Source: a virus (lineage: Duplodnaviria; Caudoviricetes). From it: a DNA stretch of 64,000 nt. A model generated the notes under the pieces. The model was given only the letters and a program-made list of their open reading frames with translations, did no database searches and was not told the origin of the DNA. Both the position numbers and the translations under genes were made by a program. Numbering within the stretch: position 1 is the stretch's first letter; every line of letters starts with the position of its first letter. Below, one piece after another: positions 1 through 64,000 of this stretch. The stretch is taken from IMG/VR virus record IMGVR_UViG_3300020050_009209. One strand, given 5' to 3'.

Positions 1-3
1 GCT

Positions 4-2658
4 TTGCGGGAGTCAGGGTTGCCTCCAAGTGTACGGAGCACTCTATCCTTACTGCATCCAGCCGACCTAAAGACCTTACTGGCAAGTTACTCAAAGTTCC
101 AATCCTTGCCGGTTTACGGTAGTTTGAAGTCTGAGATTCAAAACGCAAGGGGCGGGTACGTCTCTAAGCCAGAGGATGTTCAAACCTTACCTGACGACTT
201 TGGTTCATCGAAGAAGAAAAAGACTGAGGGGGGACCTGAGGAATCTGAAGAAGACTCTCAGGCTGAGGCTGTACAGCAGCATCGTATGGCTGTCATGGCA
301 GCCAGCTTAGCTTCCCAGGTTCGAGTTACCAAGATGATGACCTCAAGTGGAGTGCCTTCGTACCTGGCAGGTAAGTTGGCATACTTCACTCTAACTACGG
401 CCTCAATGCCCCCTGAAAAGCAGATGGAGGTGGCTAGACAGGCTGCGCAAACAGCATTTACGCAAGCGGCTACAGGGTTCTCAGGCTTGCCTGAAAAGGA
501 CGATCGGTTTGGGTCGTTCATCGATAAGGCAAAGAGAAAACTTCTTGGGGACCAGGAGCGCAAAGACTTCATCTCCGCCATGGACCATCTAGACCCCTAC
601 ACTCAGATGGCTGCGGTGGCGCATCTACAAGGAGAGGATTACCGAGCAGCTTCGGATAAGTTTCTAGGGGACCAAGCAAAGAACCCTATCTCTGGTTACG
701 ATCCACCTAAGGTCATCAAAGATAAGCTGCAAGCCGCAACAAAGATGATTCGAGAGGCTGGGAGAGATTACCCCTTAGCTGCAAGGGTTGCCCTTGTGGA
801 CCCTGCTACCGTTTTTCGGGTTAGGGCTCGTGAGTCCCTTAGCGGCATGCCTCCAGAAAAGAAGGCGGAGCTTACTGAGGCGCTTTTGGAGTCGGATGCG
901 GATGACTACGAGAAGGCCGATGCGGAGTACACCAAGCACGACCTACCTAAGTTTGAAAAAGCTTACGCCAAGTACGAGCAAGAGCTGAAGCGGTGGGAGT
1001 CCGACAAAGCAGACTTCGAGTCAGACCTTGACTACAGAGAGTCTGCAAAGCCGTTCGAGAAAGAACCTCCCCAACCTCCACTCAAACCAGAGCCACCCAG
1101 GAAACCAATTGGGTATGAGAAGGTCCGCCCACCAGCTGAGCATGACCAAAAGGCAATCCAACAGGAGTTGGACTCTGCAAGAGCTAAGCACACTCCACAT
1201 GAAGATACTCATGGGGACTCGGAGCACTCGGATGATGAGCATGGCGAGCCAAAGCAAAGCTGGAAGGAACGAGCTAAGAGCTTGAGTGCAAAGGCAAAGG
1301 CCACCCTCCAAGCCTCACCTAAGGCAGTGAAGCAATTCATTGAGGATGATAGCTTCCGTCGTAAGACTCTCATGGATGCCCATGCGGCACTACTCAAAGC
1401 CCCGGAGAAGATTGCTAAGCGAGCACTTGACACAGCAAAACACGAGGTAAAAGAGTTCAAAGAAGCTGGGCAAGGGATCGCCTCTGTACTGCGTGGGGGC
1501 AAAATGACCTCTCACCAGAAAAAGGCATTTAAGACCGTAGCTACGCACATGGCAATCAGTGTTGCAGCTGCGGCACTTACAGCTTCAGGTCCACTTGCTA
1601 TCGCAGGAGCTGTAGGTAAGGGGATGGTAAAGCATGTGGCTATGAAGGCGGTAGCCAACCTCTTTGGGCACCTCCACATACTAGAGGAGGTAGGTCACAT
1701 CGGGCATGGGGTGAAGCACCTCATGGAGCACCTAGCCTCCACTGAGAGTCCAGATCCAGAAGAAGTGCTTAGTAACTTGGTACTTGCTGCTGTGGCAAAA
1801 GAAGTGCCTAAGCTGGATCATGATGGAATTCAGAGCGCTCTGGAGGGTGAGCAGGAGAGTACAGAGAAAGTTGTCGCTAGTATCTATTCTTCTTATCAGT
1901 CTTCAAAATGGCAGATGACTTCATCCAATCGCACTGCACTCTACCATGGAGTAGAGCCTAGTCCTCAAACCCCATACTCAGAGTGGCAGCAAGCTCATCA
2001 ACGAGACTTAGCCCCTGAGGACTCTGCGCTTATTTTGAGTGCGGCTAGGTCTTGGTTAAGGTCACCCGTACTTTCCTCTTCGATTGAGGGGATGGTACCA
2101 GACACCAGGTTTCGGGCTGCACTTGATCTTGCAATCCGTGAGGTCAGTGACGGTAGGTACAGTGGAGCTATTACAGCGAACCTGTACAACCAACTCTTGG
2201 CTAAGTTAGCTAACTCAACGGATCAACCGCTGGGTACAATTCGCGAGGCTTCAACCTCAACTAAAGGAACTAGGACCATGATTAAGTTTGCCAAGTCGGA
2301 TGCCAACACCATTCTAGCTCGTCTTGACCGCGTTGCGGCTGCCATCCAAGAAAACCATGCAAAGTGGGGGATGGGCTTCGACGTCGCGAAGGAGTTAGTC
2401 AACGACCTCGACAAGACCGCAGACGAGATTGAGAAGGCCTCGTTTGGGGAGGAGTCTCTTGTGACTCGTCAAGTTGAAGTGCTCAAGCAAGCAAAGGTGC
2501 TTCAGCAGGACAAGGACGAGAAGTACATGGGTACTTACAATGCCCCCTCCGCTGTTCATCAGTCGGATAGGGACGAGAAGTACATGAGCCTCTATGAGGA
2601 TGACCAGACTCAAGCAGTTGTGAGTGGTAAGTCCTCTGTTGGTCGCCCTCTTACCTAA
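4..2658 (+). CDS. Large putative head-associated/internal virion protein; probably begins upstream of the window and has possible internal starts at 1915 and 2278
   Basis: 884-aa open frame from the window edge; upstream of the prohead protease; many [KR]xA motifs; AAGGA precedes the ATG at 2278. Confidence 0.55.
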   Translation: MRESGLPPSVRSTLSLLHPADLKTLLASYSKFQSLPVYGSLKSEIQNARGGYVSKPEDVQTLPDDFGSSKKKKTEGGPEESEEDSQAEAVQQHRMAVMAASLASQVRVTKMMTSSGVPSYLAGKLAYFTLTTASMPPEKQMEVARQAAQTAFTQAATGFSGLPEKDDRFGSFIDKAKRKLLGDQERKDFISAMDHLDPYTQMAAVAHLQGEDYRAASDKFLGDQAKNPISGYDPPKVIKDKLQAATKMIREAGRDYPLAARVALVDPATVFRVRARESLSGMPPEKKAELTEALLESDADDYEKADAEYTKHDLPKFEKAYAKYEQELKRWESDKADFESDLDYRESAKPFEKEPPQPPLKPEPPRKPIGYEKVRPPAEHDQKAIQQELDSARAKHTPHEDTHGDSEHSDDEHGEPKQSWKERAKSLSAKAKATLQASPKAVKQFIEDDSFRRKTLMDAHAALLKAPEKIAKRALDTAKHEVKEFKEAGQGIASVLRGGKMTSHQKKAFKTVATHMAISVAAAALTASGPLAIAGAVGKGMVKHVAMKAVANLFGHLHILEEVGHIGHGVKHLMEHLASTESPDPEEVLSNLVLAAVAKEVPKLDHDGIQSALEGEQESTEKVVASIYSSYQSSKWQMTSSNRTALYHGVEPSPQTPYSEWQQAHQRDLAPEDSALILSAARSWLRSPVLSSSIEGMVPDTRFRAALDLAIREVSDGRYSGAITANLYNQLLAKLANSTDQPLGTIREASTSTKGTRTMIKFAKSDANTILARLDRVAAAIQENHAKWGMGFDVAKELVNDLDKTADEIEKASFGEESLVTRQVEVLKQAKVLQQDKDEKYMGTYNAPSAVHQSDRDEKYMSLYEDDQTQAVVSGKSSVGRPLT

Positions 2659-2695
2659 TTCAAACTCGGTCACTAGATCCAAGGGTTGTACCAAA

Positions 2696-3544
2696 ATGGC
2701 TATTGACTACTGGCAACTCGTCAAAGACTTCGCCCAAGGGGACGCTGTTCAAAAGATCAATGCCCATAATGGGCAGCTATCTCCTTACGTAGGTAAGGTT
2801 ACGGCTGTCTTTCGTGGGACGGGTTGTTTGGACGTTCAGTGGCCCTTTGGGAACGAGAGAGTCTTCTCGGATGATGTAGTCAAGGTCAATCCACTATTCC
2901 TACGGTACCTACCTCCTACCCTAGATCAGAGCTACAACACGGTTGAGATTGAGAAAGCTAGGGAGGAGGATGCAAAGCTCCGCAAGGCTTCTACTCCTCT
3001 TTGGCAGCACACCAAGTTCCCACCCATGCTCTATGTGAAGCTGGCTCAGTACTGGCACAAGGGAGCTAGTGAGGTTGTAGCTTACGATGACCTCTATCGT
3101 AGCCATGCTCCCAACATCAATGATGACCTACTTAGGTCTGAGGTGTCCAAGTTCTACTTGTTCGCTTCAAACTCAGGAGAGCTTCGTATCCAGCAAGCTG
3201 TAAAGCAAGCTCTCCGCAGTAAGCAGGGAGCTTACTGGGTTGCTCAGAATCGCCAATACCGAGCTACGGGCGAAGACATCAAACTAGGTAAGCCCGCTTG
3301 CCCTAAGTGTGGATCAAGGATGCGACAAGCTACCTACAAGATGCAGGAGGGGTCTAAGCACAAGATTTTTGCCTGTCCCAAGTGCCTTTACCTCATCGAC
3401 CCAACCTCTATCCTTGGCCCTAAGGGTGAGCCTCACTCTTGGTTTGGGGATGTAGCTAAGGTGACGGGGCCCCCAGTGCCAGCTACCCCCAAAGAGGTAG
3501 TGACCCTAGCCCCTATCCCAATGTTCAAAGGGGATGCATTCTAA
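2696..3544 (+). CDS. Hypothetical head-module protein with C-terminal Zn ribbon
   Basis: CPKCG...CPKC motif; stop abuts the protease ATG; start moved to ATG 2696 to avoid overlap with the previous gene. Confidence 0.6.
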   Translation: MAIDYWQLVKDFAQGDAVQKINAHNGQLSPYVGKVTAVFRGTGCLDVQWPFGNERVFSDDVVKVNPLFLRYLPPTLDQSYNTVEIEKAREEDAKLRKASTPLWQHTKFPPMLYVKLAQYWHKGASEVVAYDDLYRSHAPNINDDLLRSEVSKFYLFASNSGELRIQQAVKQALRSKQGAYWVAQNRQYRATGEDIKLGKPACPKCGSRMRQATYKMQEGSKHKIFACPKCLYLIDPTSILGPKGEPHSWFGDVAKVTGPPVPATPKEVVTLAPIPMFKGDAF

Positions 3545-6502
3545 ATGGCCTTCCTAAAGTACGCGAATGCGGCTATCGTACAACCAGCTATCAATCAGGA
3601 GATCTGGAGTGAGATCCGTCAGGCTGCCTTACTAGGCTCTAGCTTTGAGGACCGTACAGCTGCGCATGTAGTACTACAGAAGTATGACCCCGCACAGTAC
3701 CTGCTCTCACACTGCTCCATTGTAGCGTCCGTAGATACGGAGAACTCTGGCCTCCCTACGGGGGCTCAGATGTTTGATGGAGTCCAAATCGAACGGAAGT
3801 TCCCAGACCACTACATTACGGTTGAGACTCAGAAGTACATCAATAACAACTGTTTTGTCCCAGGGACAATGGTCCTAATGTCAGATGGGACTGAAAAGCC
3901 TATTGAGCAGATCTGTATTGGAGACCAAGTTATCACTCACACAGGAATGTGTAGGGTGGTGACAGAAACCTTCAAGAGGCCTTACAGTGGAACTCTTACT
4001 GTAATCAAGCGACTTGGGGATCAGCGGACACTTGAGGTTACCCCAGAACATCCAATTTTCGCCAAGGTGCCAGCTACAGTATGTGCTTGTGGGTGCGGCA
4101 CCCCTCTAAAACGTCGTCACTATAAGGCGGCCGTTCATAGATTCAAACAGTTTTCTCAAGGTCACGGCCAAAAGAGAAACCAAGCACCACTTCCTTACAA
4201 TTGGGTATCTGCTGGGTTTTTGGAGAAGGGCGACTTCTTGTCGTTGCCTCGTCTCAAAGGGGAGGAGCAAACGGAGGTCACTCCTGGGAAAGCTCGCCTT
4301 CTAGGGTACTACTTAGCTGAGGGCTTCTTTTCTAGGTTGAAGCCAACCCGTAAGACTAACGGTAAAGTTACTGGCCAGGTATCTCAACTATTTTTGGATA
4401 ACCTTGGGGTCAACGATAAAGGCAATATCCCTGTAGCTGCTGTCTTCGCATTGAACTTAGATGAAACTGGAACTCTGGCTGCCGAGATTCAGAAGCTTCT
4501 CATGTCTGAGTTTGGAGTAGGGTCCAATATTCAGAGGGTGTCTGAAAACGGAATTTCAGTTACTAGTCATCAGTCGCTAGAGCTGGTGCAATTCATTCAA
4601 GAGTATGCAACGTCGTACTCCAAAACCAAAAAAGTAAATGAAAAAGTCCTCCATTGGCCACTGGCTCTTCAAAGAGAGTTGGTTCAAGCTTGGATTGAGG
4701 GGGATGGTTGTGTAGAAGGTACAGCTGGGGGTTGGGTAACTGCTGTCTCTGCGTCACCTGACTTAATCTCCCAGATGCATTTGATTCTTGGGCGTCTTGG
4801 GGTATTTGCTACTCGGGGAGTGAGCATAACTTGTGGGCGGAAGCGAGTTAAGGTAGCTAATGGAGGGATTCAAATTGTAAGTGATCCTACCAAAACTTGC
4901 ACTGCGTACAAGCTTCAAATTGGAGCTTACTTCGCCTCTAAGCTTATGGGTGGGTCTTTTTTGGGTCCCTTGTTTAGTAGAGCTACCTCCAACCTTCGAA
5001 AGTGGGGGTTGTCAAATAGGGTTGAATCCGAACGGACAACTTTTCCAATCCGCTCTGTTACTAAGCGGAACTACGATGGGTTTGTCTACAATTTCGAGAC
5101 AGATATCGACCACTCTTACGTAGCTAACGGGGTTGCGGTCCATAATTGCGATGCTTTTGAACGTAAGTTGCTGCTAGCGACGTATAAAACGTTCATTGGT
5201 GCCGAAAACTACATGGAGCACGTCCAAATCCCCGAGCTGAGTAAGGGGAAGATCATCGATGCAGCGGCTAGAGACATTGGAGACTCTATCTACATTGACA
5301 TCCTGGTAGCTACTGACCTGAAGCACAAGTCCCTGATAGAGGCGATTAGTAGCCAGAAGCTCAGTACCCTATCGATGGGTTGTCAGGTCACCTACACCCA
5401 GTGTACGAAGTGTGGCAACATTGCTGAGGACGAGCTTCAGATTTGCCGCCACATCAAGTACGAAAAGGGTAACTGGTTTATTGATGCCAGTGGTAAGCGT
5501 CGTAAGATCGCAGAGCTATGTGGGCACCACTCTGACCCTGGGACGGTAAAGTTCATTGAGGGCTCTTGGGTAGGTACTCCAGCATTCACTGGAGCTGTAC
5601 TAAGGAATATTCTAGACCCAGCTAATGCGATGGCGGGAGTGCTTGGTAAGCGAATTCAAGTTGCCTTCTCTCAGCCAGCTAGGACGGCAGACCCAGGCTC
5701 CCTTCAGAGAGCGGCTAAGTTAGCCCCTATTGGGGTTGGGGCAAAAGCGGTCAATGCTGACCATCTTGTCTCTCAGTACGAGGGCCCCTCGATTGGTAAG
5801 CTCCACGCGACTACTCCATACTCAAAGGACCTTCAAGCCGCTGCTACCTTGTCTGCAAGACAGCAGACCGTTCAGGGTTGGCGCCCAAGTAACTACGGCG
5901 TACAGGTGTTCTCCGCAGCACAGCAAGGGGAGGAGCCTACCCCTCCTGCTCCTGTAGAGGATGTTGACCCCCTTAAGAAGGTTGAAGACGAACTCTACAA
6001 CACTCTTAAGAAGAAGGTCGAGAGGCGGGTCCGAGACGACCTCAATAAGGAAGAGTCGTCCAATGTCCGTCAGGTCCTTGACGAGAATTCTTCCAACGAG
6101 TCAATCATCAAGTCAGCTCTTCGATACCCTAAGTGGCAACGAAGGGCAAAGACTATTCTAGCTTCGATTCCAGCCTCAAAGGCAAAAGTGATTTTGGCAG
6201 GTTGGATCCTCTATGATCGTGGGGGATGGGAAGCTGTCGTAGAAGCTAATCGATTTAAGGGACGAGACTTCCTTGCAGTCGCTCACATTGTTGATCGGTC
6301 AACAAGGAAGTCTAACTTGTCCGGAGGTGGTAGAATCTACTCTACAGTTATCGCTGTAGGGGGTATTCGTAAGTATTCAGATGTAAATACCTACTTGGCG
6401 GCTTGTCGTCAAGTGCTCGGTCGGACCCTCTTAGAAACGGAAAAGGTCCAACTCATCGAGAAGGGTAACTTGTTTTCACTAGGACTCTCGGACTTTGAAT
6501 AA
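3545..6502 (+). CDS. Prohead (capsid maturation) protease, intein-containing
   Basis: Extein motifs NNN/CDAF, EHVQIPELSKGKIIDA, LSMGC, CTKCGN and FIEGSWVGTPAF; position directly before scaffold, decoration and capsid genes. Confidence 0.8.
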   Translation: MAFLKYANAAIVQPAINQEIWSEIRQAALLGSSFEDRTAAHVVLQKYDPAQYLLSHCSIVASVDTENSGLPTGAQMFDGVQIERKFPDHYITVETQKYINNNCFVPGTMVLMSDGTEKPIEQICIGDQVITHTGMCRVVTETFKRPYSGTLTVIKRLGDQRTLEVTPEHPIFAKVPATVCACGCGTPLKRRHYKAAVHRFKQFSQGHGQKRNQAPLPYNWVSAGFLEKGDFLSLPRLKGEEQTEVTPGKARLLGYYLAEGFFSRLKPTRKTNGKVTGQVSQLFLDNLGVNDKGNIPVAAVFALNLDETGTLAAEIQKLLMSEFGVGSNIQRVSENGISVTSHQSLELVQFIQEYATSYSKTKKVNEKVLHWPLALQRELVQAWIEGDGCVEGTAGGWVTAVSASPDLISQMHLILGRLGVFATRGVSITCGRKRVKVANGGIQIVSDPTKTCTAYKLQIGAYFASKLMGGSFLGPLFSRATSNLRKWGLSNRVESERTTFPIRSVTKRNYDGFVYNFETDIDHSYVANGVAVHNCDAFERKLLLATYKTFIGAENYMEHVQIPELSKGKIIDAAARDIGDSIYIDILVATDLKHKSLIEAISSQKLSTLSMGCQVTYTQCTKCGNIAEDELQICRHIKYEKGNWFIDASGKRRKIAELCGHHSDPGTVKFIEGSWVGTPAFTGAVLRNILDPANAMAGVLGKRIQVAFSQPARTADPGSLQRAAKLAPIGVGAKAVNADHLVSQYEGPSIGKLHATTPYSKDLQAAATLSARQQTVQGWRPSNYGVQVFSAAQQGEEPTPPAPVEDVDPLKKVEDELYNTLKKKVERRVRDDLNKEESSNVRQVLDENSSNESIIKSALRYPKWQRRAKTILASIPASKAKVILAGWILYDRGGWEAVVEANRFKGRDFLAVAHIVDRSTRKSNLSGGGRIYSTVIAVGGIRKYSDVNTYLAACRQVLGRTLLETEKVQLIEKGNLFSLGLSDFE
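3851..5146 (+). mobile_element. Intein with LAGLIDADG homing endonuclease (432 aa)
   Basis: Starts CFVPGTMV; block B VTPEHPIF; LLGYYLAEG and AWIEGDG; ends VYNFET...YVANGVAVHN followed by Cys(+1). Confidence 0.95.
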
Positions 6503-6538
6503 GTTCTTATATGAGTCTACTAAGGAAAGGATCCACCA

Positions 6539-7840
6539 ATGACTCGCGAACGCTCTACTTGGAACCGTAACGAAATTGTCAAGCAAGCGGGTATGGCACG
6601 AACTGCTGACCCCTACCTGATGAATCAGGATCACGTTAAGCAGCAACCTGCCCATGATGCCTATGGCATTGGTGGACCTTCTGAATTTGGCGAAGATGTC
6701 TCGAAGGGGACATGGGAAGCTGAGTATAGCGGGGGCCAAGTCTCTCGTAACGAGATTGGACTACCTGAAATGCGCAAAGACACCTTCAACCACTCTGAGA
6801 AGACTGCAAGTGTTGAGTTCCTTACAAAGAAGGCAGCTCTTTGCGTTGCAATTTCGCGCAGCATTCTCCCAAAGACTGCCTCTGAGTCGGAGATTGAGGA
6901 CCAGTCTCTATCTCTCATGCACCTCCCAGACAGTGAGGTCATGTCGACCTACTCTCGTCTAGCTGCTCAAGGTGAAGAGCAAGAGCAAGAGCAAGAGGAG
7001 CAGCAGGCGAAGCAAGCCGGTGAAGTTCCTCCTCAGTTCAAGAAGAAGGACGACGAAGAGAAGGGCCAAGACCAAGGTCAGCAGAAGCAAGCCCAACAGC
7101 AGCAGATGCAGGCTCAGGTTCAACAGCTACAAGCTCAACTCCAACAGCTACAAGCCCAGCTACAGCAGCAGGGTGGGCAGCAGGCTCAGCAAGGCCAGCA
7201 GGCTCAGCAACAGCAGGTTGCTCAGATGTTGCAGCAAGGCCAGCAGGCTCAGCAAGTTCAAGCTGGACAGCAGGCACAACAGGGCCAGCAAGCTCAGCAG
7301 CAGCAAGTTGCTCAGCAGCAACAGCAGGCTCAGATGCAGCAGCAAGCTCAGCAGCAGCAAGTTGCTCAGCTTGTTCAGCAAGCTCAACAGCAGGGTATGG
7401 ACCCTGTCCAAGCTGCGATGTTTGCAGTGCAGCAGATGCAAGGTCAGCAGCAGCCAATGGCTCAAGACAGCCAGCTGATTGATGACATGCTACTCGATAC
7501 CTCCTCAGCCCCTCCAATGATGATGGGCGAGGGAGACATTGAGATGGATGCCCCCTCCATGGATATGTCCGATGCTCAGCTAGGCCCAGAGGATGATGTC
7601 CTTAAGACCTTGTTTGCAGCTGACCAGGATGACCAGGGGCAGCAGCAACAGGCTCAGCAGCAGAAGCAAGCCCACGCAGTCCGTACAGCCTCAACGCGTA
7701 CCGTAGGGACTCGTCCCACTGGTGGCGTTAGCGCAATTGGTGGGAACCCAGGTGCAAGCTCCAATGACATTGGTAAGCTTTCTTCCCTGTGGGGCAGCTC
7801 GCCTGATGTGCGTGAAGTCTTCGGTATGAACAAGAGCTGA
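6539..7840 (+). CDS. Putative capsid scaffolding protein with poly-Gln region
   Basis: Between protease and decoration/capsid genes; low-complexity Q/A-rich; RBS AAGGA; many [KR]xA motifs. Confidence 0.7.
   Translation: MTRERSTWNRNEIVKQAGMARTADPYLMNQDHVKQQPAHDAYGIGGPSEFGEDVSKGTWEAEYSGGQVSRNEIGLPEMRKDTFNHSEKTASVEFLTKKAALCVAISRSILPKTASESEIEDQSLSLMHLPDSEVMSTYSRLAAQGEEQEQEQEEQQAKQAGEVPPQFKKKDDEEKGQDQGQQKQAQQQQMQAQVQQLQAQLQQLQAQLQQQGGQQAQQGQQAQQQQVAQMLQQGQQAQQVQAGQQAQQGQQAQQQQVAQQQQQAQMQQQAQQQQVAQLVQQAQQQGMDPVQAAMFAVQQMQGQQQPMAQDSQLIDDMLLDTSSAPPMMMGEGDIEMDAPSMDMSDAQLGPEDDVLKTLFAADQDDQGQQQQAQQQKQAHAVRTASTRTVGTRPTGGVSAIGGNPGASSNDIGKLSSLWGSSPDVREVFGMNKS
7078..7455 (+). repeat. CAG/CAA-rich degenerate coding repeat (QQAQQGQQAQQQQVAQ units)
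   Basis: Repeated cagcaggctcagcaaggccagcaggctcagcaa-type units visible in the DNA. Confidence 0.9.
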
Positions 7841-7935
7841 AAAGCTAAAAGACCGACTCAGCCTTAAGTGGCTGCTTAGATGTAGATGCGAATGTAGAAA
7901 AACCCTGCTTTTCCCCGCCTAACAAGGAGTTCGAT

Positions 7936-8583
7936 ATGTCGATGCGCGGTCAAAGCTCGGGTGGATTCAAGGAAACGTCTGGCCGAGTTCAGTTGTTCCA
8001 TGTGGTTACACGCAATAGCGTTGGAGCCCTTGCAGCAGATGCATTCACCCAGGCTAACCCTGTTACCTACACGGGCGCTACAGTTAAGTCTACAACCCTA
8101 GCCGGTATTACCAAGGTCGGCGTTCTAGGTGGTTCGGTTGCGTTTACGCGACCTCAAGTTGGTAACAACCTTACGGGCGGTCCCGCTACTACAGCAGGCC
8201 CAACGTTCTTGGCAGGTATCAAGCCTCTTGGTATCTTCATCAACGACGCCGTGGGTAATGCCTACGAGAACACCCCAGGACCTGCCTCTGGTCGTGGACC
8301 CTACGTCCACGGTTCGGGTACGGTTATCGGAGTCACTCTCTATGAGACCATGATTCTGCAAGCACTAGGCCCTGGCGCCCTAGCTGATCCTCTCACATAC
8401 GCAGCTGGTGACTTGCTCTATGCGTCGGCAAACGGCCTTCTCACGAAGCAGCCAGACGACTCGTATGAGCAGCTTCAATCGGGCGTGTTGTTCGCAACAA
8501 TGCCTACCACCACCGTCATGGGCGTCGTTTTGGCGGCTCCTGATGCAACCAACCCATTGCTCGTGCTGAGCATGCGCGTCTGA
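7936..8583 (+). CDS. Putative head decoration/cement protein
   Basis: Immediately upstream of the capsid gene; PLGIFINDA and YAAGDLLYASANGLLT motifs; strong RBS AAGGAG. Confidence 0.7.
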   Translation: MSMRGQSSGGFKETSGRVQLFHVVTRNSVGALAADAFTQANPVTYTGATVKSTTLAGITKVGVLGGSVAFTRPQVGNNLTGGPATTAGPTFLAGIKPLGIFINDAVGNAYENTPGPASGRGPYVHGSGTVIGVTLYETMILQALGPGALADPLTYAAGDLLYASANGLLTKQPDDSYEQLQSGVLFATMPTTTVMGVVLAAPDATNPLLVLSMRV

Positions 8584-8621
8584 GCGCAACAGCTCTCTAA
8601 GAAAGGATAAAGGCACTAACA

Positions 8622-9494
8622 ATGGTTTCCAACGAAATTAAGCAGCAAATCATCAGCGAGTACATCAAGACTGCGGCAGGTCGCGCAAAGCTTGCTGCCT
8701 CGATGATTCAACCCCTCCGCTCGCGTCGTGACTACACCGCAGTGGGTCGTAAGACCTTCTTGGTGGAGCAACTTCCTGACGGCGCACTTCCAATCTACGA
8801 CAAGGACCCGGACGTTACGGCCTACGTCGTTGGCGAGGAAGGCGAGAACATCCTTGCTATCCAGAAGCCACGCAGAGTGATCTTCCCTCTGTTCGAGGTT
8901 GCCTCGAACCCAGAGATCCCTCTCACCCAGATCAAGGAGCGTCGTTTCGACCTCATTGAGCGCTCGCAAGACCTTGCGAAGGCTCAGATCCAGGCAGCTG
9001 AGGACGAGCGTGTGTTCGCGGTTCTAGACAGCATTGCTGTCTCGGGCTTCGACACTCTAGCAGGGCAGACGAACCCCGACATCAACGTCGTGGCTCCAAT
9101 CTCCCCAAGCGTCCTAGCTGACGCGTTCGCTGAGGTAGAGCGTCACGACCTTCGGGTTGCTCGTATCTACATGAACGCAACCGACTACGCGGACATCCGT
9201 AAGTTCGGTCGCGACATCCTGGACATCGAGTCTCAAGCAGTCCTGCTTAAGACTGGTCTTCAGGCAACCCTCTGGGGCGCCCAGATCATCACAAGCCGCC
9301 TGGTTCCAGCCGGTTTCGTGTACATCTGCGCCGAGCCAGAGAACTTTGGACGTTTCCCCGTTCGTACAGAACTAACGGTTCTCAGTGCGGATGACGCGAA
9401 GGCCCGAACAATTGGGTTCAGTTGCTTTGAAAATATCGGCATTGGTGCCTTCAACCCTCGCGGCCTCACGCGTTTGGTTGTCACCCGAGTCTGA
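8622..9494 (+). CDS. Major capsid protein (HK97 fold)
   Basis: GRAKLAASMIQPLR, RKTFLVEQLPDGALPIYDKD, FEVASNPEI, QAAEDERVF and ATLWGAQII motifs; C-ending codon bias; followed by a strong terminator. Confidence 0.88.
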   Translation: MVSNEIKQQIISEYIKTAAGRAKLAASMIQPLRSRRDYTAVGRKTFLVEQLPDGALPIYDKDPDVTAYVVGEEGENILAIQKPRRVIFPLFEVASNPEIPLTQIKERRFDLIERSQDLAKAQIQAAEDERVFAVLDSIAVSGFDTLAGQTNPDINVVAPISPSVLADAFAEVERHDLRVARIYMNATDYADIRKFGRDILDIESQAVLLKTGLQATLWGAQIITSRLVPAGFVYICAEPENFGRFPVRTELTVLSADDAKARTIGFSCFENIGIGAFNPRGLTRLVVTRV

Positions 9495-9520
9495 TAACCC
9501 AGCCTAGAAATAGGCACCTC

Positions 9521-9554
9521 AAAAGACCATCCTGGGAAACCAGGATGGTCTTTT
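9521..9554 (+). terminator. Intrinsic terminator after the capsid gene
   Basis: AAAAGACCATCCTGG-GAAA-CCAGGATGGTCTTTT perfect hairpin. Confidence 0.9.
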
Positions 9555-9610
9555 GTCATTTGGGGAATGCGTCACTCGGTCAACAGGGAAGAGACCGAAG
9601 TTAAAAGTTC

Positions 9611-9639
9611 TTGACAGACATACTCATGGGCTGTACGAT
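9611..9639 (+). promoter_or_regulatory. Sigma70-type promoter, predicted leaderless transcript
   Basis: TTGACA-N17-TACGAT; ATG 9646 lies 7 nt after the -10 element. Confidence 0.8.
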
Positions 9640-9645
9640 GAGGGA

Positions 9646-11910
9646 ATGATCTCAGAGCCCGAATTGCGACGTCTGTACTTGGAAGAGAAGCTAACAACAA
9701 AGGAAATTGGTCAACGTTTTGGGTTGACTCAGAGTCAAGCTAATCGCCTTCGGATTAGGTACTCCATCCCTACGATTAGTAAGTCGGATCGGCTTGACCT
9801 ACCTCCGCTGACAACAACTCAGAAAGAGGTGTTACTGGGTTCAATTTTTGGAGACGGTAGATTACTCTCAACAGGTTCGGTTACTGCTGGGTACTCGGAG
9901 TTTCACTCAGACAAGCAGTATGAATACCTTCAATGGAAAGCTAGTGTGTGGGGGGCCCATCTCTGTTCGGTACGTGACGGAAATAGCACAAAAAACGGAA
10001 AAACTTACCGTGGTCATATTCTACGTACCCATGGGTGCAGGGAGCTATTTCCCTATTGGAAGAAAGTTTACCCGTCTGGAGCAGGGTACAAGGTTTTCTC
10101 TAAGTTAGACTTGACTGAGTTTACCGCTCTTTCATTAGCTGTGTGGTACTTGGATGACGGTTGCAAGTCGAACAATGGATACATACGACTTGCTGTAACC
10201 CCCGACGAGGAGAGTCAGCAAATTGAGTTAACCTTGTTGCGAGGGTTTGGTTTAGACCCTGTTCTTCACTCAAAAGATGACCCTGCTATTTGGTTACATG
10301 ACCGAGCTAGTATGCTCAGGTTTCTAGACCTAGTAGCCGAGCATATTCCAGTCTCTATGGGGTATAAGTTAGAGTTAGTCCCTCGCTCTCGGGGGGTAGC
10401 CCCACGGGACCTGTTAACGGAAGAAGTCTTACGCGACTCGGTTGGAAAAGGTCGTGGGCTGGATTGGATGGTGCAGTCCACTGGAACTTCCACTACCTCT
10501 GTTCGACGTGCGCTGAAAAAATTCGACCTGACTCTCCCTGAGACCAAACAAGACACATGGGAAGAAGTAAAACAGCGTGTTCAGGTTGGTATTTCGGATG
10601 TCGAGTTAGTGGATGCTCTAGTCAGCCTCCCTCTCCCAAAAGCCCCATCTACCGAAGAGGCTCGTCGTGACTTCGAGAACCTATGTTCCAAGACTTTGGT
10701 CAAGATTGAGGATGGGCTTATTCATGGAGGGGGTAGGGTGGGGTTAACTACCTGTCAGGCGTACTTTCAGTATAGGTATGAAGCAACCAGAGAGAGTAAG
10801 CCTTCGGTTCGACAAGCTTGGTTTGACCCCATTGCAATAACAAAGGCTATCGCATTCCAACGTAAGGTGGGCGACCCTGTTTACCCTGCTAATGTATTCA
10901 GAGCCATCAAGGCCTTGAATGCAAGCCCGTCAAACTTTAGGCCTGCCGTTGCAAAGAAGTTGGTGGAAGAGTTCTCTCCCAAGGGGGGCACTGTTTTAGA
11001 CCCATGTGCTGGGTATGGGGGCCGTGCTGTTGGTGCTATTGCAGCGGGTCGCAAGTACGTTGGAGTAGACCCTCACCCCAATGCAGAGGATGCCTTTGCT
11101 GCTTTGAAGGAGTGTATTACCGGAGACCTTACTTTCTACAACCTTCCATTTGAAGAGGTTCAGTTAGGGGCACTTCAAGCAGACCTGATACTGACGAGTC
11201 CCCCTTACTTTTCTGTTGAACGTTACTCGAACAATCCAACCCAGAGTTGGGTGAGGTACCCAACCTTTGACTTGTGGGTAGACAGGTTTCTGAGGGTACT
11301 TCTTAGCAAGTCATTTAACCATCTGAAGGATGGTGGAGTGATGCTACTCAACGTGGCGGACTCCTACTTGAGTGGGAAGTTGATCCCTCTTGTTCAAACT
11401 TCGTTAGACGTTGCCCAGTCGGTGGGGTTTGTTCATGAGCAGACGCTGGGCATGTTGTTAGGTTCATTTGGTCGACGTAGGAAGGAAGAACCCGTTCTTG
11501 TACTTAGAAAGAACGGTGGTGAGTGTGTTGTTCCTTTCATCTCAGTACCTAAAGGACCCCTTCGTAGGGAGGTCTACAGCTCTACAAAAGTCTCTGAGGG
11601 GGAGTTACGAAACTTGTATGAGGTAGAGCTGCTAACTGACTCCGAAATCGGGCAAAAATTTGGGGTCTCCGATGTGCTTATCTCTCAACAGAGGAAGCGA
11701 TTCAACATCCAAAGTGTTAGCTTTAGGCAAAGAATCGAGAAACGTAATCCATCCCTGTTGCCATTAAGTGGTCTAACCGAGGAGAGGTTACGAGAGTTGT
11801 CTGTAACCTTAAGCGATGGGGACATCGCAAAGCTCTATGGGGTCTCTAAGCCAACAATACGTAACCGTAGGCATCAGTACAAGATACTGACAGAGAGGAA
11901 GTCTAAGTGA
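9646..11910 (+). CDS. LAGLIDADG endonuclease - amino-DNA methyltransferase fusion with HTH-like modules
   Basis: LLGSIFGDG and LAVWYLDDG; VLDPCAGYGGR (SAM binding); LTSPPYF (catalytic); LRRLY/LRNLY...EIGQ.FG HTH-like repeats at both ends. Confidence 0.88.
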   Translation: MISEPELRRLYLEEKLTTKEIGQRFGLTQSQANRLRIRYSIPTISKSDRLDLPPLTTTQKEVLLGSIFGDGRLLSTGSVTAGYSEFHSDKQYEYLQWKASVWGAHLCSVRDGNSTKNGKTYRGHILRTHGCRELFPYWKKVYPSGAGYKVFSKLDLTEFTALSLAVWYLDDGCKSNNGYIRLAVTPDEESQQIELTLLRGFGLDPVLHSKDDPAIWLHDRASMLRFLDLVAEHIPVSMGYKLELVPRSRGVAPRDLLTEEVLRDSVGKGRGLDWMVQSTGTSTTSVRRALKKFDLTLPETKQDTWEEVKQRVQVGISDVELVDALVSLPLPKAPSTEEARRDFENLCSKTLVKIEDGLIHGGGRVGLTTCQAYFQYRYEATRESKPSVRQAWFDPIAITKAIAFQRKVGDPVYPANVFRAIKALNASPSNFRPAVAKKLVEEFSPKGGTVLDPCAGYGGRAVGAIAAGRKYVGVDPHPNAEDAFAALKECITGDLTFYNLPFEEVQLGALQADLILTSPPYFSVERYSNNPTQSWVRYPTFDLWVDRFLRVLLSKSFNHLKDGGVMLLNVADSYLSGKLIPLVQTSLDVAQSVGFVHEQTLGMLLGSFGRRRKEEPVLVLRKNGGECVVPFISVPKGPLRREVYSSTKVSEGELRNLYEVELLTDSEIGQKFGVSDVLISQQRKRFNIQSVSFRQRIEKRNPSLLPLSGLTEERLRELSVTLSDGDIAKLYGVSKPTIRNRRHQYKILTERKSK

Positions 11911-11957
11911 CCCCAGGGATCTTCTTGTAGCCTACCTAACATATAGGAGAGTGACTC

Positions 11958-12968
11958 ATGGCATTACTAGATGCAGATGCAACGTTAGCTGGAGGGGCAA
12001 CGCAAGCAGTAGACGCAGCTCTACTCTATACGTTGGATTCGGTTTTTGGGGGAGGTGCAACCCAAACAGGAGATGCTACCCTTCTCTACGACGTATCTTC
12101 AACGATGGTTGGTGGGGCAGACCAGGTATCGATTCCGACCCTTCTGCTAGACTCTCTAACAGGGACCCTAACGGCAAGTGGGGATCTCGTTGGAAGCGTT
12201 TTCTATGCCGGGGCTTTGGACTCAACGGCAGCTGGAGGTGCCTCTGTAGCGGTAGACCTACTTATGGGCGAGTTGGGAGCTGTAGACTGTAGCGGATCTG
12301 CAACCGTTGTAGCGGACCCTACCTCTCTCATGGCTTTGGGGTTGACTCTAGAAGCTGCGTCCTACTTGGTGACCCCTTCCTTGTGGAGTTCTCTAGGGGT
12401 ACCCCTACCTTTGGTGTATGGAAGTGATACGAACTTCAGTTCTACCATGGGTCCAAACCTCATCACCTCTACTGTGCGTAGCCCAGCGTTCTCTACGAGA
12501 GGGACCGGGAAGTTTTCAGCCGAGGGTAAGCTTACGGGTAGGCAGGGGTCTATTGACCTTTGGGTTACAACTGGGGCGACAGGATCAGCTAGGTCCTTGA
12601 TTGTACTTACCAACGGGGTAACCAATAACTTCCTAGAGATCCTCCTCGACACAAACAACAGAGTTAGTCTGATTCACCGTTCTGAGGCGACCGCCATTGT
12701 AGCTCAAGCTACTGCGCAGTTTGCAGCGGAGCCAGTTGGAACTAGAATGAATCTAAGGTATGTTTGGGAATCTACTCAGGCAGTTGACGTGTCCACTAGA
12801 TTCGCGGTACTGTACAAAAACAACGAGAAGATAGCCACTTGGGCGACTGACCCAACGGCAGCTTGGGATAGTTTCTTCCCCACCCTTATCTACGTAGGAG
12901 TTGGAAGCGTGGCTACGGGCGGAGACTTCAACGGCACCGTAGACAAGGTTCAAGTTGGTACTGCCTGA
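11958..12968 (+). CDS. Putative fibre/decoration protein: N-terminal DATLxGxA repeats, C-terminal LamG/ConA-like domain
   Basis: Repeats shared with 22247 and 23394; QGSIDLWV...FNGTVDKVQV pattern; RBS AGGAG. Confidence 0.55.
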   Translation: MALLDADATLAGGATQAVDAALLYTLDSVFGGGATQTGDATLLYDVSSTMVGGADQVSIPTLLLDSLTGTLTASGDLVGSVFYAGALDSTAAGGASVAVDLLMGELGAVDCSGSATVVADPTSLMALGLTLEAASYLVTPSLWSSLGVPLPLVYGSDTNFSSTMGPNLITSTVRSPAFSTRGTGKFSAEGKLTGRQGSIDLWVTTGATGSARSLIVLTNGVTNNFLEILLDTNNRVSLIHRSEATAIVAQATAQFAAEPVGTRMNLRYVWESTQAVDVSTRFAVLYKNNEKIATWATDPTAAWDSFFPTLIYVGVGSVATGGDFNGTVDKVQVGTA

Positions 12969-12983
12969 CAGAGGGAGCTTCCT

Positions 12984-13076
12984 ATGCCACCGTTGAATAT
13001 CTGGACAATCGGACCATTTGTGTGGTGGTTGCATGTCACAGACGCTACTTTACGTCTCTGGGGTTTGAAGAAGTGA
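12984..13076 (+). CDS. Possible 30-aa Trp-rich small protein (MPPLNIWTIGPFVWWLHVTDATLRLWGLKK)
   Basis: GAGGGAG precedes the ATG; below the ORF-track length cutoff. Confidence 0.3.
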   Translation: MPPLNIWTIGPFVWWLHVTDATLRLWGLKK

Positions 13077-13312
13077 CCAGTGCAGTGGCTGGGCTGCAAC
13101 AACTACTCCTCTGAGCTTGTCTACTATAGGTCCAGCATGGGATCCGTACTCACCTGAGGCCCCGCAGTGAGTAGTTCCCAAGACTTATTTTCACCCAGTC
13201 GAACTTTTCTGGTTGATTTCGCTAGCGCGATAAATGTACTTGGGTTATATAGTAGGAGTACTTAGGCATTGTTGATGCCAAATATCGTAAGATATCGAAA
13301 GGACAAGAGAAA

Positions 13313-13714
13313 ATGACAAAGACAGAGTTGATTTCGGCCCTCGCAGCAGAGATGGAAAGCAGCAACAACAAGTCCACGAAGGCGACCATCCGCGCTTTCC
13401 TCAAGGCACTTGAGGCTGTTTCGTGTAAGTCCCTTAAGAAGGACGGAGCGGTTACAATTCCTGGTCTCGTGAAGCTACTTGTCCTAAAGGTGGGCTCGAA
13501 GCCAGAGCGTAAGGCTCGGAATCCTGCGACTGGCAAGGAGATGATTGTCCCCGCGAAGGGTCCGGGCAAGAAGCTGAAGGCTCGATTTGTCCGTTCGCTG
13601 AAGGTCGGTGTTGGGCAGATTGCGGCCCCACCGAAGAAGGCTTCGACGGCTAAGCCTGCGGCTGCAAAGGCTGCAAAGCCTGCAAAGCCTGCGGCAGCTG
13701 CTGTCTCGAACTGA
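13313..13714 (+). CDS. HU family DNA-binding protein with Lys/Ala/Pro-rich histone-like tail
   Basis: MTKTELISALA...VTIPGLVKL...RKARNPATGKEMIVPAK; C-terminal AKPAAAKAAKPAKP. Confidence 0.92.
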   Translation: MTKTELISALAAEMESSNNKSTKATIRAFLKALEAVSCKSLKKDGAVTIPGLVKLLVLKVGSKPERKARNPATGKEMIVPAKGPGKKLKARFVRSLKVGVGQIAAPPKKASTAKPAAAKAAKPAKPAAAAVSN

Positions 13715-13734
13715 AGTCGGTCCGAACTCTCCTC

Positions 13735-13770
13735 AAAACCCCTCTCCCTCTAATAGGGGAGAGGGGTTTT
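13735..13770 (+). terminator. Intrinsic terminator after HU
   Basis: AAAACCCCTCTCCCT...AGGGGAGAGGGGTTTT hairpin with T tract. Confidence 0.88.
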
Positions 13771-13779
13771 GCTTTCCGA

Positions 13780-13791
13780 TAATCTACTTGT
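13780..13791 (+). promoter_or_regulatory. Putative phage late promoter (TAATCTACTTGT)
   Basis: Copy of a motif recurring before many structural genes; directly follows a terminator. Confidence 0.55.
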
Positions 13792-13823
13792 CATACCCAC
13801 CTTATAGATGGAGGTTACGGTAA

Positions 13824-15122
13824 ATGGCATTAGATCAAATCAAGTTTCGACCTGGCACGATGATCAAGTTCTTCTCAACCAAGTCGTTTGCGTTGGGTAG
13901 TACTGGGTATAACGTTACGGATGGTATGGAGGTCCTGTTCGATGGGACTACCGTAGAATTTAGCGGTAATCGGTTTACCCTACCTGGCCTTCGAGGGGCC
14001 ATTAAGGCTCAGTGGTTGGTACTTCCAGAGGAGTACGATGCCATTATGGAGAGTGGGGGCGTGGGCCCAGTTTCCGCGAACGTTCAGGTACGGTCTACGA
14101 GTGACTTAGGTCAAAACCCTATGCAGCCTGCTCGTAAGGGTATGATTGCTACGGTTGAGTCGGATGAGCGTATTGTCATGAGTCGAGGGGATCGTGCGGA
14201 AAGTGTGCAGCAAGCGAGGACGGCACAGAATCAAGCAAGGGATCAGGCGAGGCCTTCCGGTGGGGTTGCTAGGGCCTTTGGTAGCGGTAAGGGTATTGAC
14301 GTAGGTGGTGCCGAGTTTGGAACTCCGGTAGCTCGTACGTTTACTACTCCAGCAAAGCAAACCCCAGAGGTTACTCCTAACTCGGTAGGTCAGGCTATTA
14401 TGGCGGCCGACAAGGTAAAGGTCCAACCGGGGCAAGGAATGTCTGAGAGTGAGATGCTCTCCCGTATGTCAGACGATGACAGAGAGGCCTATCTATCGGA
14501 GAAGGAAGCTCGAAAAGCAGATGTCCTTAGTCGTACAGTAGGTTATGAGCGAGAAGGGAGGTCCACCTCTAATCTCGCGAGTAACAACCAGTTGGGTACT
14601 CAGGTTAAGCAGGCCAGTGCTCCACGTACGGTAGGGAGGGTGTCGGGACATAAGGTGAGCAACACGGAGGGCTTTACGACTACCTTGGCTACAGGCAGGG
14701 GGGTAGAGATTGCAGACCTGTCCGGAATGGATGATGCTCCAGCTCGTCAGGACACGGTCTCTTCTGAGGGTATGACGTTTAGAAATACGAACGGCCCAAG
14801 GAAGGCATTCAAGCCGGTTGTAAGTAGTGACTCGGCAGAGGCCTCTACTGATGCAGATTACATTGTACCCGTAAGACACGAAGAGCCTCAGTCTCGTATC
14901 GACAAGGATGGTACTGCGGACACTCGAAAGTTGATCGCCAAGTCAATCTGCAAAGAGTTCCCTGACGACTACGATTTCAGTGCTCACTGGAAACGTCGGC
15001 TAGCTACCATTCGACTGAACTATGAGGGCAACTTCGAGGTCATTCGAGCAATCTTCGCAGCCGAGAGTGACGACTTCAAGAAGCTCCTTTTGGAGGAGTT
15101 CCCAGAGGCGTTTACTTCTTAG
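13824..15122 (+). CDS. Hypothetical protein
   Basis: 432-aa ORF with RBS GGAGGT; low-complexity middle region. Confidence 0.6.
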   Translation: MALDQIKFRPGTMIKFFSTKSFALGSTGYNVTDGMEVLFDGTTVEFSGNRFTLPGLRGAIKAQWLVLPEEYDAIMESGGVGPVSANVQVRSTSDLGQNPMQPARKGMIATVESDERIVMSRGDRAESVQQARTAQNQARDQARPSGGVARAFGSGKGIDVGGAEFGTPVARTFTTPAKQTPEVTPNSVGQAIMAADKVKVQPGQGMSESEMLSRMSDDDREAYLSEKEARKADVLSRTVGYEREGRSTSNLASNNQLGTQVKQASAPRTVGRVSGHKVSNTEGFTTTLATGRGVEIADLSGMDDAPARQDTVSSEGMTFRNTNGPRKAFKPVVSSDSAEASTDADYIVPVRHEEPQSRIDKDGTADTRKLIAKSICKEFPDDYDFSAHWKRRLATIRLNYEGNFEVIRAIFAAESDDFKKLLLEEFPEAFTS

Positions 15123-15136
15123 TTCGTGAGCTTGAG

Positions 15137-15172
15137 GAGGGTGGGTAGCCTACGTGAGGTTACTCACCCTTC
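15137..15172 (+). terminator. Terminator-like hairpin
   Basis: GAGGGTGGGTAGCCT-ACGTG-AGGTTACTCACCCTTC; weak T tract. Confidence 0.55.
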
Positions 15173-15204
15173 ATGCATAATTCATTTGTACCTATGTGTA
15201 ATCG

Positions 15205-16815
15205 ATGACTCGAAGTGCAAGCACTCACAAAGAAGCTGGGATCATCGTTTACCTTCAGGAGGAGTTGACCGACGCAAGAATGCGTTGCGACCAACTGAAG
15301 AAGTTCGTTGATCGGGCTGTACGTCACATATCCGACTCCCCTCAGAAGGATACCTTCTATGAGGTGGCAGGGGATCTCATCTACGGGATTCCAGATGCTC
15401 TGTTCCGGTTAGATAAGGCTCTTGACGCTACGGCTCTTGCTGCGGCTAGGCTGGACTATGAAGAGCTGAAGCAGAGCCTTAAGCCAGAGAAGGTAGAGCT
15501 ACTGGAAGAAGTTCTTAAGGGCGTTAGGGTGAGACACCTTGATCGACGCGCCCCGTCTGCCATTAAACCGAGTCCAGAAGGCCTAGCCTTCCCCCAGGAG
15601 AAAACTGCTATGTTCAAGGCTGCGTCCAAAAATCGTGTTGCTGAGGCTCTTTACCGTATCGCTTCTGGGGTGGAGGCGGCAAGCCTATCTCCAGTGGACG
15701 CTACCATGAGGCTACATCGAGTCCTCATGGCCCTAGCTCAGACTCCAGATCGAGCCGTTCAAGCGATGGGTCCTATCCAGGCAGATTCTCGTGAGAAGGT
15801 CATGGAGGGGTTCAAGGGAGCCAACCCAGACCTCACTGATGAGCAGCTTGAGGAGATTGCTGACCAGTGGGAGAAGAATAAGGACGTTGTAAAGGACAAG
15901 CAGGCTGATTTTGGGAGTAGGCCGGTAGCTGACGGACTAAAGGAGTTGCTATCTGGACATAAGGCGTTAGCTCGTGCGCGCATCATACTTGAAGCTAGTC
16001 TTTCGGATGAAGTGGCGGATGTAGCGCTAGTTGATCTCGACAGGGCCCAAAAGTTGGTTGCTAAGTGCCTAGACCAGGTTTCTAGGGTCAAGACAGCTCG
16101 CTACGAAGAAGGCAAGTCCGCAGACCCTACCGAGAACATGTCTGAGGAAGACGCTGCGGAGTGGAAGAGGCAGACGGAAGAGAATCGCGATAACTTCAAG
16201 AGTGCTGCTGGTAAGACTTTCCGTTACCCGGAAGGTCAGATGACGGAAGAAGATTGGGTCGACAGGTACGCTGATTCGGTGGAGGAGTATCGTGCTAAAT
16301 GGACCGACCTATTTGATCGTCGGAAGTTCAACAGTCTGGAGGGGGATGGTGCACAGCAAAGGTACGAAGACGACCTGAAGCTCAAGGCCCAGAAACCACG
16401 CTTCCGAGCTTGGAAGAAGGGTAAGGAGACCTACCAGGACATCTCCAAGGCAACGTTCGAGTGGGCGAAGAAGCGAGGCATCAACTCCAAGTCCGCTGCA
16501 ATGGAATTCAAGAGTGCTGCGACTTCTCCATCAAAGGGGTCCCCTAGTGATTGGACACGTAAGGGGGAGCAGTGGGTGCAATCAGTTAAGTACGCTGGAG
16601 GGGTTAAACACGACTGGACCATTAGTGGGGATGGCCCTTTCCTAGTTCAGGTAAAAACGGAGGATGGTTCTTGGAAGGGGAAGACAAAGTTCTCCTCTTT
16701 GGAGGAAGCTCAGAAGTTTGCTTGGAAGTTTATTGGCAAAGCTAATGGGGAGGAACTGCTTGAAGAGGCTAAGCCAAAGAGTTTTACGAAGTCCGCCACC
16801 CAGACGATGTGGTGA
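15205..16815 (+). CDS. Putative internal virion polyprotein
   Basis: Modules separated by KEA/KTA/KQA/KSA motifs; preceded by TAATTCATTTGT-N15-ATG. Confidence 0.55.
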   Translation: MTRSASTHKEAGIIVYLQEELTDARMRCDQLKKFVDRAVRHISDSPQKDTFYEVAGDLIYGIPDALFRLDKALDATALAAARLDYEELKQSLKPEKVELLEEVLKGVRVRHLDRRAPSAIKPSPEGLAFPQEKTAMFKAASKNRVAEALYRIASGVEAASLSPVDATMRLHRVLMALAQTPDRAVQAMGPIQADSREKVMEGFKGANPDLTDEQLEEIADQWEKNKDVVKDKQADFGSRPVADGLKELLSGHKALARARIILEASLSDEVADVALVDLDRAQKLVAKCLDQVSRVKTARYEEGKSADPTENMSEEDAAEWKRQTEENRDNFKSAAGKTFRYPEGQMTEEDWVDRYADSVEEYRAKWTDLFDRRKFNSLEGDGAQQRYEDDLKLKAQKPRFRAWKKGKETYQDISKATFEWAKKRGINSKSAAMEFKSAATSPSKGSPSDWTRKGEQWVQSVKYAGGVKHDWTISGDGPFLVQVKTEDGSWKGKTKFSSLEEAQKFAWKFIGKANGEELLEEAKPKSFTKSATQTMW

Positions 16816-17503
16816 ATGAAGGCTCTTGAGGGCCTTTTGGCTGAGTCCAAACTCCCTGAGGGAGACCCAGCAGGAAGAGGGGTGTCTTTGGATCCTGGGA
16901 TCCCAGGCACCTCTTCTACTGGCTATGTCTATCTTGTCACAAATACCGTTAACGGTAAGAAGTATGTTGGTTGCACACGGGTGACTGTATCTAGGCGTTG
17001 GATTCAACATCGTAGCGCAGCTAAGAACGGGAGCCCATTCGCTTTACACCAGGCCATACGTAAGTATGGGTTTAACAAGTTTCAAATGCATTGAAGTTGT
17101 AGAGGGGTCTCATGCAACTCTGATGGAAGTTGAAATTCGTCTTATCTCTCATTATGGTAGTGTAGCCCCTTACGGCTATAACCTTACTCATGGTGGAGAT
17201 GGTGTTGACTACTCCGTGCCAGGAGTGCGGGAACGACACTTAAAAGCTATGCGTGAGTTACCTTTGGACCCTATCTGGGTACAGTCTCTTAAGGATGGGA
17301 TCAAGAAAAGACAAATGGACCCAGAGAGTAGGGCAAATCAGTTAGCTGGGGTTAGGCAGAGTCACCTTAACACTCGGTCTAAAGTCTGTACCTTATGTGG
17401 AGGCCCATTGGACATTCATAGATCTTGGTGCACCCCTTGTAAGAAGGACTACCACAAGGACTATAACAGGAAGTATACTATTAAGCTTAAGGGGCAGTCA
17501 TAG
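16816..17503 (+). pseudogene. GIY-YIG homing endonuclease split by a +1 frameshift near 17080
   Basis: GYVYLVTNTVNGKKYVGCT...RRWIQH...AIRKYG in one frame continues as IEVVE...EIRLI...GYNLTHGGDG in the +1 frame. Confidence 0.85.
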
Positions 17504-18291
17504 TGTACCCTGTGGCGGAATCTGGGCTCCCTGGAGGTGGCCCTTCTCCGCGAGGCGTATCCTTGGACTCTAGTATACCTGGAACCGCAACTTTTTCAAA
17601 GCCTGTAGAAGACATTAGGGAGCCAGATAAGGCCGAGGGGGGTTCAATCTACAGGAAGGATGACCCCGACTCATTGGCGAAGCCTCAGACGGGATACGAT
17701 GGGCGGGATCTTTCTCAGGTTAGGCCTAGCTATTCTTCTCCTGGGCCTAATGACGGCTCCATCACAAAATACCCATATCGCGATGGCATCCCAAACGCCC
17801 ACAACGCTGGTTTGGTTTCGTCTGTAGTTCAACTCTGGTTACTTAAGTCAGCACGGGAGATTCAAGTCGACCTTACACTTCCCAGTAAGGTAGCTGCGAC
17901 CCTCGCTGAGATTGAGGCAGGGTTGAACCCCAAGACTCAGATGAAAGCCAAGTCTTGCTCTTCTACCTTGAAGAGAGCTGACATAGCTAATTTGAGATGG
18001 ATCTTTTCGGTGGATTGTGGGAATGGTCCTAGACTTGTGAGGCTAAAGGCTGTACGAAGCGGTAAGGTCGTATCTCTTACGAAGATGGGTCTATTCTTCT
18101 CTTGCTCCTGTCCAGGATGGCAGTGGTTAGGCCCAGAGTATCATGCAAAAGGGGAGAACTACATTGACGGTAAGCCGAGAGGTACAGCGTCTCCCCCGAA
18201 CATCAAAGACCCCAATCGTGTAAATCGAGTCTGTAAGCATGTGGCGGCAGTTCTTTCCCAAGTGCGAGCTTGGCAGATACCAAACAAATGA
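17503..18291 (+). CDS. SWIM zinc-finger protein
   Basis: SCSCPGWQW...RVCKHVAAVL. Confidence 0.75.
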   Translation: MYPVAESGLPGGGPSPRGVSLDSSIPGTATFSKPVEDIREPDKAEGGSIYRKDDPDSLAKPQTGYDGRDLSQVRPSYSSPGPNDGSITKYPYRDGIPNAHNAGLVSSVVQLWLLKSAREIQVDLTLPSKVAATLAEIEAGLNPKTQMKAKSCSSTLKRADIANLRWIFSVDCGNGPRLVRLKAVRSGKVVSLTKMGLFFSCSCPGWQWLGPEYHAKGENYIDGKPRGTASPPNIKDPNRVNRVCKHVAAVLSQVRAWQIPNK

Positions 18292-18304
18292 GATGAGGTT
18301 AACC

Positions 18305-18715
18305 GTGCCAACGTATTCAATTGAGTGTCATGAGTGTGGGACCGTACGGGAGCAAAGACTTTCCTACTCGGAGTACGACTCTGTACGAGGTGGGAGTAAG
18401 AGCCTTACTTGTGACAAGTGTGAGCTACCGGTTCACATTGGATTCCATCCTGGAGCCATAGGCTTCATTCTGAAGGAGGGGGAGTCCGGTGGTTGGGCGA
18501 GTAAGTCCATTCGGGAGAATGCTTACCGTACCAAGCGTAGGGCTGTTATGGCTCAGAAGGAAGCCGATCACGTCTTCAAGAACTCTCTTCAGGCAAACTA
18601 CGATGGAGCTGAAACTGGCTCTTGGCGAGAGGCTCAAGAGTTGGCTCGAAAAGAAAAAGGTGACGCCGCTGCTGCCACCTATAACCCTCTTGTACAGAAG
18701 GAACAGATGACATGA
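18305..18715 (+). CDS. FmdB-like Zn-ribbon protein
   Basis: PTYSIECHECG...CDKC...GGWAS; GAGGT before the GTG start. Confidence 0.7.
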   Translation: MPTYSIECHECGTVREQRLSYSEYDSVRGGSKSLTCDKCELPVHIGFHPGAIGFILKEGESGGWASKSIRENAYRTKRRAVMAQKEADHVFKNSLQANYDGAETGSWREAQELARKEKGDAAAATYNPLVQKEQMT

Positions 18716-19731
18716 GTGCTCCACGATTGTTTTCCGTTCTCAGGCGTAAGGCAGGTCTGATTGACCTGATTACTCCTATTCTACCCCCATCAAGTTTGGT
18801 TGAGCAGTATCGGATTAAGACCGACACGAACCCAGCAGGGGCCTTTGTGACTAGGGTTGTTACGGCCCCTAGGACGGGGATGGTAGACCCTGACGTAGCT
18901 GGAGGGCAGCATGTGATTCAACCGGGCGAGAACGTTCGGATGATCTTCAAGCCTTCCAACTTTGGGTTGTCGGACAATGCCGTCTGGGTAAAGTTGGTCT
19001 ACCTAGATAGTGCGGGGTTGGAGCTGTCTACCCCCGCCCCTAGTGCGCCAACCTTGATGCTCCCTCCTGTTGGGGGTCCTGAGATGTCTGGGTTTACGGT
19101 CTCTGTACCCAACCGAGCAAGCCTTGCTACAGCTCTTCGTCTTGATCTACCTAGGGCAATGGAGAATGTTAGGCTCCTGAACTTGGATACTGGAGTAGCT
19201 ATATGGGTGGCCTTCAATGAGGGCGGACCTGAGGTAAAGATCCCTTTCGGAAAAGAGCTTGTAGGTTTCCATGGCACGGTATCCTCGCTATTTGTCAGAG
19301 GGGCCGGGGCAGCCGATGTTGCCGCTGTCGGATCGTTGACTCTTGCTGCAAATGTGGTTGCAACGAACACGGTTACCATTGGCAGTAAGGTCTACACCTT
19401 TGTAAGTCCCATGGTGAACGTCGATGGGAACGTGCTCATTGGAGCCACGGCTTCTGATTCCATTGACAACCTGATTGCAGCGATAAATCTAACCCCAGCT
19501 GGAGCTGGAACTCTCTACGCTGCTGCCACCACATTGAATACCTCGGTTGTAGCCGCTGTAGCTCCTGGAGACGTAATGGGTGTTACTGCTTTGGTAGCAG
19601 GGGTAGCTGGTAACTCCATTGCAACTACATCTACAGGCGGTATTGCAACATGGGGAGCGGCTACACTTGCGAGTGGAGCTGGAACCCCTGTAGACCTATC
19701 GGTAACATTTACTTCGGCCTTCCCACGGTGA
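18712..19731 (+). CDS. Putative virion structural protein
   Basis: A/G/T/V-rich C-terminal domain (TVTIGSKVYTFV...ASDSIDNLIAAIN...GVAGNSIATT) typical of phage structural beta domains. Confidence 0.6.
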   Translation: MSAPRLFSVLRRKAGLIDLITPILPPSSLVEQYRIKTDTNPAGAFVTRVVTAPRTGMVDPDVAGGQHVIQPGENVRMIFKPSNFGLSDNAVWVKLVYLDSAGLELSTPAPSAPTLMLPPVGGPEMSGFTVSVPNRASLATALRLDLPRAMENVRLLNLDTGVAIWVAFNEGGPEVKIPFGKELVGFHGTVSSLFVRGAGAADVAAVGSLTLAANVVATNTVTIGSKVYTFVSPMVNVDGNVLIGATASDSIDNLIAAINLTPAGAGTLYAAATTLNTSVVAAVAPGDVMGVTALVAGVAGNSIATTSTGGIATWGAATLASGAGTPVDLSVTFTSAFPR

Positions 19732-19804
19732 GGGTAGGCGCCCTTCGTACGTTTTCTTTTTATGAAACGGGTTGTGTAACCCTTCCCCGTTTAGGAGTGA
19801 CCAA

Positions 19805-20434
19805 ATGTTGAGGCTTACCCACACTCAAGTTGCACAAGGTGCCCACTATATTCCGGACATTGATGACGGCCTACCCCGTAAGACTGCGGGTCGTGGGATT
19901 GGGGCTCCAAAGAGGTTTGACCGTGATGGTAACTCCCCAGGTGGTGCTGATCGTAGCGTCAAGCCAGGGGCTAACTTCGACAAGCAGAAGTGCTATGTGC
20001 CTAGAGTCAAGGCTGGGGAAGTGACGATTGCTGGGTACATCGATATTGCTGAAAGCGATGCGGTACTGCTCTCTCAGGCAAGGGGTACAATCAACGGACT
20101 CCGTGTGGCTAACCACATCACCGTGACATCCTTCCTAGCGACAGACCTTGCGGCTCCTGTTCTCACTCTCGCAGATAAGGATACCCCAGGAGCTGGAGAC
20201 CTTCGTATTACGGGCACAGGTCTAACCTCCCTAGCTCCGGACATCACGACGGTCATCCTCACGGGTACCGCAGCCATCACCTTGACCCAGTCGCAGATCA
20301 CTACCGGAGGTGGTTCGATCAGTGCCACTCAAATCAACATTCCGGCAGCTCTGATTCCTGGTGTTGCTCTGACCACAACCTCGGCTCAGATTCGTGCAGA
20401 TGGTCAGTTGTCGGCTGTCGTAGCTCTAACCTAA
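19805..20434 (+). CDS. Putative virion protein with Ig/IPT-like C-terminal domain (paralog of 20827)
   Basis: RBS AGGAG; C-terminal ADKDTPGAGDLRI.GTGL...LSA.VALT shared with 20827. Confidence 0.6.
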   Translation: MLRLTHTQVAQGAHYIPDIDDGLPRKTAGRGIGAPKRFDRDGNSPGGADRSVKPGANFDKQKCYVPRVKAGEVTIAGYIDIAESDAVLLSQARGTINGLRVANHITVTSFLATDLAAPVLTLADKDTPGAGDLRITGTGLTSLAPDITTVILTGTAAITLTQSQITTGGGSISATQINIPAALIPGVALTTTSAQIRADGQLSAVVALT

Positions 20435-20439
20435 AAACT

Positions 20440-20802
20440 ATGAAAGCCCCCGCACTTCTCAGTCTAATCGACCAAGAAGCTGGGGCTTTCCAGCGGATCG
20501 ACAACAAGTGGAGACCTCAGAACCTCTTGTTTGAATTACAGATGAAGACGTTGATGGACGATATGACTCGAAGGTTCAACTTGGTAGTTCAAGCTGAAAG
20601 TGAGTTCCAAGGTTTGATTAGGGCTGCATTCTTTGTCAAGTCCATTCGGCAGTTGAACCTCATCCTCAAAAGAGCTAACTTCGTTCGTCGAATTAACGAC
20701 CTAGCCTTTATCCAAGCTGTGTCAGATTTCTACTCAGTGTATGGGGAAATGCTTAGGTATCTCAAGATTGATCAGGCAAGAGGCCAATTACAGCCCATAT
20801 AG
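20440..20802 (+). CDS. Hypothetical protein
   Basis: 120-aa ORF filling the gap between the two paralogs; 5' end overlaps a hairpin. Confidence 0.5.
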   Translation: MKAPALLSLIDQEAGAFQRIDNKWRPQNLLFELQMKTLMDDMTRRFNLVVQAESEFQGLIRAAFFVKSIRQLNLILKRANFVRRINDLAFIQAVSDFYSVYGEMLRYLKIDQARGQLQPI

Positions 20803-20826
20803 GGTCAAAGATTAGAGGAGTTCCAA

Positions 20827-21576
20827 ATGCGTGTTGCTGTTATCCGAGGGGATCTTTCAAAGGGTCTATACATTGCGGACGTAGACACTAGAGGTCAGTT
20901 CGCAGGTAAGAGTAATGCTCGCTCTGTTGGGCGCCCAAGTGTAGCGGACATTACGGCGTACCTAGCTGCTCAAGGACTGGCTGCAAGTGCTGCCACTTTG
21001 ATTACGGCTACGGTTCCCGTGGGAGGTCCAGTTAACGTATCTTCTGCTACGATTACTGGCGTAGCTGGGCTTGGAGGAGCTTCTGCTGCTCAAGTCCTAG
21101 CTCTACAGGATTTGCTAGCGCCTTACTTCGTTGAGACAGATGCCGTAAAGAAGAGCTTCCTGTACGGAAACCTTGCGGGCTTTAGGTCGGCTTCGTTTAA
21201 TCCTGACCCTCGACGCGAGCCAGCTCTCTCTTCGAGTGCTGCGATTTCTTGTGTGCAGGACGACGGGTCTACTGCATTTAACCCACTCCCTCCGGTAGTT
21301 ACAACTGCGGACAAGGACACTCCAGGAGCTGGAGACCTTCGTATTTCAGGTACGGGTCTTCTTCCTTACGGTCTCTACTCGTACACCGTAATTCTAGAGG
21401 GCGTGCTCACAAAGAAGTTGACTCAGGCGCAAATCCTTGCTGGGGGCGGCTCTATCAATGCAGGTGGGACTCAAATCGACATCCCAGCAGCGTTGGTCCC
21501 AGGGGCAACTCTGACGACCACTACGGCTAGGGTCCAAGTGAACGACATGCTGTCCGCAGCTGTCGCCCTTACCTGA
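20827..21576 (+). CDS. Putative virion protein with Ig/IPT-like C-terminal domain (paralog of 19805)
   Basis: RBS GAGGAG; C-terminal ~80 aa similar to 19805. Confidence 0.6.
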   Translation: MRVAVIRGDLSKGLYIADVDTRGQFAGKSNARSVGRPSVADITAYLAAQGLAASAATLITATVPVGGPVNVSSATITGVAGLGGASAAQVLALQDLLAPYFVETDAVKKSFLYGNLAGFRSASFNPDPRREPALSSSAAISCVQDDGSTAFNPLPPVVTTADKDTPGAGDLRISGTGLLPYGLYSYTVILEGVLTKKLTQAQILAGGGSINAGGTQIDIPAALVPGATLTTTTARVQVNDMLSAAVALT

Positions 21577-21582
21577 GAGAGA

Positions 21583-21864
21583 ATGGACCCTCTAATTTGG
21601 AAAACTGCGGATGCTCAGAAAGTGGTCGCTGACCAGTGGCGAGACGCGTTACGTAAGTTACAGGTTAGACTACTAGCTGCGGAGGCTGAAGCAAAGTCCC
21701 TTTCAGATATGATGCGAGGCTCTTTGGACATGGGGGACGTTCTCTCGAAGAGGGTGTTACCCCCAAATGCCGTAAAGCAGGTATCTGATATCTGGAAGCA
21801 GACTTCGGACTTGAGTAATCAGGTCCAAGAAATTTCAAAAAAGCTAATAGCTGTACGGGGTTAG
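21583..21864 (+). CDS. Hypothetical helical protein
   Basis: 93-aa ORF tightly packed in the operon. Confidence 0.55.
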   Translation: MDPLIWKTADAQKVVADQWRDALRKLQVRLLAAEAEAKSLSDMMRGSLDMGDVLSKRVLPPNAVKQVSDIWKQTSDLSNQVQEISKKLIAVRG

Positions 21865-21921
21865 GGTCATTCCCCTAACCCCTTCTAGATGTAGAAACCG
21901 ATGGATAGAGAGGTGGAGCAA

Positions 21922-22173
21922 ATGTCAAATACATTGAAAGAACGAGCGCCGTTTAGGACCCCAGACCTGTACTTTGCAGCTTACTTGCAGACAGCAGGCG
22001 TTACGATGCTGAAGTCTGAACGGGAGAACTCTCGGGTGTTCTTTGTGTTCAGTACCGAGGTTGCAGACATTGAAGAGCTGAAAACAGGTTGGTTCAACAG
22101 CACTGCAAAGATTCCAGCAATGACGTTTGCGAACAATATCAAGTCGTTGAAGTCTGTATGTCACATGACCTAG
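21922..22173 (+). CDS. DUF5659-like small phage protein
   Basis: FRTPDLYFAAYL...RVFFVF pattern; RBS GGAG. Confidence 0.6.
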   Translation: MSNTLKERAPFRTPDLYFAAYLQTAGVTMLKSERENSRVFFVFSTEVADIEELKTGWFNSTAKIPAMTFANNIKSLKSVCHMT

Positions 22174-22190
22174 ACTACCCCGTTCCCACC

Positions 22191-22202
22191 TAATCTACTG
22201 AT
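22191..22202 (+). promoter_or_regulatory. Putative phage late promoter (TAATCTACTGAT)
   Basis: Intergenic copy of the recurring motif. Confidence 0.5.
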
Positions 22203-22246
22203 AACCTAGTATGTGTGGTGGGAGTGACCCTTAGGAGAGCACGAAC

Positions 22247-22843
22247 ATGGCTGATCATGCGGTTGACGCAACTTTAGCGGGAGATTCCACTCAGGTGGCG
22301 GATGCGGTCATGCTATATGCTGGAGGGGCAGTAGCTGTAACTGGAGCGGCTGACTTTGTAGCTGTAAACCTGCTTGGTGAGCTAGGTGCGGTGGCAATCA
22401 GTGGGGATGCCTCCGTGGCATCTGACTTCGTCCTTTCTCTTGCAATTGATTCCTCCTTCGGGGGTGGGGCAGACGTCACGGCTCCAAATCTACTTGCATG
22501 TATGGATGCCACCCTCACGGGTGGGGCCGACCTGACTGCATCCTTCACAATTCTTTTGAGTGCTGCTCTACTCGCAGACGGCTCAGGTTTGACTGTTGGA
22601 GACCTACTCGCTATCTATGGAGTTAGTGCGGCATTGGAAGGCGTTGCAGACTTCCCTCAGGTCGAGCTAACTCTGATGGCACACCCTGGGACAGTGGCTA
22701 CTAAGCCCATTGCAAACTCGGGAGCCACTCTTCAACAATTCATTGATGCGACTGGCTCTAGTAAGGCTTCTCAGAAAACTCAGCCCGTTAGCCACCCTGT
22801 GGTCGACCCAAACCCACCCAAGAAACCTTTTGCACCACGTTAA
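22247..22843 (+). CDS. Putative fibre/decoration protein with DATLxGxA repeats
   Basis: Repeats shared with 11958 and 23394; RBS AGGAG. Confidence 0.55.
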   Translation: MADHAVDATLAGDSTQVADAVMLYAGGAVAVTGAADFVAVNLLGELGAVAISGDASVASDFVLSLAIDSSFGGGADVTAPNLLACMDATLTGGADLTASFTILLSAALLADGSGLTVGDLLAIYGVSAALEGVADFPQVELTLMAHPGTVATKPIANSGATLQQFIDATGSSKASQKTQPVSHPVVDPNPPKKPFAPR

Positions 22844-22856
22844 GTAGGAGAAAACA

Positions 22857-23255
22857 ATGACTGCTAAGACTGACTATTTGGAGCTTCGTGTTCTTGACCG
22901 TGTTCTAAAGAACAACGCTCAATTCGTGTACTCTTTCCCAGCAACTGTGTATGCTTCGCTACACACTGCTGACCCAACGGATACTGGCTCCCTAGCGGCG
23001 GAAGCTTCTGGTGGCTCGTATGCTCGCATTGCAATCAGCTGGGGTACCATCGCTTCGGGTTCGGTCGCGAACTCGTCTGCGATTACCTTCCCAGTTGCAA
23101 CGGGAGCCTGGGGTACGATCACCCACGTTGGTATCTGCGATGCGTTGACCACGGGTAACATGCTCTACAAGGGAGCCCTTGGTACCTCTAAGGTCGTTGG
23201 TAACGGCGACCAGGTCAGTTTCGCTATCGGAGCGCTAACTGTCTCTGAGGGGTGA
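22857..23255 (+). CDS. Small phage structural (tail/fibre-type) protein
   Basis: TDYLE...VYASLHTADPTD...SYARIAISW...NSSAITFPVATGAWGTITHVGICDA.T.GNML pattern of a widespread phage structural family; own strong terminator. Confidence 0.75.
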   Translation: MTAKTDYLELRVLDRVLKNNAQFVYSFPATVYASLHTADPTDTGSLAAEASGGSYARIAISWGTIASGSVANSSAITFPVATGAWGTITHVGICDALTTGNMLYKGALGTSKVVGNGDQVSFAIGALTVSEG

Positions 23256-23271
23256 TTCTACCCTTTGGTTA

Positions 23272-23327
23272 GCACCAAAAGCAGGAAACCATTCTGGGAA
23301 ACCGGGATGGTTTTTTGCTTTTGGTGC
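23272..23327 (+). terminator. Long GAAA-loop hairpin terminator
   Basis: GCACCAAAAGCAGGAAACCATTCTGG-GAAA-CCGGGATGGTTTTTTGCTTTTGGTGC. Confidence 0.85.
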
Positions 23328-23393
23328 CACCCATTAAACGTCTTATTCTTTCTGATAGATGTCGGGTTGTTCGGGCTACTTCGGAGGTAACTA

Positions 23394-24479
23394 GTGGTTG
23401 ATATTGCTGTCGATGCGAGCCTTCTTGGGGATGCTTCGGTAACCTCTGATGTAGTTGCCATTTACGCCCTAGCCTCCTCCCCTACAGGAGATGCTACTCT
23501 TGGGGTAGTAGATCCTACTACTCAATGGGCCCTTGGGTCATCTCTTGCAGGGGATGCTACTCTTGGAGTAGTAGACCCTACCGTGCAGTGGGCGCTTAAT
23601 GCCTCCTTAGATGGAAGTGCTGACGTTCTGATCATTCAGAACTTCCATGCCGTGGATGCTACGCTTAGCGGAGATGCCGCACTAGCAGCTAGTCTTACTG
23701 CGCAATGGGCGTTGGGTACCTTGTCTCTCGATGCCGGAGCCACCCTTGGCGTAGTAGACCCTACGATTCAATGGGCGGTCGCAGCGACCCTTCTTGCAGA
23801 TGGTACACTAGGGGTTGTAGACCCTACCCTACAAGGCGCCTTGGCCGCTACTCTATCGGGAGACGCCACCGTAACCTCTGATCTTGCCGGACAGTATCCG
23901 CTTGTCGTAACGTTCGCTGGGTCTGGGGACTTTGTTGCGACAATCCTACAGAACCCACTATTCGCAAGCCTAGATGCGTCTGCGGACCTGACAGCAGTAC
24001 CTACCATGGTACTCTCCCCTTCGGCAATCCTGATTGGAGATGCATCGGTCACCTCCGCCCTGAACGTTTTCGTGGGTCCGGTTACAGCTCTGCGCTACGG
24101 GGTCCCAAGTAGGCGAGCTGAGGCGTCCAAGGTAGTCTTCGATCAACTAGACTTGTTCCTTGCAGACGGTAAGACTAGGGCCCAAGATGTTCCTGTCTCA
24201 GCTCTCTACCTCAGAGTCTACGTCAATGGTACACAGGCTGACTGGCCCTTGGTGTCAGGGGCTGGAGTCACGGATGTGCAGATCGCTGCGGGTAAGGTCT
24301 ACTGGACGGAGTTCTCTACCGGGTTCTACAGTGTTCGATTCTTCCCCAACCAGATCGGTATCTGGCGGGTAATCCTGACCTACCCAATCTACGACCAAGC
24401 TGTATCGCTAAGCTATGATGTGGTACCTCAAGTTGGGTTCCCAGGCGGTCTAGGTCTAAGGTCTTCTTTCATAGGTTGA
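23394..24479 (+). CDS. Putative fibre/decoration protein with ~21-aa repeats and a C-terminal beta domain
   Basis: GDATLGVVDPTxQWAL repeats; RBS GGAGGT. Confidence 0.6.
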   Translation: MVDIAVDASLLGDASVTSDVVAIYALASSPTGDATLGVVDPTTQWALGSSLAGDATLGVVDPTVQWALNASLDGSADVLIIQNFHAVDATLSGDAALAASLTAQWALGTLSLDAGATLGVVDPTIQWAVAATLLADGTLGVVDPTLQGALAATLSGDATVTSDLAGQYPLVVTFAGSGDFVATILQNPLFASLDASADLTAVPTMVLSPSAILIGDASVTSALNVFVGPVTALRYGVPSRRAEASKVVFDQLDLFLADGKTRAQDVPVSALYLRVYVNGTQADWPLVSGAGVTDVQIAAGKVYWTEFSTGFYSVRFFPNQIGIWRVILTYPIYDQAVSLSYDVVPQVGFPGGLGLRSSFIG

Positions 24480-24485
24480 GGGGAA

Positions 24486-24677
24486 ATGTCACATCAACTA
24501 CTACAGGTCATTGATTGCGAGCAAACAAGGGAAATTCGGTATGTGGATAACACCTTGATACCTAGCAGTCATATCAGCAACTTCTTAAAGGTGATCAGCC
24601 CATCCGGTAAGGAGTACACTCTTCAGTGCTCAGAGGACCTCCTTGAGGAGTTGTTCCCAAGCCCAGTAGAGACTTGA
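24486..24677 (+). CDS. Hypothetical protein
   Basis: 63-aa ORF with RBS GAGGG. Confidence 0.45.
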   Translation: MSHQLLQVIDCEQTREIRYVDNTLIPSSHISNFLKVISPSGKEYTLQCSEDLLEELFPSPVET

Positions 24678-24710
24678 TGCTCACCCTAGCCAACAAGGAA
24701 TGGTAACTCT

Positions 24711-25190
24711 ATGGCCTTCCCAGGAGTGTTCAAACGAGGCTATGTCTTCCAAAGAGGGGATCTGCCTCTCTTCATTACGGACTCTAGTGGGAATGCGACC
24801 AACCCTTACAAGGTGACGTTCACTCTATACTACCGTGCAGGTAATAGTCCGTGTGAGCTTCAGGTTGGACCTATAGATCGAACCCCCGTTCAAGCGAAGA
24901 TTGGGGAGTACTATGTCTCTGGGGTTGCTGGGGAGTGCGGTCAGCCAGGCCAGTGGTATGTAGAGTGGAAGTACCAGGAGTCCTTTGGGTCTCAGTGGGT
25001 GACCGACAAGATGGGGTTCAGTGTGTTTGAGACGACCCAATTCGCACCAGTGACCTACACAAGTTACCCTTGCGGCTGTGGAAACTCTTCGGGATGTGGG
25101 TGCACGATTGCCAACCCCCGTGGAGGGTGTCAGTGGGGCTGTCGGAACTCTTGTCTCCAAGTATCCTCTTGCGGAAAGTACGGGTGGTGA
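24711..25190 (+). CDS. Putative neck-region protein with Cys-rich C-terminus
   Basis: N-terminal part resembles that of 25194 (RGDLPLFITD vs REDLNLFLTN; RTP...GEYY in both). Confidence 0.55.
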   Translation: MAFPGVFKRGYVFQRGDLPLFITDSSGNATNPYKVTFTLYYRAGNSPCELQVGPIDRTPVQAKIGEYYVSGVAGECGQPGQWYVEWKYQESFGSQWVTDKMGFSVFETTQFAPVTYTSYPCGCGNSSGCGCTIANPRGGCQWGCRNSCLQVSSCGKYGW

Positions 25191-25193
25191 GTC

Positions 25194-26084
25194 ATGGGTG
25201 TAGGTCTTCTTAGAGGTCAGCAGCTGGGTAGGGAGGACCTGAATCTCTTCCTAACAAACGCTTCCGGGCACCCCGTCAATGCGGCAGAGATAAGCTATGC
25301 TATTTATGACTTCACGACTGGGCTAGAGGTATTGGTTGGTAGTAACCAGCGAACCCCTCTAAACCCAACCGTAGGGGAGTACTACGCGAGTATCATTATC
25401 CCCTTGGATGCCAATCTAGGGGAGTACCGTATACGTTGGGCAATCCGAGAGCTAATTGGTGGGCCACTCCAGACCGTAGTTCAAGAGTTTAGCGTTCAAG
25501 ACCGAGATATGGTCATGCCAACGTGCTTCACTCCTACTCAAACAGACCTGATTCGCAGATTGCGAATGGTACTTAGAGATCAGAACCCTGATAAATTCTA
25601 CCGCTTCCGGCCCCCAGCTCACGAGGAAACGGTCAACCAATTCAGTCGGGTGTTTGGTTACATCTGGGAGGATGCAGAGCTGCTAGAGTACCTTGAGAGG
25701 TCTCTAGACATGATCATTGCGTCCCCTCCTAGGACCCCATTCAATGGTATTGATCAGATGACTCAAATACGACCCGAGTGGAGGACGCTCCTCATCACGG
25801 GTGGGATGTTCTGGGCCCTTCAAGCACTGCAAATTAACTGGACGGCAGATGAATTTAATTACAGTATCGGCGGAATTTCCCTCGACTTAGACAAGTCAAG
25901 TAAGTATGACACTCTGAAACAAGGGGCAAGCGACCAGTTCGATAAGCAGCTTGAGAAGGCGAAAGCAACCGTCAAGTTCATCAAGGGGCTACAGCAGCCT
26001 AAGTATGGGATGGGCGTGCGAAGCGCCTTCGGTCCTTTTCAAAGTAGGGGCGCAGTATCTCCGCGAAAATTCATGGGAATTTAG
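25194..26084 (+). CDS. Putative head-tail connector (neck/adaptor) protein
   Basis: LIRRLRMVLRD...W.DAELLEYL...FNYSIGGISLDLDKSSKY adaptor-like pattern; synteny. Confidence 0.6.
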   Translation: MGVGLLRGQQLGREDLNLFLTNASGHPVNAAEISYAIYDFTTGLEVLVGSNQRTPLNPTVGEYYASIIIPLDANLGEYRIRWAIRELIGGPLQTVVQEFSVQDRDMVMPTCFTPTQTDLIRRLRMVLRDQNPDKFYRFRPPAHEETVNQFSRVFGYIWEDAELLEYLERSLDMIIASPPRTPFNGIDQMTQIRPEWRTLLITGGMFWALQALQINWTADEFNYSIGGISLDLDKSSKYDTLKQGASDQFDKQLEKAKATVKFIKGLQQPKYGMGVRSAFGPFQSRGAVSPRKFMGI

Positions 26085-26102
26085 TTTTTCACCATATCGA
26101 GG

Positions 26103-26131
26103 TTGACTCATTCGTTGTTTTGATCCATACT
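26103..26131 (+). promoter_or_regulatory. Sigma70-type promoter, predicted leaderless transcript
   Basis: TTGACT-N17-CATACT; ATG 26139 lies 8 nt downstream with no SD. Confidence 0.65.
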
Positions 26132-26138
26132 TAGGCTT

Positions 26139-27527
26139 ATGCCAAACAAGGGTCGTTGCGTTTGTCCTGCGTGTGGGAAGAACCTAGCTCCAAAGAGTAT
26201 TCACGCTCATACTCTTGAGTGCGTGGATTGGAAGACGAAGTACGGTGATCCTTACCCCTACTTCAAGTTCAGTGGGACCCCCCACCAATACTCTGACGTA
26301 GCTCAGGATGGCACCGACTATGTTCGATGTCGGGTGTGCCTTGAGTATGGGTGGGACTTTCGGTTCAAGCGCATGATGGACCACTTAAAAGGGGTACACG
26401 GGCTTAGTGAGGCTCAGTATCTACTAAGGTTCCCTGGGGCACTAGTGAGGTTGTCGTCTACTCTAAGTAAGAGGCAGGGGACGGTACAGGATAGGTTTGG
26501 GGTTAGTAACGTTTTTCAAGCTGAAGTAGTCAAGGCTAAGTCCAAAGCCTCCTTGCTTGAACATCACGGGGTAGCCAATCCAATTCAAGCCAGTTCGATA
26601 CGAGCAAAGATCGATGCTACAAATCTTGCTCGTTACGGGGTGGCTAACCCTTTTGCCTCCTTGGAGGTGCAACAACGTATTCGAGCCACCAACCTCGAAC
26701 GATTTGGCGTCGAGAACCCTAATCAAGCTCCTGAGATCATACAACAACGTATAGCTACCAACCAGGAGCGATATGGTGCAGATCACTACTTTGAGACTAC
26801 CGAGTTCAAAGAAAAGTTCAAGGCAACTTCTTTGGGGAGGTATGGCACTGAGCATCCTATGCAGTCTCCAGAGGGTAGGTTACCATGTGAAACTAGTATG
26901 ATTTCTAGTCTTGGTGTTGCATACCCATTTAGATCTGATGTTGTACAAGGTAAGGCCTACGCCACATCCGTTGCGAACCATGGGGGGCAGCACCACCTTT
27001 CTGATCCAGCAATCATTGAGGCACGGAAGCAGCACTTGATGGAGCTTTACGGGGTAGATAACATCTCGAAGGTACCAGCGGTTAAAGAGCGAATCATAGC
27101 TAAGATCAAGGAGCGTTTTCGAGACGGAGCTATCCCTCGTATTACGACTCCAGAAAGGGTATTTAGAGACCTTGTACCCGAGCGTGTGGTATACTCTGGA
27201 GACTTTGCGTACTGGGTAACGTGGACAAATGGGAGACGTAAGAACCCAGACTTCGTGGTACTAACCGAGGAGCAGTATGCAGCGTATAGAGCTGGAGTCC
27301 CCTTGGGGGATTTGCGTACCTACCTTGTGGTCGAGGTCAACGGGGTTTGGTGGCATACTAAGCACAAGAACATGACGCGCGAGGCTAGGGAGAAAGAGTT
27401 CGTAGAGGGTTATGCCTCAGTTGGTGTGAGTTGCTTGGTTGTTTGGGAAGACGATCTAGAGACCAAGCTAGAATCAATTCAGCAGCAGGTCAGTGCCTTT
27501 CTGGTGCAACCGAAGGTTAGAGGTTAA
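26139..27527 (+). mobile_element. Putative homing endonuclease: Zn fingers, ~23-aa xRYGVxNP repeats, Vsr/DUF559-like PD-(D/E)XK domain
   Basis: CPAC and CRVC..H..H; nine repeats; NPDFVV...VVEVNGVWWH...CLVVWEDD. Confidence 0.8.
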
Positions 27528-27528
27528 T

Positions 27529-27795
27529 ATGCCCCCCAAATCCAGATCAAACAACGTTGACATCACACCAGCGGAAGCCTTTGAGAAGCAGGTTTCTGGG
27601 ATCGCTAACACTCTTGCAGAGATTGACTGCGGCGCGATTCACGGCGGCAACTGGCGCTTGCCGTGCCAAATCTGCATCGGTCGAGAGCGGGACCTTGGGA
27701 AGCAACTCCTGAGCGCAATCCAGGATGAGTCGGTTCGGAGGATGGTGCAGCGAGGACACGATGCCCGCGATGGGAACAAAAAGCGGGGCCCATGA
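27529..27795 (+). CDS. Hypothetical protein
   Basis: GAGGT before ATG 27529; C/H/CxxC cluster. Confidence 0.5.
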   Translation: MPPKSRSNNVDITPAEAFEKQVSGIANTLAEIDCGAIHGGNWRLPCQICIGRERDLGKQLLSAIQDESVRRMVQRGHDARDGNKKRGP

Positions 27796-27819
27796 CGGTG
27801 TTTGGTGTATATCCTGCCA

Positions 27820-28461
27820 ATGCGAGTCACTTGGATCACGTACGGGCAACTCAACGAGATGCAACGCGAGGAAGTCTCTTTCCATGTGAAGGGCAAGCAT
27901 GTCCATGACCTTGGAGCTGGAAACGGCAACCTCTCTCTAGAGCTTTTGAAGCTCGGGGCAGCTAAGGTTACGGCAATTGACAAGCACCCAACCCTTGTGA
28001 CTACAGACCCTCGGCTGGAGGTCCTGGAAGGATCTTTCCAAGACTTTCAAGACTTGGCACCTGAGGTAGCGTTTGTCTCTTGGCCCTCAAACCATCCAAA
28101 TCCCTATCTTCGGCAAATTTGCCGTAGGGCTAAGGTTGTGATATACTTGGGGAAGAACACGGATGGTTCCGCATGTGGACAACCGGAGTTCTTTGACGAC
28201 CAACTCTATCGAGAGCTTCTTGCTTACCACAGCGATCGATTCAATACACTTGTAGTCGTGGGTGGGGTGCAAGATCTCAAACGCCCTCCGATGGGGGAGG
28301 AGCTAGCTGGGCTCAACCTTTACTCAGGTCCAGTAATGTACTACGACCAAGTAGAGAGGGGAAGAGAAGTGCCTGTAACTCATCGGAGCAATTACGATTT
28401 TCTTCCTACGCTCCACGTAGATCAAGTCAAGTGGGAGGACGAGTGTGAGGGGGGACAATGA
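27820..28461 (+). CDS. Class I SAM-dependent methyltransferase
   Basis: VHDLGAGNG...VTAIDK; preceded by GGTGTA-N10-ATG. Confidence 0.75.
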   Translation: MRVTWITYGQLNEMQREEVSFHVKGKHVHDLGAGNGNLSLELLKLGAAKVTAIDKHPTLVTTDPRLEVLEGSFQDFQDLAPEVAFVSWPSNHPNPYLRQICRRAKVVIYLGKNTDGSACGQPEFFDDQLYRELLAYHSDRFNTLVVVGGVQDLKRPPMGEELAGLNLYSGPVMYYDQVERGREVPVTHRSNYDFLPTLHVDQVKWEDECEGGQ

Positions 28462-28790
28462 GGCGAGACATTTCAGCGGACCCGAAAGCCACCCACTACT
28501 GCAAGTATTGTGGGTTAACAATGCAACCCGACGACGTGATCGAGTGCCCGGTGTGCGACGGTGACTTGTGTGATCCGAAAAAGCGCGAACCTGGTAAGGC
28601 GGCAACTACCTACCAGAGCAGGTACGAGGATGTTCAACGAGCAATTCAAACCCCGGAGGATGCACTCCAGAAGGCTCAGGAGTGCCTTCCGAGTTTGAAG
28701 GGCGCAAGTGTAGATAACCTTGCGGATGTGCAAGCCGCTCTTGTCACCTTAGCTCGCAAGGTGCTAGAGTTAGAGTACGAGTGGAGTTAA
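28458..28790 (+). CDS. Zn-ribbon hypothetical protein
   Basis: CKYCG...CPVCD; ATGA overlap with the previous gene. Confidence 0.55.
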   Translation: MRRDISADPKATHYCKYCGLTMQPDDVIECPVCDGDLCDPKKREPGKAATTYQSRYEDVQRAIQTPEDALQKAQECLPSLKGASVDNLADVQAALVTLARKVLELEYEWS

Positions 28791-28791
28791 G

Positions 28792-28980
28792 ATGCCAACC
28801 TACGAATACATTTGTACGTCTTGTGAGAAGGAGTGGGAGCAATTCCAGTCTATTACTGAGCCTCCCACACAGGAGTGCTTACACTGTCAAGCACCTACTG
28901 CGAAGAGGGTGATTAGTAAGGGCACTGGGTTCCAGCTTATGGGTAAGGGTTGGGCAGCTGACAACTACTCAAAGGATTGA
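28792..28980 (+). CDS. FmdB family Zn-ribbon protein
   Basis: MPTYEYICTSC...CLHC...KRVIS..GFQLMGKGW. Confidence 0.85.
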   Translation: MPTYEYICTSCEKEWEQFQSITEPPTQECLHCQAPTAKRVISKGTGFQLMGKGWAADNYSKD

Positions 28981-28983
28981 AGA

Positions 28984-29187
28984 ATGGAACAACCCCCGCT
29001 AATGTGCCCCAAGCACCCTGAGGAAGGACTCCTCAGGGAAGAGTATGGACCTGATGGTCGAACAGGGTTTTGCCTTAAGTGCTTACAGCATTACAAGCTC
29101 TGTGACGTTTGTCTGTACACGAGTATATGCCAGGACCTTCTAGGTCACCCTGGTGAGCATGTTGATCGTCGGGGGATCAGATGGTAA
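28984..29187 (+). CDS. Cys/His-rich hypothetical protein
   Basis: CPKH, CLKC, CDVC. Confidence 0.5.
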   Translation: MEQPPLMCPKHPEEGLLREEYGPDGRTGFCLKCLQHYKLCDVCLYTSICQDLLGHPGEHVDRRGIRW

Positions 29188-29642
29188 TCGAGTTCTACAG
29201 CCCCACCAATGCCTATGGGGCCTTTTCCAACTTCTCTAAGCACGCAGTGAGGCTTGACGGGAAGACTTGGCCTACGTCGGAGCATTACTTTCAGGCGATG
29301 AAGTTTGAGGGTACTCCAGTCGAAAGTACAGTACGGAAGGCCTATAGCGCTGGGGAAGCTGCTAGGATTGGCCGGGACCGAAGTAACCCACTCCGTAAAG
29401 ACTGGGAGGCAGTCAAGGATAACGTTATGCGGAAAGCTGTCTACGCTAAGTTTACACAGCATGACGATCTTCGTGAGCTTCTACTCTCTACTGGAGACCG
29501 AAAGCTTGTTGAGCACACTGAGAGGGATAGCTACTGGGGAGACGGTGGTGATGGTTCTGGGAAGAACATGCTGGGGGTAATCCTGATGGAGACCCGAACT
29601 CGCATTAGAATTAGGACCAACGCACACACACTTGAAGAGTGA
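29181..29642 (+). CDS. NADAR (YbiA) family protein
   Basis: FSNF...WPTSEHYFQAMKF...RKDWEAVKDNVMRKAVYAKFTQH...LLLSTGDRKLVEH..DSYWGDG..G.GKNMLG.ILME.R. Confidence 0.95.
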   Translation: MVIEFYSPTNAYGAFSNFSKHAVRLDGKTWPTSEHYFQAMKFEGTPVESTVRKAYSAGEAARIGRDRSNPLRKDWEAVKDNVMRKAVYAKFTQHDDLRELLLSTGDRKLVEHTERDSYWGDGGDGSGKNMLGVILMETRTRIRIRTNAHTLEE

Positions 29643-29769
29643 GCGTTACGGGTACGGAAGCTATGGAGCTAGACTTCCTTGAGTCTGGAGTCCCACCAAG
29701 GAGACTTTTGCACTAGACTTTGGACTTCGCTTGGGGTATGTGTGATGGTAACTTTCACGAGGAGATGAG

Positions 29770-30111
29770 ATGACTACAGAAGCTACAGTAACTGAAGAAG
29801 AAGTTCCGACCCAGAAGAAGGTCCTGACGATTGAGGACCCTATTGACGAGGAGACCTTGGAACGTTTCAAGACCCTCCAGGGGGTTCGGATGCAGTGTGC
29901 GGAGCGCCTTTTGGATCTAGAGCAGGAGAAGGTTCGCACCCTCCGTATGGCAGCTGGAATTGACCAGGATCGCCAGAAGGTTTTTGAGGCTCAGTTGGTA
30001 GCTCGCGGGCTTCCCCCTAACTTCCCTGTCGAGATTGATGCTACCACTGGGAAGATTACTCCCGTGGGCCAAGTCGAACAGGTTGTTGAGGCTGTTGACC
30101 AGCCCTCCTGA
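29770..30111 (+). CDS. Hypothetical protein
   Basis: 113-aa ORF with RBS GGAG. Confidence 0.55.
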   Translation: MTTEATVTEEEVPTQKKVLTIEDPIDEETLERFKTLQGVRMQCAERLLDLEQEKVRTLRMAAGIDQDRQKVFEAQLVARGLPPNFPVEIDATTGKITPVGQVEQVVEAVDQPS

Positions 30112-30135
30112 AGTTTGAAGTGAAGTGAGACCTAG

Positions 30136-30167
30136 AGGGGGAGTGAGCCAACGGCTTACTCCCCTTT
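30136..30167 (+). terminator. Intrinsic terminator, overlapping a late-promoter-like motif
   Basis: AGGGGGAGTGAGCC-AAC-GGCTTACTCCCCTTT followed by CTACTTAT-N14-ATG. Confidence 0.7.
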
Positions 30168-30189
30168 CTACTTATGCCCTGTACCAAGT

Positions 30190-31605
30190 ATGGTAGGGCA
30201 AAGAGATCGGACCCCTCAGCTACTGGAGATGACGAAGCTCCCGTGGCCAGCACCTCCACTAAACATCTTCATGTTAGATGGTACGAGAGGGACTATAGAC
30301 CTCCGTTGGGATGACCCCTCTATACTGACGTTGAATAGTGGGTTTCAGTTACTTGGGGTGAATGTCTACCGGTCGTTCGACTCTGAGTTTGGACCTTACC
30401 ATCGGATATCCGACCTACCCATTGGGGCAACCTTTTGGAGAGACCAGACAGACAACGAGTTGATTGTAGAGGAGGACGTATCCTCAAACTTCATCCTATT
30501 TGGAGCCTCTCGATCTGCAAGTGGGTCTGACGCGCCTAGGTATGTATTCAAGACCCTACGCTACCCCATTGTTAAAGCAGGTAGTGACAGAGGACTACCC
30601 ACAAACACTCCTGGAGATGTTCGAGTTTTCGTGGATGGGGTGGAGGCAAGAGTTCTTCGGGTAAGTGGAGCTACGGGAGAGGTTGAGATTGACGCTAACA
30701 TCTATACAGAGGTGGGCCGTCAGAAGACCATAGCCCCTATTTTGCCCACCACGACAAGCAGGGTAACGTGTACTTACCTTTACCCAAGGTCCGTCCTCAA
30801 GACAGACCTGAGTCAGCGTATCTTCTACCGCGTTACCACGGTAGGTATTCCTGTAAGTTGTAACCCAGCACTTGCCACGGCTCAAGACCTCGTGGAGACT
30901 CCACTAGAGCATGCTGCGGCTACGAATACGTTTGAGATAGAGAAGCTTGACTATATCTGGAGGGAAGCCATTCGACGAAATCGATGGATCCTTCAGCAGG
31001 GGGGAGAGAGAGCCAGCGTCTTCCTACGCAAGAATGTGGGCGTCCCTTGTACCTGTGTGTCCCCTCACCACAAGCAGCCAATCTCCGACTGTTACCTATG
31101 CTACGGGGTTGGAGTTGTTGGGGGCTATGAGGGGCCCTATCCAATCCTGATTGCACCGGATGATGCTGAGGTGGCTATTAGGCAGACAGAAGCAGGTCGA
31201 GTTCAAGGGCACACCTATGAGGTATGGACAGGACCCACCCCTCTTCTTAGCCATCGTGACTTCATCATGAAGGTCAATGGGGACAGGTATTCTATCGGCC
31301 CCGTACGGATGCCCTCTAACCGTGGTAACATCCTACAGCAACACTTCTCTATCTCGTCCTTCGATGACAAGGACATTCGATACAAGGTGCCTGTAGGTAA
31401 CCCTGTAAAGTACTCCGCTGTGCAGTTTGTTCCTTCGGGGCCAGAGTACGAAGCAAGTCAAGAAGTTACGAACAACCCTAATGTAGGGGATGAGCGTGAG
31501 CTTAAGGGGCGGACTTTGGCTTGGAAGAACACTAGTTACGGTATTCTACTTTTGCTTGGGTACTCCTTGTTGGAGGCCTCTCATGTCGTTTCTAGGATCG
31601 TGTAA
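30190..31605 (+). CDS. Putative neck/head-closure protein with FN3-like N-terminus
   Basis: IDLRWDDP...GVNVYRS; GGERASVFLRK..G.PCTC...C.LCYGVG..GGY; synteny. Confidence 0.6.
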   Translation: MVGQRDRTPQLLEMTKLPWPAPPLNIFMLDGTRGTIDLRWDDPSILTLNSGFQLLGVNVYRSFDSEFGPYHRISDLPIGATFWRDQTDNELIVEEDVSSNFILFGASRSASGSDAPRYVFKTLRYPIVKAGSDRGLPTNTPGDVRVFVDGVEARVLRVSGATGEVEIDANIYTEVGRQKTIAPILPTTTSRVTCTYLYPRSVLKTDLSQRIFYRVTTVGIPVSCNPALATAQDLVETPLEHAAATNTFEIEKLDYIWREAIRRNRWILQQGGERASVFLRKNVGVPCTCVSPHHKQPISDCYLCYGVGVVGGYEGPYPILIAPDDAEVAIRQTEAGRVQGHTYEVWTGPTPLLSHRDFIMKVNGDRYSIGPVRMPSNRGNILQQHFSISSFDDKDIRYKVPVGNPVKYSAVQFVPSGPEYEASQEVTNNPNVGDERELKGRTLAWKNTSYGILLLLGYSLLEASHVVSRIV

Positions 31606-32642
31606 AGTATGTGGTAAGCTTCTGCGTAGCTATCGTGGAGTAGCAAGTCATTTGAGACCAGATAGAGTGAATGCAGCGCACGGACCATTACGCGAAGAGT
31701 GGCTTCGATGGAGAGATACCTATCGAGTAGTATTGAAATGTCGAAAGTGTGGGGTACCCTGGGAGGTTAATTCAAAGTCCGAGAGTAACAGAAAACGTTG
31801 CCCCTCTTGTTGTCAACTTCGTAGGAGTTTGGGTAAGCTGGGGTACGAAAAACATGACATCTCACCACCACCTCCTAAGCTAGACCCCCACTAAGTCATC
31901 GTTTTGTTGGCAGAGGGGGGATCCTACTTACCTAGAAATTGAATCCGGTCTGTGGCGAGAAGACACCACGGTCCGTAGTCTTTTGAGGGATCTCAGTCTA
32001 ACCTACATCGCCTTTCGTGCTATAGCTGAGGATATTCTTGGTTTGGTTGGATATCAAGAGTGGGCTAGAGCTAGGAGGCTAGAAGTTACCAAGAAAGCTT
32101 ACACCGCAGCACGAAAGGCCTACTCTAGCTTAACACCAGAGGGGAAGGCAAAGAGGCGTAGTGCGATGGCTAACCGCCCCACCCTTCTTGAGCTTGGCAT
32201 GGTTGATCAACTCCGTGCTCAAGGGGTTAACTCTTTGGAGCTTAACGTCTGGCAGTCAGTTCCCATAAGGGGACAGATGGTTCCGCGAGAAGCAGACATT
32301 AAGATCTCTATTGGAGGTGGTCGAAAAGTGGTTGTATTGTGTGATGGGGAAGCTTTTCATGGGCCCCGCATGATTTTCGGGAACCCTCAAGATCGTATTC
32401 TTGCTGACACTGAGACTGCTGAGGCTTACTACGCTTTGGGCTATAGCGTCGTACGGTATTCGGAGACGGAGATTAAGTCTGGGGTTGCAGTAAAGCACAT
32501 GCTGGATGTCCTCAAACGGTTAGACGGATGTAGAGCTATTTATCGAAACTGGTGCCCAAGTGAGGAGAGGGTCTCCTCTCCTAGTACCTTACACCTAATC
32601 CACTTATCCGTTGGAGCTGAGTATGACAAGCAAGCTAACTGA
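31583..32642 (+). pseudogene. Vsr/DUF559-like homing endonuclease split by a +1 frameshift at about 31885-31889
   Basis: GGAGG-ATG 31583; Zn fingers CKVC, CRKC, CPSC; GAC CCC CAC TAA, with the +1 frame open from 31884 into READIK...VLCDGEAFHG...YSVVRYSETE. Confidence 0.75.
32596..32607 (+). promoter_or_regulatory. Putative phage late promoter (TAATCCACTTAT)
   Basis: 15 nt before ATG 32623; recurring motif. Confidence 0.55.
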
Positions 32643-33135
32643 ATTCAAGAACGCAGTCCTCGTCCGCAACGTAGTGGCTCGTGTGTTGGAGGCTACTGAG
32701 TTTGACAGCCCTGAGGCACTCAAGAAGTACCTTCATGATCATCCAGACGCGGATAAGTCCAAGCACTCCGTGAAGAAGAAGGATGATGATGGGGAGTGGG
32801 ATCGAGCTGTTAGCAATGAGTCGGCTAGAGATAAAGCTAGAGAGAAAACTAAGCTAACCAACCAAAAAACCCTTGAGACGAGCAGTGGTGCATTAAAAGC
32901 TCTTAAGGGCTTACCTAAGGGCTGGTCGGATGAGTTAGGACTTGAGGGTCTTAGCAAGAAAATTGACAAGGTTAAGCCGGGGGAGGATACCACCGCAGTA
33001 GACCTTGAGCTAAAGTCAATAATGAAGTCGCTTAAGTACAATGCAGATAGCATTTTGAAGGATAAGGATTCTTCACCTGAAGAGAAGAAAGACGCAGAAA
33101 GTGCGTTGAAAGTCCACAAAAGTTTGACCCGCTAA
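32623..33135 (+). CDS. Lys/Asp-rich putative internal virion protein
   Basis: N-terminal VRNVVARVLEA followed by a charged domain. Confidence 0.5.
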   Translation: MTSKLTEFKNAVLVRNVVARVLEATEFDSPEALKKYLHDHPDADKSKHSVKKKDDDGEWDRAVSNESARDKAREKTKLTNQKTLETSSGALKALKGLPKGWSDELGLEGLSKKIDKVKPGEDTTAVDLELKSIMKSLKYNADSILKDKDSSPEEKKDAESALKVHKSLTR

Positions 33136-33151
33136 AAGGTAATTTCACCTC

Positions 33152-33649
33152 TTGTCCAACCTAGCTAAAGTATACGGGAAGCCCCTTGTCAAAGGGGTAG
33201 CTGCGACTCCTGAGCGGGCACTCAAGTTACTTAAGCAGGACATCCTACAGAGGGTCCGAGCCAAGCTACTTCAGTCTACGTTCTCGGACAGGGCCAAGAA
33301 GGCGTTCTCCAGGTCCTTGTCAGTCAAAATAGGCAGTTCTTCGCTTACTATCCGGTCCAGTCACCCAGCATTTATTCTCTTGTTGCGAGGGCAGCGTAAG
33401 GGTCAGATGACCTGGCTCGTGAAGGCTAGGGCTCCTATCCCTATCATTACGGACACAGGAGAGCTTATTTTCCGTACAGCCTCTGCAAGGTCCATGCTGA
33501 ATGGTAAGTGGATTCACCCAGGGAGGGGACCATTCGACTTTGTGGAGAAAGCTAAGGCAGAAGCCAAGGATAGGATTCGCAAGGGAATTATGGCAGAGAT
33601 ACGTAGGACTTTAGCTCAGTCCGCCAGACAGAATGGAAGAACTAGATGA
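33152..33649 (+). CDS. Basic putative neck/tail-completion-type protein
   Basis: K/R-rich; WIHPG..P.DFVEKA pattern; synteny. Confidence 0.5.
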   Translation: MSNLAKVYGKPLVKGVAATPERALKLLKQDILQRVRAKLLQSTFSDRAKKAFSRSLSVKIGSSSLTIRSSHPAFILLLRGQRKGQMTWLVKARAPIPIITDTGELIFRTASARSMLNGKWIHPGRGPFDFVEKAKAEAKDRIRKGIMAEIRRTLAQSARQNGRTR

Positions 33650-34287
33650 ACTTAGGTGATATCGTAGTGTGTGGTGTGACCGAAGACATCCTCTTGGATG
33701 ACATCAAGTTTGTGGTGCCCAAAGGAGAGGCTGTTACAGTGCCAGCGGACCTTGTTGTCAGGTCGACAGACTTGTACCGTCAACTGTCCGTAGGGGCCAT
33801 ATTCCAGTTGAATAAGAACAGCCGTGGGCTCCGACCGAACTCCCCACCAAAAGAAGAGCCCCTGGAGAGCCCTTCGCTACAGCCTGTAGTTATGGCAGCT
33901 CAGGTAGAGATTGAGGCCCTGAAGTCTGAGAATGCTCGACTTGCAGAGGAGAACAACGTCCTTCAAGAGAGGGTTTCCGTACTCACCCGAGAGTCCTCCC
34001 TGCTTAAGGACTCCTTAGGTATTGGTGAGAGGCTAGACCAGATGATGGCCATGTTGAAGAACGGGGTTGCACAAGGGCCCTCTGTACTTCGCACTTCGAA
34101 CCTTAATGGTGACTCATTTCCATCTTCGGAAGAGGCTCCAGTATTCATCCCATCCCAAATCAAAATGGATGATGTTGACACCTCTAGGTTGAGTACCCCT
34201 GAATCCACAGAAACTACCTCAGGAGCTGGGGTGTCTAGGGCCGCAAACGCACTACGTAAGTTGAAGGTAGAGAAGGATAAGTCATGA
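33646..34287 (+). CDS. Coiled-coil hypothetical protein
   Basis: EALKSENARLAEENNVLQERV; ATGA coupling. Confidence 0.55.
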   Translation: MNLGDIVVCGVTEDILLDDIKFVVPKGEAVTVPADLVVRSTDLYRQLSVGAIFQLNKNSRGLRPNSPPKEEPLESPSLQPVVMAAQVEIEALKSENARLAEENNVLQERVSVLTRESSLLKDSLGIGERLDQMMAMLKNGVAQGPSVLRTSNLNGDSFPSSEEAPVFIPSQIKMDDVDTSRLSTPESTETTSGAGVSRAANALRKLKVEKDKS

Positions 34288-34931
34288 CTATTAGAGACCG
34301 CATCGCCAAGTTAGTTCAGGTCACGGCAGCAGCAGCTATCCTTTGGAAGTACGTAGACGAAGACGGCAAGGACTTCTACCTAGCAGAGAAGAAGACTGGC
34401 ACCGTTCGTAGTCCTTACTCCGGGAAGAGCTTTACCGCCAAGCCTGAGAGGTCCTCTCTAGGGGATGTAAGCAAAGAGCAAAAGGAAGACGGGTCGAAGA
34501 CCAAGGGCTCCCTCTTCAAGTACACGGATGACGAGGGCAACGACTTCTATCTCCCAGAGAAGAAGACCAGCACGCTAAAGAGCCCTTACTCCGGAAAGAG
34601 CGTCACCCCTAAGGCGGAGAAGGCTACGTTGAGTGACGTAGGTAAGGACTTGAAAGAGAAGATTGCAAGCTCACCTATGCAGTGGGAGCTTGCCTCAGAC
34701 ATCCTCGCGAAGAAGGAATCCCACCCCGCGTTGAAGGTCCTCCAGGTCCAATACGCGAAGATCCTGGAGGGGTTGGAGGAGGCCGCTCAAAGGTCGGCAA
34801 GAATGAAGAAGGTAGGAGTGGGTACCACGGAAGACCCAACCTTTGTCATGGCTCATGTCGTACCTGAGATTCGTAAGCTTGGGGAGAAGGCTCTGCTTGT
34901 TGCGAAGCAGCTAGAGGAGAAGCTAGATTGA
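34284..34931 (+). CDS. Hypothetical protein with a tandemly duplicated ~55-aa domain
   Basis: KY.D..G.DFYL.EKKT.T..SPYSGKS.T.K.E...L.DV.K occurs twice. Confidence 0.65.
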   Translation: MTIRDRIAKLVQVTAAAAILWKYVDEDGKDFYLAEKKTGTVRSPYSGKSFTAKPERSSLGDVSKEQKEDGSKTKGSLFKYTDDEGNDFYLPEKKTSTLKSPYSGKSVTPKAEKATLSDVGKDLKEKIASSPMQWELASDILAKKESHPALKVLQVQYAKILEGLEEAAQRSARMKKVGVGTTEDPTFVMAHVVPEIRKLGEKALLVAKQLEEKLD

Positions 34932-34945
34932 AACCCACATCTAAA

Positions 34946-35236
34946 ATGTCTGATCTTCTGATTGTGGCCCAAGTGGTACGTCGCGTAGTAGGTGAGACTG
35001 GTAAGCTCAAGGAGACTCTAGTTGCATGGTGGGATCCTACACGTAAAAAGGGTGAACGCTTGACTTTATACAAAAAGGAATGGACTATACCGGGACGTGA
35101 CGTAAAAGTAACCTACTCCTATCGCGGGGGCGGTTGTAGCGGAGGCGTTCAGGCGAAGACTGACGAGGATGCAATCAAGTATGTCGAATCTGAGGTTGTT
35201 CCGATGCAGACCGGAAAGTTGCGGAGAGTTAAGTGA
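34946..35236 (+). CDS. Hypothetical protein
   Basis: ORF coupled to the next gene by a GTGA overlap. Confidence 0.5.
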   Translation: MSDLLIVAQVVRRVVGETGKLKETLVAWWDPTRKKGERLTLYKKEWTIPGRDVKVTYSYRGGGCSGGVQAKTDEDAIKYVESEVVPMQTGKLRRVK

Positions 35237-35856
35237 ACTGGAAAGTAGCAGCTGACGCCACTCAGGCGATCTGGCAAGACCCATCCTCTTATGACCCCTA
35301 CACTCAGGGGCCTCCGTACCTTCCGGAGAGCCCTTCCCGACGTACAGCGTCTCAGAGGGTTAGCTCTGAGTTTGGGTTGCCAGAGGCACTAGCGGCCCTT
35401 CGCGCCCTAGCTATGGTTCACCAAACGCACCACTGGCTTACTTCAGGTCCAGCCTTCTACGCAGACCACCTTCTCTTTGAACGTCTCTACGCGGATACGG
35501 TTGGGGAGATTGACAGCATCGCTGAGCGAGCTGTGGGAACTGGGGCTGCATCTGGTTCCATCCACCCCGTGGTTCAAGCACAACAAGTTCTGAGTGTGCT
35601 TGCGACCTGGAACCTCCAAGAAGACCCTAAGTCTTACATCGCTACCAGCCTTGTTGCGGAGCGATGGGTTCTTGCTCAGTTGAAGCAAGTCGTAGCGACG
35701 ATGAAGGCCTCAGGCGCTCTCTCGCGTGGTACCGATAACCTACTTGCAAGCATTGAAGATAAGCACGAAGAGCACGTTTACCTTCTTACTCAACGGAGTA
35801 AGGTTGGTCAGGTAAAAGGGGCTACGTCAGATCGTTGGAAGGTAAGTCCAGGCTGA
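35233..35856 (+). CDS. Dps/ferritin-like protein with N-terminal extension
   Basis: HQTHHWLTSGPAFYADHLLFERLY...EIDSIAERAVG ferroxidase-centre pattern. Confidence 0.85.
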   Translation: MNWKVAADATQAIWQDPSSYDPYTQGPPYLPESPSRRTASQRVSSEFGLPEALAALRALAMVHQTHHWLTSGPAFYADHLLFERLYADTVGEIDSIAERAVGTGAASGSIHPVVQAQQVLSVLATWNLQEDPKSYIATSLVAERWVLAQLKQVVATMKASGALSRGTDNLLASIEDKHEEHVYLLTQRSKVGQVKGATSDRWKVSPG

Positions 35857-35907
35857 GATCTTGAGGTAGGGTTGGGGTTCGATAAAGGTCTTATGCCCTG
35901 TTGTAGT

Positions 35908-36798
35908 ATGCCTCAAGAAAAACGAACATTCTCGAAGGAAGAGCTACAGTCTTTGCTGGATACCGACCCTAACATCACAATACAGAAAATGGGACTTATC
36001 CTGAGTTGTGGCAAGCAGACGTTGGCTAGAGAGTTGTCTAGGCATGGTCTTCGAACTAGAAAATGGGATGAACGCAAGCATACACTTGAGACTCGAACAA
36101 AGATTAGTCAGCAGCGCATTGAGAATGGCGTTGCTAAGGGTGAAAAAAATCCTAACTATGGCTCCAAGCCGAGACCATGGTTGGAGGGAGAAAATAGTTC
36201 TCTTCGTAAGTGGCATCAGGAGCACCCAGAGTTTGGAGTCAACCAACGTGGAGTTGAGAACCCCATACATAAGGTAAAGCATCTATACCAAGATCCTGCT
36301 TACGTTGCTAACATCACCCGTGGCATTCGAGCCCATGTCAAAAGTAAGACAGGTAGGAGCTACGAAGAGGTGTACGGGGCGAAGAAAGCCGCAGAGTATA
36401 AGGATAAGCTCAGGGCGGCCTCTCCAGGGAGGATGTCAAAGTTCAAGCGCAAGGTAACAAAGCCCGAGTTGATTGTCAGGGGTCTTCTTCAGGGGCTTGG
36501 AGCGTCGTTCGTGGAACAGGCCACCTTAGGTCCTTACACGGTGGATTTTCTTGTCCCTGATTTACGACTCGTGGTGCAGGCTGACGGGGATTATTGGCAT
36601 GCGAACCCAGAAGTGTACCCTAACGACGATAAACTATCCAAGTCTCAGCAGAAGCAGAGACGACTAGATGCCTCGTGTAACTCCCTCATTAAGAACAAGG
36701 GTTATGTGCTAATACGGTTGTGGGAAAGTGACTTACGTCAAAATCAGGAAAAGTGTGCAGAGATCCTATGTGAGGCTCTCAAAATGAGGAACAAATGA
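35908..36798 (+). mobile_element. Putative homing endonuclease, NUMOD3-like plus DUF559/Vsr-like domain
   Basis: KHTLETRTKIS, KGEKNPNYG; TKPE...YTVDF...VVQADGDYWH...LIRLWESD. Confidence 0.82.
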
Positions 36799-37811
36799 GT
36801 ACAGACCAGACATATTGTTATGGAGTTGGGATTGACTTGGGGACAATGAATATTTTGTCCGCTCGGCAGACAAAAGACAACAAGATCCATACCAAACGAG
36901 TAAGGGATGCGTTCATTGACTTGGACGGGGAGGCTAAAAAGGCCCTCAAAATGACGAAGGTCGAGTACGTCGAGAGGGATGGTCAGCTGATTGTCATTGG
37001 AGACTCAGCCTTGAACATGGCCAACCTCTTCAAGCGGGAGGTGCGTAGACCTCTCGCGAAAGGCGTTGTTGCAGCTGGGGAGTTCTTGGCTCAGGAAGTC
37101 TTGTCTTTGATGATCTTCCAAGTCCTACAGGAGCCCTTGGTCGAAGGGGAGCACTGTTATTACAGTATTCCTGCGGCACCTATTGACATCCCAGACCAGG
37201 ACGTCACTTACCACCGTGAGGTCTTCCGCAAGATCATCTCTGAGTTTGGTTACACCCCCCACCCGATGAACGAAGCTATGGCTATCATCTATAGCCAGTG
37301 TGCAGAAGAGCAGTTCTCTGGGCTATCGGTCAGCTTTGGCTCGGGCATGTGTAACGTAGCACTCGCCTATCAGACCATGATGGGTATGGAGTTCTCGATG
37401 GCTAGAGGTGGGGATTGGATTGATCTCCACGCGTCTAAAGCCACTGGAATGACAGCTTCCCGTATTTGCGCAATCAAAGAAAAAGGAGGTTTCAATCTTG
37501 CTAACCCACCGAAGAACAGTCGTGAGGCTGAAGCGATATCTCTCTACATTCGTAGTCTCATCAGCTACAGCCTGGAGAAGATCGCACACCAATTCCGTAG
37601 GGACGCAGGGAAGATGGAACTCTCGGACCCCATCCCATTCATAGTGTCAGGTGGGACCACGAAGGCGGAGGGCTTCATGGATATCTTCAAAGAGGAGTTT
37701 GAAGCCATGAAGAAGAAGGGTTTCCCAATCCAAATCTCCGAGGTTCGACAGGCGAAGGACCCTATGACGGCAGTAGCAGAAGGCCTTCTTGTACTAGCGA
37801 TGCAAGAGTGA
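36795..37811 (+). CDS. Actin-like ATPase (MreB/MamK/ParM superfamily)
   Basis: Phosphate-1 GIDLGTMN; RRPLAKG; connect-1 NEAMA; phosphate-2 SFGSGMCN; ARGGDWID; adenosine VSGGT; connect-2 AVAEG. Confidence 0.88.
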   Translation: MSTDQTYCYGVGIDLGTMNILSARQTKDNKIHTKRVRDAFIDLDGEAKKALKMTKVEYVERDGQLIVIGDSALNMANLFKREVRRPLAKGVVAAGEFLAQEVLSLMIFQVLQEPLVEGEHCYYSIPAAPIDIPDQDVTYHREVFRKIISEFGYTPHPMNEAMAIIYSQCAEEQFSGLSVSFGSGMCNVALAYQTMMGMEFSMARGGDWIDLHASKATGMTASRICAIKEKGGFNLANPPKNSREAEAISLYIRSLISYSLEKIAHQFRRDAGKMELSDPIPFIVSGGTTKAEGFMDIFKEEFEAMKKKGFPIQISEVRQAKDPMTAVAEGLLVLAMQE

Positions 37812-37818
37812 GGATTTC

Positions 37819-38637
37819 GTGAAACCTTGCAAAAAATGTGGAGTAACTGATCGGAACAGTCAGGGTGGTTGTCGCCCTTGTGCGAAGATTTACCTACAGG
37901 CCTATTACCAATCCCATAAAAGTCAGGCTAAGACTAACTCTCGCAATCGTACGCAGGGATTAGCAGATGGGACGCTTAAACGTCCTTCGCACCCATGCAC
38001 TAAGTGTGGTAGTTCTGAGCGAGGTAAATACGGGCACTGTCTGCCTTGTGGTGCCGCTCGTAACTTGAAACGCTACCATGCCGACAAGCCGAAGGCGAAG
38101 GCATACAAGCACGCTCAATACTTGAGTAACAAGGATAAGGTGAATGCGGACAGTAAAGCTTGGGCCAAAGCTAACCCGGACAAGCGAGATGATGCTACTG
38201 AGAGAAGACGCTTGAAGAAGTATGGGCTTACAGTTGAGCAACATCAAGCACTTTTTGAGATACAGGGTGGTCTCTGCCTTATTTGTAATGAGTCGTTTGG
38301 GAAACGAGTTCACATCGATCACGACCATAGTACAGGTCGTGTTCGGGGACTTTTGTGCCACACCTGCAACGTAGGTCTAGGTCACTTTAAGGATAGCTCA
38401 GCACTTTTACGTAAGGCTGCCGAGTACCTTGAGGGCCACCAACCAACGGATTTCGTAGTGCCCAGTCCGGTCATCAAGGTTTTTCAGCCCAGTGATGGTC
38501 GATACAAGATCACAGATGCAGTGCGTTCTCAGATTAAGGTCTTGCGGGAGCAAGGCCTTAGTTTAGGGGTCATCGCAAAAACGGTTGAACTATCGCGGTC
38601 TACGGTTCAGGTCATTCTCAAAGAAGTGAGACACTAA
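37819..38637 (+). mobile_element. Endonuclease VII-family homing endonuclease with C-terminal HTH
   Basis: KYGLT...QGGLCLIC...HIDHDHSTGRVRGLLCHTCNVGLGHFKDS. Confidence 0.9.
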
Positions 38638-38638
38638 G

Positions 38639-39829
38639 GTGTATTATTGCTTAATTAGTTCTTTGAAGAGACGACTCATCCTAGAGCTTCAGGACAGTTT
38701 TGCGAAGCATCCTGTTTACAGTAAGATTGTAAACTACATACAGAATAAGTACGCGTTTGATGAGAGACCCCAATTCGGTATTGTAGTCAAGGGGTCCAAC
38801 ACCAATAAGGTGCAACTCTCAAGCGAGAACTTCATTGGGGTAGTTCAATCACATGTGATGCTCAGCTACATGGAGCAACCCTCCCATTTGCTAGAGTGGG
38901 TGAAAGAGGACTACTCCTACATACGTGAGAATGGGTTTACTACCCCACCTGGAGTCTACTACATCGAGTGTCTTACTGCCCCTACGATCCCTGGGGAGTT
39001 TGGTACGTTTGCAATCGACCCTCTACTAACCGCAACGGATGAGCCTCTGCTTGCCATCAAGTCGGGGGTGGAGACAGAGGCGATTCTCTCAAATCTACCT
39101 GTAAGTCAGACACTTAGAATCTGGGAGAATCGCAACCTCTTGCTGATTGAAGGTCGAGACTACACCGTCAATTACGATACAGGTAAGGTCAAGCTCCTCT
39201 CGATGTTCTACGAGGGCTCAACGCTTACCGCAGACTACCGGTATGTAGTCCCATCGATTGGACCTATTCAGTGGTCCTGGAACACGGCAGACTGGACGAC
39301 AATTCCAGGGGTTGTACTGGCCTTTGGTAAGCGAGGCAAGCCTGGGGATAAGATGGCCATTGTCGTGTATGCCGATCGAGTGGATACCGCTCAGGCATAC
39401 GGTGGGAGGTTTGACGTAAGCTTCGACCTCGATGTCATCGCTCAAGACCCCATCCAAATGGAAGAGATTGCAGATACCGTCACAATGACCTTGTGGGCAG
39501 ACAAGAGGTCCGTGTTGTCCTCAGAGGGGATTGAGTTGGTGGATGTCTCTATGGGCGGAGAAGCCGAGGAGACTTATGACGAGACGGGTGACCTCTACTT
39601 CTATACTGCGTCTATGTCTGTCCAGCTTCAAGCGGACTGGGAGGTCCATATCCCACTACCGTTTACGATTAGTAAGGTCGTAGCTGCCACTCGTCAGGCA
39701 GAGGCCTCCGTTACAGCAGATCGTCGTGGCGGGGCTTCGAGTCTCGTAGCGATGTCCCAAGGTGGCTTGTTCTTTGCCACTGTACCCGTCATCAAGGGTC
39801 GGAATAGCGACTACGAGAGAATCACCTAA
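38639..39829 (+). CDS. Putative tail completion/terminator protein
   Basis: FDVSFDLDVIAQD...YTASMSVQLQADW pattern; upstream of the sheath. Confidence 0.55.
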   Translation: MYYCLISSLKRRLILELQDSFAKHPVYSKIVNYIQNKYAFDERPQFGIVVKGSNTNKVQLSSENFIGVVQSHVMLSYMEQPSHLLEWVKEDYSYIRENGFTTPPGVYYIECLTAPTIPGEFGTFAIDPLLTATDEPLLAIKSGVETEAILSNLPVSQTLRIWENRNLLLIEGRDYTVNYDTGKVKLLSMFYEGSTLTADYRYVVPSIGPIQWSWNTADWTTIPGVVLAFGKRGKPGDKMAIVVYADRVDTAQAYGGRFDVSFDLDVIAQDPIQMEEIADTVTMTLWADKRSVLSSEGIELVDVSMGGEAEETYDETGDLYFYTASMSVQLQADWEVHIPLPFTISKVVAATRQAEASVTADRRGGASSLVAMSQGGLFFATVPVIKGRNSDYERIT

Positions 39830-39842
39830 GGAGAGAGATGTC

Positions 39843-40322
39843 ATGTCAAGTGCCGATATACGGATAGTTCATAATGTAGTAGCTAAACTACTACTACAGG
39901 ATGTGGACGCCATCATGGCAACGCTCAAAGAGAATCTCAAGAAGGCTGACGCGGAGCTTAAGAAAGTTGGCAAGAGTTTTGCCAACTCGATGAGTCAATT
40001 CTACAGCGCTCCTGCGATGAGCTTTAACCCCTCCCATGTTGAGTTGCCAATAACGAGACATCAACGGTATCTGGTGGATGTAACCACTAACGCCAAGAAT
40101 AAAGTCCTACTAACTCTTTACTCTTTACCCCCTGCGGTAAATAAACTTGTCGGAAATGCGATCACCAAGTACTTCGGTGACTTCAAGGCTATGCAGAAGA
40201 TGGATGGAGACGACTACGCAGACTTTGTTGCAGTTATAGCTAAAAAGATAGCAGGTTTGGCTGCGGTAGCTGAGAAGTTGACTCCTCAAATCGAAGCAAT
40301 CCTTAAGGCTAAGGCGAAGTGA
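39843..40322 (+). CDS. Hypothetical protein
   Basis: RBS AAGGAG; N-terminal IVHNVVAKLL. Confidence 0.55.
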   Translation: MSSADIRIVHNVVAKLLLQDVDAIMATLKENLKKADAELKKVGKSFANSMSQFYSAPAMSFNPSHVELPITRHQRYLVDVTTNAKNKVLLTLYSLPPAVNKLVGNAITKYFGDFKAMQKMDGDDYADFVAVIAKKIAGLAAVAEKLTPQIEAILKAKAK

Positions 40323-40353
40323 CAGTACCCCCAACAAGATAGATGAGTTAACT

Positions 40354-40791
40354 ATGCCAAAGTATTCGTTTGAGTGTCAAGTGTGCCAAACCAGGTTCGA
40401 CCGAACCCTAAAGATGGGGGAGTATCCTCTGTACGCTTGTCCAAGCTGTAGGGAGGATGCCCCACGAATCTTTACTGGGTTCGGTTTTGGGTTCGTGACC
40501 CCAGGAGCAAAGGCACCTGGGAACTCAGGAGTGCATGACCAAGATTACCCTTCTGCGGATAAGGCTGTAGGTCGAAGTGCCGAGGCTCGCTGGAGTGAGT
40601 ATCGAGAACGCGACAAGGTGAAGAAGCAGGTTCGAGAGACCTCCGGGTCTAGTGCTCTCTTGCGTTACGATGGAGATGGGTTCGTGGATTACGATGCTAT
40701 GACCGCCTCTAGTAAGAAGGGACGGGAGAAGGTCGTAGACTACGCTGTAGCTGTAGCTCAACAACCCCTTGTGGCTAAGCCAGGAGCCTAG
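40354..40791 (+). CDS. FmdB-like Zn-ribbon protein with C-terminal extension
   Basis: MPKYSFECQVC...CPSC...PRIF. Confidence 0.75.
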   Translation: MPKYSFECQVCQTRFDRTLKMGEYPLYACPSCREDAPRIFTGFGFGFVTPGAKAPGNSGVHDQDYPSADKAVGRSAEARWSEYRERDKVKKQVRETSGSSALLRYDGDGFVDYDAMTASSKKGREKVVDYAVAVAQQPLVAKPGA

Positions 40792-40979
40792 TGCGCCCAG
40801 AAGACTTGTACTCCTTGGTAGCGCAAGAGCGCCCAGACGAAGCTATCGATAGCCTTTGTGCGCAAGGTAAGTTTGTTGAGTGCCAGAGTCTACTTCGATC
40901 AATTGATCAGACTAAGCTAGATTCTAACCTGGTTGAAGCTGTTCGACTAGCTTGGGCATGGCTTCCGTCCGGAGACTAA
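40791..40979 (+). CDS. Hypothetical protein
   Basis: 62-aa ORF coupled to the previous stop. Confidence 0.4.
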   Translation: MRPEDLYSLVAQERPDEAIDSLCAQGKFVECQSLLRSIDQTKLDSNLVEAVRLAWAWLPSGD

Positions 40980-40991
40980 TAGTTCACTTGT
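40980..40991 (+). promoter_or_regulatory. Putative late promoter of the sheath gene (TAGTTCACTTGT)
   Basis: Recurring motif. Confidence 0.5.
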
Positions 40992-41075
40992 TAGACCGGT
41001 AGGGTGGTAGAGACGCACCCAAACTCAGACCCAGATCAAACTCCCCTTTACAGTGTTAGCTAACTAGGAGATTCC

Positions 41076-44000
41076 ATGAGCTTTGGTCCACTAGGCACTT
41101 ACGTCCCACCTGGCGTATACTCGCGTACTCTAACCGAGGCGACCTTAGCTTCATTGATCCCAGGGCTGCGAATTCCAATGTTGGTTGGAATTGGCCAGGA
41201 GGAGCTGGAGCAGTACGACCTAGAGTTGGTGCGAGGTTCCTCGTCCACGCTAGATCAGCAGATCCTTAACGAGGATATCTCTGCTCGTTGGGTTGTAGAC
41301 GACACCAACCCTCAGAACTTGGTTCTGGGGGCAAACAATGGTACCCGAACTAGATTTGTAGTTCGTAACTTCCCTATCGTTGATGGGCAGGGTATCGGTC
41401 GACCAAGCAACGATGCTAGGGCTGTCTCGGTCACCGTGAATGGTGTTCCCGTTGCGATTGGAGCGGTACGAGGTACAACTGGAGAGGTCATCCTTCAGGT
41501 CCCTCCTCAGCCAACCGATAACGTACGAGTCACTTACTTCTTCCACCGGGGCGACACGGCCTTCACGGATAATGTCTCGGACCAAGTAACGAGCACAACG
41601 GCAGAGATTGTGGCCTCTGGGTACGAGCCCTTTTCGATTACGGCTGGCACGAACAACCTCCTCAAAATCAAGGTTGACGGACTAGAGTCCACGATTGCCT
41701 TCACGGATGCCGCAGCTGCTACAGTGTCTTCGTTGAAGAATCAGATTGACGCTGCTGGTATCTCGGGGCTAAGCACCCTGGTGTTCCAGGCAAATGACGG
41801 CACGCTCCACCTCCAGATGAACTCTGCAATCTCAATCGAGATTATGGATGGCAATGCGAACGGGACGCTCGGTCTCTTTGCAGGGCAGAAGTCTACGAGA
41901 AACACTGCCTTCCGCGTCTACCAGAGGCCTATCGTAGATGGGTCTTCTGGGGGAATCACCACCACTGACCCCTCCAAGGTAGTGGTCATGGTGAATGGAT
42001 CTCAGGTAATCCCATCCTCGGTAGATGGGACAAACGGTATCGTGAATCTTAGCTCTCCGCCCTCTGTTGGGGCGATTGTAGAGATCACGTACTACTCGAA
42101 TACTTGGCAGGACACGTTCGACTACCTACCTAACACGCTGGTAACGAACATTGTCCGTTGTGGTATTAGCCCAAATCGTTCGGACTACATCCAGAACCAG
42201 GACTTCGTAGTTTCCAACCCAAGTCCTGACGTCTCTATCATCCACTGGGGTACGAGCTACAGTGTAGCTTCATCGCTCCGCACTCCAGGGGCAGAGCCGC
42301 TAGATGACTCTCAGATTATCCCCACGCTTGTGGACGATAAGCTGTGGTTGGTGGAGTGTGAGCGCTACGTCGACACCTCTGTTGTACCCTCCAAGGTGTC
42401 TACGACAGACTTCGTCCTCCCTGTATCCCCTACCACGGGTAACGGGCGTAACACTCCGCTGACTCAGACTCTGTTCAACACGGCTACGAATGCTCGTAAC
42501 GACCTCATCACCAATCGTCCAGACTTGGTGGTGATTCGTGTTGGTCGAAGCTTGCGAGATGCTTTGGGTCGTCCCGCAGCAAAGGTCCTTGTTCTTGACG
42601 GGTCCACTCGCAAGGTCACCCTAAAGGACCCTGTTCCGCCAGACTTCAAGGCGTACGCTACGTACCACTACAACCGTATTGCAGATGACACCTATGTCAT
42701 CACAAACAAGACCAGTGGTCCTGCGGGCTCGGGTCAGTTTGAGGTGCTCAGCGCACTCTACAACACCAATGTGATGCAGGTGCGCTTCGGGTCCAAGGGT
42801 GGCGGTTTGGTGGACACTGTACAGTGGCCACGAGGAGCTGAGCAGGTTCCTGATGCCTTCCACTACGGCAAGACTCCAACCTCTGAGACGGTCACCGTTA
42901 CCTTTGGTTCGAGTGTAGCTACCAATGCTCTGTACACGAACAAGGGAGCACAGCCCTTCTCGTTCTACAGCCCATCCTCTGCCACTTGGCGCACAGCCCT
43001 GAACGGGGCTCCAACGGTGGTTACCAACCTAGCGATTGCCACTCGTGGTTACCTTGTGTCCAAGGAAATCACCTTGGTCTCAGGTGGGTTTGCCATCACA
43101 GCCGCGAACCAACTGCTAGAGCTTACTGTAGACGGAGTTAACCTAACGGTTACCCTCCCAGTAGGCGTAGCGGTTACCCCAGCTGCAATTGCTACGGCTG
43201 TCAATGCTGTAGTCGATGCAAACGCTTCGTTCATTGGTACAGCTCCAAACAACTTGTTTACAGCTATCCCAGGGGCAAGCGGAGCTACGAATTACTTTGT
43301 TCTACGTAGCTACTCAACCCCAGCGGCTCTTCCAGGTGGGTTTGATCACAAGTCCTATGCAGCTATCCGTCAAGGTACAGCAGAGACTACGCTAGGTCTC
43401 ACGACCTTCCAGCGTGCTGACGGTACACCTACCGCAGTCAACAAGCCTGCTACCCTTCTGGGTACGACGGCTCAACCGTTCATCATCACGGCTGGAGTGA
43501 ACGACCTATTCAAGGTCCGCATCAATGGGATTGACTTCACGGTCACTCTCAGCTCCGCCTCGACCACCTCTGCTCAGATTGTCTCAAACCTCAACGCCAT
43601 CATTGCCTCCCAAGGTACTGCAAGTGTCGGGACGCTAGACAACCTGAACAAGATCCGAATCACTTCAAACGTGAACTCGGATCAATCCACCGTTCTTATT
43701 CTGAACGGCACTGCAAACGCAACCCTTGGGTTCACAGAGGGTACGTTCGCCAGTCAGGTTCGAGTCAGTGTCCAAGAAGTCTCCAACAGACTGATGGATA
43801 CTCCTAACTTTGCCGTATCTACCTGGAGCCCTCCTACTGCATTCGCAGGAGCTGTGGCTTACCCAGCAACGATCAACGGTTCAGTTTACCTGACCATTGC
43901 ATCGCTCATCACTGGACTAACCTCTTCGGTTGCTTTCGTTACCGGGGCGAACTCAGCGTTCAACACGTTGAGTGGTACTCAGATTACTCCAGGTACCGAT

Positions 44001-45365
44001 GGGGATAACGGTGAGGCTACTTACGACAACTTCGTCGTAACATCCTCGAACCCCGTAGGTTCGGCTGGCACAGGTATCCCAGGGCAGACCTACACAGACG
44101 CTAGGACTGGACTCCGGTTTACTGTTCTACCTTCTACCGATGGGTCGTATGCAACTGGTGGGTTCTTCACCCTTGAGGTTTCGCCAACCTGGAAGGTGAA
44201 CTCTTCGGTACCTTACCTATCGGTTCCAGGTTTGGAGCTAATCGTCACCAATACGGTGAACGTTGGGATCAACGACACGGCTCAACTTCAGACCTTCAAC
44301 CCAAGTGGCGTTGAACCAAAGAACGGGGACTTCTACTCCATTAGCTACCGCTTCTTGAAGCAGGACTACACGACTCGAATCTTCCGTCAATTCAAGACGA
44401 TCGAAGCCAACTATGGCCGACTCTCTGCGGAGAATCGAGTCACCTTGGCTGCCTACCTGTCTATCCTTAACGGGGCAGTCCTGGTAGGGGTCAAGCAAAT
44501 CGAGAAGGTTCCAAACACAACCCAGGCTAGTGACCAGTCGTTCATCACGGCTCTTCAGGCGCTTAGTAACCCACTACCTGGAAACATCAAGCCGGACATC
44601 ATGATCCCGCTTACGTCCTCCACGGCAGTGTTCTCGTACCTCACGCAACACTGTGAGGTGGCGAGTAACATCCGTAATCAATCGGAGCGTATGGGCTTCA
44701 TTGGGTTTGCCTCCGGGACAACTCCAACAAACGCTCAGACCATTGCCAAGGCGTTGGCAAGTCAACGTATCGTCGCCTTCTACCCAGACTCGGCAGTTAT
44801 CACTCTCTCGAACGAGTTGGGTGAGAACTTCGAGACCCTGGTAGACGGTACGAACTTCGCAGCTGCCTTCGCAGGAGCTGTTGTAAGTCCTTCGATTGAC
44901 GTAGCGACTCCATACAGCCACCGTAGGGTCCAAGGCTTCACTCGCATTCCTAGGATTATGGATGCAGTGGAGATGAACCAGACGGCAACCGCAGGTGTAA
45001 CTATCCTGGAGGACCTGGATCCAGTCATCCGAGTTCGTCACGGTCTTACCACCAACATGAACTCGGTCTTGACTCGCCTACCTACGGTGACTCAGATCGC
45101 AGACCATGTGTCGCAGAACTCTAGGTCGGTTCTTGATGCCTTCGTGGGTACCAAGTTCCTCTCTAGTCGGGTGAATGAGGTTGAGGTCTCTATGACCTCG
45201 CTGTTCAAGTCTCTTATCCAGCAAGAGATCGTTTCGGCCTTCACAGGGATTGCAGCGGCAATCGACACTGAGGACCCAACGGTACTTAGAGCAGAAGCCT
45301 ACTACCAACCTATATTTCCACTTTTGTACCTCATGCTCACATTCAACCTTAGGGCGAGGATCTGA
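41076..45365 (+). CDS. Tail sheath protein (1429 aa, with large insertion domains)
   Basis: YVPPGVYSRT N-terminus; C-terminal IRVRHGLTT...IADHV...FVGTK...YQPIFPLLYL.LTF; RBS AGGAG. Confidence 0.92.
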   Translation: MSFGPLGTYVPPGVYSRTLTEATLASLIPGLRIPMLVGIGQEELEQYDLELVRGSSSTLDQQILNEDISARWVVDDTNPQNLVLGANNGTRTRFVVRNFPIVDGQGIGRPSNDARAVSVTVNGVPVAIGAVRGTTGEVILQVPPQPTDNVRVTYFFHRGDTAFTDNVSDQVTSTTAEIVASGYEPFSITAGTNNLLKIKVDGLESTIAFTDAAAATVSSLKNQIDAAGISGLSTLVFQANDGTLHLQMNSAISIEIMDGNANGTLGLFAGQKSTRNTAFRVYQRPIVDGSSGGITTTDPSKVVVMVNGSQVIPSSVDGTNGIVNLSSPPSVGAIVEITYYSNTWQDTFDYLPNTLVTNIVRCGISPNRSDYIQNQDFVVSNPSPDVSIIHWGTSYSVASSLRTPGAEPLDDSQIIPTLVDDKLWLVECERYVDTSVVPSKVSTTDFVLPVSPTTGNGRNTPLTQTLFNTATNARNDLITNRPDLVVIRVGRSLRDALGRPAAKVLVLDGSTRKVTLKDPVPPDFKAYATYHYNRIADDTYVITNKTSGPAGSGQFEVLSALYNTNVMQVRFGSKGGGLVDTVQWPRGAEQVPDAFHYGKTPTSETVTVTFGSSVATNALYTNKGAQPFSFYSPSSATWRTALNGAPTVVTNLAIATRGYLVSKEITLVSGGFAITAANQLLELTVDGVNLTVTLPVGVAVTPAAIATAVNAVVDANASFIGTAPNNLFTAIPGASGATNYFVLRSYSTPAALPGGFDHKSYAAIRQGTAETTLGLTTFQRADGTPTAVNKPATLLGTTAQPFIITAGVNDLFKVRINGIDFTVTLSSASTTSAQIVSNLNAIIASQGTASVGTLDNLNKIRITSNVNSDQSTVLILNGTANATLGFTEGTFASQVRVSVQEVSNRLMDTPNFAVSTWSPPTAFAGAVAYPATINGSVYLTIASLITGLTSSVAFVTGANSAFNTLSGTQITPGTDGDNGEATYDNFVVTSSNPVGSAGTGIPGQTYTDARTGLRFTVLPSTDGSYATGGFFTLEVSPTWKVNSSVPYLSVPGLELIVTNTVNVGINDTAQLQTFNPSGVEPKNGDFYSISYRFLKQDYTTRIFRQFKTIEANYGRLSAENRVTLAAYLSILNGAVLVGVKQIEKVPNTTQASDQSFITALQALSNPLPGNIKPDIMIPLTSSTAVFSYLTQHCEVASNIRNQSERMGFIGFASGTTPTNAQTIAKALASQRIVAFYPDSAVITLSNELGENFETLVDGTNFAAAFAGAVVSPSIDVATPYSHRRVQGFTRIPRIMDAVEMNQTATAGVTILEDLDPVIRVRHGLTTNMNSVLTRLPTVTQIADHVSQNSRSVLDAFVGTKFLSSRVNEVEVSMTSLFKSLIQQEIVSAFTGIAAAIDTEDPTVLRAEAYYQPIFPLLYLMLTFNLRARI

Positions 45366-45399
45366 TTTACCCAGTAAATTCAGACACTTACCGGTAACA

Positions 45400-45432
45400 G
45401 AAGACCCAACTCCCAAAAAGAGTTGGGTCTTC
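45400..45432 (+). terminator. Hairpin after the sheath gene
   Basis: GAAGACCCAACTC-N7-GAGTTGGGTCTTC, preceded by a smaller hairpin at about 45361-45384. Confidence 0.7.
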
Positions 45433-45476
45433 ACTATTGTCTGGTCAAGTGAGTCCATCTGGTGTACTACTTAGGT

Positions 45477-47735
45477 GTGGTCGCCAAGTCCAGTACGAGT
45501 ACCCAGGAGATTCTAGACTCTTTTCACGAAGATCACCCGCTTAAGTGGGTGGCCGTAAAGTTTAGAATCAGTCCGAATCGCCTTCGTGATGCATGGAAGA
45601 CTCATTACGGGGAAGAGGCGTTTGAGGAGAGAGTAAGAAAGCATCAAAAAGGTGCTCCACTAGGGTCTGCTGACCTTGCCATCGAGGTGTTTAATACAGA
45701 TGAGCCCTTTAAGGCTCTGGCAAAACGCCTTGGTATGAGCCCAAATACTCTCCGAAAGATTTGGGTAGCTCGTTTTGGAGCCGAAGCATTTCATGCTAGG
45801 GGTAAAGCGTCCCAAGCAAAAGGAGCGGTATCCTACGGGGTTAGGTCGACCGGACTCGCAAAAAAGAAGAACTTTGTCTATGAGCCGTGTTCAGGGTGCA
45901 ACACCCTTGTGTCTCTCACTAAAGTGCAGCTTGCAGCCCTAACCAAAGTAGTTTGTGAGACTTGCCTAGGTATGGATTCCAAGTGCCCTGTCTGCGGTCT
46001 AGGCTGCATGGGGGTAAAGGGAATCGCTATGCACTTTGCACAGGTAAAGGACGAGGCTCACATTAACTACCAAGAAGAAAAGGAAGAAGCGAAGTGGTCT
46101 GGCCTAGTCGAAGACAGACATTATGTGACTTGCAAGGAGTGTGGGTTTCGAGGGGTGGCTCTAAATAACCACTTAAAACTCCATGGTTTAGATGCAAGCA
46201 GCTACCGAACAAAGTTTAATGGTGCGCTAGTAACTTCGTCCTTCTCTGAGGAGAAGAGACTGAAGTCCTTAATGCCATCCGCGAGTCGAAGAGCTTACCA
46301 TTGGAGCCCAGAAGTTCTGAGGCAGTTCACAGATGAGAAAGGTCGTGTAATCGTTGCTGAGGCAGCCTTGGCATTAGGGGCTTCCCCACTTACCGTACTC
46401 CAGTACTGTCGGTCTTTGGAGCTACCTACACGTAATAAGTTGGCTTGGCAGAGAGTTGTTTTGGATCAAGCCAGTAAGGCGTTTGAGGCACCTTATGTGT
46501 GGGAGTGGTCTGACCCCAGAATAGTCAACCCAAGTACTGGGAGAGTTCTCAACTTTGACGGATACTTCCCTAGCCTAAATCTTATAGTTGAGGCTCATGG
46601 TGACCAGCACTATAGGTATGCTGAGGCTTGGCATGGCTCTATGGAGAATTTTCATGAGTTACGGGAGAGGGACCTACTCAAAAAGCAACGAGCAGAGGAG
46701 CTTGGGTTTCGGGTTTTGGTGGTGCGCCCAGTTGACCCAACGCATAGTGTAACTTTCTGGAAGAGACTTAGTCCTGTAGACCCTGTTGTTTTGGCGAATC
46801 AAATTGACCAGGTTGTAACCACCTTACGTCAAGGGGTATTTCCTATGCCCAAACCCCTTGACGCTGAGCTTAAGAAAGCCTTGACTAGACTTCAGGGTAC
46901 AAGTGTGGTTGTAAACTCGGACCTCGTTATTTACCCTTACTCTGTAAGAGGTACCTCTGCTTGTGCCTCATTTTTTCCCGCTAGGTACCAAGCTAAACAC
47001 AAGGCCGTAGATAAGAGTGTATGGGAAGCCTGGCATGATGACGACCTACTCAGGAAAGCTATCAAGTTGCAGTTGGACTCCGGGCATCCTACGACCCCTG
47101 AGAGGGTCTTAAAAGCTCTTGTAATGTATCATCGAACCCCGTCTGTGTTTCGTCCTGCCGTAGCAAAGTACGTCTATCAAACTTACGGGAACAAAGGGGT
47201 AGTCTGGGACCCGTGTGCTGGGTATGGAGGTAGACTTCTAGGGGCTCTTGCTGCTGGAGTCTCTACTTACATCGGAACGGACATTGAACCAGCTACAGTT
47301 GAAGGTAATCTTGCTATCGCAAAACACTTGGGGGTAAGTGGTTCCTACAAGGTTGAGCTTCAGGCAGCCGAGGAATTCGACCCTGGAGTACCTCTCGACC
47401 TCGTGTTCACCTCTCCTCCCTACTTTGACCTGGAGACTTACGGTAAAGCTTCTTTAAGGGCTAGTGTTGGGTATGGCTCGCCTCAGGGTTGGGTAGAGAA
47501 CTTCCTTCGTCCAGTGATGACCAAAGCTATGGAACGTTTGAAGCCAGGAGGGCACCTTGTGTTGAATTTACCATATAAGCCTGTACTTGGGACTCGATTG
47601 GATGTAGAAGCTACCCGAGAGGCTAAGGTGCTTGGGTTGAGAGAGTTGCCAACACTTTGGATGCCTATTCGTACCTTCAAAGGTACGATGAAGGGCGAGC
47701 CCATACTAGTTTGGCAGAAAGAGCAAATCCCATGA
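45477..47735 (+). CDS. HTH/Zn-finger PD-(D/E)XK endonuclease - amino-DNA methyltransferase fusion
   Basis: Two HTH-like repeats (SPN.LR..W...G.EAF); CxxC fingers; LNFDGYFPSLNLIVEAHGDQH; VWDPCAGYGGR; FTSPPYFDLE; GGTGTA-N10-GTG start. Confidence 0.88.
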   Translation: MVAKSSTSTQEILDSFHEDHPLKWVAVKFRISPNRLRDAWKTHYGEEAFEERVRKHQKGAPLGSADLAIEVFNTDEPFKALAKRLGMSPNTLRKIWVARFGAEAFHARGKASQAKGAVSYGVRSTGLAKKKNFVYEPCSGCNTLVSLTKVQLAALTKVVCETCLGMDSKCPVCGLGCMGVKGIAMHFAQVKDEAHINYQEEKEEAKWSGLVEDRHYVTCKECGFRGVALNNHLKLHGLDASSYRTKFNGALVTSSFSEEKRLKSLMPSASRRAYHWSPEVLRQFTDEKGRVIVAEAALALGASPLTVLQYCRSLELPTRNKLAWQRVVLDQASKAFEAPYVWEWSDPRIVNPSTGRVLNFDGYFPSLNLIVEAHGDQHYRYAEAWHGSMENFHELRERDLLKKQRAEELGFRVLVVRPVDPTHSVTFWKRLSPVDPVVLANQIDQVVTTLRQGVFPMPKPLDAELKKALTRLQGTSVVVNSDLVIYPYSVRGTSACASFFPARYQAKHKAVDKSVWEAWHDDDLLRKAIKLQLDSGHPTTPERVLKALVMYHRTPSVFRPAVAKYVYQTYGNKGVVWDPCAGYGGRLLGALAAGVSTYIGTDIEPATVEGNLAIAKHLGVSGSYKVELQAAEEFDPGVPLDLVFTSPPYFDLETYGKASLRASVGYGSPQGWVENFLRPVMTKAMERLKPGGHLVLNLPYKPVLGTRLDVEATREAKVLGLRELPTLWMPIRTFKGTMKGEPILVWQKEQIP

Positions 47736-47947
47736 CCTATATCCTAGTAGCCAGTGAGTTTCGTACTCCCCACATCAAGGGGCAGTGGTTGGTGTTTGAG
47801 GTCAATGTAAACCAGGAGGCACGAGAAGTGGCCTCTTGTCTTAGCTTAGAGGCTGGGAAAGCGGTTATGGCCCTTCTAGGGGTGCCGTCCTCTACTCCAT
47901 ACCATGAAAGCCCCTGGGGTGTTCCTGAGTCTACGAACTTCGTGTAG
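47732..47947 (+). CDS. Hypothetical protein
   Basis: ATGA overlap with the previous gene. Confidence 0.45.
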   Translation: MTYILVASEFRTPHIKGQWLVFEVNVNQEAREVASCLSLEAGKAVMALLGVPSSTPYHESPWGVPESTNFV

Positions 47948-48014
47948 CTCGTAACTGAGGTTCTTTCTATGTCCCTATCTTAGGTAGGGTCTTTCAAGCT
48001 CACTAAGGTAGCCC

Positions 48015-51000
48015 ATGTACAAGTACGATTACTCCTCTGTCAATTCAGGCCTAAAGGCTGGATACCGACGCATTTTTGCAAGTGATGGTCTTGACGAGGA
48101 TGGTGAGCCTATTGGGGAGATTCAAGTCTCCGAGTACATAATCTTCCTACTTGCGGTAGATACCTACATTCGGTACCTTGAGGAAGCAACCTCCCAAGAG
48201 GACCCGCTGGATGAGGTAGTTGCAAAGGGGCTAAGACTTCTTCGTAACGCCGACTCTGAATTGGACTCGATTAGTTCATTCATGCAAGGGCATCTGGCCT
48301 CTGATACGCATAAGCGAATGCTTTTGAAGTATCTTGAGATCAAAGCTACGAACCCTCAAGGGGTGGGCCGTCGTGCTCTTGGTTTACGGACAATACTCTC
48401 ACGAGGTGGGGCCGCCACTATGAGAGGTGTGTTCCAATCTAACAAGGCATTGAAGCAAGTCCGTGAAGCCATGAGTGCGGCTCAAATGGACAACGCAGAT
48501 GCGGCTCTGGACCTTTTTGCTAAGCTTACGTTTCGTAACATGCGGCTTCGGGGTTGGATTGAGCTGGCGGCTAAAACAGCTATCTCAGGCCAACTTCCAG
48601 CCAATGTCGTGGAGGCTGGAGCCAAGGAAGCTCAAGACCAAAAGAGTAAGTTGCTGGAGGAGAACATCCAACAGATGGCAGCCTCTGGTGGAGACGCATC
48701 TAAGCAGGCCCAAGAAGCTCAGACTACGCAGCTTCTGAAGGTCCAAGATGATGCTACCGCAGCGGCTCGTCAGTCGATGGATCAAGCTGGGGAGCTTGAT
48801 GAGCCTCTTACAAAGTCTCAAGTCGTGGGCATTGCAGTAGCAGCAGCAGCAGCTGCTACGAGCGACCCCTCCAATCCACAAAACGTCCCAGAGGCTCTTC
48901 GTGGGCTTGACGATGAGCAAAGGGCCGCAGCTCTTACAGACGGTAGAGTTGGAGTTTTTGCCGGAGCTGGAGCGGGGAAGTCCAGTACCCTCGTAGCTCG
49001 TGTTGCCTACTTGGTACGAGATCGTAGAGTCAATCCGAGCCGAATTCTGGTGACGAGCTTCAACACCAAGGCAGCCTCCGAGTTGAAAGAGAAGATCGGA
49101 CGCTCGACGAGCGGGGACACCCTCCAGCAGATGTCTGTCGGAACGCTACACTCCATGGGCAAGAGGTTCGTCCTTGAATTCGGGACCCCCGAAGAAAAGT
49201 CCGCGTTGGAGTCCGGCTTCATGCAGGGTGGGGCCACGATCGCAAGAGCGGTCCAGAAGGTCTGGGAGGAGTGCTATGATAAGGACCCGCCGCCCAAGTT
49301 GAAGAATGCAACCATGGACCGGGCGAAGTGGTCGGGTAACGACATCACCCCGGAGATGGCTAAGGCCCAAGCCGTCTCCTCTGAGGAGATGAAGAGCGCC
49401 ATGTGGTACGAGATGTACGAAGGGCTCAAGGGTACAGCAGGTCCGGACTGGGAGCCCCCGTGTAAAGGCAGGGCGTTCGAGAGTTTCATGGGTCGATACC
49501 GACCGCGTGGAGATCGCCTCGGGGACTTCACCGATCAGCTAAAAATCTTCAGGGATATTCTGAAGCGTAACCCAGCTGTCAAGACCAAGGTCCAAGGGAT
49601 GTTCGACCACATCATTGTGGACGAAGCTCAAGATCGAAACACCGTGATGGCGGACATGATAGACCTCATGTCCCAGCATATTACGGACGGGGGAGATGGT
49701 AAGTCATGCTGGATTGTCGGAGACGACAAGCAAGCCATCAACTCCTTCCAAGGAGCCAAGGCGGCACTCTTCAAGGACCTCTTCCAGAAAGAGGGCTGGA
49801 AGACCCGTGTGATTCGCACGAACTATCGGTGCGAGCCTGAAATTGTCGACGCCGCAAACCGGCTCATCGGTCACAACGAGGGGAACGTTCCGATCCCGCA
49901 AGTGGCTGCTCCAGGACGTAAGCCTGGCTTGGGGAGCATCAAGGTTCAAGTGGCTGAGGATGAGGCGGACGCTGCACTCAGCACCATCGAAGAAATCAAG
50001 CAAGCACATGTCAACGGTGACGACCTTACGGACAACGCTGTCTTGTTTCGTACAAACAAGGAGATTCACTCCTACGAGACGGCCTGCATCATTCGCGGCA
50101 TCCCGTATGCCAGGAAGGGGGCTGGGTCTTTCCTGGGTTCGCCTGAGACAAAGGCGGTCTTGAGTTATGTCCAACTCGCAACTGGCTCGGACTTCGAGAA
50201 AATGCAGCAATCGTTGGCTCAAGTCGTTGACACCCCCAATCGTTTTTTCATCTCCGATAAGAAGCGAATCCCAGAGGCTGTGGATCAAGCGCTGGCCCAA
50301 TACGCTCGGGCCGAGGGGTTGAGCATCAAGGCGGTTAATCCACTTGAAGCTCTTGAGGACAGGAATTTCCTTCGTAACTTAGCAGTAAATCTTGGTCGGT
50401 TGACCAAGAGCGGCAAGGGCACCAAGTTCGAGGAGCAGCTTCGGGATCTTGCGGATTCGGTACGGGATCTCAGGATTAGTGCCTCGGACCCCGATTACAA
50501 GACGAAGGACCTGTTCGACGATATCTTGTCTGTCGAAGGAGTCGCCTACGTCAAGGGTTCCCGGCAACCACAGACCTTCCGTGAGAGCCTGAAGGCCGAC
50601 TTGCGGGACGCTCTTGGGGAAGACGACGAGGCCGTTGAATCCGATGAGGATGAGGAGGGCTCAACCAAGGGCCTTGGTAACGTTGCCTTTCTCTACAAGT
50701 TGGCCGAGCCAGATCCCACGGATGAAGATGACGCCATCACCCCGCCCACATCCCCGGATGGTTTCGCGGCAAAGATGTCCCGCTACACCGCCAAGATGCG
50801 TGACCTTCGGACGGACCTCGGTAAGTGGACGAAGGACCAGAACGCGCTCCCTCCAGAACAGCGTAAGAGGCCACCAGGAGTCTATCTCGGTACGGTCCAC
50901 TCAGTGAAGGGCGCGCAGTGGAAAACCACGTTCGTCCAGATGCCGGGTGGGAAGTTCCCCATGGAAATCAAGCCCAAGCCTGGTGAGCCTCCGCCAGACC

Positions 51001-51245
51001 CGGTCAAAGAGGCAGAGCGTTGGGAAGATGAGCGTCGTTTGGGGTACGTAGCCCTGACCCGAGCCGCCAAGAATCTTCGCATCGTTTGCCCCAAGGAAGT
51101 TGGGGGTAGATCGGCCGGAATTAGCCCCTTCGTCCGTGAAGCTGGCCTGGTGGCAGGGGAAAACATCTCGAAACCCGAAACTCCACCTCTCACCAAAGAA
51201 GCCGCAGAGTTGATCGACTTGTACCAGTTGGGGGGTGGGCTATGA
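48015..51245 (+). CDS. UvrD/Rep/PcrA superfamily 1 helicase with ~290-aa N-terminal extension
   Basis: LDDEQ, AGAGAGKS, TSFNTKAA, VDEAQD, VGDDKQAINSFQGA, NYR, TVHSVKGAQW, ERRLGYVALTRA. Confidence 0.95.
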   Translation: MYKYDYSSVNSGLKAGYRRIFASDGLDEDGEPIGEIQVSEYIIFLLAVDTYIRYLEEATSQEDPLDEVVAKGLRLLRNADSELDSISSFMQGHLASDTHKRMLLKYLEIKATNPQGVGRRALGLRTILSRGGAATMRGVFQSNKALKQVREAMSAAQMDNADAALDLFAKLTFRNMRLRGWIELAAKTAISGQLPANVVEAGAKEAQDQKSKLLEENIQQMAASGGDASKQAQEAQTTQLLKVQDDATAAARQSMDQAGELDEPLTKSQVVGIAVAAAAAATSDPSNPQNVPEALRGLDDEQRAAALTDGRVGVFAGAGAGKSSTLVARVAYLVRDRRVNPSRILVTSFNTKAASELKEKIGRSTSGDTLQQMSVGTLHSMGKRFVLEFGTPEEKSALESGFMQGGATIARAVQKVWEECYDKDPPPKLKNATMDRAKWSGNDITPEMAKAQAVSSEEMKSAMWYEMYEGLKGTAGPDWEPPCKGRAFESFMGRYRPRGDRLGDFTDQLKIFRDILKRNPAVKTKVQGMFDHIIVDEAQDRNTVMADMIDLMSQHITDGGDGKSCWIVGDDKQAINSFQGAKAALFKDLFQKEGWKTRVIRTNYRCEPEIVDAANRLIGHNEGNVPIPQVAAPGRKPGLGSIKVQVAEDEADAALSTIEEIKQAHVNGDDLTDNAVLFRTNKEIHSYETACIIRGIPYARKGAGSFLGSPETKAVLSYVQLATGSDFEKMQQSLAQVVDTPNRFFISDKKRIPEAVDQALAQYARAEGLSIKAVNPLEALEDRNFLRNLAVNLGRLTKSGKGTKFEEQLRDLADSVRDLRISASDPDYKTKDLFDDILSVEGVAYVKGSRQPQTFRESLKADLRDALGEDDEAVESDEDEEGSTKGLGNVAFLYKLAEPDPTDEDDAITPPTSPDGFAAKMSRYTAKMRDLRTDLGKWTKDQNALPPEQRKRPPGVYLGTVHSVKGAQWKTTFVQMPGGKFPMEIKPKPGEPPPDPVKEAERWEDERRLGYVALTRAAKNLRIVCPKEVGGRSAGISPFVREAGLVAGENISKPETPPLTKEAAELIDLYQLGGGL

Positions 51246-52039
51246 TGGGTAAGCAAGCCATGTCTGAAGATACCAAAGGGGTTAGATTTGTTGAAGTCAC
51301 CCTCGAAGATATATCCAAGTTCATCTTGCGGAGTTGGCGTGCTCTTCGCCCGAAACAGGGTACAGAGAAGCGTGAAATCTACTATGACCTCGCATTGAGT
51401 GCCAACGTAGCTATCCGTATTTGGACTTCAATTGGGGTGAGTCGTGACATTGGAGCTGATATTGGCTCAGACGCGATTCGCATTCAAATACTCGCCAAAA
51501 AAGGTGGTAGGTCTTGGCCCCTAACCGAGAAGGGTACAAAGGCACCTACCGTCAGACGAACTAAAGGGTGGAAAGATAATCTTCAGGAGCGAGTAGAAGA
51601 CTATCTTGAGTTGTACGAAGAGAAGGAAGCTATATTTGAGGCGCTAGCTACTGGAAACCCCATCCAAGACAAGGCTCCGGAAGTCAGGCAGAGGGATCCA
51701 GAGCCTGAGCAACGCGACCGTGACCCAGAGCCTAGAGGTCGTCCAGCGGATGCGACCTTCACCAAGCTTAGGAGTGGAGAGTGGGGCCTTCGTGTAATCG
51801 GCAAGGCAGGTCCTGGAGATCGTGTCCTAGCCAAACGTCAGAGTGGGCAAGCTCAGATACTAGTCTGTGGTGAGGTTGTCTGGAGTGGTATAGATTATGG
51901 GGATTTCATCACTGTAACCACGATCAGTAAGACACGAACCGCCAGCGGTCCGTGTTCGTGTAAGGTTGGTGCGACGGATGATGGGCCGTGTGGTTGTAAC
52001 TCTGTAGTTGCTTCTTATTCCTATGACCGTAGCAAGTAA
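51242..52039 (+). CDS. Hypothetical two-domain protein
   Basis: ATGA coupling; domains bounded by KQA and RTAS motifs. Confidence 0.55.
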   Translation: MMGKQAMSEDTKGVRFVEVTLEDISKFILRSWRALRPKQGTEKREIYYDLALSANVAIRIWTSIGVSRDIGADIGSDAIRIQILAKKGGRSWPLTEKGTKAPTVRRTKGWKDNLQERVEDYLELYEEKEAIFEALATGNPIQDKAPEVRQRDPEPEQRDRDPEPRGRPADATFTKLRSGEWGLRVIGKAGPGDRVLAKRQSGQAQILVCGEVVWSGIDYGDFITVTTISKTRTASGPCSCKVGATDDGPCGCNSVVASYSYDRSK

Positions 52040-52898
52040 AGACTCAGAATCCCCTCTTACTTTTCAAGTTCTTGTGGACCCTACGCACCCTTCAATTCTG
52101 GAGGGTGCGGTTTCGTTTGAGACTGGAGCTACAAGAGCACAGTTAGCTCCAGGGGTCGCCTATGAGCACCACGGTGAGGAGTTCAGTGCGGAGGACGCTG
52201 GAGCCCTCACGAGGTTCTACGAGGACTTGATCTTGGGGGTCCCGATGCCTCTCACCTTGTCCCTACACAAGGTAGAGGACCTGGATGCTATACTAGCTAC
52301 GGCTTTGTTTCTGCATCGAGACTTGACTCTCCATCCCAACACGACTGGGCTCGTGTCTGCTGTAGATCTTATCCACCGTAGGGGTCCAGCCTTCTATGGG
52401 CACGTAGATGAGGACCTCGCTCGTTTTCTACATGGCCTCCAAGACTATCTCAGACAAGAAACCTCAAAGCAGGAACGTGGAGTCCGGATAGGGACCGCAG
52501 CTCAATGGATTCGAGAGTACGTCCTCGATGGGACCTTGCCGAACCTAGGCCCTCACGCCCCCAGAGTTCGAATCCTAGATGTCGGCACAAATGGATTTGT
52601 ATTAGCTGAGTCGGATCAGCCATCGACCAAGTGTTGGGAGGTGCTGTATCGTTTGGGGTTCCTACGTGGGGTTATACTGGGGCCTCTGGTGGATAGTGAG
52701 CGTCGTATGGTTCTAGCCTCCAAGAAAAGCTCTCATGTTCAATTCGACCTAGCTAGGGCTGCCTCACACCTCAATGAGTTAGAGGTTCTGTCCGGTGGGG
52801 ACTCAGAGTGGGAAGTCTCAGGGGAGTACCTGACGAGTCCGACAGAGGGGTCTGTAGTGCTAGCCAACTACATCCTTCAAGTCCTACTCCGGGTATGA
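52023..52898 (+). CDS. Possible DHH-phosphoesterase-like protein
   Basis: YEHHG, H...DLDAILA and VD..H..GP motifs loosely resemble DHH-family proteins. Confidence 0.4.
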   Translation: MTVASKDSESPLTFQVLVDPTHPSILEGAVSFETGATRAQLAPGVAYEHHGEEFSAEDAGALTRFYEDLILGVPMPLTLSLHKVEDLDAILATALFLHRDLTLHPNTTGLVSAVDLIHRRGPAFYGHVDEDLARFLHGLQDYLRQETSKQERGVRIGTAAQWIREYVLDGTLPNLGPHAPRVRILDVGTNGFVLAESDQPSTKCWEVLYRLGFLRGVILGPLVDSERRMVLASKKSSHVQFDLARAASHLNELEVLSGGDSEWEVSGEYLTSPTEGSVVLANYILQVLLRV

Positions 52899-52925
52899 GG
52901 ATCTTGTTGTGCGGTTTAGGTTAGA

Positions 52926-54146
52926 GTGAGTCGCACCCTTGTTACGATAGCTACGGATGGGTTTCGAGACTATGTAAGTCTCCCCAATGGCGACACAATC
53001 AACCTAGGTACAACCTCGGTCCTAAAGCTGATTACGGAAGTGGTGCCCTTCTCAGCGGATATTCGTAAGGCCCTAGATACCTTCCTAGCTAAAGGTACCG
53101 TCACTTTGGCGGCTGATCAGTCAGCTCTACTGAAGGTTCTTCGCCCAAAGAAGTCCCGATGGGCAGCACATGAGAATCGTTTTATTCCCGTTGGTATACA
53201 AGACCCTAATGGAGTTTGGAATTCAATGAGTACTGACCTGTTTAACTCTAAGCTCGCGTCTCTAGAGACCCTTGTCGAACTTGGTATTGACGAGGACACT
53301 ACTAGGGTTGCTCGTCAGCTTGTGGCGGCTCTAAGGGTAGCAGCGGTTGATGCGGATGCCAAGCGAGAGCTGAGCTTGTTCATTGAGAACGAGGGGCGGT
53401 TGGCAGCTAAGAAGGAGAGTATCCTTACCAACCTACTCCGTAAGTTGAAGTCTGATGGTTACAACCACAGCCAGGCCCCCAAACTTTGGATGTACCTCGT
53501 GGACGAAGGGGCCAAGATGTACGCGAAGGAGATGGGTAGCGGTATTGGGGACGCAAAAAACCTCTTCCCCAAGGAACTCCGAGAGTCTCTCGCAAAGGAC
53601 ATGGCTGACAACGAGCTAGAGCTAATGAAGAATGGGGAGTACGACCATTTGAAGAAGGCTTCTAGCTCGGTAGAGGCTCAAGTGGAGACGGTTGTTGGGC
53701 AAGTAGAGACTGCACTCCAAGTGGTCGAGACTAGCCCTAAGGCCAACACGCACCTGGCTAAGAAAGACCTTCACATCATTGCTACGAAACTAGCTGCTAT
53801 GGTTTCAGAAGATGCGGGTCCTGAGGTCACAGCAGGGCTAGAGGACTTGGCTGGGAAGGTAGCCAAGATCCAGTCTCACTTTGCTTGTGGCGGGGGCTGC
53901 TCAGGTCATGCTCAGAGTGAGGCAGAGAGTCTACTATCCAAGGTTGAAGACACCTTCCAAGTAGTAGAGGCCAGTGGTAAGTCTGGAGCAAACCTAGCGA
54001 AGAAGGACCTACACACTACCACGGTAAGGCTAGCTTCTTTGCTGCGTGAGGGCGGCGTAGATAGCGTCGAGGGTCAAAAGGCTCTACGAAACTTGTCTTT
54101 CAATGTAAGTAAGATTCGGTCTCACTTCGCGAGTCGAGTCGTCTAG
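52926..54146 (+). CDS. Putative internal virion polyprotein with duplicated C-terminal helical repeat
   Basis: Central domain bounded by RVAA and KKAS; LAKKDLH...KI.SHFA occurs twice. Confidence 0.55.
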   Translation: MSRTLVTIATDGFRDYVSLPNGDTINLGTTSVLKLITEVVPFSADIRKALDTFLAKGTVTLAADQSALLKVLRPKKSRWAAHENRFIPVGIQDPNGVWNSMSTDLFNSKLASLETLVELGIDEDTTRVARQLVAALRVAAVDADAKRELSLFIENEGRLAAKKESILTNLLRKLKSDGYNHSQAPKLWMYLVDEGAKMYAKEMGSGIGDAKNLFPKELRESLAKDMADNELELMKNGEYDHLKKASSSVEAQVETVVGQVETALQVVETSPKANTHLAKKDLHIIATKLAAMVSEDAGPEVTAGLEDLAGKVAKIQSHFACGGGCSGHAQSEAESLLSKVEDTFQVVEASGKSGANLAKKDLHTTTVRLASLLREGGVDSVEGQKALRNLSFNVSKIRSHFASRVV

Positions 54147-55054
54147 TGCTTCAAGGACTTCAAATACAGACTTCCCTGTCCGCTCCAAATGAGAGCGGTT
54201 TGGAAGTCTTGTTGAAGGTCTGTAAGGGCCCGTGTGGACTTGATAAGTCTACACTGGAGTTTGGTATTCGTAAAGACAAGAAGGGGCTGGAAGTACTCCG
54301 AACTTGGTGCAAGCCGTGTGAGGTTTTGGCGACTCAAGACTATCTTCGTAGGAAGAAGCTGGGTCTCGGCCCTAAGCCCAAGAAGGTCGTTGCCATTCCT
54401 AAATCGAAGACTTGTGCTGGATGTAAAGAGGACTTGGCGCTGGCTCAATTTAGACCTCGGAAAAGAGGACTCTACGGACGCTACAGTCTCTGTGGTACAT
54501 GCGAGAAGGCCGTTAACCAAGTCTACGTAGAGACCAATAGGGAAGAGATTAACCGAAGGAAACGTGAGTCCTGGTTAGCAACCCCTAAAACTGAGGAGCA
54601 AAAACAAGAAGCTGCGGGTAAAGCAAGGGCTTGGTACAAAGCAAATAGAGAAAGAGCCGTTGCTGTTCGCATTGCTTGGGTTAGGTCCCACCCAGATAGT
54701 CGGATTGCAATAAACAAACGATGGAGGGGCCTTAACCCCTTAAAAGTTGCAGAAAATGTTAGGCAGCGAAGAGTAACCCTTTCCAAAGTTGAGAACACCT
54801 TAACTACCCAAGAGTGGGAGGCTGTCGTACAGTCCTTTGGGGGTCGTTGTGTTTACTGCGGCTCAGGTAGCAAGAAGATCACAATGGACCACATTCAACC
54901 TATCTCAAAGGGTGGGGCTCACTCCAAAGAGAATGTCGTCCCAGCCTGTAAGTCATGTAACTCTCGAAAGGGCGCAAAAGACCCAGCTCTATTCGAGTTT
55001 GTGGTCCACCCAAAGCCAATTTCACACAAGTTTAACGCAAAGAACGGAGCGTAA
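54146..55054 (+). mobile_element. HNH homing endonuclease
   Basis: CVYCG...TMDHIQPISKGGAHSKENVVPACKSCNSRKG; N-terminal CxxC pairs. Confidence 0.92.
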
Positions 55055-55056
55055 GT

Positions 55057-55797
55057 ATGGGATCCCCTCAGCAGGAATTAAATTCCTACATTTATCGTAT
55101 GGGTACGGCGCCAAACACTAGGGTAGCTGTAAGCCAAAAGAACAAAATTTTCGGGTATATGACCGGAAAGCAAGGATTTCAGCAGATCGGAGTTATCTCC
55201 GAGTTCGGCTTCGACGAGTCCAGGACCATTGACGCTGTACGTGGCGTAGGTTTCGGAGATCAGGTTGCCGAGTTGGTGCCTGGAGTCACTGAGCCGATGA
55301 CACTGACCCTAAACCGTACCCTACTCTACACCGTCAACATCTTTCAGGTGTTGGGTTACAAAGGTGGCGTAGAGGGTCTTGTACGCTCTCTAAAGCACCA
55401 CAGGTGGCCTTTCGACCTCAAGCAGGAGCTTGTCTTCTCGGAGATCAGCTCAGATGCAAAAGACGTGAGTGCCCCTGGGTTAAAAAACTCTGTGAGCGCA
55501 GGTAGAGCGACAGCTGGAGTAAATGGGCTCCTAAATGGTGGTTCTATCAAGGCGCTCTTTACCTTTTATGAGGGATGCTGGTTGAACAGCTACTCGGCTT
55601 CGTTTACGTCAGATGCCGCTATGGTAGCTGAGAATAGCTCCGTAACGGTAACTGACATCATCGATGGGTTCTCGGATTACGGAGAGTTCATTGATTCGGG
55701 TCTAGCGCCAATCGGCGCTAACGGGTCGGCTGGAGCTGGGTACAGTCTTCGTTTTGCAGGTGGAGCTGCCTCGAATACGGCGGTAGGGGCAGTCTAA
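55057..55797 (+). CDS. Tail tube protein
   Basis: IGVISEF..DESR....VRGVG...ELVPG...TLTLNR; YEGCWLNSYS.....D...VAEN.SV.V pattern; upstream of chaperones and tape measure. Confidence 0.8.
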   Translation: MGSPQQELNSYIYRMGTAPNTRVAVSQKNKIFGYMTGKQGFQQIGVISEFGFDESRTIDAVRGVGFGDQVAELVPGVTEPMTLTLNRTLLYTVNIFQVLGYKGGVEGLVRSLKHHRWPFDLKQELVFSEISSDAKDVSAPGLKNSVSAGRATAGVNGLLNGGSIKALFTFYEGCWLNSYSASFTSDAAMVAENSSVTVTDIIDGFSDYGEFIDSGLAPIGANGSAGAGYSLRFAGGAASNTAVGAV

Positions 55798-55893
55798 CCC
55801 CTCACAAACTAACAGATTAAGATAAACGTAGAGAGACTAGATCGGATCAAATTCCCTTTCTGTCTCTCCCACCTATGGGTGCGGAGAACACAC

Positions 55894-56979
55894 ATGGCAA
55901 CACTCTCAGCGAAGAAGATCACTGAAGCACTAAAGAAGGCTCAGAACGTAGGGCACACAGAAGAGGCATTTACCATAGGAGGCTGCGAAATAGTGCTTCG
56001 CAGCCTCACTTCCGATGAGTACATCGTGGTAATGTCTGAGATCGAAGAGGTCCCTGAGGCTGGTTACGTAAAGGCATTCAAGCAAGAGCACTTAGCTCGG
56101 TCTATCATAGAGGTCAATGGTATTGACCTACGAAACGTAGACTTTGTTGCGGTGGATGTTGAGGACTTGGATCCTCAGACCCGAAAGACCGTGATCAAAG
56201 AGGTCAAGGTAGAGCGTCACGCATTCATTCGGGATTACGTGATCTCGAATTGGGCAAGAGAGGCTCTTGACGTAGCTTTCCGTAAGTTCAATGACGTAGT
56301 TACGGTAGCCGAAAGAAAAGCCTCCGAGGGAGTAACTTTCTTGACCCCAGATGAGACTGGGGAGGAACGTTACCGTAGGCTCCTACTTGAGGCGAAGGCG
56401 ATTGAGGGATCTGTCTCGATTGACCTAGTCAATCGAATTCGTGAGGAGGTTGGCTTTGTTGGGGGTGAGGCGAAAGCAACCCCTGAGGAGTACAAAGCTG
56501 CGGGGGACCGCCTTGCAGCTTTGGAGCCTGAGCCTGAAGAAGAGGTCTTCACCAAAGACCCAGAGCCCCCTCTCCCAGAGCCAACCCCTCGAAGGGCTAC
56601 CCCTCCTCGCATGGTCGTAGAGGCTCCTACTCAGGTTCAAGATCCTACAGAGCCAACCCCTGACCCTGATGAGTTGATGACTCGACGTCAACCTCTGAAC
56701 CAAAGGGTCGTGGCTGTACCTCAACCTGTAACTCCTCCTCAGGCATTGCACGTAAACCCTGTCATCCCGGCCTCCCCAGCTGCTCTTAAGCGAGCAGCTG
56801 AGATTGCAGCACTAGAGGGAGACTTTAGCGCGGAGCCAGAACCAGCTATTCAAGGGGGCACAGAGGTAGCTGAGTTGACCCGAGTACAACCTAAGTTGGA
56901 TCCAGCAGCGCTAGCTCCTATCTTTGATCAGCCACCTACTCTAGGCCTCAACCCACGGTTTAGGCCACCTCCGAGATAG
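55894..56979 (+). CDS. Putative tail assembly chaperone
   Basis: IVLRSLTSDE...LARSIIEVNG; between tube and tape measure; Pro-rich tail. Confidence 0.65.
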   Translation: MATLSAKKITEALKKAQNVGHTEEAFTIGGCEIVLRSLTSDEYIVVMSEIEEVPEAGYVKAFKQEHLARSIIEVNGIDLRNVDFVAVDVEDLDPQTRKTVIKEVKVERHAFIRDYVISNWAREALDVAFRKFNDVVTVAERKASEGVTFLTPDETGEERYRRLLLEAKAIEGSVSIDLVNRIREEVGFVGGEAKATPEEYKAAGDRLAALEPEPEEEVFTKDPEPPLPEPTPRRATPPRMVVEAPTQVQDPTEPTPDPDELMTRRQPLNQRVVAVPQPVTPPQALHVNPVIPASPAALKRAAEIAALEGDFSAEPEPAIQGGTEVAELTRVQPKLDPAALAPIFDQPPTLGLNPRFRPPPR

Positions 56980-56989
56980 GTAGGCGCAA

Positions 56990-58267
56990 GTGAATTCTCC
57001 CAACAACTTCGCTGAGGCAATTAACAGGATGGTTGAGGGGGAAGAGGAAGAACCTTCCCCTGAAGACATCCATATCACTGCACCTAAAGACCCAGAGGTT
57101 AACCCTGAGGTCTACAAGGATGTAGAGACATTGCTCTTCCAGGGGTTTCTGACCCTGTATGGAGAGGTCAACGGAGTCCCATTCATCTTCAAGTCACTAA
57201 ACCATCACGAGCATCAGAACATCCAATGGGTGTCTGGGAATATCTCGGGGAGGGGGAGTGACCTGCGGTACTACGCTACGTTCATCGCGTATGGGATCTT
57301 CATGGTCGATGGGGAGAACATACTCCTAGATCGGGAGCGGTGGGTTCCTAAGCTAGTTAAGACGTTCGAGACATTCCCAGCTCCAGCAAGATCCAAAATC
57401 GTACAGTACTTGAGTGAGGTGAACCGAAGAGCCTCGAATGCTGTTACGCTTGCTGAGGCATACCAGATGGAAGCTGCCTCTCGGTTTAAGTGGGCTCAAC
57501 TCCAGGGGCTTGGGTTAGGCTCCACTGCCTGTACTGGCATTGTAGGATCAGCTAATCTAGGGCTTAATTACGCACAGCTAGTCTGGAGAGCCCTAAATCA
57601 CTACGAGGACATCAAAGACCAAACCGAACGAGAGTGGGACCATTCTAAGTTTATTGGCGGATGCTTTGTAGGTGGCAAGGAAATTCGGAAGGTTCACAGT
57701 CAGGACCAAGAGCGTCGAAAAAAGGAACGAGAGACGAGGTTAGAGCGGAAGGACAAAATCATTCGACTAGTCCTACTAGGGGAAAACCCAGAGGTTGACT
57801 CCAAGACCAATCAGATAAAGATCGTCGCTCGTACGGTTGAGGAACTGGCTTCTCAGTTGGAGAGAGACCTTCGAGGTGAAAAGGACTGGCACGATGAAAT
57901 CGTGGCCAAGGAGGAAGCGAAAATTCGAGCTGCAATCCAAGACCGACAATCGAAGCTGCAACAGCTCATTCAGTCTAAACGAGAAGACCGGTCCTCCCCA
58001 AGGGCTGCCTTCACGGACATGGTGGGTCTTACTAAGGAAGAGATTGCACAACGTGTTGTGCGAAGGAGACAGCTTGAAGCTCAGGAAGCAGCTTCTCGTA
58101 TCGTACACCCTGAGTTGACGGACGAGCGGATGAGCGACTTTAACGAGAAGTACATAGACAAATATATGCACAAGTCTGTAGCTGACCGAATCCAGGTAAC
58201 CGACCGAGATCCATCCGAGGTTCTCAACCCCCCTGTTCGACCGCCAGGGACCCCATTTAGGAGATAG
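56990..58267 (+). CDS. Putative second tail assembly chaperone
   Basis: FIFKSLNHHE...YGIFMVDG resembles the previous protein; directly before the tape measure. Confidence 0.55.
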   Translation: MNSPNNFAEAINRMVEGEEEEPSPEDIHITAPKDPEVNPEVYKDVETLLFQGFLTLYGEVNGVPFIFKSLNHHEHQNIQWVSGNISGRGSDLRYYATFIAYGIFMVDGENILLDRERWVPKLVKTFETFPAPARSKIVQYLSEVNRRASNAVTLAEAYQMEAASRFKWAQLQGLGLGSTACTGIVGSANLGLNYAQLVWRALNHYEDIKDQTEREWDHSKFIGGCFVGGKEIRKVHSQDQERRKKERETRLERKDKIIRLVLLGENPEVDSKTNQIKIVARTVEELASQLERDLRGEKDWHDEIVAKEEAKIRAAIQDRQSKLQQLIQSKREDRSSPRAAFTDMVGLTKEEIAQRVVRRRQLEAQEAASRIVHPELTDERMSDFNEKYIDKYMHKSVADRIQVTDRDPSEVLNPPVRPPGTPFRR

Positions 58268-58269
58268 TT

Positions 58270-61200
58270 ATGGCTAAGGAACAGGTCGAAGTTGCATTCG
58301 AGATAGAGCTAAATACTCGCAAACTTGCGAGTAAGATGGCTATGTTCGACCGTTCCGTACAGAAGACCTCGAAAGACTTTGCGGGCCTAACGAGGAACGT
58401 CAAGCACTTTGCAAAGGACCAAGACTCTTCTCTCAAAAAAGCTGAGAAGGCCATGGAGCACTTTGAGGAGGTAGTCACAACCTCTGCGGCTAGAATGGAG
58501 GAAGAGCGTGTAAAGTACCTTCATTCTACGACTAAAGAGGAGAGAGCAGCTGCCTCTGATCGGATCAAGATTCTGGAGGAGGAGAACGCTCAGGCCATTC
58601 GTATTGCGAGAGATGCAGCCAAAGAGGCTACTACTGAAGCTAAGAAAGCAGCTAAGTTCATAAAGCAGTCACTTACGCATAGAATGGACTTTGGGCAGCT
58701 TGCGAATCACTTTACGACAAGTTTCAAGAAGGAAACCGATTGGACGAAGTTCCGAGACACTATAGCGACTGAGCTGAAGGGTGGTCTAGAGGATGGCTTC
58801 TCGTCCTTCAAAGGCAAAGATCTATCTGGTCTAATCAAAGGAGCAGGAAAGTTCAGTAGTGGTTTGCTGAAGGGAGTTGGGGGTACCGGAGCTGCTGCCT
58901 TATTTAAGGCTAACCAAGCTGCTCATGCTAAGAGTGAGGCTATGGGTGGTACCGGGGCTACCGGTACGATAAGCGGGAAAGTACTCAAGGGGCTTGGGAA
59001 TGGTTTAGCGGGTATGGGTAAGATGGTGGGTATGTTGGCTAAACTTGGCCCTCTTCTTGCTGGAGTAGCTGGGGCGTTTGCTGCTATCGTTTCTGTTATC
59101 CTAGGGATAGAGGATGCGGCAAAGGGTATGAATAAGGAGATCCTAGAGTCTGCTGGGTCAGCCGACATGCTGTATGCGAATGGTGGGGATGCCAACAAGT
59201 CATTCAATACCCTACGTAACACCTTAGATGATATTCGGTATTCTGCTACGGACGTTAAGAAGAACTTGCGGTTTGGGATGAAGGCTGAGGACATCCTAAA
59301 TGTCACTAAGGGTTTTACTCAAGCAGGGGTAAGTCTAACGTCGCTTAATACCGCATTTGAGAATGCTGAGACGGCATCGAAGGGTGCTGGCTCTCAGATT
59401 CAGAATGCCGGAGACCTAGCTCGAATGAGCTTTGGCTACGCAAAGCTCTATGGTGTCAGTTTGTCTGAGGTTACGGATCTGCAAGCAGAGATGTTTACGG
59501 AGATGGGTACTGGTTTGTCTGGGGTTCAGTTGCAATTTGCTGCTATGGCAAAGGATGCTTCTGAGTCTGGCATCGCTACGAACAAGTTCTTTGGGATCAT
59601 TCGCGGGATTTCCTCAGACTTATCCTTGTACACGACCCGTATTGGTCAGGCAACAGGGATGCTTAAGCTTCTGGGTAAGGCAATGTCTTCAAAAGAGGCT
59701 GGTAAGTTTATGCAAGGACTTACCAACAGTATGAAAGGCATGAGCGAGCAAGATCGTATACGCACGACCATGCTGATCGGACAGGATAAGGCAAGGGGGA
59801 TTGTGATGGAGGACCTTGCTCAAAAGAGCAAGTTTATGGCAGGGGAGCTTCAACGTAGCTTGGGAGGAAAGACAACCAAGTCACTTGAGGACATCTCAAA
59901 GTTAGTAGATGAAGCTCGTAATGGAAGTGAGGGGGCCAAAAAGGAGCTAAAGTCTATGTTCAAAGAGCTACCTAAGGAGCAGCAAGGAGCCTTAAGTAGC
60001 GCGTTATTTGAGATGACTGCGGACACGCGGGCAAGCAAGCACGGCCCTGCTGGGATTGGAGAGGCAATGGCAAACCTTTCGGCTGGGGCAACGTATGAGG
60101 CCAAAAAAGCAGCCTTAGAGCGATTTGGAGGGGCTGGAAAAGTTTCTCAGATGTCTGGGATTCAAGGAACTGCGGCTAGGCAGGCTGCTGGAGTTTCACT
60201 TGAGGAGTCGCGAGGAATTGGTAAACTAGAGGAGTCTATCGGAGACCAAAAAGATGACATAATCAAGTCATTAGCCAACCCCTCGGCGGATCCCAAAGAG
60301 CTAGCCGCGCAACAACGCATCATTGGTCGTTTGAAGGATATGGGTATTACTGGGGAGGAGCAAATCAAGGCAGCTAAGACAAGTCAGATCCTAAATGCAC
60401 TAGAAGTTTCCCCAGAAGATGCACTCAAGGAAGCTGGAAAGCAAACCGACTGGGCTGAAAAGACAGCTAACCTTACTACTACAGTATCCGATAAGCTTGG
60501 TGTCATCGTAGAGGGAATTTTTGAGTTCCTCTACGTAGCTATGCGAGATGTCGTTGGGGACCTTGGGGACCTTATTGACTTAATCGCATCATTTAGCTTG
60601 TTTAGCGGTAGTGGTTTGGGAGGAGCTAAACACCAAAGAGAGCAGTTAGCTGCAAGTACTAACAAGGACAATAAGGGGTACACAAGCGTCCTTAGGGAGG
60701 CAAGAGGCGATAAGACAGCAATGCTTAGGGCAGCGCAGCCCATGATCTTTGCAGGAATTGACGCATCTATTCAGTCCCAAAAAGCGAACATGGCTAACTA
60801 CAGCGATGCCTCTCTTCAGGATAAGATGGGGGGTGCAGATGGAGCTTTTGCAAAGGACCTGAAGTTACTTGCAGCAAGTGGGGCAGACTTTGGTAGGGCT
60901 TCTTTCTTGAGTACTGACTTTCAAGATCAGGCAAGTCAAGACAAACAAGCTCTGTTTCAAAAAACACTAGCTGAAACTGGGGATGTGACAAAAGCTATGG
61001 GTTCGTCTGGTTTCACTCCGGAGGATGCAAAGAAGCTGTTTACGAACGCCATTACAACTCTTGGTGACGATAAGTACTCAAGTACTTTGGCTAAATTGGA
61101 GACCGGGGTGGCTGGGAGTAAGCTTGTAGGTGGGGGGTCCCCTTCTGAGCAAGCTGCTGCGTCTGCTAAGGCCAAGGAGGCGGCAGTGCAGCCGCAAACA

Positions 61201-61812
61201 GCAAAATCAAGTGTGGCTCCAGGGGTAGCTACCCCATCGTCCGCATCTGCCACTCCAGCAACTGCGGCTGCGGTTACTGTTGGGAACAAGATGGCAGAGG
61301 TTACCGAGGAAGGCTCTATTGACGTTGTAGGCAGCTTGAAAGACCTTTGGACCTTGATGGCAACGAAGGGGATCAAGCTCAATAAGACTCAATTGGAGGG
61401 TGAGTACAAGAAGGTGATTCGAGATGGGGCGCTCGATGCAATCCGAACAGGGATGTTCGAGTATGCTATGTATACCTCTGCGGATCCCACAAGAATCCTG
61501 GACCAAATCAAGAAAACAGGACTTCCTGAGGTAGGGGCTTTGGGTGCAGATTATGAGAAGAAAGCTAAAGCAAACGCAAGTGGTGGTCTGGTTACTGGCA
61601 TTAGTGGGGGCCTGGCTCAGATCTCTCCTGCCTCAGGTGAGGGACTGGCTTCCATTGGCCGAGGGGAGCGAATTGTCCCTGCTGGAGGTGGTGGAGGTGG
61701 GAGTATCAACGTAAATGTGAATGGCATTGGTGGGGCTGACTTGGCAAACCTTATTCGAGGTAAGGTTGCTGAGGGGATCTACGAGTACAAGCGTAAGGAG
61801 AAGCTTACCTGA
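58270..61812 (+). CDS. Tape measure protein
   Basis: 1180 aa, helical and A/G/K-rich with a hydrophobic segment; C-terminal ASGGLV...GERIVPAGGGG; synteny. Confidence 0.85.
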   Translation: MAKEQVEVAFEIELNTRKLASKMAMFDRSVQKTSKDFAGLTRNVKHFAKDQDSSLKKAEKAMEHFEEVVTTSAARMEEERVKYLHSTTKEERAAASDRIKILEEENAQAIRIARDAAKEATTEAKKAAKFIKQSLTHRMDFGQLANHFTTSFKKETDWTKFRDTIATELKGGLEDGFSSFKGKDLSGLIKGAGKFSSGLLKGVGGTGAAALFKANQAAHAKSEAMGGTGATGTISGKVLKGLGNGLAGMGKMVGMLAKLGPLLAGVAGAFAAIVSVILGIEDAAKGMNKEILESAGSADMLYANGGDANKSFNTLRNTLDDIRYSATDVKKNLRFGMKAEDILNVTKGFTQAGVSLTSLNTAFENAETASKGAGSQIQNAGDLARMSFGYAKLYGVSLSEVTDLQAEMFTEMGTGLSGVQLQFAAMAKDASESGIATNKFFGIIRGISSDLSLYTTRIGQATGMLKLLGKAMSSKEAGKFMQGLTNSMKGMSEQDRIRTTMLIGQDKARGIVMEDLAQKSKFMAGELQRSLGGKTTKSLEDISKLVDEARNGSEGAKKELKSMFKELPKEQQGALSSALFEMTADTRASKHGPAGIGEAMANLSAGATYEAKKAALERFGGAGKVSQMSGIQGTAARQAAGVSLEESRGIGKLEESIGDQKDDIIKSLANPSADPKELAAQQRIIGRLKDMGITGEEQIKAAKTSQILNALEVSPEDALKEAGKQTDWAEKTANLTTTVSDKLGVIVEGIFEFLYVAMRDVVGDLGDLIDLIASFSLFSGSGLGGAKHQREQLAASTNKDNKGYTSVLREARGDKTAMLRAAQPMIFAGIDASIQSQKANMANYSDASLQDKMGGADGAFAKDLKLLAASGADFGRASFLSTDFQDQASQDKQALFQKTLAETGDVTKAMGSSGFTPEDAKKLFTNAITTLGDDKYSSTLAKLETGVAGSKLVGGGSPSEQAAASAKAKEAAVQPQTAKSSVAPGVATPSSASATPATAAAVTVGNKMAEVTEEGSIDVVGSLKDLWTLMATKGIKLNKTQLEGEYKKVIRDGALDAIRTGMFEYAMYTSADPTRILDQIKKTGLPEVGALGADYEKKAKANASGGLVTGISGGLAQISPASGEGLASIGRGERIVPAGGGGGGSINVNVNGIGGADLANLIRGKVAEGIYEYKRKEKLT

Positions 61813-62792
61813 TGGCTTATATTCGATCAGCGAATCCAGCTAGGTTCAAGGCCCTTACGCAACCGGGGTTGGCTACCTACACTCATGGAGCTGAAAGTAG
61901 GACGGGGTACATACCTCTCGCCTTCCAGATCACAAGTCCTTACGACAAGCTCAAGGCTCTGCTACCTCATGCCCTTATCGCTCATGTGAACCCTCGAAGC
62001 TTCGCAGAGACCTTCAACAAGAAGATCGAAAGAATCCAGACCCGTGGAGGATTTGTTGAGCAGCACTGGGGGGATGACCTTGGGGAGATCAGCGTAGACC
62101 AATCCACCGGAGCCTTCGTCAATCTACAGGAAGGTCTCTCCTCAATTCTGCGTCATCGGACAATTGCTTGGGATCGATTTCGGGACTTGTACGACCTCTA
62201 CCACAATAACGGCTCAGTCTACGACCCCTACGGAAATATCGTCCTTCAGGGTAATGTCATGTTGATGTACGACCGAGGCACCTATCTTGGGTACTTCCGA
62301 ACGTTCTCGGTTGAGGAGACAGAGACGAGCCCCTTTGCGTTCAATCTGTCCTGGACCTTCAAAGTTGTAGAAACCATCTTCCAGGTGCCGATGAATGCCG
62401 ATGTGACGCAGGTGCGTTCCGTGGCATTCCAATCTCAAAATCAGAGTAACCTTCCTGTACTTAGCGACAGAAATGGCAATCTAGCTGTCATTGGTGCGGA
62501 TGGTAGGGCCATTACGGGTCAGACGGCTGCGGAGCAAAAGCGAGAGGCCCTTGAGAAAGCTGGTAACGCGAAGCTTGAGGTTTCTGCAAAGGATATTCAA
62601 AAGGGGGCTACTTCGACTTCTGGAGGTACTACTTCGACTTCTGGAGGTGGCGGTTGGCTTGGAGGTTTGGACTTTGTAGGAGCTGAGACCACAAAGACAC
62701 CGACTCCGGCCAAGACTCTTCCTACGAAAAGTCCTAGTCCTACTGGCACCTCAGCAGTGAAGTCTGCAAGTCCCAAGTCCCCCACCGGATAA
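61812..62792 (+). CDS. Putative baseplate hub/tail tube initiator protein
   Basis: VNPRSF...IERIQTRGGFVEQHWG...YLGYFRTFSVEE..SPF.F..SWTFKV; follows the tape measure. Confidence 0.7.
   Translation: MAYIRSANPARFKALTQPGLATYTHGAESRTGYIPLAFQITSPYDKLKALLPHALIAHVNPRSFAETFNKKIERIQTRGGFVEQHWGDDLGEISVDQSTGAFVNLQEGLSSILRHRTIAWDRFRDLYDLYHNNGSVYDPYGNIVLQGNVMLMYDRGTYLGYFRTFSVEETETSPFAFNLSWTFKVVETIFQVPMNADVTQVRSVAFQSQNQSNLPVLSDRNGNLAVIGADGRAITGQTAAEQKREALEKAGNAKLEVSAKDIQKGATSTSGGTTSTSGGGGWLGGLDFVGAETTKTPTPAKTLPTKSPSPTGTSAVKSASPKSPTG
62608..62648 (+). repeat. Tandem duplication with 21-bp period (TSTSGG x2)
   Basis: CTACTTCGACTTCTGGAGGT at 62608 and 62629. Confidence 0.85.
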
Positions 62793-62795
62793 GCC

Positions 62796-64000
62796 ATGGC
62801 TAAGCGAGTTATACAGCAGATTGAAGAGGCAGCGGACTACTATGGGCCAGAGCTTTACTCAAAGCTCAGTTTCTACTCTAACTTCACCCCATCACAAGAC
62901 AACCTCAGTCTAGACTTCATCCCTGTCACTGGAGTTAAGCCGAACTCTAAGATGTTCATCGTGGGGCTCATCCCACCAGCTGCAAACATCTCGGGTAGGC
63001 TGTTGGATCGTTCCGCCTCAGTAGCTTCCGTGCTTGGGGCTCCTGAGGATTTGGGAGTCACCTCTGCTGCTGCCCCATCTGGCCCTACTATTAGTGAGCC
63101 TGCTAGTGGTAGCGGAAAACGCTATGGGGCTAGTTACACAAAACAAGATGCATCGTTTTGGGACGCTTACCTTAAAATGGTGAAAAGGCTTGGGGCGGAT
63201 CCTTACGCTATTGCCGCTGTGATGCAGCGTGAAAGTGGAATCAACCCAAAAGCTAAGAATATAGCAAGGGATAAGAACGGGAAGGTTATCCTAGACAGTA
63301 AAGGTAACCCAGTTATTTTAGCGCAAGGCATTAACCAGTTGTCTAGAGCTGGGCTGCCAGCTGGCAAGGCGGGGGATGCAGAGTGGGAAAATGTAGCCAA
63401 CTTGTCAGCTGAGGAGCAGTTAAAGTACGTAGAGAAAACCTTTAGTGGTAGAGCTAAAGGTAAGACGGCGACTCAAATGTACAGCGTTAACTTGGGTGGT
63501 TACCACGATACAAACCCTGACGGGTCTTCCTATGCTAGTATCGAAGCTCAAAATAGGTGGCTTGCGGCACATCCTGAGGATAACGTAAAGGAGCCTTGGG
63601 GGAACCCAAAGGTCATACACTCTGAGGATAACGGAAGATTCAGAAGATCCGCGAATCAGCAAAGTTGCTATAATGGTAACCCAGCCTTTCAAACTGGACC
63701 GAATGGGGAAACGGGGCCTCGGGGGGTTCCGGGTGGCGTGATCATGCGCGATGCTTTGGGCGACTATATGACAGGGCTTCCTACTCCAGCCGTAAGAGCC
63801 GAAATTGACGCAGCCCTCGCTAGAGCTGGTGGTAACTACACTCCCCCAGCCCCACCTGCCCCAAAGGCGGAAAACACGAATGGGGAGTGGGTAGACAAAG
63901 GAAGTGCAAATGCTAGCAAGTCCAAGAGTGATAACTCGAAGACAGCGGGGAAAGAGCTTGCGAAGAGGCAAGCGGAACTAGGTGCCAAGTTCTCGTCTGC
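62796..64000 (+). CDS. Baseplate-associated protein with lytic transglycosylase (SLT-like) domain; truncated by the window end
   Basis: Hand translation from ATG 62796 (MAKRVIQQIEE) gives LGADPYAIAAVMQRESGINPKAKN...AQGINQL...EEQLKYVEK; absent from the ORF track, consistent with no in-window stop. Confidence 0.8.
   Translation, partial: MAKRVIQQIEEAADYYGPELYSKLSFYSNFTPSQDNLSLDFIPVTGVKPNSKMFIVGLIPPAANISGRLLDRSASVASVLGAPEDLGVTSAAAPSGPTISEPASGSGKRYGASYTKQDASFWDAYLKMVKRLGADPYAIAAVMQRESGINPKAKNIARDKNGKVILDSKGNPVILAQGINQLSRAGLPAGKAGDAEWENVANLSAEEQLKYVEKTFSGRAKGKTATQMYSVNLGGYHDTNPDGSSYASIEAQNRWLAAHPEDNVKEPWGNPKVIHSEDNGRFRRSANQQSCYNGNPAFQTGPNGETGPRGVPGGVIMRDALGDYMTGLPTPAVRAEIDAALARAGGNYTPPAPPAPKAENTNGEWVDKGSANASKSKSDNSKTAGKELAKRQAELGAKFSS

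Follow-up and report, generated by a model that had tools for sequence, protein, structure and literature searches.

In a phage of 380 kb, the mobile gene that lies right after the major capsid gene combines a homing nuclease and a DNA methyltransferase in one chain. Free-standing homing endonucleases are thought to spare their own genome through differences in target sequence; we know of no restriction-modification enzymes with LAGLIDADG nucleases, and our literature searches brought up no description of such a nuclease-methyltransferase fusion. The gene was analyzed in a window of 64,000 nucleotides (the whole stretch of DNA under study), the features of which are collected in Table 1. From comparison with related loci and from structure prediction, we consider it very probable that the cassette is mobile and encodes an active nuclease-methyltransferase fusion.

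Table 1. Features of the 64,000-nucleotide window that are discussed in the text.
Feature	Position	Strand	Basis or remark
Major capsid gene	8622..9494	+	Pfam Phage_capsid, E 5e-7; adjoins the slot
Left co-conversion-like tract	9347..9576	+	dense differences from near-identical contig L007
Capsid terminator hairpin	9520..9555	+	-30.2 kcal/mol, z -5.5
Promoter-like TTGACA-17-TACGAT	9611..9639	+	TTGACA 9611-9616, TACGAT 9634-9639
Fusion ORF P0001	9646..11910	+	uninterrupted ORF, 754 aa
N-terminal helix-turn-helix of P0001	9655..9759	+	Pfam Sigma70_r4, E 1.8e-6; model helices aa 4-38
Monomeric double-motif LAGLIDADG nuclease domain	9814..10371	+	Pfam LAGLIDADG_2, Foldseek
HTH-like helical linker, nuclease to methyltransferase	10402..10689	+	model helices aa 253-348
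Amino-methyltransferase module	10708..11523	+	Pfam N6_N4_Mtase in two permuted pieces
Two C-terminal HTH modules of P0001	11587..11880	+	Pfam HTH_23, E 1.4e-8
Right boundary and right co-conversion-like tract	11914..12209	+	homology to L007 (99%) resumes at 11914
Paralogous fusion P0059	45462..47735	+	HTH, Zn fingers, Vsr-like homing nuclease, same methyltransferase module

Architecture of the fusion protein

The start codon of P0001 (ATG 9646) agrees in alignment with the N-termini of homologues, and the chain comprises, in order, a helix-turn-helix (HTH), an I-SceI-like double-motif LAGLIDADG nuclease, an HTH linker, an amino-methyltransferase and two C-terminal HTHs. The latter resemble the N-terminal HTH and are missing from family members of about 630 aa (alignment A1), and the linker region of relatives gives matches to HTH_23 or HTH_DeoR. 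An earlier sequence-only reading had described HTH-like modules, a double LAGLIDADG motif and intact methyltransferase motifs in a single ORF; all four motifs lie where it had placed them, and the checks that it had proposed (profile search, structure prediction and a survey of homologues) bear it out. The profile search returned LAGLIDADG_2 (PF03161; aa 60-216, E 2.6e-16, 60.5 bits against a cut-off of 25) and N6_N4_Mtase (PF01555; E 5.7e-12, 46.5 bits against 26.7), with HTH_23 and Sigma70_r4 at the ends. The AlphaFold2 model is confident (pLDDT 89.8, pTM 0.76), its N-terminal half forming a LAGLIDADG fold and its C-terminal half a Rossmann amino-methyltransferase. The survey recovered the same fusion in more than 100 metagenomic relatives, with a polymorphic capsid slot, and all the relatives that were checked retain both nuclease aspartates and both methyltransferase motifs. 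That P0001 could be an artefact, arising by misassembly or from two neighbouring genes read as one, is exceedingly improbable: nothing in support of this was found, the ORF is continuous, and the model is confident across the junction. Furthermore, the same unbroken architecture recurs on dozens of contigs that are independent of one another and come from different sources, which itself argues against an assembly artefact. At the level of sequence, P0001 is thus confirmed as a genuine LAGLIDADG-methyltransferase fusion in a single chain, with its catalytic motifs intact.

Within the nuclease domain, the two motifs are LLGSIFGDG (9832-9858, with D70) and LAVWYLDDG (10135-10161, with D171), and neither aspartate varies across 86 related domains, 24 of them free-standing and 62 fused. 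In Foldseek, the N-terminal half was closest to I-SceI and I-WcaI (E 3e-9 to 2e-8, target TM 0.71-0.74), in agreement with the tandem alpha-beta-beta-alpha-beta-beta-alpha fold of such enzymes. By its motifs, its predicted fold and the mobility of its cassette, the domain would be classed as a monomeric LAGLIDADG homing endonuclease.

The methyltransferase module carries motif I, DPCAGYGGR (10999-11025), ahead of motif IV, TSPPYF (11194-11211), and neither DPCAGYGGR nor TSPPY varies among the 31 and 20 members that were aligned (alignments A1 and A2). A sequence search of the PDB gave 2zie at 6e-8, with an N4-cytosine methyltransferase, M.TaqI and M.RsrI matching more weakly. Foldseek placed the C-terminal half among Rossmann SAM methyltransferases including Trm11 and TrmN; the closest folds of the module are tRNA m2G enzymes and its sequence relatives are DNA enzymes, and Foldseek on the whole P0001 model does not separate DNA from RNA methyltransferases. 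With motifs I and IV and a predicted class I Rossmann fold, the module has the make-up of an amino-methyltransferase, putatively one of DNA. The SPPY motif points to m4C, and the module probably modifies DNA in this form, or possibly as m6A.

A polymorphic slot behind the capsid gene

The capsid protein is 92-100% identical (aa) in the best 80 of 577 confirmed IMG/VR loci, and from these 80 we classified the slot behind the capsid gene at 75. No LAGLIDADG gene is present at 36 of the 75; a free-standing one occupies the slot at 21, the fusion at 12 and both at 2, and the remaining 4 hold other proteins. The free-standing relatives manage in this slot without a methyltransferase, an observation that speaks against the protective role proposed below. 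We had at one point regarded the fusion as a fixed core gene, as the first three relatives all carried it after the capsid gene; the 80 capsid loci then revealed the polymorphism.

The most instructive comparison is with contig L007, in which both flanks are 97-99% identical to the window and a different, free-standing nuclease of 327 aa (31% identity) replaces the 2337-bp cassette. The left boundary of the cassette lies at about 9570-9577, just past the capsid hairpin, with homology to L007 and to a contig of public run X2 ceasing at 9570-9576. In the X2 contig the slot is empty, position 9570 being joined to 12126 with 9 nt between them. Clean insertions or deletions also distinguish other pairs of loci, with 17 bp in L035 against 2417 bp in L032 and 12 bp in L009 against 975 bp in L010. 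The GC content of the cassette is 0.46-0.50, as against 0.55-0.58 in the capsid gene. Of the 23 differences between the window and L007 in the capsid gene, 20 fall within its last 148 nt, all of them synonymous (P = 4e-13), and on the right flank 13 of 19 are confined to the first 296 of 1888 nt (P = 4e-7); this accumulation at both junctions would be the signature of co-conversion during homing. The L007 variants in the left tract are common to public contigs X1, X2 and X15. As for a donor of the capsid 3' tract of the window, none of the 80 loci was better than L007 (87%). Presence or absence, replacement, clean indels and co-conversion-like gradients together substantiate the insertion directly after the capsid gene that the sequence-only reading had claimed, and by these comparisons the cassette is a mobile one, directly downstream of that gene.

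Near-identical flanks without the fusion occur on contigs of two public DNA runs, and the methyltransferase would therefore be dispensable to the phage. None of the contigs from four public runs spans the fusion cassette, and the coverage of two RNA-library contig sets is confined to the capsid gene or the flanks, so that they are silent on expression of the fusion.

These data also bear on the proposal that the fusion is a domesticated, non-mobile core gene, in which the LAGLIDADG part would provide only DNA recognition for a methyltransferase with an epigenetic or packaging role. The fusion does occupy the corresponding position in distant relatives of 421, 485 and 548 kb and on a contig with 75% identity in the capsid protein, and in an unrooted tree of the LAGLIDADG domains, constructed with no outgroup, fused and free-standing domains form separate, stable clades. 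However, about half of the closely related loci are without the fusion, which is replaced by another gene in a near-identical genome and by nothing in a public contig; furthermore, the GC content deviates from that of the flanks and both catalytic aspartates are invariant, unlike those of domesticated LAGLIDADG proteins. We consider domestication highly improbable.

The sequence-only reading had also given the cassette a promoter of its own after the capsid terminator. The elements are there: folding revealed a strong capsid hairpin, in which L007 has a compensatory A-T to G-C change at 9524/9551, and the promoter-like site has 10 of 12 consensus matches and lies 6 nt ahead of ATG 9646. The hairpin was absent from the output of a terminator scan, its T-run being paired with an A-run. 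Motifs of the CTTGAC type recur just ahead of start codons in related cassettes of both slots, and the spacing to the ATG suggests a leaderless-type transcript. Shuffles of the region yield as many promoter-like sites, however, so the promoter part of the claim is plausible and goes no further. A serine codon of the capsid gene (9420-9422) was considered as a marker of the fusion and was rejected, as the switch between AGY and TCN is found in all slot classes.

One methyltransferase module with several partners

A second slot within the window, after a gene encoding 1429 aa, is likewise polymorphic among relatives, being empty, or occupied by a putative Vsr-like nuclease alone, or by this nuclease together with the methyltransferase module. 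In the window it holds the third of these, P0059. The P0059 model has a pLDDT of 87, and Foldseek matches of its nuclease to Vsr (E 2e-3) and to I-Bth0305I (3r3p; probability 0.98-0.99) are weak, all of them above E 1e-3. The domain has no Pfam match and a PDB sequence search with it came back empty; P0059 does match PHROG 9084, annotated as a homing endonuclease, at 1.7e-5, and D366, E377, Q382, H383 and K407 are invariant. In a third pairing, a domain of the phrog_13389 type occurs with or without the methyltransferase module, and BLASTP found no match between P0059 and this partner domain as it stands at the N-terminus of L033 (phrog_13389/28936). In both polymorphic slots, each next to a major structural gene, one and the same methyltransferase module is joined in frame to a homing nuclease, the two nucleases having unrelated folds (LAGLIDADG and, putatively, Vsr-like), and this arrangement recurs in a clade of huge phages with a global distribution.

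LAGLIDADG_2 is found in 27 of 73 cluster representatives of the module, and most of the others have HTH or zinc-finger modules. In the best 150 matches a variable N-terminal part nearly always precedes the module, and a LAGLIDADG domain is also present in 105 of the 208 closest module-carrying proteins examined. The alignments contain no variable stretch of the size of a recognition domain; the module is conserved throughout, with fused DNA-binding modules in front of it. Such strong conservation of the whole module also fits a fixed short specificity, with methylation across the whole genome instead of local methylation by a tethered module.

The same observations can be read in favor of a methyltransferase that is mere cargo of a homing nuclease, in which case the nuclease would supply the mobility, a short motif would be methylated throughout the phage genome against host restriction or other nucleases, without regard to the LAGLIDADG site, and fusion would secure only co-inheritance. 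A conserved module with no variable recognition region fits fixed specificity, by sequence it is related to ordinary DNA N4/N6 methyltransferases, further methyltransferases are encoded in the same genome, and the module has exchanged N-terminal partners many times, well-supported branches of its own tree requiring at least 21 changes of LAGLIDADG label. In lactococcal 936-type phages, moreover, orphan methyltransferases share slots with HNH homing endonucleases (PMC4190342). Cargo would have no need of fusion, and yet one genome has the module joined in frame to at least two unrelated homing-nuclease folds. The module also seldom lacks an attached DNA-binding part (fewer than 70 residues precede it in 14 of 208 proteins, some of which are fragments), and near-identical phages without the fusion are found in several metagenomes. 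We regard this account as possible though unlikely as a whole; an anti-restriction role for the methyltransferase, as the alternative to protection of the carrier's own allele, is nonetheless equally alive.

It is much less probable that the methyltransferase domain regulates or anchors the nuclease, through SAM sensing or as a DNA clamp, and gives the DNA no protection. Such a domain could extend the recognition site or time the cut, several DNA-binding modules are present in the single chain, and Type IIG enzymes, in which cleavage is stimulated by SAM, provide a precedent; weak Eco57I-type Pfam matches are indeed found in 3 of the 73 representatives. The invariant TSPPY and SAM-binding motifs argue instead for real methyl transfer, and the free-standing relatives presumably cut without the module.

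Proposed role of the methyltransferase and relation to known systems

The explanation that we favor, with confidence a little above even, is that of a mobile free-standing homing cassette in which the tethered methyltransferase shields the carrier's DNA from the carrier's own nuclease. The cassette would sit in a homing hotspot behind a very conserved capsid gene, in a widespread clade of phages of 300-550 kb. During co-infection the nuclease would cut a cassette-free allele in or near the capsid 3' end or the intergenic junction, the capsid gene being a likely region of its target, and repair from the carrier genome would copy the cassette together with approximately 150-300 bp of flank on each side. 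As no variable recognition domain was seen in the module, which nearly always lies behind DNA-binding or nuclease modules, we take it to be tethered by the nuclease and HTH parts, so that it may mark carrier DNA at or near the nuclease site and block cleavage there. The protein would in effect be a rare-cutting, single-chain, selfish element resembling a restriction-modification system.

Protection of the carrier, taken by itself, we hold to be somewhat less than an even prospect. Between the carrier allele and its nearest relatives there are 20 synonymous differences in the capsid gene, besides those in the intergenic region, and sequence change alone could therefore confer immunity, in the manner of classical free-standing enzymes, with methylation unneeded. 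The occurrence of near-identical flanks without the fusion likewise speaks against protection. If the methyltransferase does protect the carrier, selfish nucleases would have a new way of becoming immune to themselves, and homing endonucleases would be linked naturally to restriction-modification, with a bearing on phage-phage competition. A bolder and rather doubtful extension is that homing-modification elements form a distinct selfish class, in which the tethered module methylates the long target of the nuclease on the carrier genome and grants instant immunity without sequence change. Were this true, unmethylated alleles of co-infecting phages would be cut and then converted or destroyed, and the module would be a general add-on that makes rare-cutting, single-chain restriction-modification weapons for phage-phage competition. 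In any case, the natural series of three alleles (fusion, free nuclease and empty) offers ready-made substrates, and the module, possibly being site-tethered, could find use as a scaffold for targeted DNA methylation or methylation-gated cutting.

I-SceI and I-WcaI likewise have two LAGLIDADG motifs with catalytic aspartates per chain (fold target TM 0.73-0.74), and P0001 shares their selfish mobile behavior insofar as polymorphism indicates it. Unlike these intron-encoded proteins of about 230 aa, P0001 is free-standing, is flanked by HTHs, and adds a methyltransferase of 270 aa and further HTHs. The Seg and Mob endonucleases of T4 are encoded by patchy intergenic cassettes beside conserved genes, with co-conversion of the flanks and an immunity that usually rests on differences in target sequence. 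The cassette studied here is similarly intergenic, patchy among close relatives and associated with apparent flank co-conversion; the T4 enzymes are, however, of the GIY-YIG or HNH type and have no modification activity, whereas here a LAGLIDADG nuclease (Vsr-like in the second slot) is joined to a methyltransferase. P0059, in turn, differs from I-Bth0305I and Vsr, to which its fold matches are weak, in its additional zinc fingers, HTHs and methyltransferase module.

In lactococcal 936-type phages, methyltransferase and HNH genes occur together in a single variable slot that is bordered by conserved structural or packaging genes, and the methyltransferases protect against restriction endonuclease activity (PMC4190342). 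These are separate genes of other families, whereas in P0001 the two functions are fused. The endonuclease gp210 of jumbo phage PhiPA3 is used against co-infecting relatives, an effect that was shown experimentally (PMC11620839); unlike P0001, it is intron-encoded and has no methyltransferase.

Type IIG/IIC enzymes also unite a nuclease and an amino-methyltransferase in a single chain, and their motif I likewise precedes motif IV. It is on this arrangement that the protective reading is modeled. Such enzymes (MmeI, BpuSI, Eco57I) have a PD-(D/E)XK nuclease and a C-terminal recognition domain, act at short sites and serve in defense of the cell. The nuclease of P0001, in contrast, has a homing fold and its gene lies in a mobile phage slot; no recognition domain was found, the C-terminus consisting of two HTHs or, in the 630-aa members, of nothing. 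P0001 is not a member of the Type IIG/IIC group, and at most it works alike.

The fusion protein and its genomic setting

The open frame of P0001 is uninterrupted across window positions 9553-11910, and translation from the ATG at 9646, with the N-terminus aligned with 30 homologues, gives a protein of 754 residues. The sequence-only reading had recognized in this one ORF a LAGLIDADG nuclease fused to a methyltransferase, and all four motifs that it quoted were located there (see table). Profile searches bear out the fusion, as Pfam places LAGLIDADG_2 at residues 60-216 (E 2.6e-16), N6_N4_Mtase as two pieces (E 5.7e-12) whose order is permuted, and assigns HTH families to the N- and C-terminal ends, and the PHROGs assignment is consistent with Pfam. 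Structure prediction agrees: in a confident AlphaFold2 model (pLDDT 89.8, pTM 0.76, 31-sequence input) the N-terminal half resembles I-SceI and I-WcaI (E 3e-9, target TM 0.73-0.74), and the C-terminal half matches Rossmann amino-methyltransferases, e.g. Trm11. By sequence, the latter half is closest among solved structures to DNA methyltransferases, 2zie scoring 6e-8 and an N4-cytosine MTase, M.TaqI and M.RsrI matching more weakly, and its motif order, I before IV, is gamma-type. By motifs, fold and behaviour, P0001 belongs to the monomeric LAGLIDADG family, and its C-terminal half to the amino-methyltransferases.

Features discussed in the text (window coordinates unless a locus or contig is named)
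Feature	Location	Strand	Remark
TTGACA-17-TACGAT promoter-like site	9611-9639	+	ends 6 nt before P0001 ATG
LAGLIDADG motif 1 of P0001	9832-9858	+	LLGSIFGDG
LAGLIDADG motif 2 of P0001	10135-10161	+	LAVWYLDDG
Methyltransferase motif I of P0001	10999-11025	+	DPCAGYGGR
Methyltransferase motif IV of P0001	11194-11211	+	TSPPYF
P0059, paralogous fusion	45462-47735	+	second slot
Gln/Ala-rich protein	6539-7840		433 aa
HU-like DNA-binding protein	13313-13714		
Intein-bearing gene	L004 108-2858; L006 1-2544		916-932 aa
Fusion with two LAGLIDADG domains	L001 5137-8826		LR745208.1; 1229 aa
Free-standing LAGLIDADG gene and fusion in tandem	L030 5519-8886; L032 6956-10331		after capsid gene
phrog_13389/28936 domain	L033 7041-9629		with module
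phrog_13389/28936 domain	L026 6995-8929		without module
Free-standing LAGLIDADG_2 ORF and two N6_N4 methyltransferase genes	G000:C1:140342-140770; C1:121471-122361; C1:158115-158399		

The gene upstream of P0001 is the major capsid gene, whose end is marked by a strong hairpin (9520-9555; -30.2 kcal/mol, z -5.5). A promoter belonging to the fusion gene had been proposed directly after this terminator; the hairpin and the TTGACA-17-TACGAT site are both present, but shuffled sequence yields equally many such sites in a promoter scan, so the site is a plausible candidate promoter. Given its distance from the ATG, a transcript starting there would be nearly leaderless. In both slots, nuclease cassettes are preceded by CTTGAC and a -10-like hexamer that ends less than 10 nt from the start codon (window 9611-9648, L086, L039, L063, L064, L094 and L104), which suggests leaderless-type expression.

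The virus record holding the window is 379,936 bp long with direct terminal repeats, and is thus that of a huge phage. The best 80 of 577 confirmed IMG/VR capsid loci, many of which are on 300-530 kb contigs, share 92-100% identity in the capsid protein but just 72-82% in the locus DNA, so that on sequence comparison the capsid gene (8622-9494) is under very strong purifying selection. Upstream of it is a scaffold-like protein of 433 residues containing long low-complexity repeats rich in Gln and Ala, and in two relatives the gene three places before the capsid gene carries an intein (Hom_end_hint and LAGLIDADG_3). Downstream lies an HU-like protein with an Ala/Lys/Pro-rich tail, whose homologues occupy varying places after the capsid gene in relatives. 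Elsewhere the genome holds a free-standing LAGLIDADG_2 ORF (351 aa) and two further N6_N4 methyltransferase genes.

Mobility at the capsid slot

A word-indexed search returned 58 relatives, nearly all with both Pfam domains and on contigs of up to 548 kb, and the same fusion follows the capsid gene in LR745208.1 and for the relatives P0004 and P0021. These three cases suggested a fixed gene, an idea overturned by the 80 capsid loci, in which the slot is variable. Of 75 loci classified (the 74 of these with sufficient downstream sequence, plus the window), 36 have no LAGLIDADG gene in the slot, 21 have a free-standing HTH-LAGLIDADG-HTH gene (309-333 aa, 28-33% identical to P0001), 12 have the fusion, two have fusion and free-standing gene in tandem, and four have other methyltransferase or zinc-finger proteins. 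Where the slot is nuclease-free, ordinary genes come next (HU, UDG, lysozyme, unknowns). The two tandem arrangements look as if one cassette had inserted beside the other.

Closely related pairs resolve the insertion itself. The related locus L007 is 97% identical to the window over 7820-9576 and 99% over 11914-13801, and between these flanks the 2337-bp fusion cassette of the window is replaced by 1037 bp encoding a different, 327-residue LAGLIDADG protein. Clean indels separate L035 from L032 (17 bp versus a 2417-bp fusion cassette) and L009 from L010 (12 bp versus a 975-bp free-standing gene). A contig from public run X1 carries the L007-type allele in the same background, and an 11.4-kb contig from run X2 joins 9570 to 12126 with 9 nt between, and is thus an allele without any nuclease gene. 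Insertion right after the capsid gene, as first read from the window, is confirmed, and by these allele comparisons the P0001 cassette is mobile.

The flanks carry a further signal. The window and L007 encode identical capsid proteins, and of the 23 differences between the two genes all but three are confined to the final 148 nt, which hold 20 (P = 4e-13). On the right side, of 19 differences across 1888 nt, 13 lie within the 296 nt nearest the cassette (P = 4e-7), and the terminator hairpin shows a compensatory A-T to G-C change. The X1 and X2 contigs share the L007 variants at 9347-9473, so that the deviating capsid 3' end is the window's own, as would be predicted had it come in along with the cassette. 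Where two loci differ in slot content, divergence in the capsid gene is greater over the last 220 nt than over the first 650, whereas in the one same-content pair it is not; synonymous (third-position) diversity peaks in the last 45 codons, and the cassette has a lower GC content (0.46-0.50) than the capsid gene (0.55-0.58). Together, the indels, flank gradients, codon diversity and GC are, as sequence patterns, classical marks of homing with co-conversion. A separate mosaic patch lies at 8343-8466, with ten window-L007 differences within 124 nt of a 215-residue gene (7936-8583).

Conservation, the second slot and other partners

G69-D70, W167, D170-D171-G172, DPCAGYGGR and TSPPY are invariant in 31 aligned fusion members, and D70 and D171 are constant in 86 LAGLIDADG domains (24 free-standing, 62 fused). 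In the unrooted nuclease-domain tree the free-standing genes form a single clade (support 100/100), with three deep lineages of fusions opposite it; on this topology the fused state is old and stable, and no recent accident. The LR745208.1 relative has two LAGLIDADG domains, the first degenerate (LLGNG, FLDRG) and the second intact, as well as the module and a tail rich in cysteine.

When used alone in an exhaustive profile search, the methyltransferase module gave 1,789 cluster representatives (E up to 1e-30), and among the top 150 matches it is almost always C-terminal, after an N-terminal part of highly variable length. Pfam finds LAGLIDADG_2 in 27 of 73 representatives, LAGLIDADG_3 in four, Endonuclease_7 in one, and HTH or zinc-finger modules in many; with custom domain HMMs, a LAGLIDADG domain is recognized in 105 of 208 module-bearing proteins and a Vsr-like one in eight. 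In the module tree the N-terminal partner type switches often, well-supported branches forcing at least 21 changes of LAGLIDADG label, a count inflated by truncated proteins.

The genome's single paralogue of the module (35% identity over the module) is in P0059. A 1429-aa gene with its hairpin precedes P0059, and a UvrD-type helicase follows it. HTHs and ROS/MucR-type zinc fingers occur in the N-terminal part of P0059, along with a further domain matching PHROG homing-endonuclease families, in which D366, E377, Q382, H383 and K407 are invariant. The model of this domain (pLDDT 87) is most similar to Vsr and I-Bth0305I, a weak but consistent match that points to a Vsr-like homing nuclease unrelated to LAGLIDADG. 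Across 36 related loci this second slot is empty, is occupied by a nuclease without methyltransferase (about 1.7 kb; 11 loci) or contains a fusion (the window and L087 only), and the free-standing P0059-type nucleases end exactly at the start of the methyltransferase linker. Two distant members, P0176 after a capsid gene with 75% identity and P0113 before the helicase, keep the same two slots, so the nuclease-methyltransferase phenomenon, by gene position, belongs to this phage clade. A phrog_13389-type domain, possibly a third nuclease type, also occurs after the capsid gene, without the module in L026 and with it in L033, P0047 and P0049.

Proposed role of the methyltransferase and comparison with known systems

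As judged from residue conservation and flank divergence, both catalytic centres of the mobile cassette are demonstrably under purifying selection, and the cassette takes flanking sequence with it when it moves. The nuclease would cut cassette-free alleles near the capsid 3' end or junction, repair would copy the cassette in, and the methyltransferase would methylate carrier DNA at or near the nuclease site and so protect it. We tentatively favour such protective methylation, while holding it to be somewhat short of probable, because the module has no variable recognition region, is seldom found without an appended DNA-binding part, and is fused in frame to unrelated homing nucleases. The last of these would not be needed by simple cargo, namely an anti-restriction methyltransferase of fixed short specificity, which we consider somewhat less likely, even though the uniformly conserved module would suit it also. 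Of the selfish homing-modification element originally proposed, the mobile fusion with both active sites kept stands; against its self-protection, the carrier allele is already diverged in sequence near the junction, and free-standing relatives manage without a methyltransferase.

No description of a homing-endonuclease-methyltransferase fusion was found in the literature searched. Homing endonucleases are abundant in huge phages (PMC12880540), and a jumbo-phage intron endonuclease is active in competition between co-infecting phages (PMC11620839). Lactococcal 936-type phages carry orphan methyltransferases and HNH endonucleases in a common variable slot, but there as separate genes (PMC4190342). 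P0001 may work like a Type IIG/IIC enzyme, yet it falls outside that group, because its nuclease fold is different and no recognition domain was found in it.

Follow-up and report, generated by a model that had tools for sequence, protein, structure and literature searches.

A nuclease-methyltransferase gene behind a probable tail sheath gene

Why should an uncultured phage carry, directly after one of its structural genes, a single gene that joins a nuclease to a methyltransferase (MTase), and why should the same genome carry a second such gene? We analyzed a 64,000-nucleotide stretch (the window) of the 379,936-bp virus record IMGVR_UViG_3300020050_009209, a 380-kb uncultured phage. The original prediction, made from this stretch without database searches, was that the two genes represent a family of modular nuclease-MTase mobile elements rather than an accident.

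The gene of interest, ORF A, lies in a frame on the plus strand that is open from 45462 to 47735 and encodes 757 amino acids (aa) counted from its first GTG. We prefer the GTG at 45477 as the start (gene at 45477 to 47735, 752 aa) because the N termini of homologs align five residues inward of 45462. Upstream on the same strand is the gene of a probable giant tail sheath protein (41076 to 45365; 1,429 aa). The name "tail sheath" is only a lead, resting on sheath clusters among the protein's language-model neighbors (0.90 to 0.91), and neither Pfam nor the PDB gave a sequence match. The downstream neighbor, also on the plus strand, encodes a UvrD-type helicase (48015 to 51245; PF00580 and PF13361).

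A hairpin had been noted ahead of each fusion gene, and both hairpins are present on the plus strand. The terminator-like hairpin after the sheath gene (45400 to 45432) has a 13-bp stem and a 7-nucleotide (nt) loop, and the hairpin after the capsid gene, ahead of the second fusion gene, is a 14-bp inverted repeat (9523 to 9555) with one compensatory A-T to G-C change relative to a related genome (L094). The second gene is also preceded by a sigma-70-like promoter, TTGACA-17-TACGAT (9611 to 9639, plus strand; 10 of 12 matches), which ends 6 nt before its ATG at 9646 and contains CTGTA. The corresponding string upstream of ORF A, TGGTCA-17-TACTAC (45442 to 45470, plus strand), contains GTGTA and ends 6 nt before the GTG at 45477. 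Its reading as a weak promoter is an inference only, as the consensus scan upstream of ORF A found no sigma-70 promoter and did not accept this string. The two genes had further been said to share a (G/C)TGTA-N10-start pattern. The strings are present (9631 to 9648 and 45462 to 45479), but they say little for shared control of the two genes: the window has 17 occurrences of the pattern versus an expected 9.4 ± 3.3, a modest enrichment, and only 3 of 57 long ORFs are preceded by it. We did not count it as a common control element.

Predicted domains of the ORF A product

The N-terminal half had been read as helix-turn-helix (HTH) motifs, zinc fingers, and a PD-(D/E)XK nuclease, and our searches agree with this reading. 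Two N-terminal HTH motifs (45510 to 45791, plus strand; aa 17 to 53 and 75 to 110, numbered from 45462) have sub-threshold matches to Pfam HTH_28, HTH_Tnp_1, and HTH_23 and are kept across homologs; three HTH motifs in all are assigned to the product. The Cys/His zinc-finger region (45915 to 46220, plus strand) includes a Ros/MucR-type finger at aa 206 to 253 that falls just under the PF05443 cutoff (3.5e-5; 24.3 versus 25.4 bits) and weakly matches Ros (PDB 2jsp). An NCBIfam search with ORF A returned nothing useful. A tblastn search of GenBank phages found no close relative: identity was only 23 to 34% over the MTase part, and the nuclease part gave short matches.

The nuclease domain (46434 to 46784, plus strand) was defined from an alignment of 51 homologs and an AF2 model with a pLDDT of 89. 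The model resembles Vsr (1cw0; Z of 9.7 and rmsd of 2.5 over 105 residues), the homing endonuclease I-Bth0305I (3r3p; Z of 8.7), and a DUF559 protein (3hrl; Z of 7.9). D366, E377, H383, D404, and K407 are invariant in the 51 homologs and H379 is nearly so, and the active-site string reads D..E.HG.QH..D..K. By motif reading without superposition, these residues may correspond to Vsr D51, H64, and H69, and the string may likewise map onto EDxHD. On the strength of the model, the domain is a Vsr-like (EDxHD-type) PD-(D/E)XK fold. That it cleaves DNA, and where, is inferred, as there are no cleavage data.

The C-terminal domain is an amino-methyltransferase (46806 to 47732, plus strand), modeled with a pLDDT of 96.5. 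As claimed in the original prediction, its ∼300 aa can be aligned to the MTase of the second fusion gene, ORF B (9646 to 11910; 35% identity over 304 aa, E value of 3e-42), and the motifs listed there, including DPCAGYGGR, TSPPYF, and PS.FRPAVAK, are all present. These are the only two copies of the MTase in the whole 379,936-bp record. Motif I (DPCAGYGGR, 47208 to 47234, aa 583 to 591) precedes motif IV (TSPPYF, 47409 to 47426, aa 650 to 655), so the domain does not have the beta-class order, motif IV before motif I, and is permuted relative to beta-class N6_N4 MTases. The D, G, G, and R of motif I and the T, S, P, P, and Y of motif IV are invariant in 69 MTase sequences. The Rossmann fold reaches the C terminus of the protein at aa 757, and the DNA-binding modules are N-terminal.

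We infer that this MTase is related to DNA N4C/N6A methylases. The ORF A domain is below the gathering cutoff of PF01555 (N6_N4_Mtase; 20.0 versus 26.7 bits); ORF B passes it (46.3 bits, 6.4e-12), and the family profile matches the DNA N4/N6 MTases 2zie (7.8e-10) and 8s9n (7e-4) in two swapped pieces. DNA as the substrate is likewise an inference, made without methylation data. The structure searches gave a flat ranking of Rossmann methylases headed by tRNA m2G methylases (Z of ∼18), which leaves RNA possible as a substrate.

We considered whether ORF A is a decaying fusion in which one half still works, either an MTase with a dead, DNA-binding nuclease or a nuclease with a dead, targeting MTase. 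Homing endonucleases often decay after fixation, some relatives keep a post-capsid MTase with no callable nuclease, and the sub-threshold PF01555 score of ORF A points the same way. However, decay is hard to reconcile with catalytic residues that are invariant across both sets of homologs and with two confident models, and we regard it as highly improbable.

Occupancy of the slot behind the probable sheath gene

A single-protein scan of viral contigs gave one locus only, and loci were gathered with alignment queries. The C-terminal 500 aa of the sheath-like protein are conserved in 222 viral contigs, and our survey covers the best 80 of these matches, so the frequencies are rough. Among these 80, the slot was empty in ∼17, held a nuclease alone in ∼20 and a nuclease with an MTase in 5, and was occupied by other genes in the rest. 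The UvrD-type helicase gene directly follows the sheath gene in the empty-slot relatives. Occupancy was scattered: a sheath tree of 74 rows requires 35 changes of state, and different occupants are found even where the sheath ends of rows are identical. Presence and absence at this locus had been proposed as one check, and the slot is polymorphic in these relatives.

Near-identical genomes also differ by the cassette. Two relatives (L073 and L071) are 99.8% identical over 6,216 bp upstream, then differ by 2,383 bp versus 61 bp, and then resume at 97.5% identity. All 14 of their upstream mismatches are confined to the final 80 bp of the sheath gene, ending at its stop codon, and the encoded sheath ends are identical despite them. 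A relative with the fusion (L032) and one with the nuclease only (L034) likewise differ at 17 positions, 15 of them within the final 100 bp of the sheath gene. Synonymous mismatches among relatives pile up in this way in the last 80 to 100 bp of the gene, beside the cassette. By analogy with these relatives, the last ∼100 bp of the window's sheath gene is likely to be the homing target or a co-converted region. We found no near-identical cassette-free relative of the window genome in the collections, and the gene is also present in the relative closest to it (L011), so the clean insertion or deletion and the recoding are observed in relatives only.

ORF A homologs at 35 to 51% identity all sit immediately behind a giant sheath-like gene, including those that have other genes downstream. 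Conservation of the post-sheath position down to 35% identity might suggest a domesticated, fixed phage gene that is not mobile, either a late-gene regulator, since HTH motifs with Ros/MucR fingers are typical of regulators, or a repair enzyme. The pairing of Vsr with an MTase does recall the bacterial dcm-vsr pair, in which the Vsr nickase corrects damage at methylated sites. However, an amino-MTase with an SPPY motif makes no T:G mismatches for Vsr to repair, the LAGLIDADG partner in ORF B has no repair role, and a fixed gene would not leave the slot empty or otherwise occupied in most relatives and differ in presence between near-identical genomes. We give domestication very little weight.

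A second fusion gene behind the capsid gene

ORF B follows the major capsid protein gene (8622 to 9494, plus strand; phrog_2522, 1.4e-51). It lies on the plus strand at 9646 to 11910 (its frame is also given as 9553 to 11910) and encodes an HTH, a LAGLIDADG_2 nuclease (PF03161; 2.8e-16, 60.4 bits, above the cutoff of 25), an MTase of the same family, and C-terminal HTHs. Comparison with L094 places the cassette limits at ∼9577 to 11913. The flanks of the two genomes are 97 to 98% identical, and L094 holds instead an MTase-less LAGLIDADG gene whose product is 31% identical to that of the window's cassette. Although the two capsid proteins do not differ, their genes do, with synonymous changes concentrated in the final ∼150 bp.

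The capsid-slot survey was limited to the best 80 of 538 viral contig loci, in which the capsid is 90 to 100% identical, and its frequencies are also rough. The slot showed the same variable occupancy as the sheath slot, and LAGLIDADG-MTase homologs were all directly after the capsid gene. In the best 80 loci of each survey, MTase-less forms of the Vsr and LAGLIDADG nucleases share the respective slots with the fusions and are commoner. Two relatives (L115 and L122) have a third type of MTase fusion in the capsid slot, whose N-terminal 500 to 650 aa gave no Pfam match.

ORF A, in its fixed slot behind the probable sheath gene, and ORF B, in its own behind the capsid gene, both show the behavior of free-standing homing-endonuclease cassettes. 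Two traits of intronless homing are seen: sporadic presence at a fixed intergenic site among close relatives, in both slots, and co-inherited flanking differences.

One MTase family with several nuclease partners

In the MTase tree, a 145-row subclade that contains both window copies has 45 Vsr-fused and 37 LAGLIDADG-fused members, an enrichment for nuclease fusions that had been anticipated. Members labeled "HTH-only" or "solo" do not stand apart from nucleases where their context was read: 4 of 4 adjoin an HNH or LAGLIDADG ORF or lie after the capsid gene behind an uncalled gap. The clade is paired, by fusion or adjacency, with at least three nuclease types, Vsr-like, LAGLIDADG, and HNH.

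The Vsr-fused MTases form one clade (SH-aLRT of 98), and the window's LAGLIDADG-fused copy falls elsewhere, which bears out the claim that the same MTase clade was joined independently to two nuclease folds. The two genes had also been called paralogous; they do share an MTase family, but their placement in different clades rules out a recent duplication within the genome. In the nuclease tree, the MTase-fused and nuclease-only forms separate on one branch with a support of 100. Each tree shows a single split, and we therefore rejected a repeated origin of the Vsr-MTase fusion. As reconstructed from these trees, the fusion arose once and then its two halves travelled together.

A different explanation for a nuclease and an MTase on one chain is a phage-borne restriction-modification enzyme (Type IIC/IIG-like) that serves as a weapon, marking the phage's own DNA at a short motif and degrading unmethylated host or rival-phage DNA at many sites, with mobility secondary. 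The invariance of both sets of catalytic motifs, the maintenance of both domains across deep divergence, and the breadth of nuclease partners of one MTase clade would all fit such an enzyme. It does not account for the slots, which track the nuclease type and not the MTase (Vsr after the sheath gene, LAGLIDADG after the capsid gene) and in which the MTase-less versions predominate over the fusions. The restriction of synonymous mismatches to the end of the flanking gene points to one specific target, the number of HTH and zinc-finger modules is suggestive of recognition over a long site, and no target-recognition domain (TRD) lies C-terminal to the ORF A MTase. We consider a weapon quite unlikely. 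The modular mobile family of the original prediction is supported: it would have been refuted by homologs fixed in all relatives, or by an MTase clade without enrichment for nuclease fusions or for adjacency to conserved genes, and neither was found.

Proposed mechanism and role of the MTase

We think it probable that ORF A is a free-standing homing-endonuclease gene, a single-gene mobile cassette between the sheath stop codon and the next gene, to which an MTase was joined once. According to this proposal, the three HTH motifs and Ros/MucR-type zinc fingers would be sequence-reading modules joined to the Vsr-like nuclease and the amino-MTase. In a mixed infection, the nuclease would target genomes that lack the cassette and cut them within or close to the final ∼100 bp of the sheath gene, and repair from a cassette-bearing genome would copy the cassette together with the synonymously recoded, cut-resistant gene end. 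The Vsr-like nuclease lineage would have gained the MTase once and inherited it with the nuclease since, and the same MTase family would have been joined separately to a LAGLIDADG endonuclease in the equivalent capsid slot (9646 to 11910). We have no expression data for the gene.

What the MTase contributes is inferred. One possibility, which we hold tentatively, is that it is useful cargo: methylation of the phage genome would counter host restriction and thereby prevent loss of the cassette. Both domains of ORF A are intact down to 35% identity. Such preservation is uncommon in a gene that is purely selfish and may point to some benefit for the phage. It is somewhat doubtful that the MTase acts in self-protection, keeping the nuclease from cutting the genome that carries it at the homing site or at secondary sites; the synonymous gene-end differences could give immunity without methylation, which argues against a need for the MTase at the homing site. 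Some other role takes up the remaining weight. We also regard as unlikely, without dismissing it, a homing endonuclease with its own cognate methylase, in which one set of DNA-reading modules would guide the cutting of naive genomes as well as protective methylation of the carrier, in effect a homing form of restriction-modification system.

Selfish nuclease genes come in two classic kinds, homing endonucleases and restriction-modification systems, which have folds in common but are usually regarded as separate lifestyles. Here, a single genome pairs one MTase family with two nuclease folds, and across a widespread clade of uncultured huge phages (538 viral contigs with the capsid gene) that family is linked to homing nucleases of the Vsr-like, LAGLIDADG, and HNH types. 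The literature that we searched contained no description of homing endonuclease-MTase fusions, an absence there that is not proof of novelty. If the MTase guards against its own nuclease, homing elements would have a new means of immunity; if it is instead cargo, the selfish gene would pay its way by spreading antirestriction methylation through the phage population. Should the homing restriction-modification hybrid prove true, it would be a living link from homing endonuclease genes to restriction-modification systems, put together more than once from a single MTase family and three or more nuclease folds. The fusion proteins are compact enzymes, apparently active by inference, each with recognition of a long site, a nuclease, and an MTase, and their specificities could be read by standard assays.

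Comparison with known systems

The Seg and Mob proteins of T-even phages carry out intronless homing, with the target in a neighboring conserved gene. ORF A resembles these free-standing homing endonucleases in being a single gene between conserved genes, in its presence or absence among relatives, and in carrying flanking sequence along. The T4 Seg and Mob enzymes are GIY-YIG or HNH nucleases without a modification domain, whereas ORF A has a Vsr-like nuclease and an MTase. ORF B shares its PF03161 match with monomeric LAGLIDADG_2 endonucleases of the I-SceI type and occupies a homing-type slot, but it differs from them in its MTase fusion and additional HTH modules. To our knowledge, there is no LAGLIDADG enzyme among restriction-modification systems.

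Type IIC/IIG enzymes such as MmeI, BpuSI, and Eco57I have, like ORF A, an N-terminal PD-(D/E)XK nuclease and an amino-MTase in one polypeptide. They are bacterial defense genes with a gamma-class MTase followed by a TRD. In contrast, ORF A lies in a phage structural module, has its recognition modules at the N terminus and no TRD, and behaves as a site-specific mobile cassette.

I-Bth0305I belongs to the Vsr-like (EDxHD) homing endonucleases (PDB 3r3p; Taylor et al., 2011, PMC3239194; reviewed in PMC3384342). This family is known to include free-standing genes. It is phage borne and, like ORF A, has a Vsr-like PD-(D/E)XK core behind separate DNA-binding modules. However, I-Bth0305I is intron encoded, in recA, and lacks an MTase, whereas ORF A stands free after a structural gene and has zinc fingers and a C-terminal MTase.

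Two nuclease-MTase fusion genes in a huge phage genome

The window comprises bases 200736-264735 of a 379,936-bp IMG/VR record, which its length and direct terminal repeats identify as a huge phage; all of the large ORFs of the window are on the + strand. ORF A, directly after the probable tail sheath gene (41076-45365), spans 45462-47735, with 757 open codons counted from the first GTG. Since homolog N termini begin aligning five residues inside this codon, the GTG at 45477 is the likelier start (residue numbers below are counted from 45462). The original prediction described ORF A and ORF B (9553 or 9646 to 11910, after the capsid gene) as related amino-methyltransferases (MTases) fused to different nucleases, and this description was correct. 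The C-terminal 300 aa of ORF A are 35% identical to the MTase part of ORF B over 304 aa (E value, 3e-42), and ORF B has a clear LAGLIDADG_2 domain (2.8e-16) and an N6_N4_Mtase match above the Pfam cutoff. The N-terminal part of ORF A holds HTH motifs (aa 17-53, 75-110, and 298-324), a Ros/MucR zinc finger (aa 206-253), and the nuclease. Pfam matched only the HTH motifs, the zinc finger, and, in the MTase, the motif IV part of N6_N4_Mtase, all below threshold. PHROGs labeled aa 360-421 as "HNH/homing endonuclease" families. No third copy of the MTase gene was found in the 379,936-bp genome.

A 96-aa ORF (47657-47947) without a family match overlaps the last 79 bp of ORF A and fills the gap up to the helicase; it could belong to the cassette or be spurious. 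Elsewhere in the window, a 985-aa ORF (3545-6502) contains an intein, with Hint domains and a LAGLIDADG_3 endonuclease at about aa 103-534. An actin-like gene (36795-37811), whose homolog in relatives matches PF25216 Volactin, is flanked on both sides by free-standing nuclease genes, one of the Vsr/DUF559 type (35872-36798; PF03852, 1.5e-8) and one with Endonuclease VII and HTH (37819-38637; PF02945, 7.9e-25).

Predicted structures of the nuclease and MTase domains

We aligned 51 nuclease domains, 35 from MTase-fused and 16 from MTase-less proteins, and D366, E377, H383, D404, and K407 were invariant in every one. The AF2 model of the ORF A nuclease (pLDDT 89) matched Vsr endonuclease (Z 9.7, rmsd 2.5, 105 residues), the phage homing endonuclease I-Bth0305I (Z 8.7), and a DUF559 protein (Z 7.9). 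From these matches and the invariant residues, we predict that the nuclease is a Vsr-like PD-(D/E)XK enzyme of the EDxHD kind, the name given to Vsr-like PD-(D/E)XK homing endonucleases (PMC3239194, PMC3384342).

The MTase model was very confident (pLDDT 96.5), and motif I (DPCAGYGGR) and motif IV (TSPPYF) were invariant in 69 relatives. The family profile matched the solved DNA N4/N6 methylases 2zie (7.8e-10) and 8s9n (7e-4) in two pieces with their order swapped, and the ORF A MTase is therefore a permuted relative of the beta-class DNA amino-MTases. The nearest chains in the fold search were tRNA m2G methylases, within a flat list. Because the profile favors DNA methylases while tRNA methylases head the fold list, DNA is the likely substrate but is not proven.

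A mobile cassette in the slot after the sheath gene

About 45 full-length ORF A homologs (35 to 92% identity) were found on contigs of up to 618 kb. In four relatives at 35 to 51% identity, the homolog directly follows a giant sheath-like gene (1421-2488 aa) despite differing downstream genes. We surveyed the slot using the conserved sheath C terminus as the query. Among the best 80 of 222 loci, the slot was empty in about 17, with the UvrD helicase directly next, and was filled by an MTase-less HTH/zinc-finger/Vsr-like nuclease (324-652 aa) in about 20 and by a nuclease-MTase fusion in 5; the remainder had small unrelated genes directly 3' of the sheath stop codon. On a tree of sheath ends (74 rows), the slot states required 35 changes, and rows with identical sheath ends had different occupants.

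The clearest case is a pair of related loci, L073 with the fusion and L071 without it, which share 99.8% identity across 6216 bp upstream of the slot and 97.5% beyond it, and the slot itself measures 2383 bp versus 61 bp. Every one of the 14 upstream mismatches lies within the 80 bp that end at the sheath stop codon, usually at three-base spacing, and the encoded sheath protein ends are identical. Similarly, 15 of the 17 mismatches between L032 (fusion) and L034 (nuclease only) fall in the last 100 bp. A clean indel with a recoded flank is the pattern expected from intronless homing of free-standing endonuclease genes, and its location in these relatives makes the 3' end of the sheath gene the probable homing target. 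We found no near-identical cassette-free relative of the window genome, and in L011, its closest relative, the gene is present too. The homing mechanism in the window genome therefore rests on analogy with its relatives. That ORF A is a mobile cassette is well supported.

In six relatives (L023, L026, L044, L049, L081, and L085), the post-slot UvrD-type helicase (ORFs of 1250-1472 aa) matches in two pieces ~1 kb apart, which suggests an intein or other helicase insert.

The slot after the capsid gene

The capsid slot behaves like the sheath slot. In every context read, LAGLIDADG-MTase homologs lie directly after a 290-aa capsid gene. Among the best 80 of 538 capsid loci, roughly 20 had an MTase-less LAGLIDADG gene, about 11 had a LAGLIDADG-MTase fusion, and 3 had an MTase with an unrecognized N-terminal half. 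These three halves (500-650 aa, no Pfam match; L115:6041-8629, L122:5983-8271, and L120:2368-4647) may be a third type of MTase partner. Two of the 80 loci (L113:5519-8886 and L114:5956-9331) carry both kinds in tandem, a LAGLIDADG-only gene (322 aa) and then a fusion (767-768 aa). In the related locus L094, whose two flanks match the window at 97.1% and 98.4% identity, a 1-kb LAGLIDADG-only gene takes the place of window positions 9577-11913; the encoded protein is merely 31% identical. The two capsid proteins are identical, with synonymous differences bunched in roughly the final 150 bp of the capsid gene.

The closest relative of the ORF B MTase, at locus L092, has nuclease and MTase in separate ORFs. 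There, 3' of the capsid gene (L092:3315-6437), a 239-aa LAGLIDADG ORF is followed by a roughly 970-bp uncalled gap and a 478-aa MTase ORF; this arrangement looks like a broken fusion.

Origin of the fusions

In a 192-row tree of MTase domains, the Vsr-fused MTases formed a single clade (SH-aLRT 98), and the LAGLIDADG-fused MTases were scattered, so that well-supported branches force 5 or more changes; the ORF A and ORF B MTases were not sisters. This tree bears out the proposal that one MTase family was joined separately to two kinds of nuclease. One branch of the nuclease tree (100*) separates MTase-fused from MTase-less forms. This single split and the single clade indicate that the Vsr-MTase fusion had one origin and that its gene later spread among phage lineages. 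The homolog samples are biased by search length windows, and the proportions are therefore rough.

"HTH-only" or "solo" MTase members are nuclease-associated too in the four contexts read: an HNH ORF overlaps the MTase in one, a LAGLIDADG_3 ORF abuts it in another, the third has a separate LAGLIDADG_2 ORF, and the fourth is a post-capsid position behind a 1-kb uncalled gap. A homing-endonuclease-associated repeat was present in one relative. No nuclease was recognized near an outgroup solo MTase in a phage-like context.

Upstream signals

A hairpin lies upstream of each fusion gene, as had been predicted, and the capsid hairpin has a compensatory change relative to L094. ORF B has a good promoter (TTGACA-17-TACGAT) ending 6 nt 5' of the ATG; upstream of ORF A there is only a weak look-alike that the promoter scan did not accept. 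The (G/C)TGTA motif noted before both genes is present, at the junction of the spacer and the -10 element, but is statistically weak. Among the remaining long ORFs of the window, GTGTA-N10-ATG precedes only a 213-aa ORF (27820-28458) that matches Rossmann MTases weakly (FtsJ-like, 9.5e-5).

Upstream of the MTase-less Vsr-type genes of relatives (L017:7562-7612, L033:4459-4509, L057:7529-7575, L083:7559-7604, and a dozen more), a TTGAC(A) box opens a 15- to 21-bp perfect hairpin (z, -4 to -7) whose 3' arm holds or abuts the ATG. The start codon would be masked in read-through RNA from the sheath gene and exposed in a transcript begun inside the hairpin. This arrangement resembles the control of I-TevI and mobE in T4.

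Possible roles of the MTase and comparison with known systems

The role of the MTase is inferred only. A recoded gene end alone could make the cassette-bearing allele immune, with no need of methylation, and nucleases lacking an MTase do well in the slots that the fusions use, so homing-site protection by the MTase is not required. Even homologs at 35% identity keep both domains intact, and several nuclease folds occur with this MTase family, which suggests a functional tie and argues against pure hitchhiking. Cargo for restriction evasion is the role that we favor most, though at less than even odds, and protection from its own nuclease, at homing or secondary sites, comes somewhat behind; a separate alternative, that the fusion is a true R-M-like weapon, seems improbable. 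Fusions of a homing endonuclease to an MTase were not described in the literature searched. Free-standing homing endonuclease genes, the EDxHD family, and single-chain R-M enzymes are all already known.
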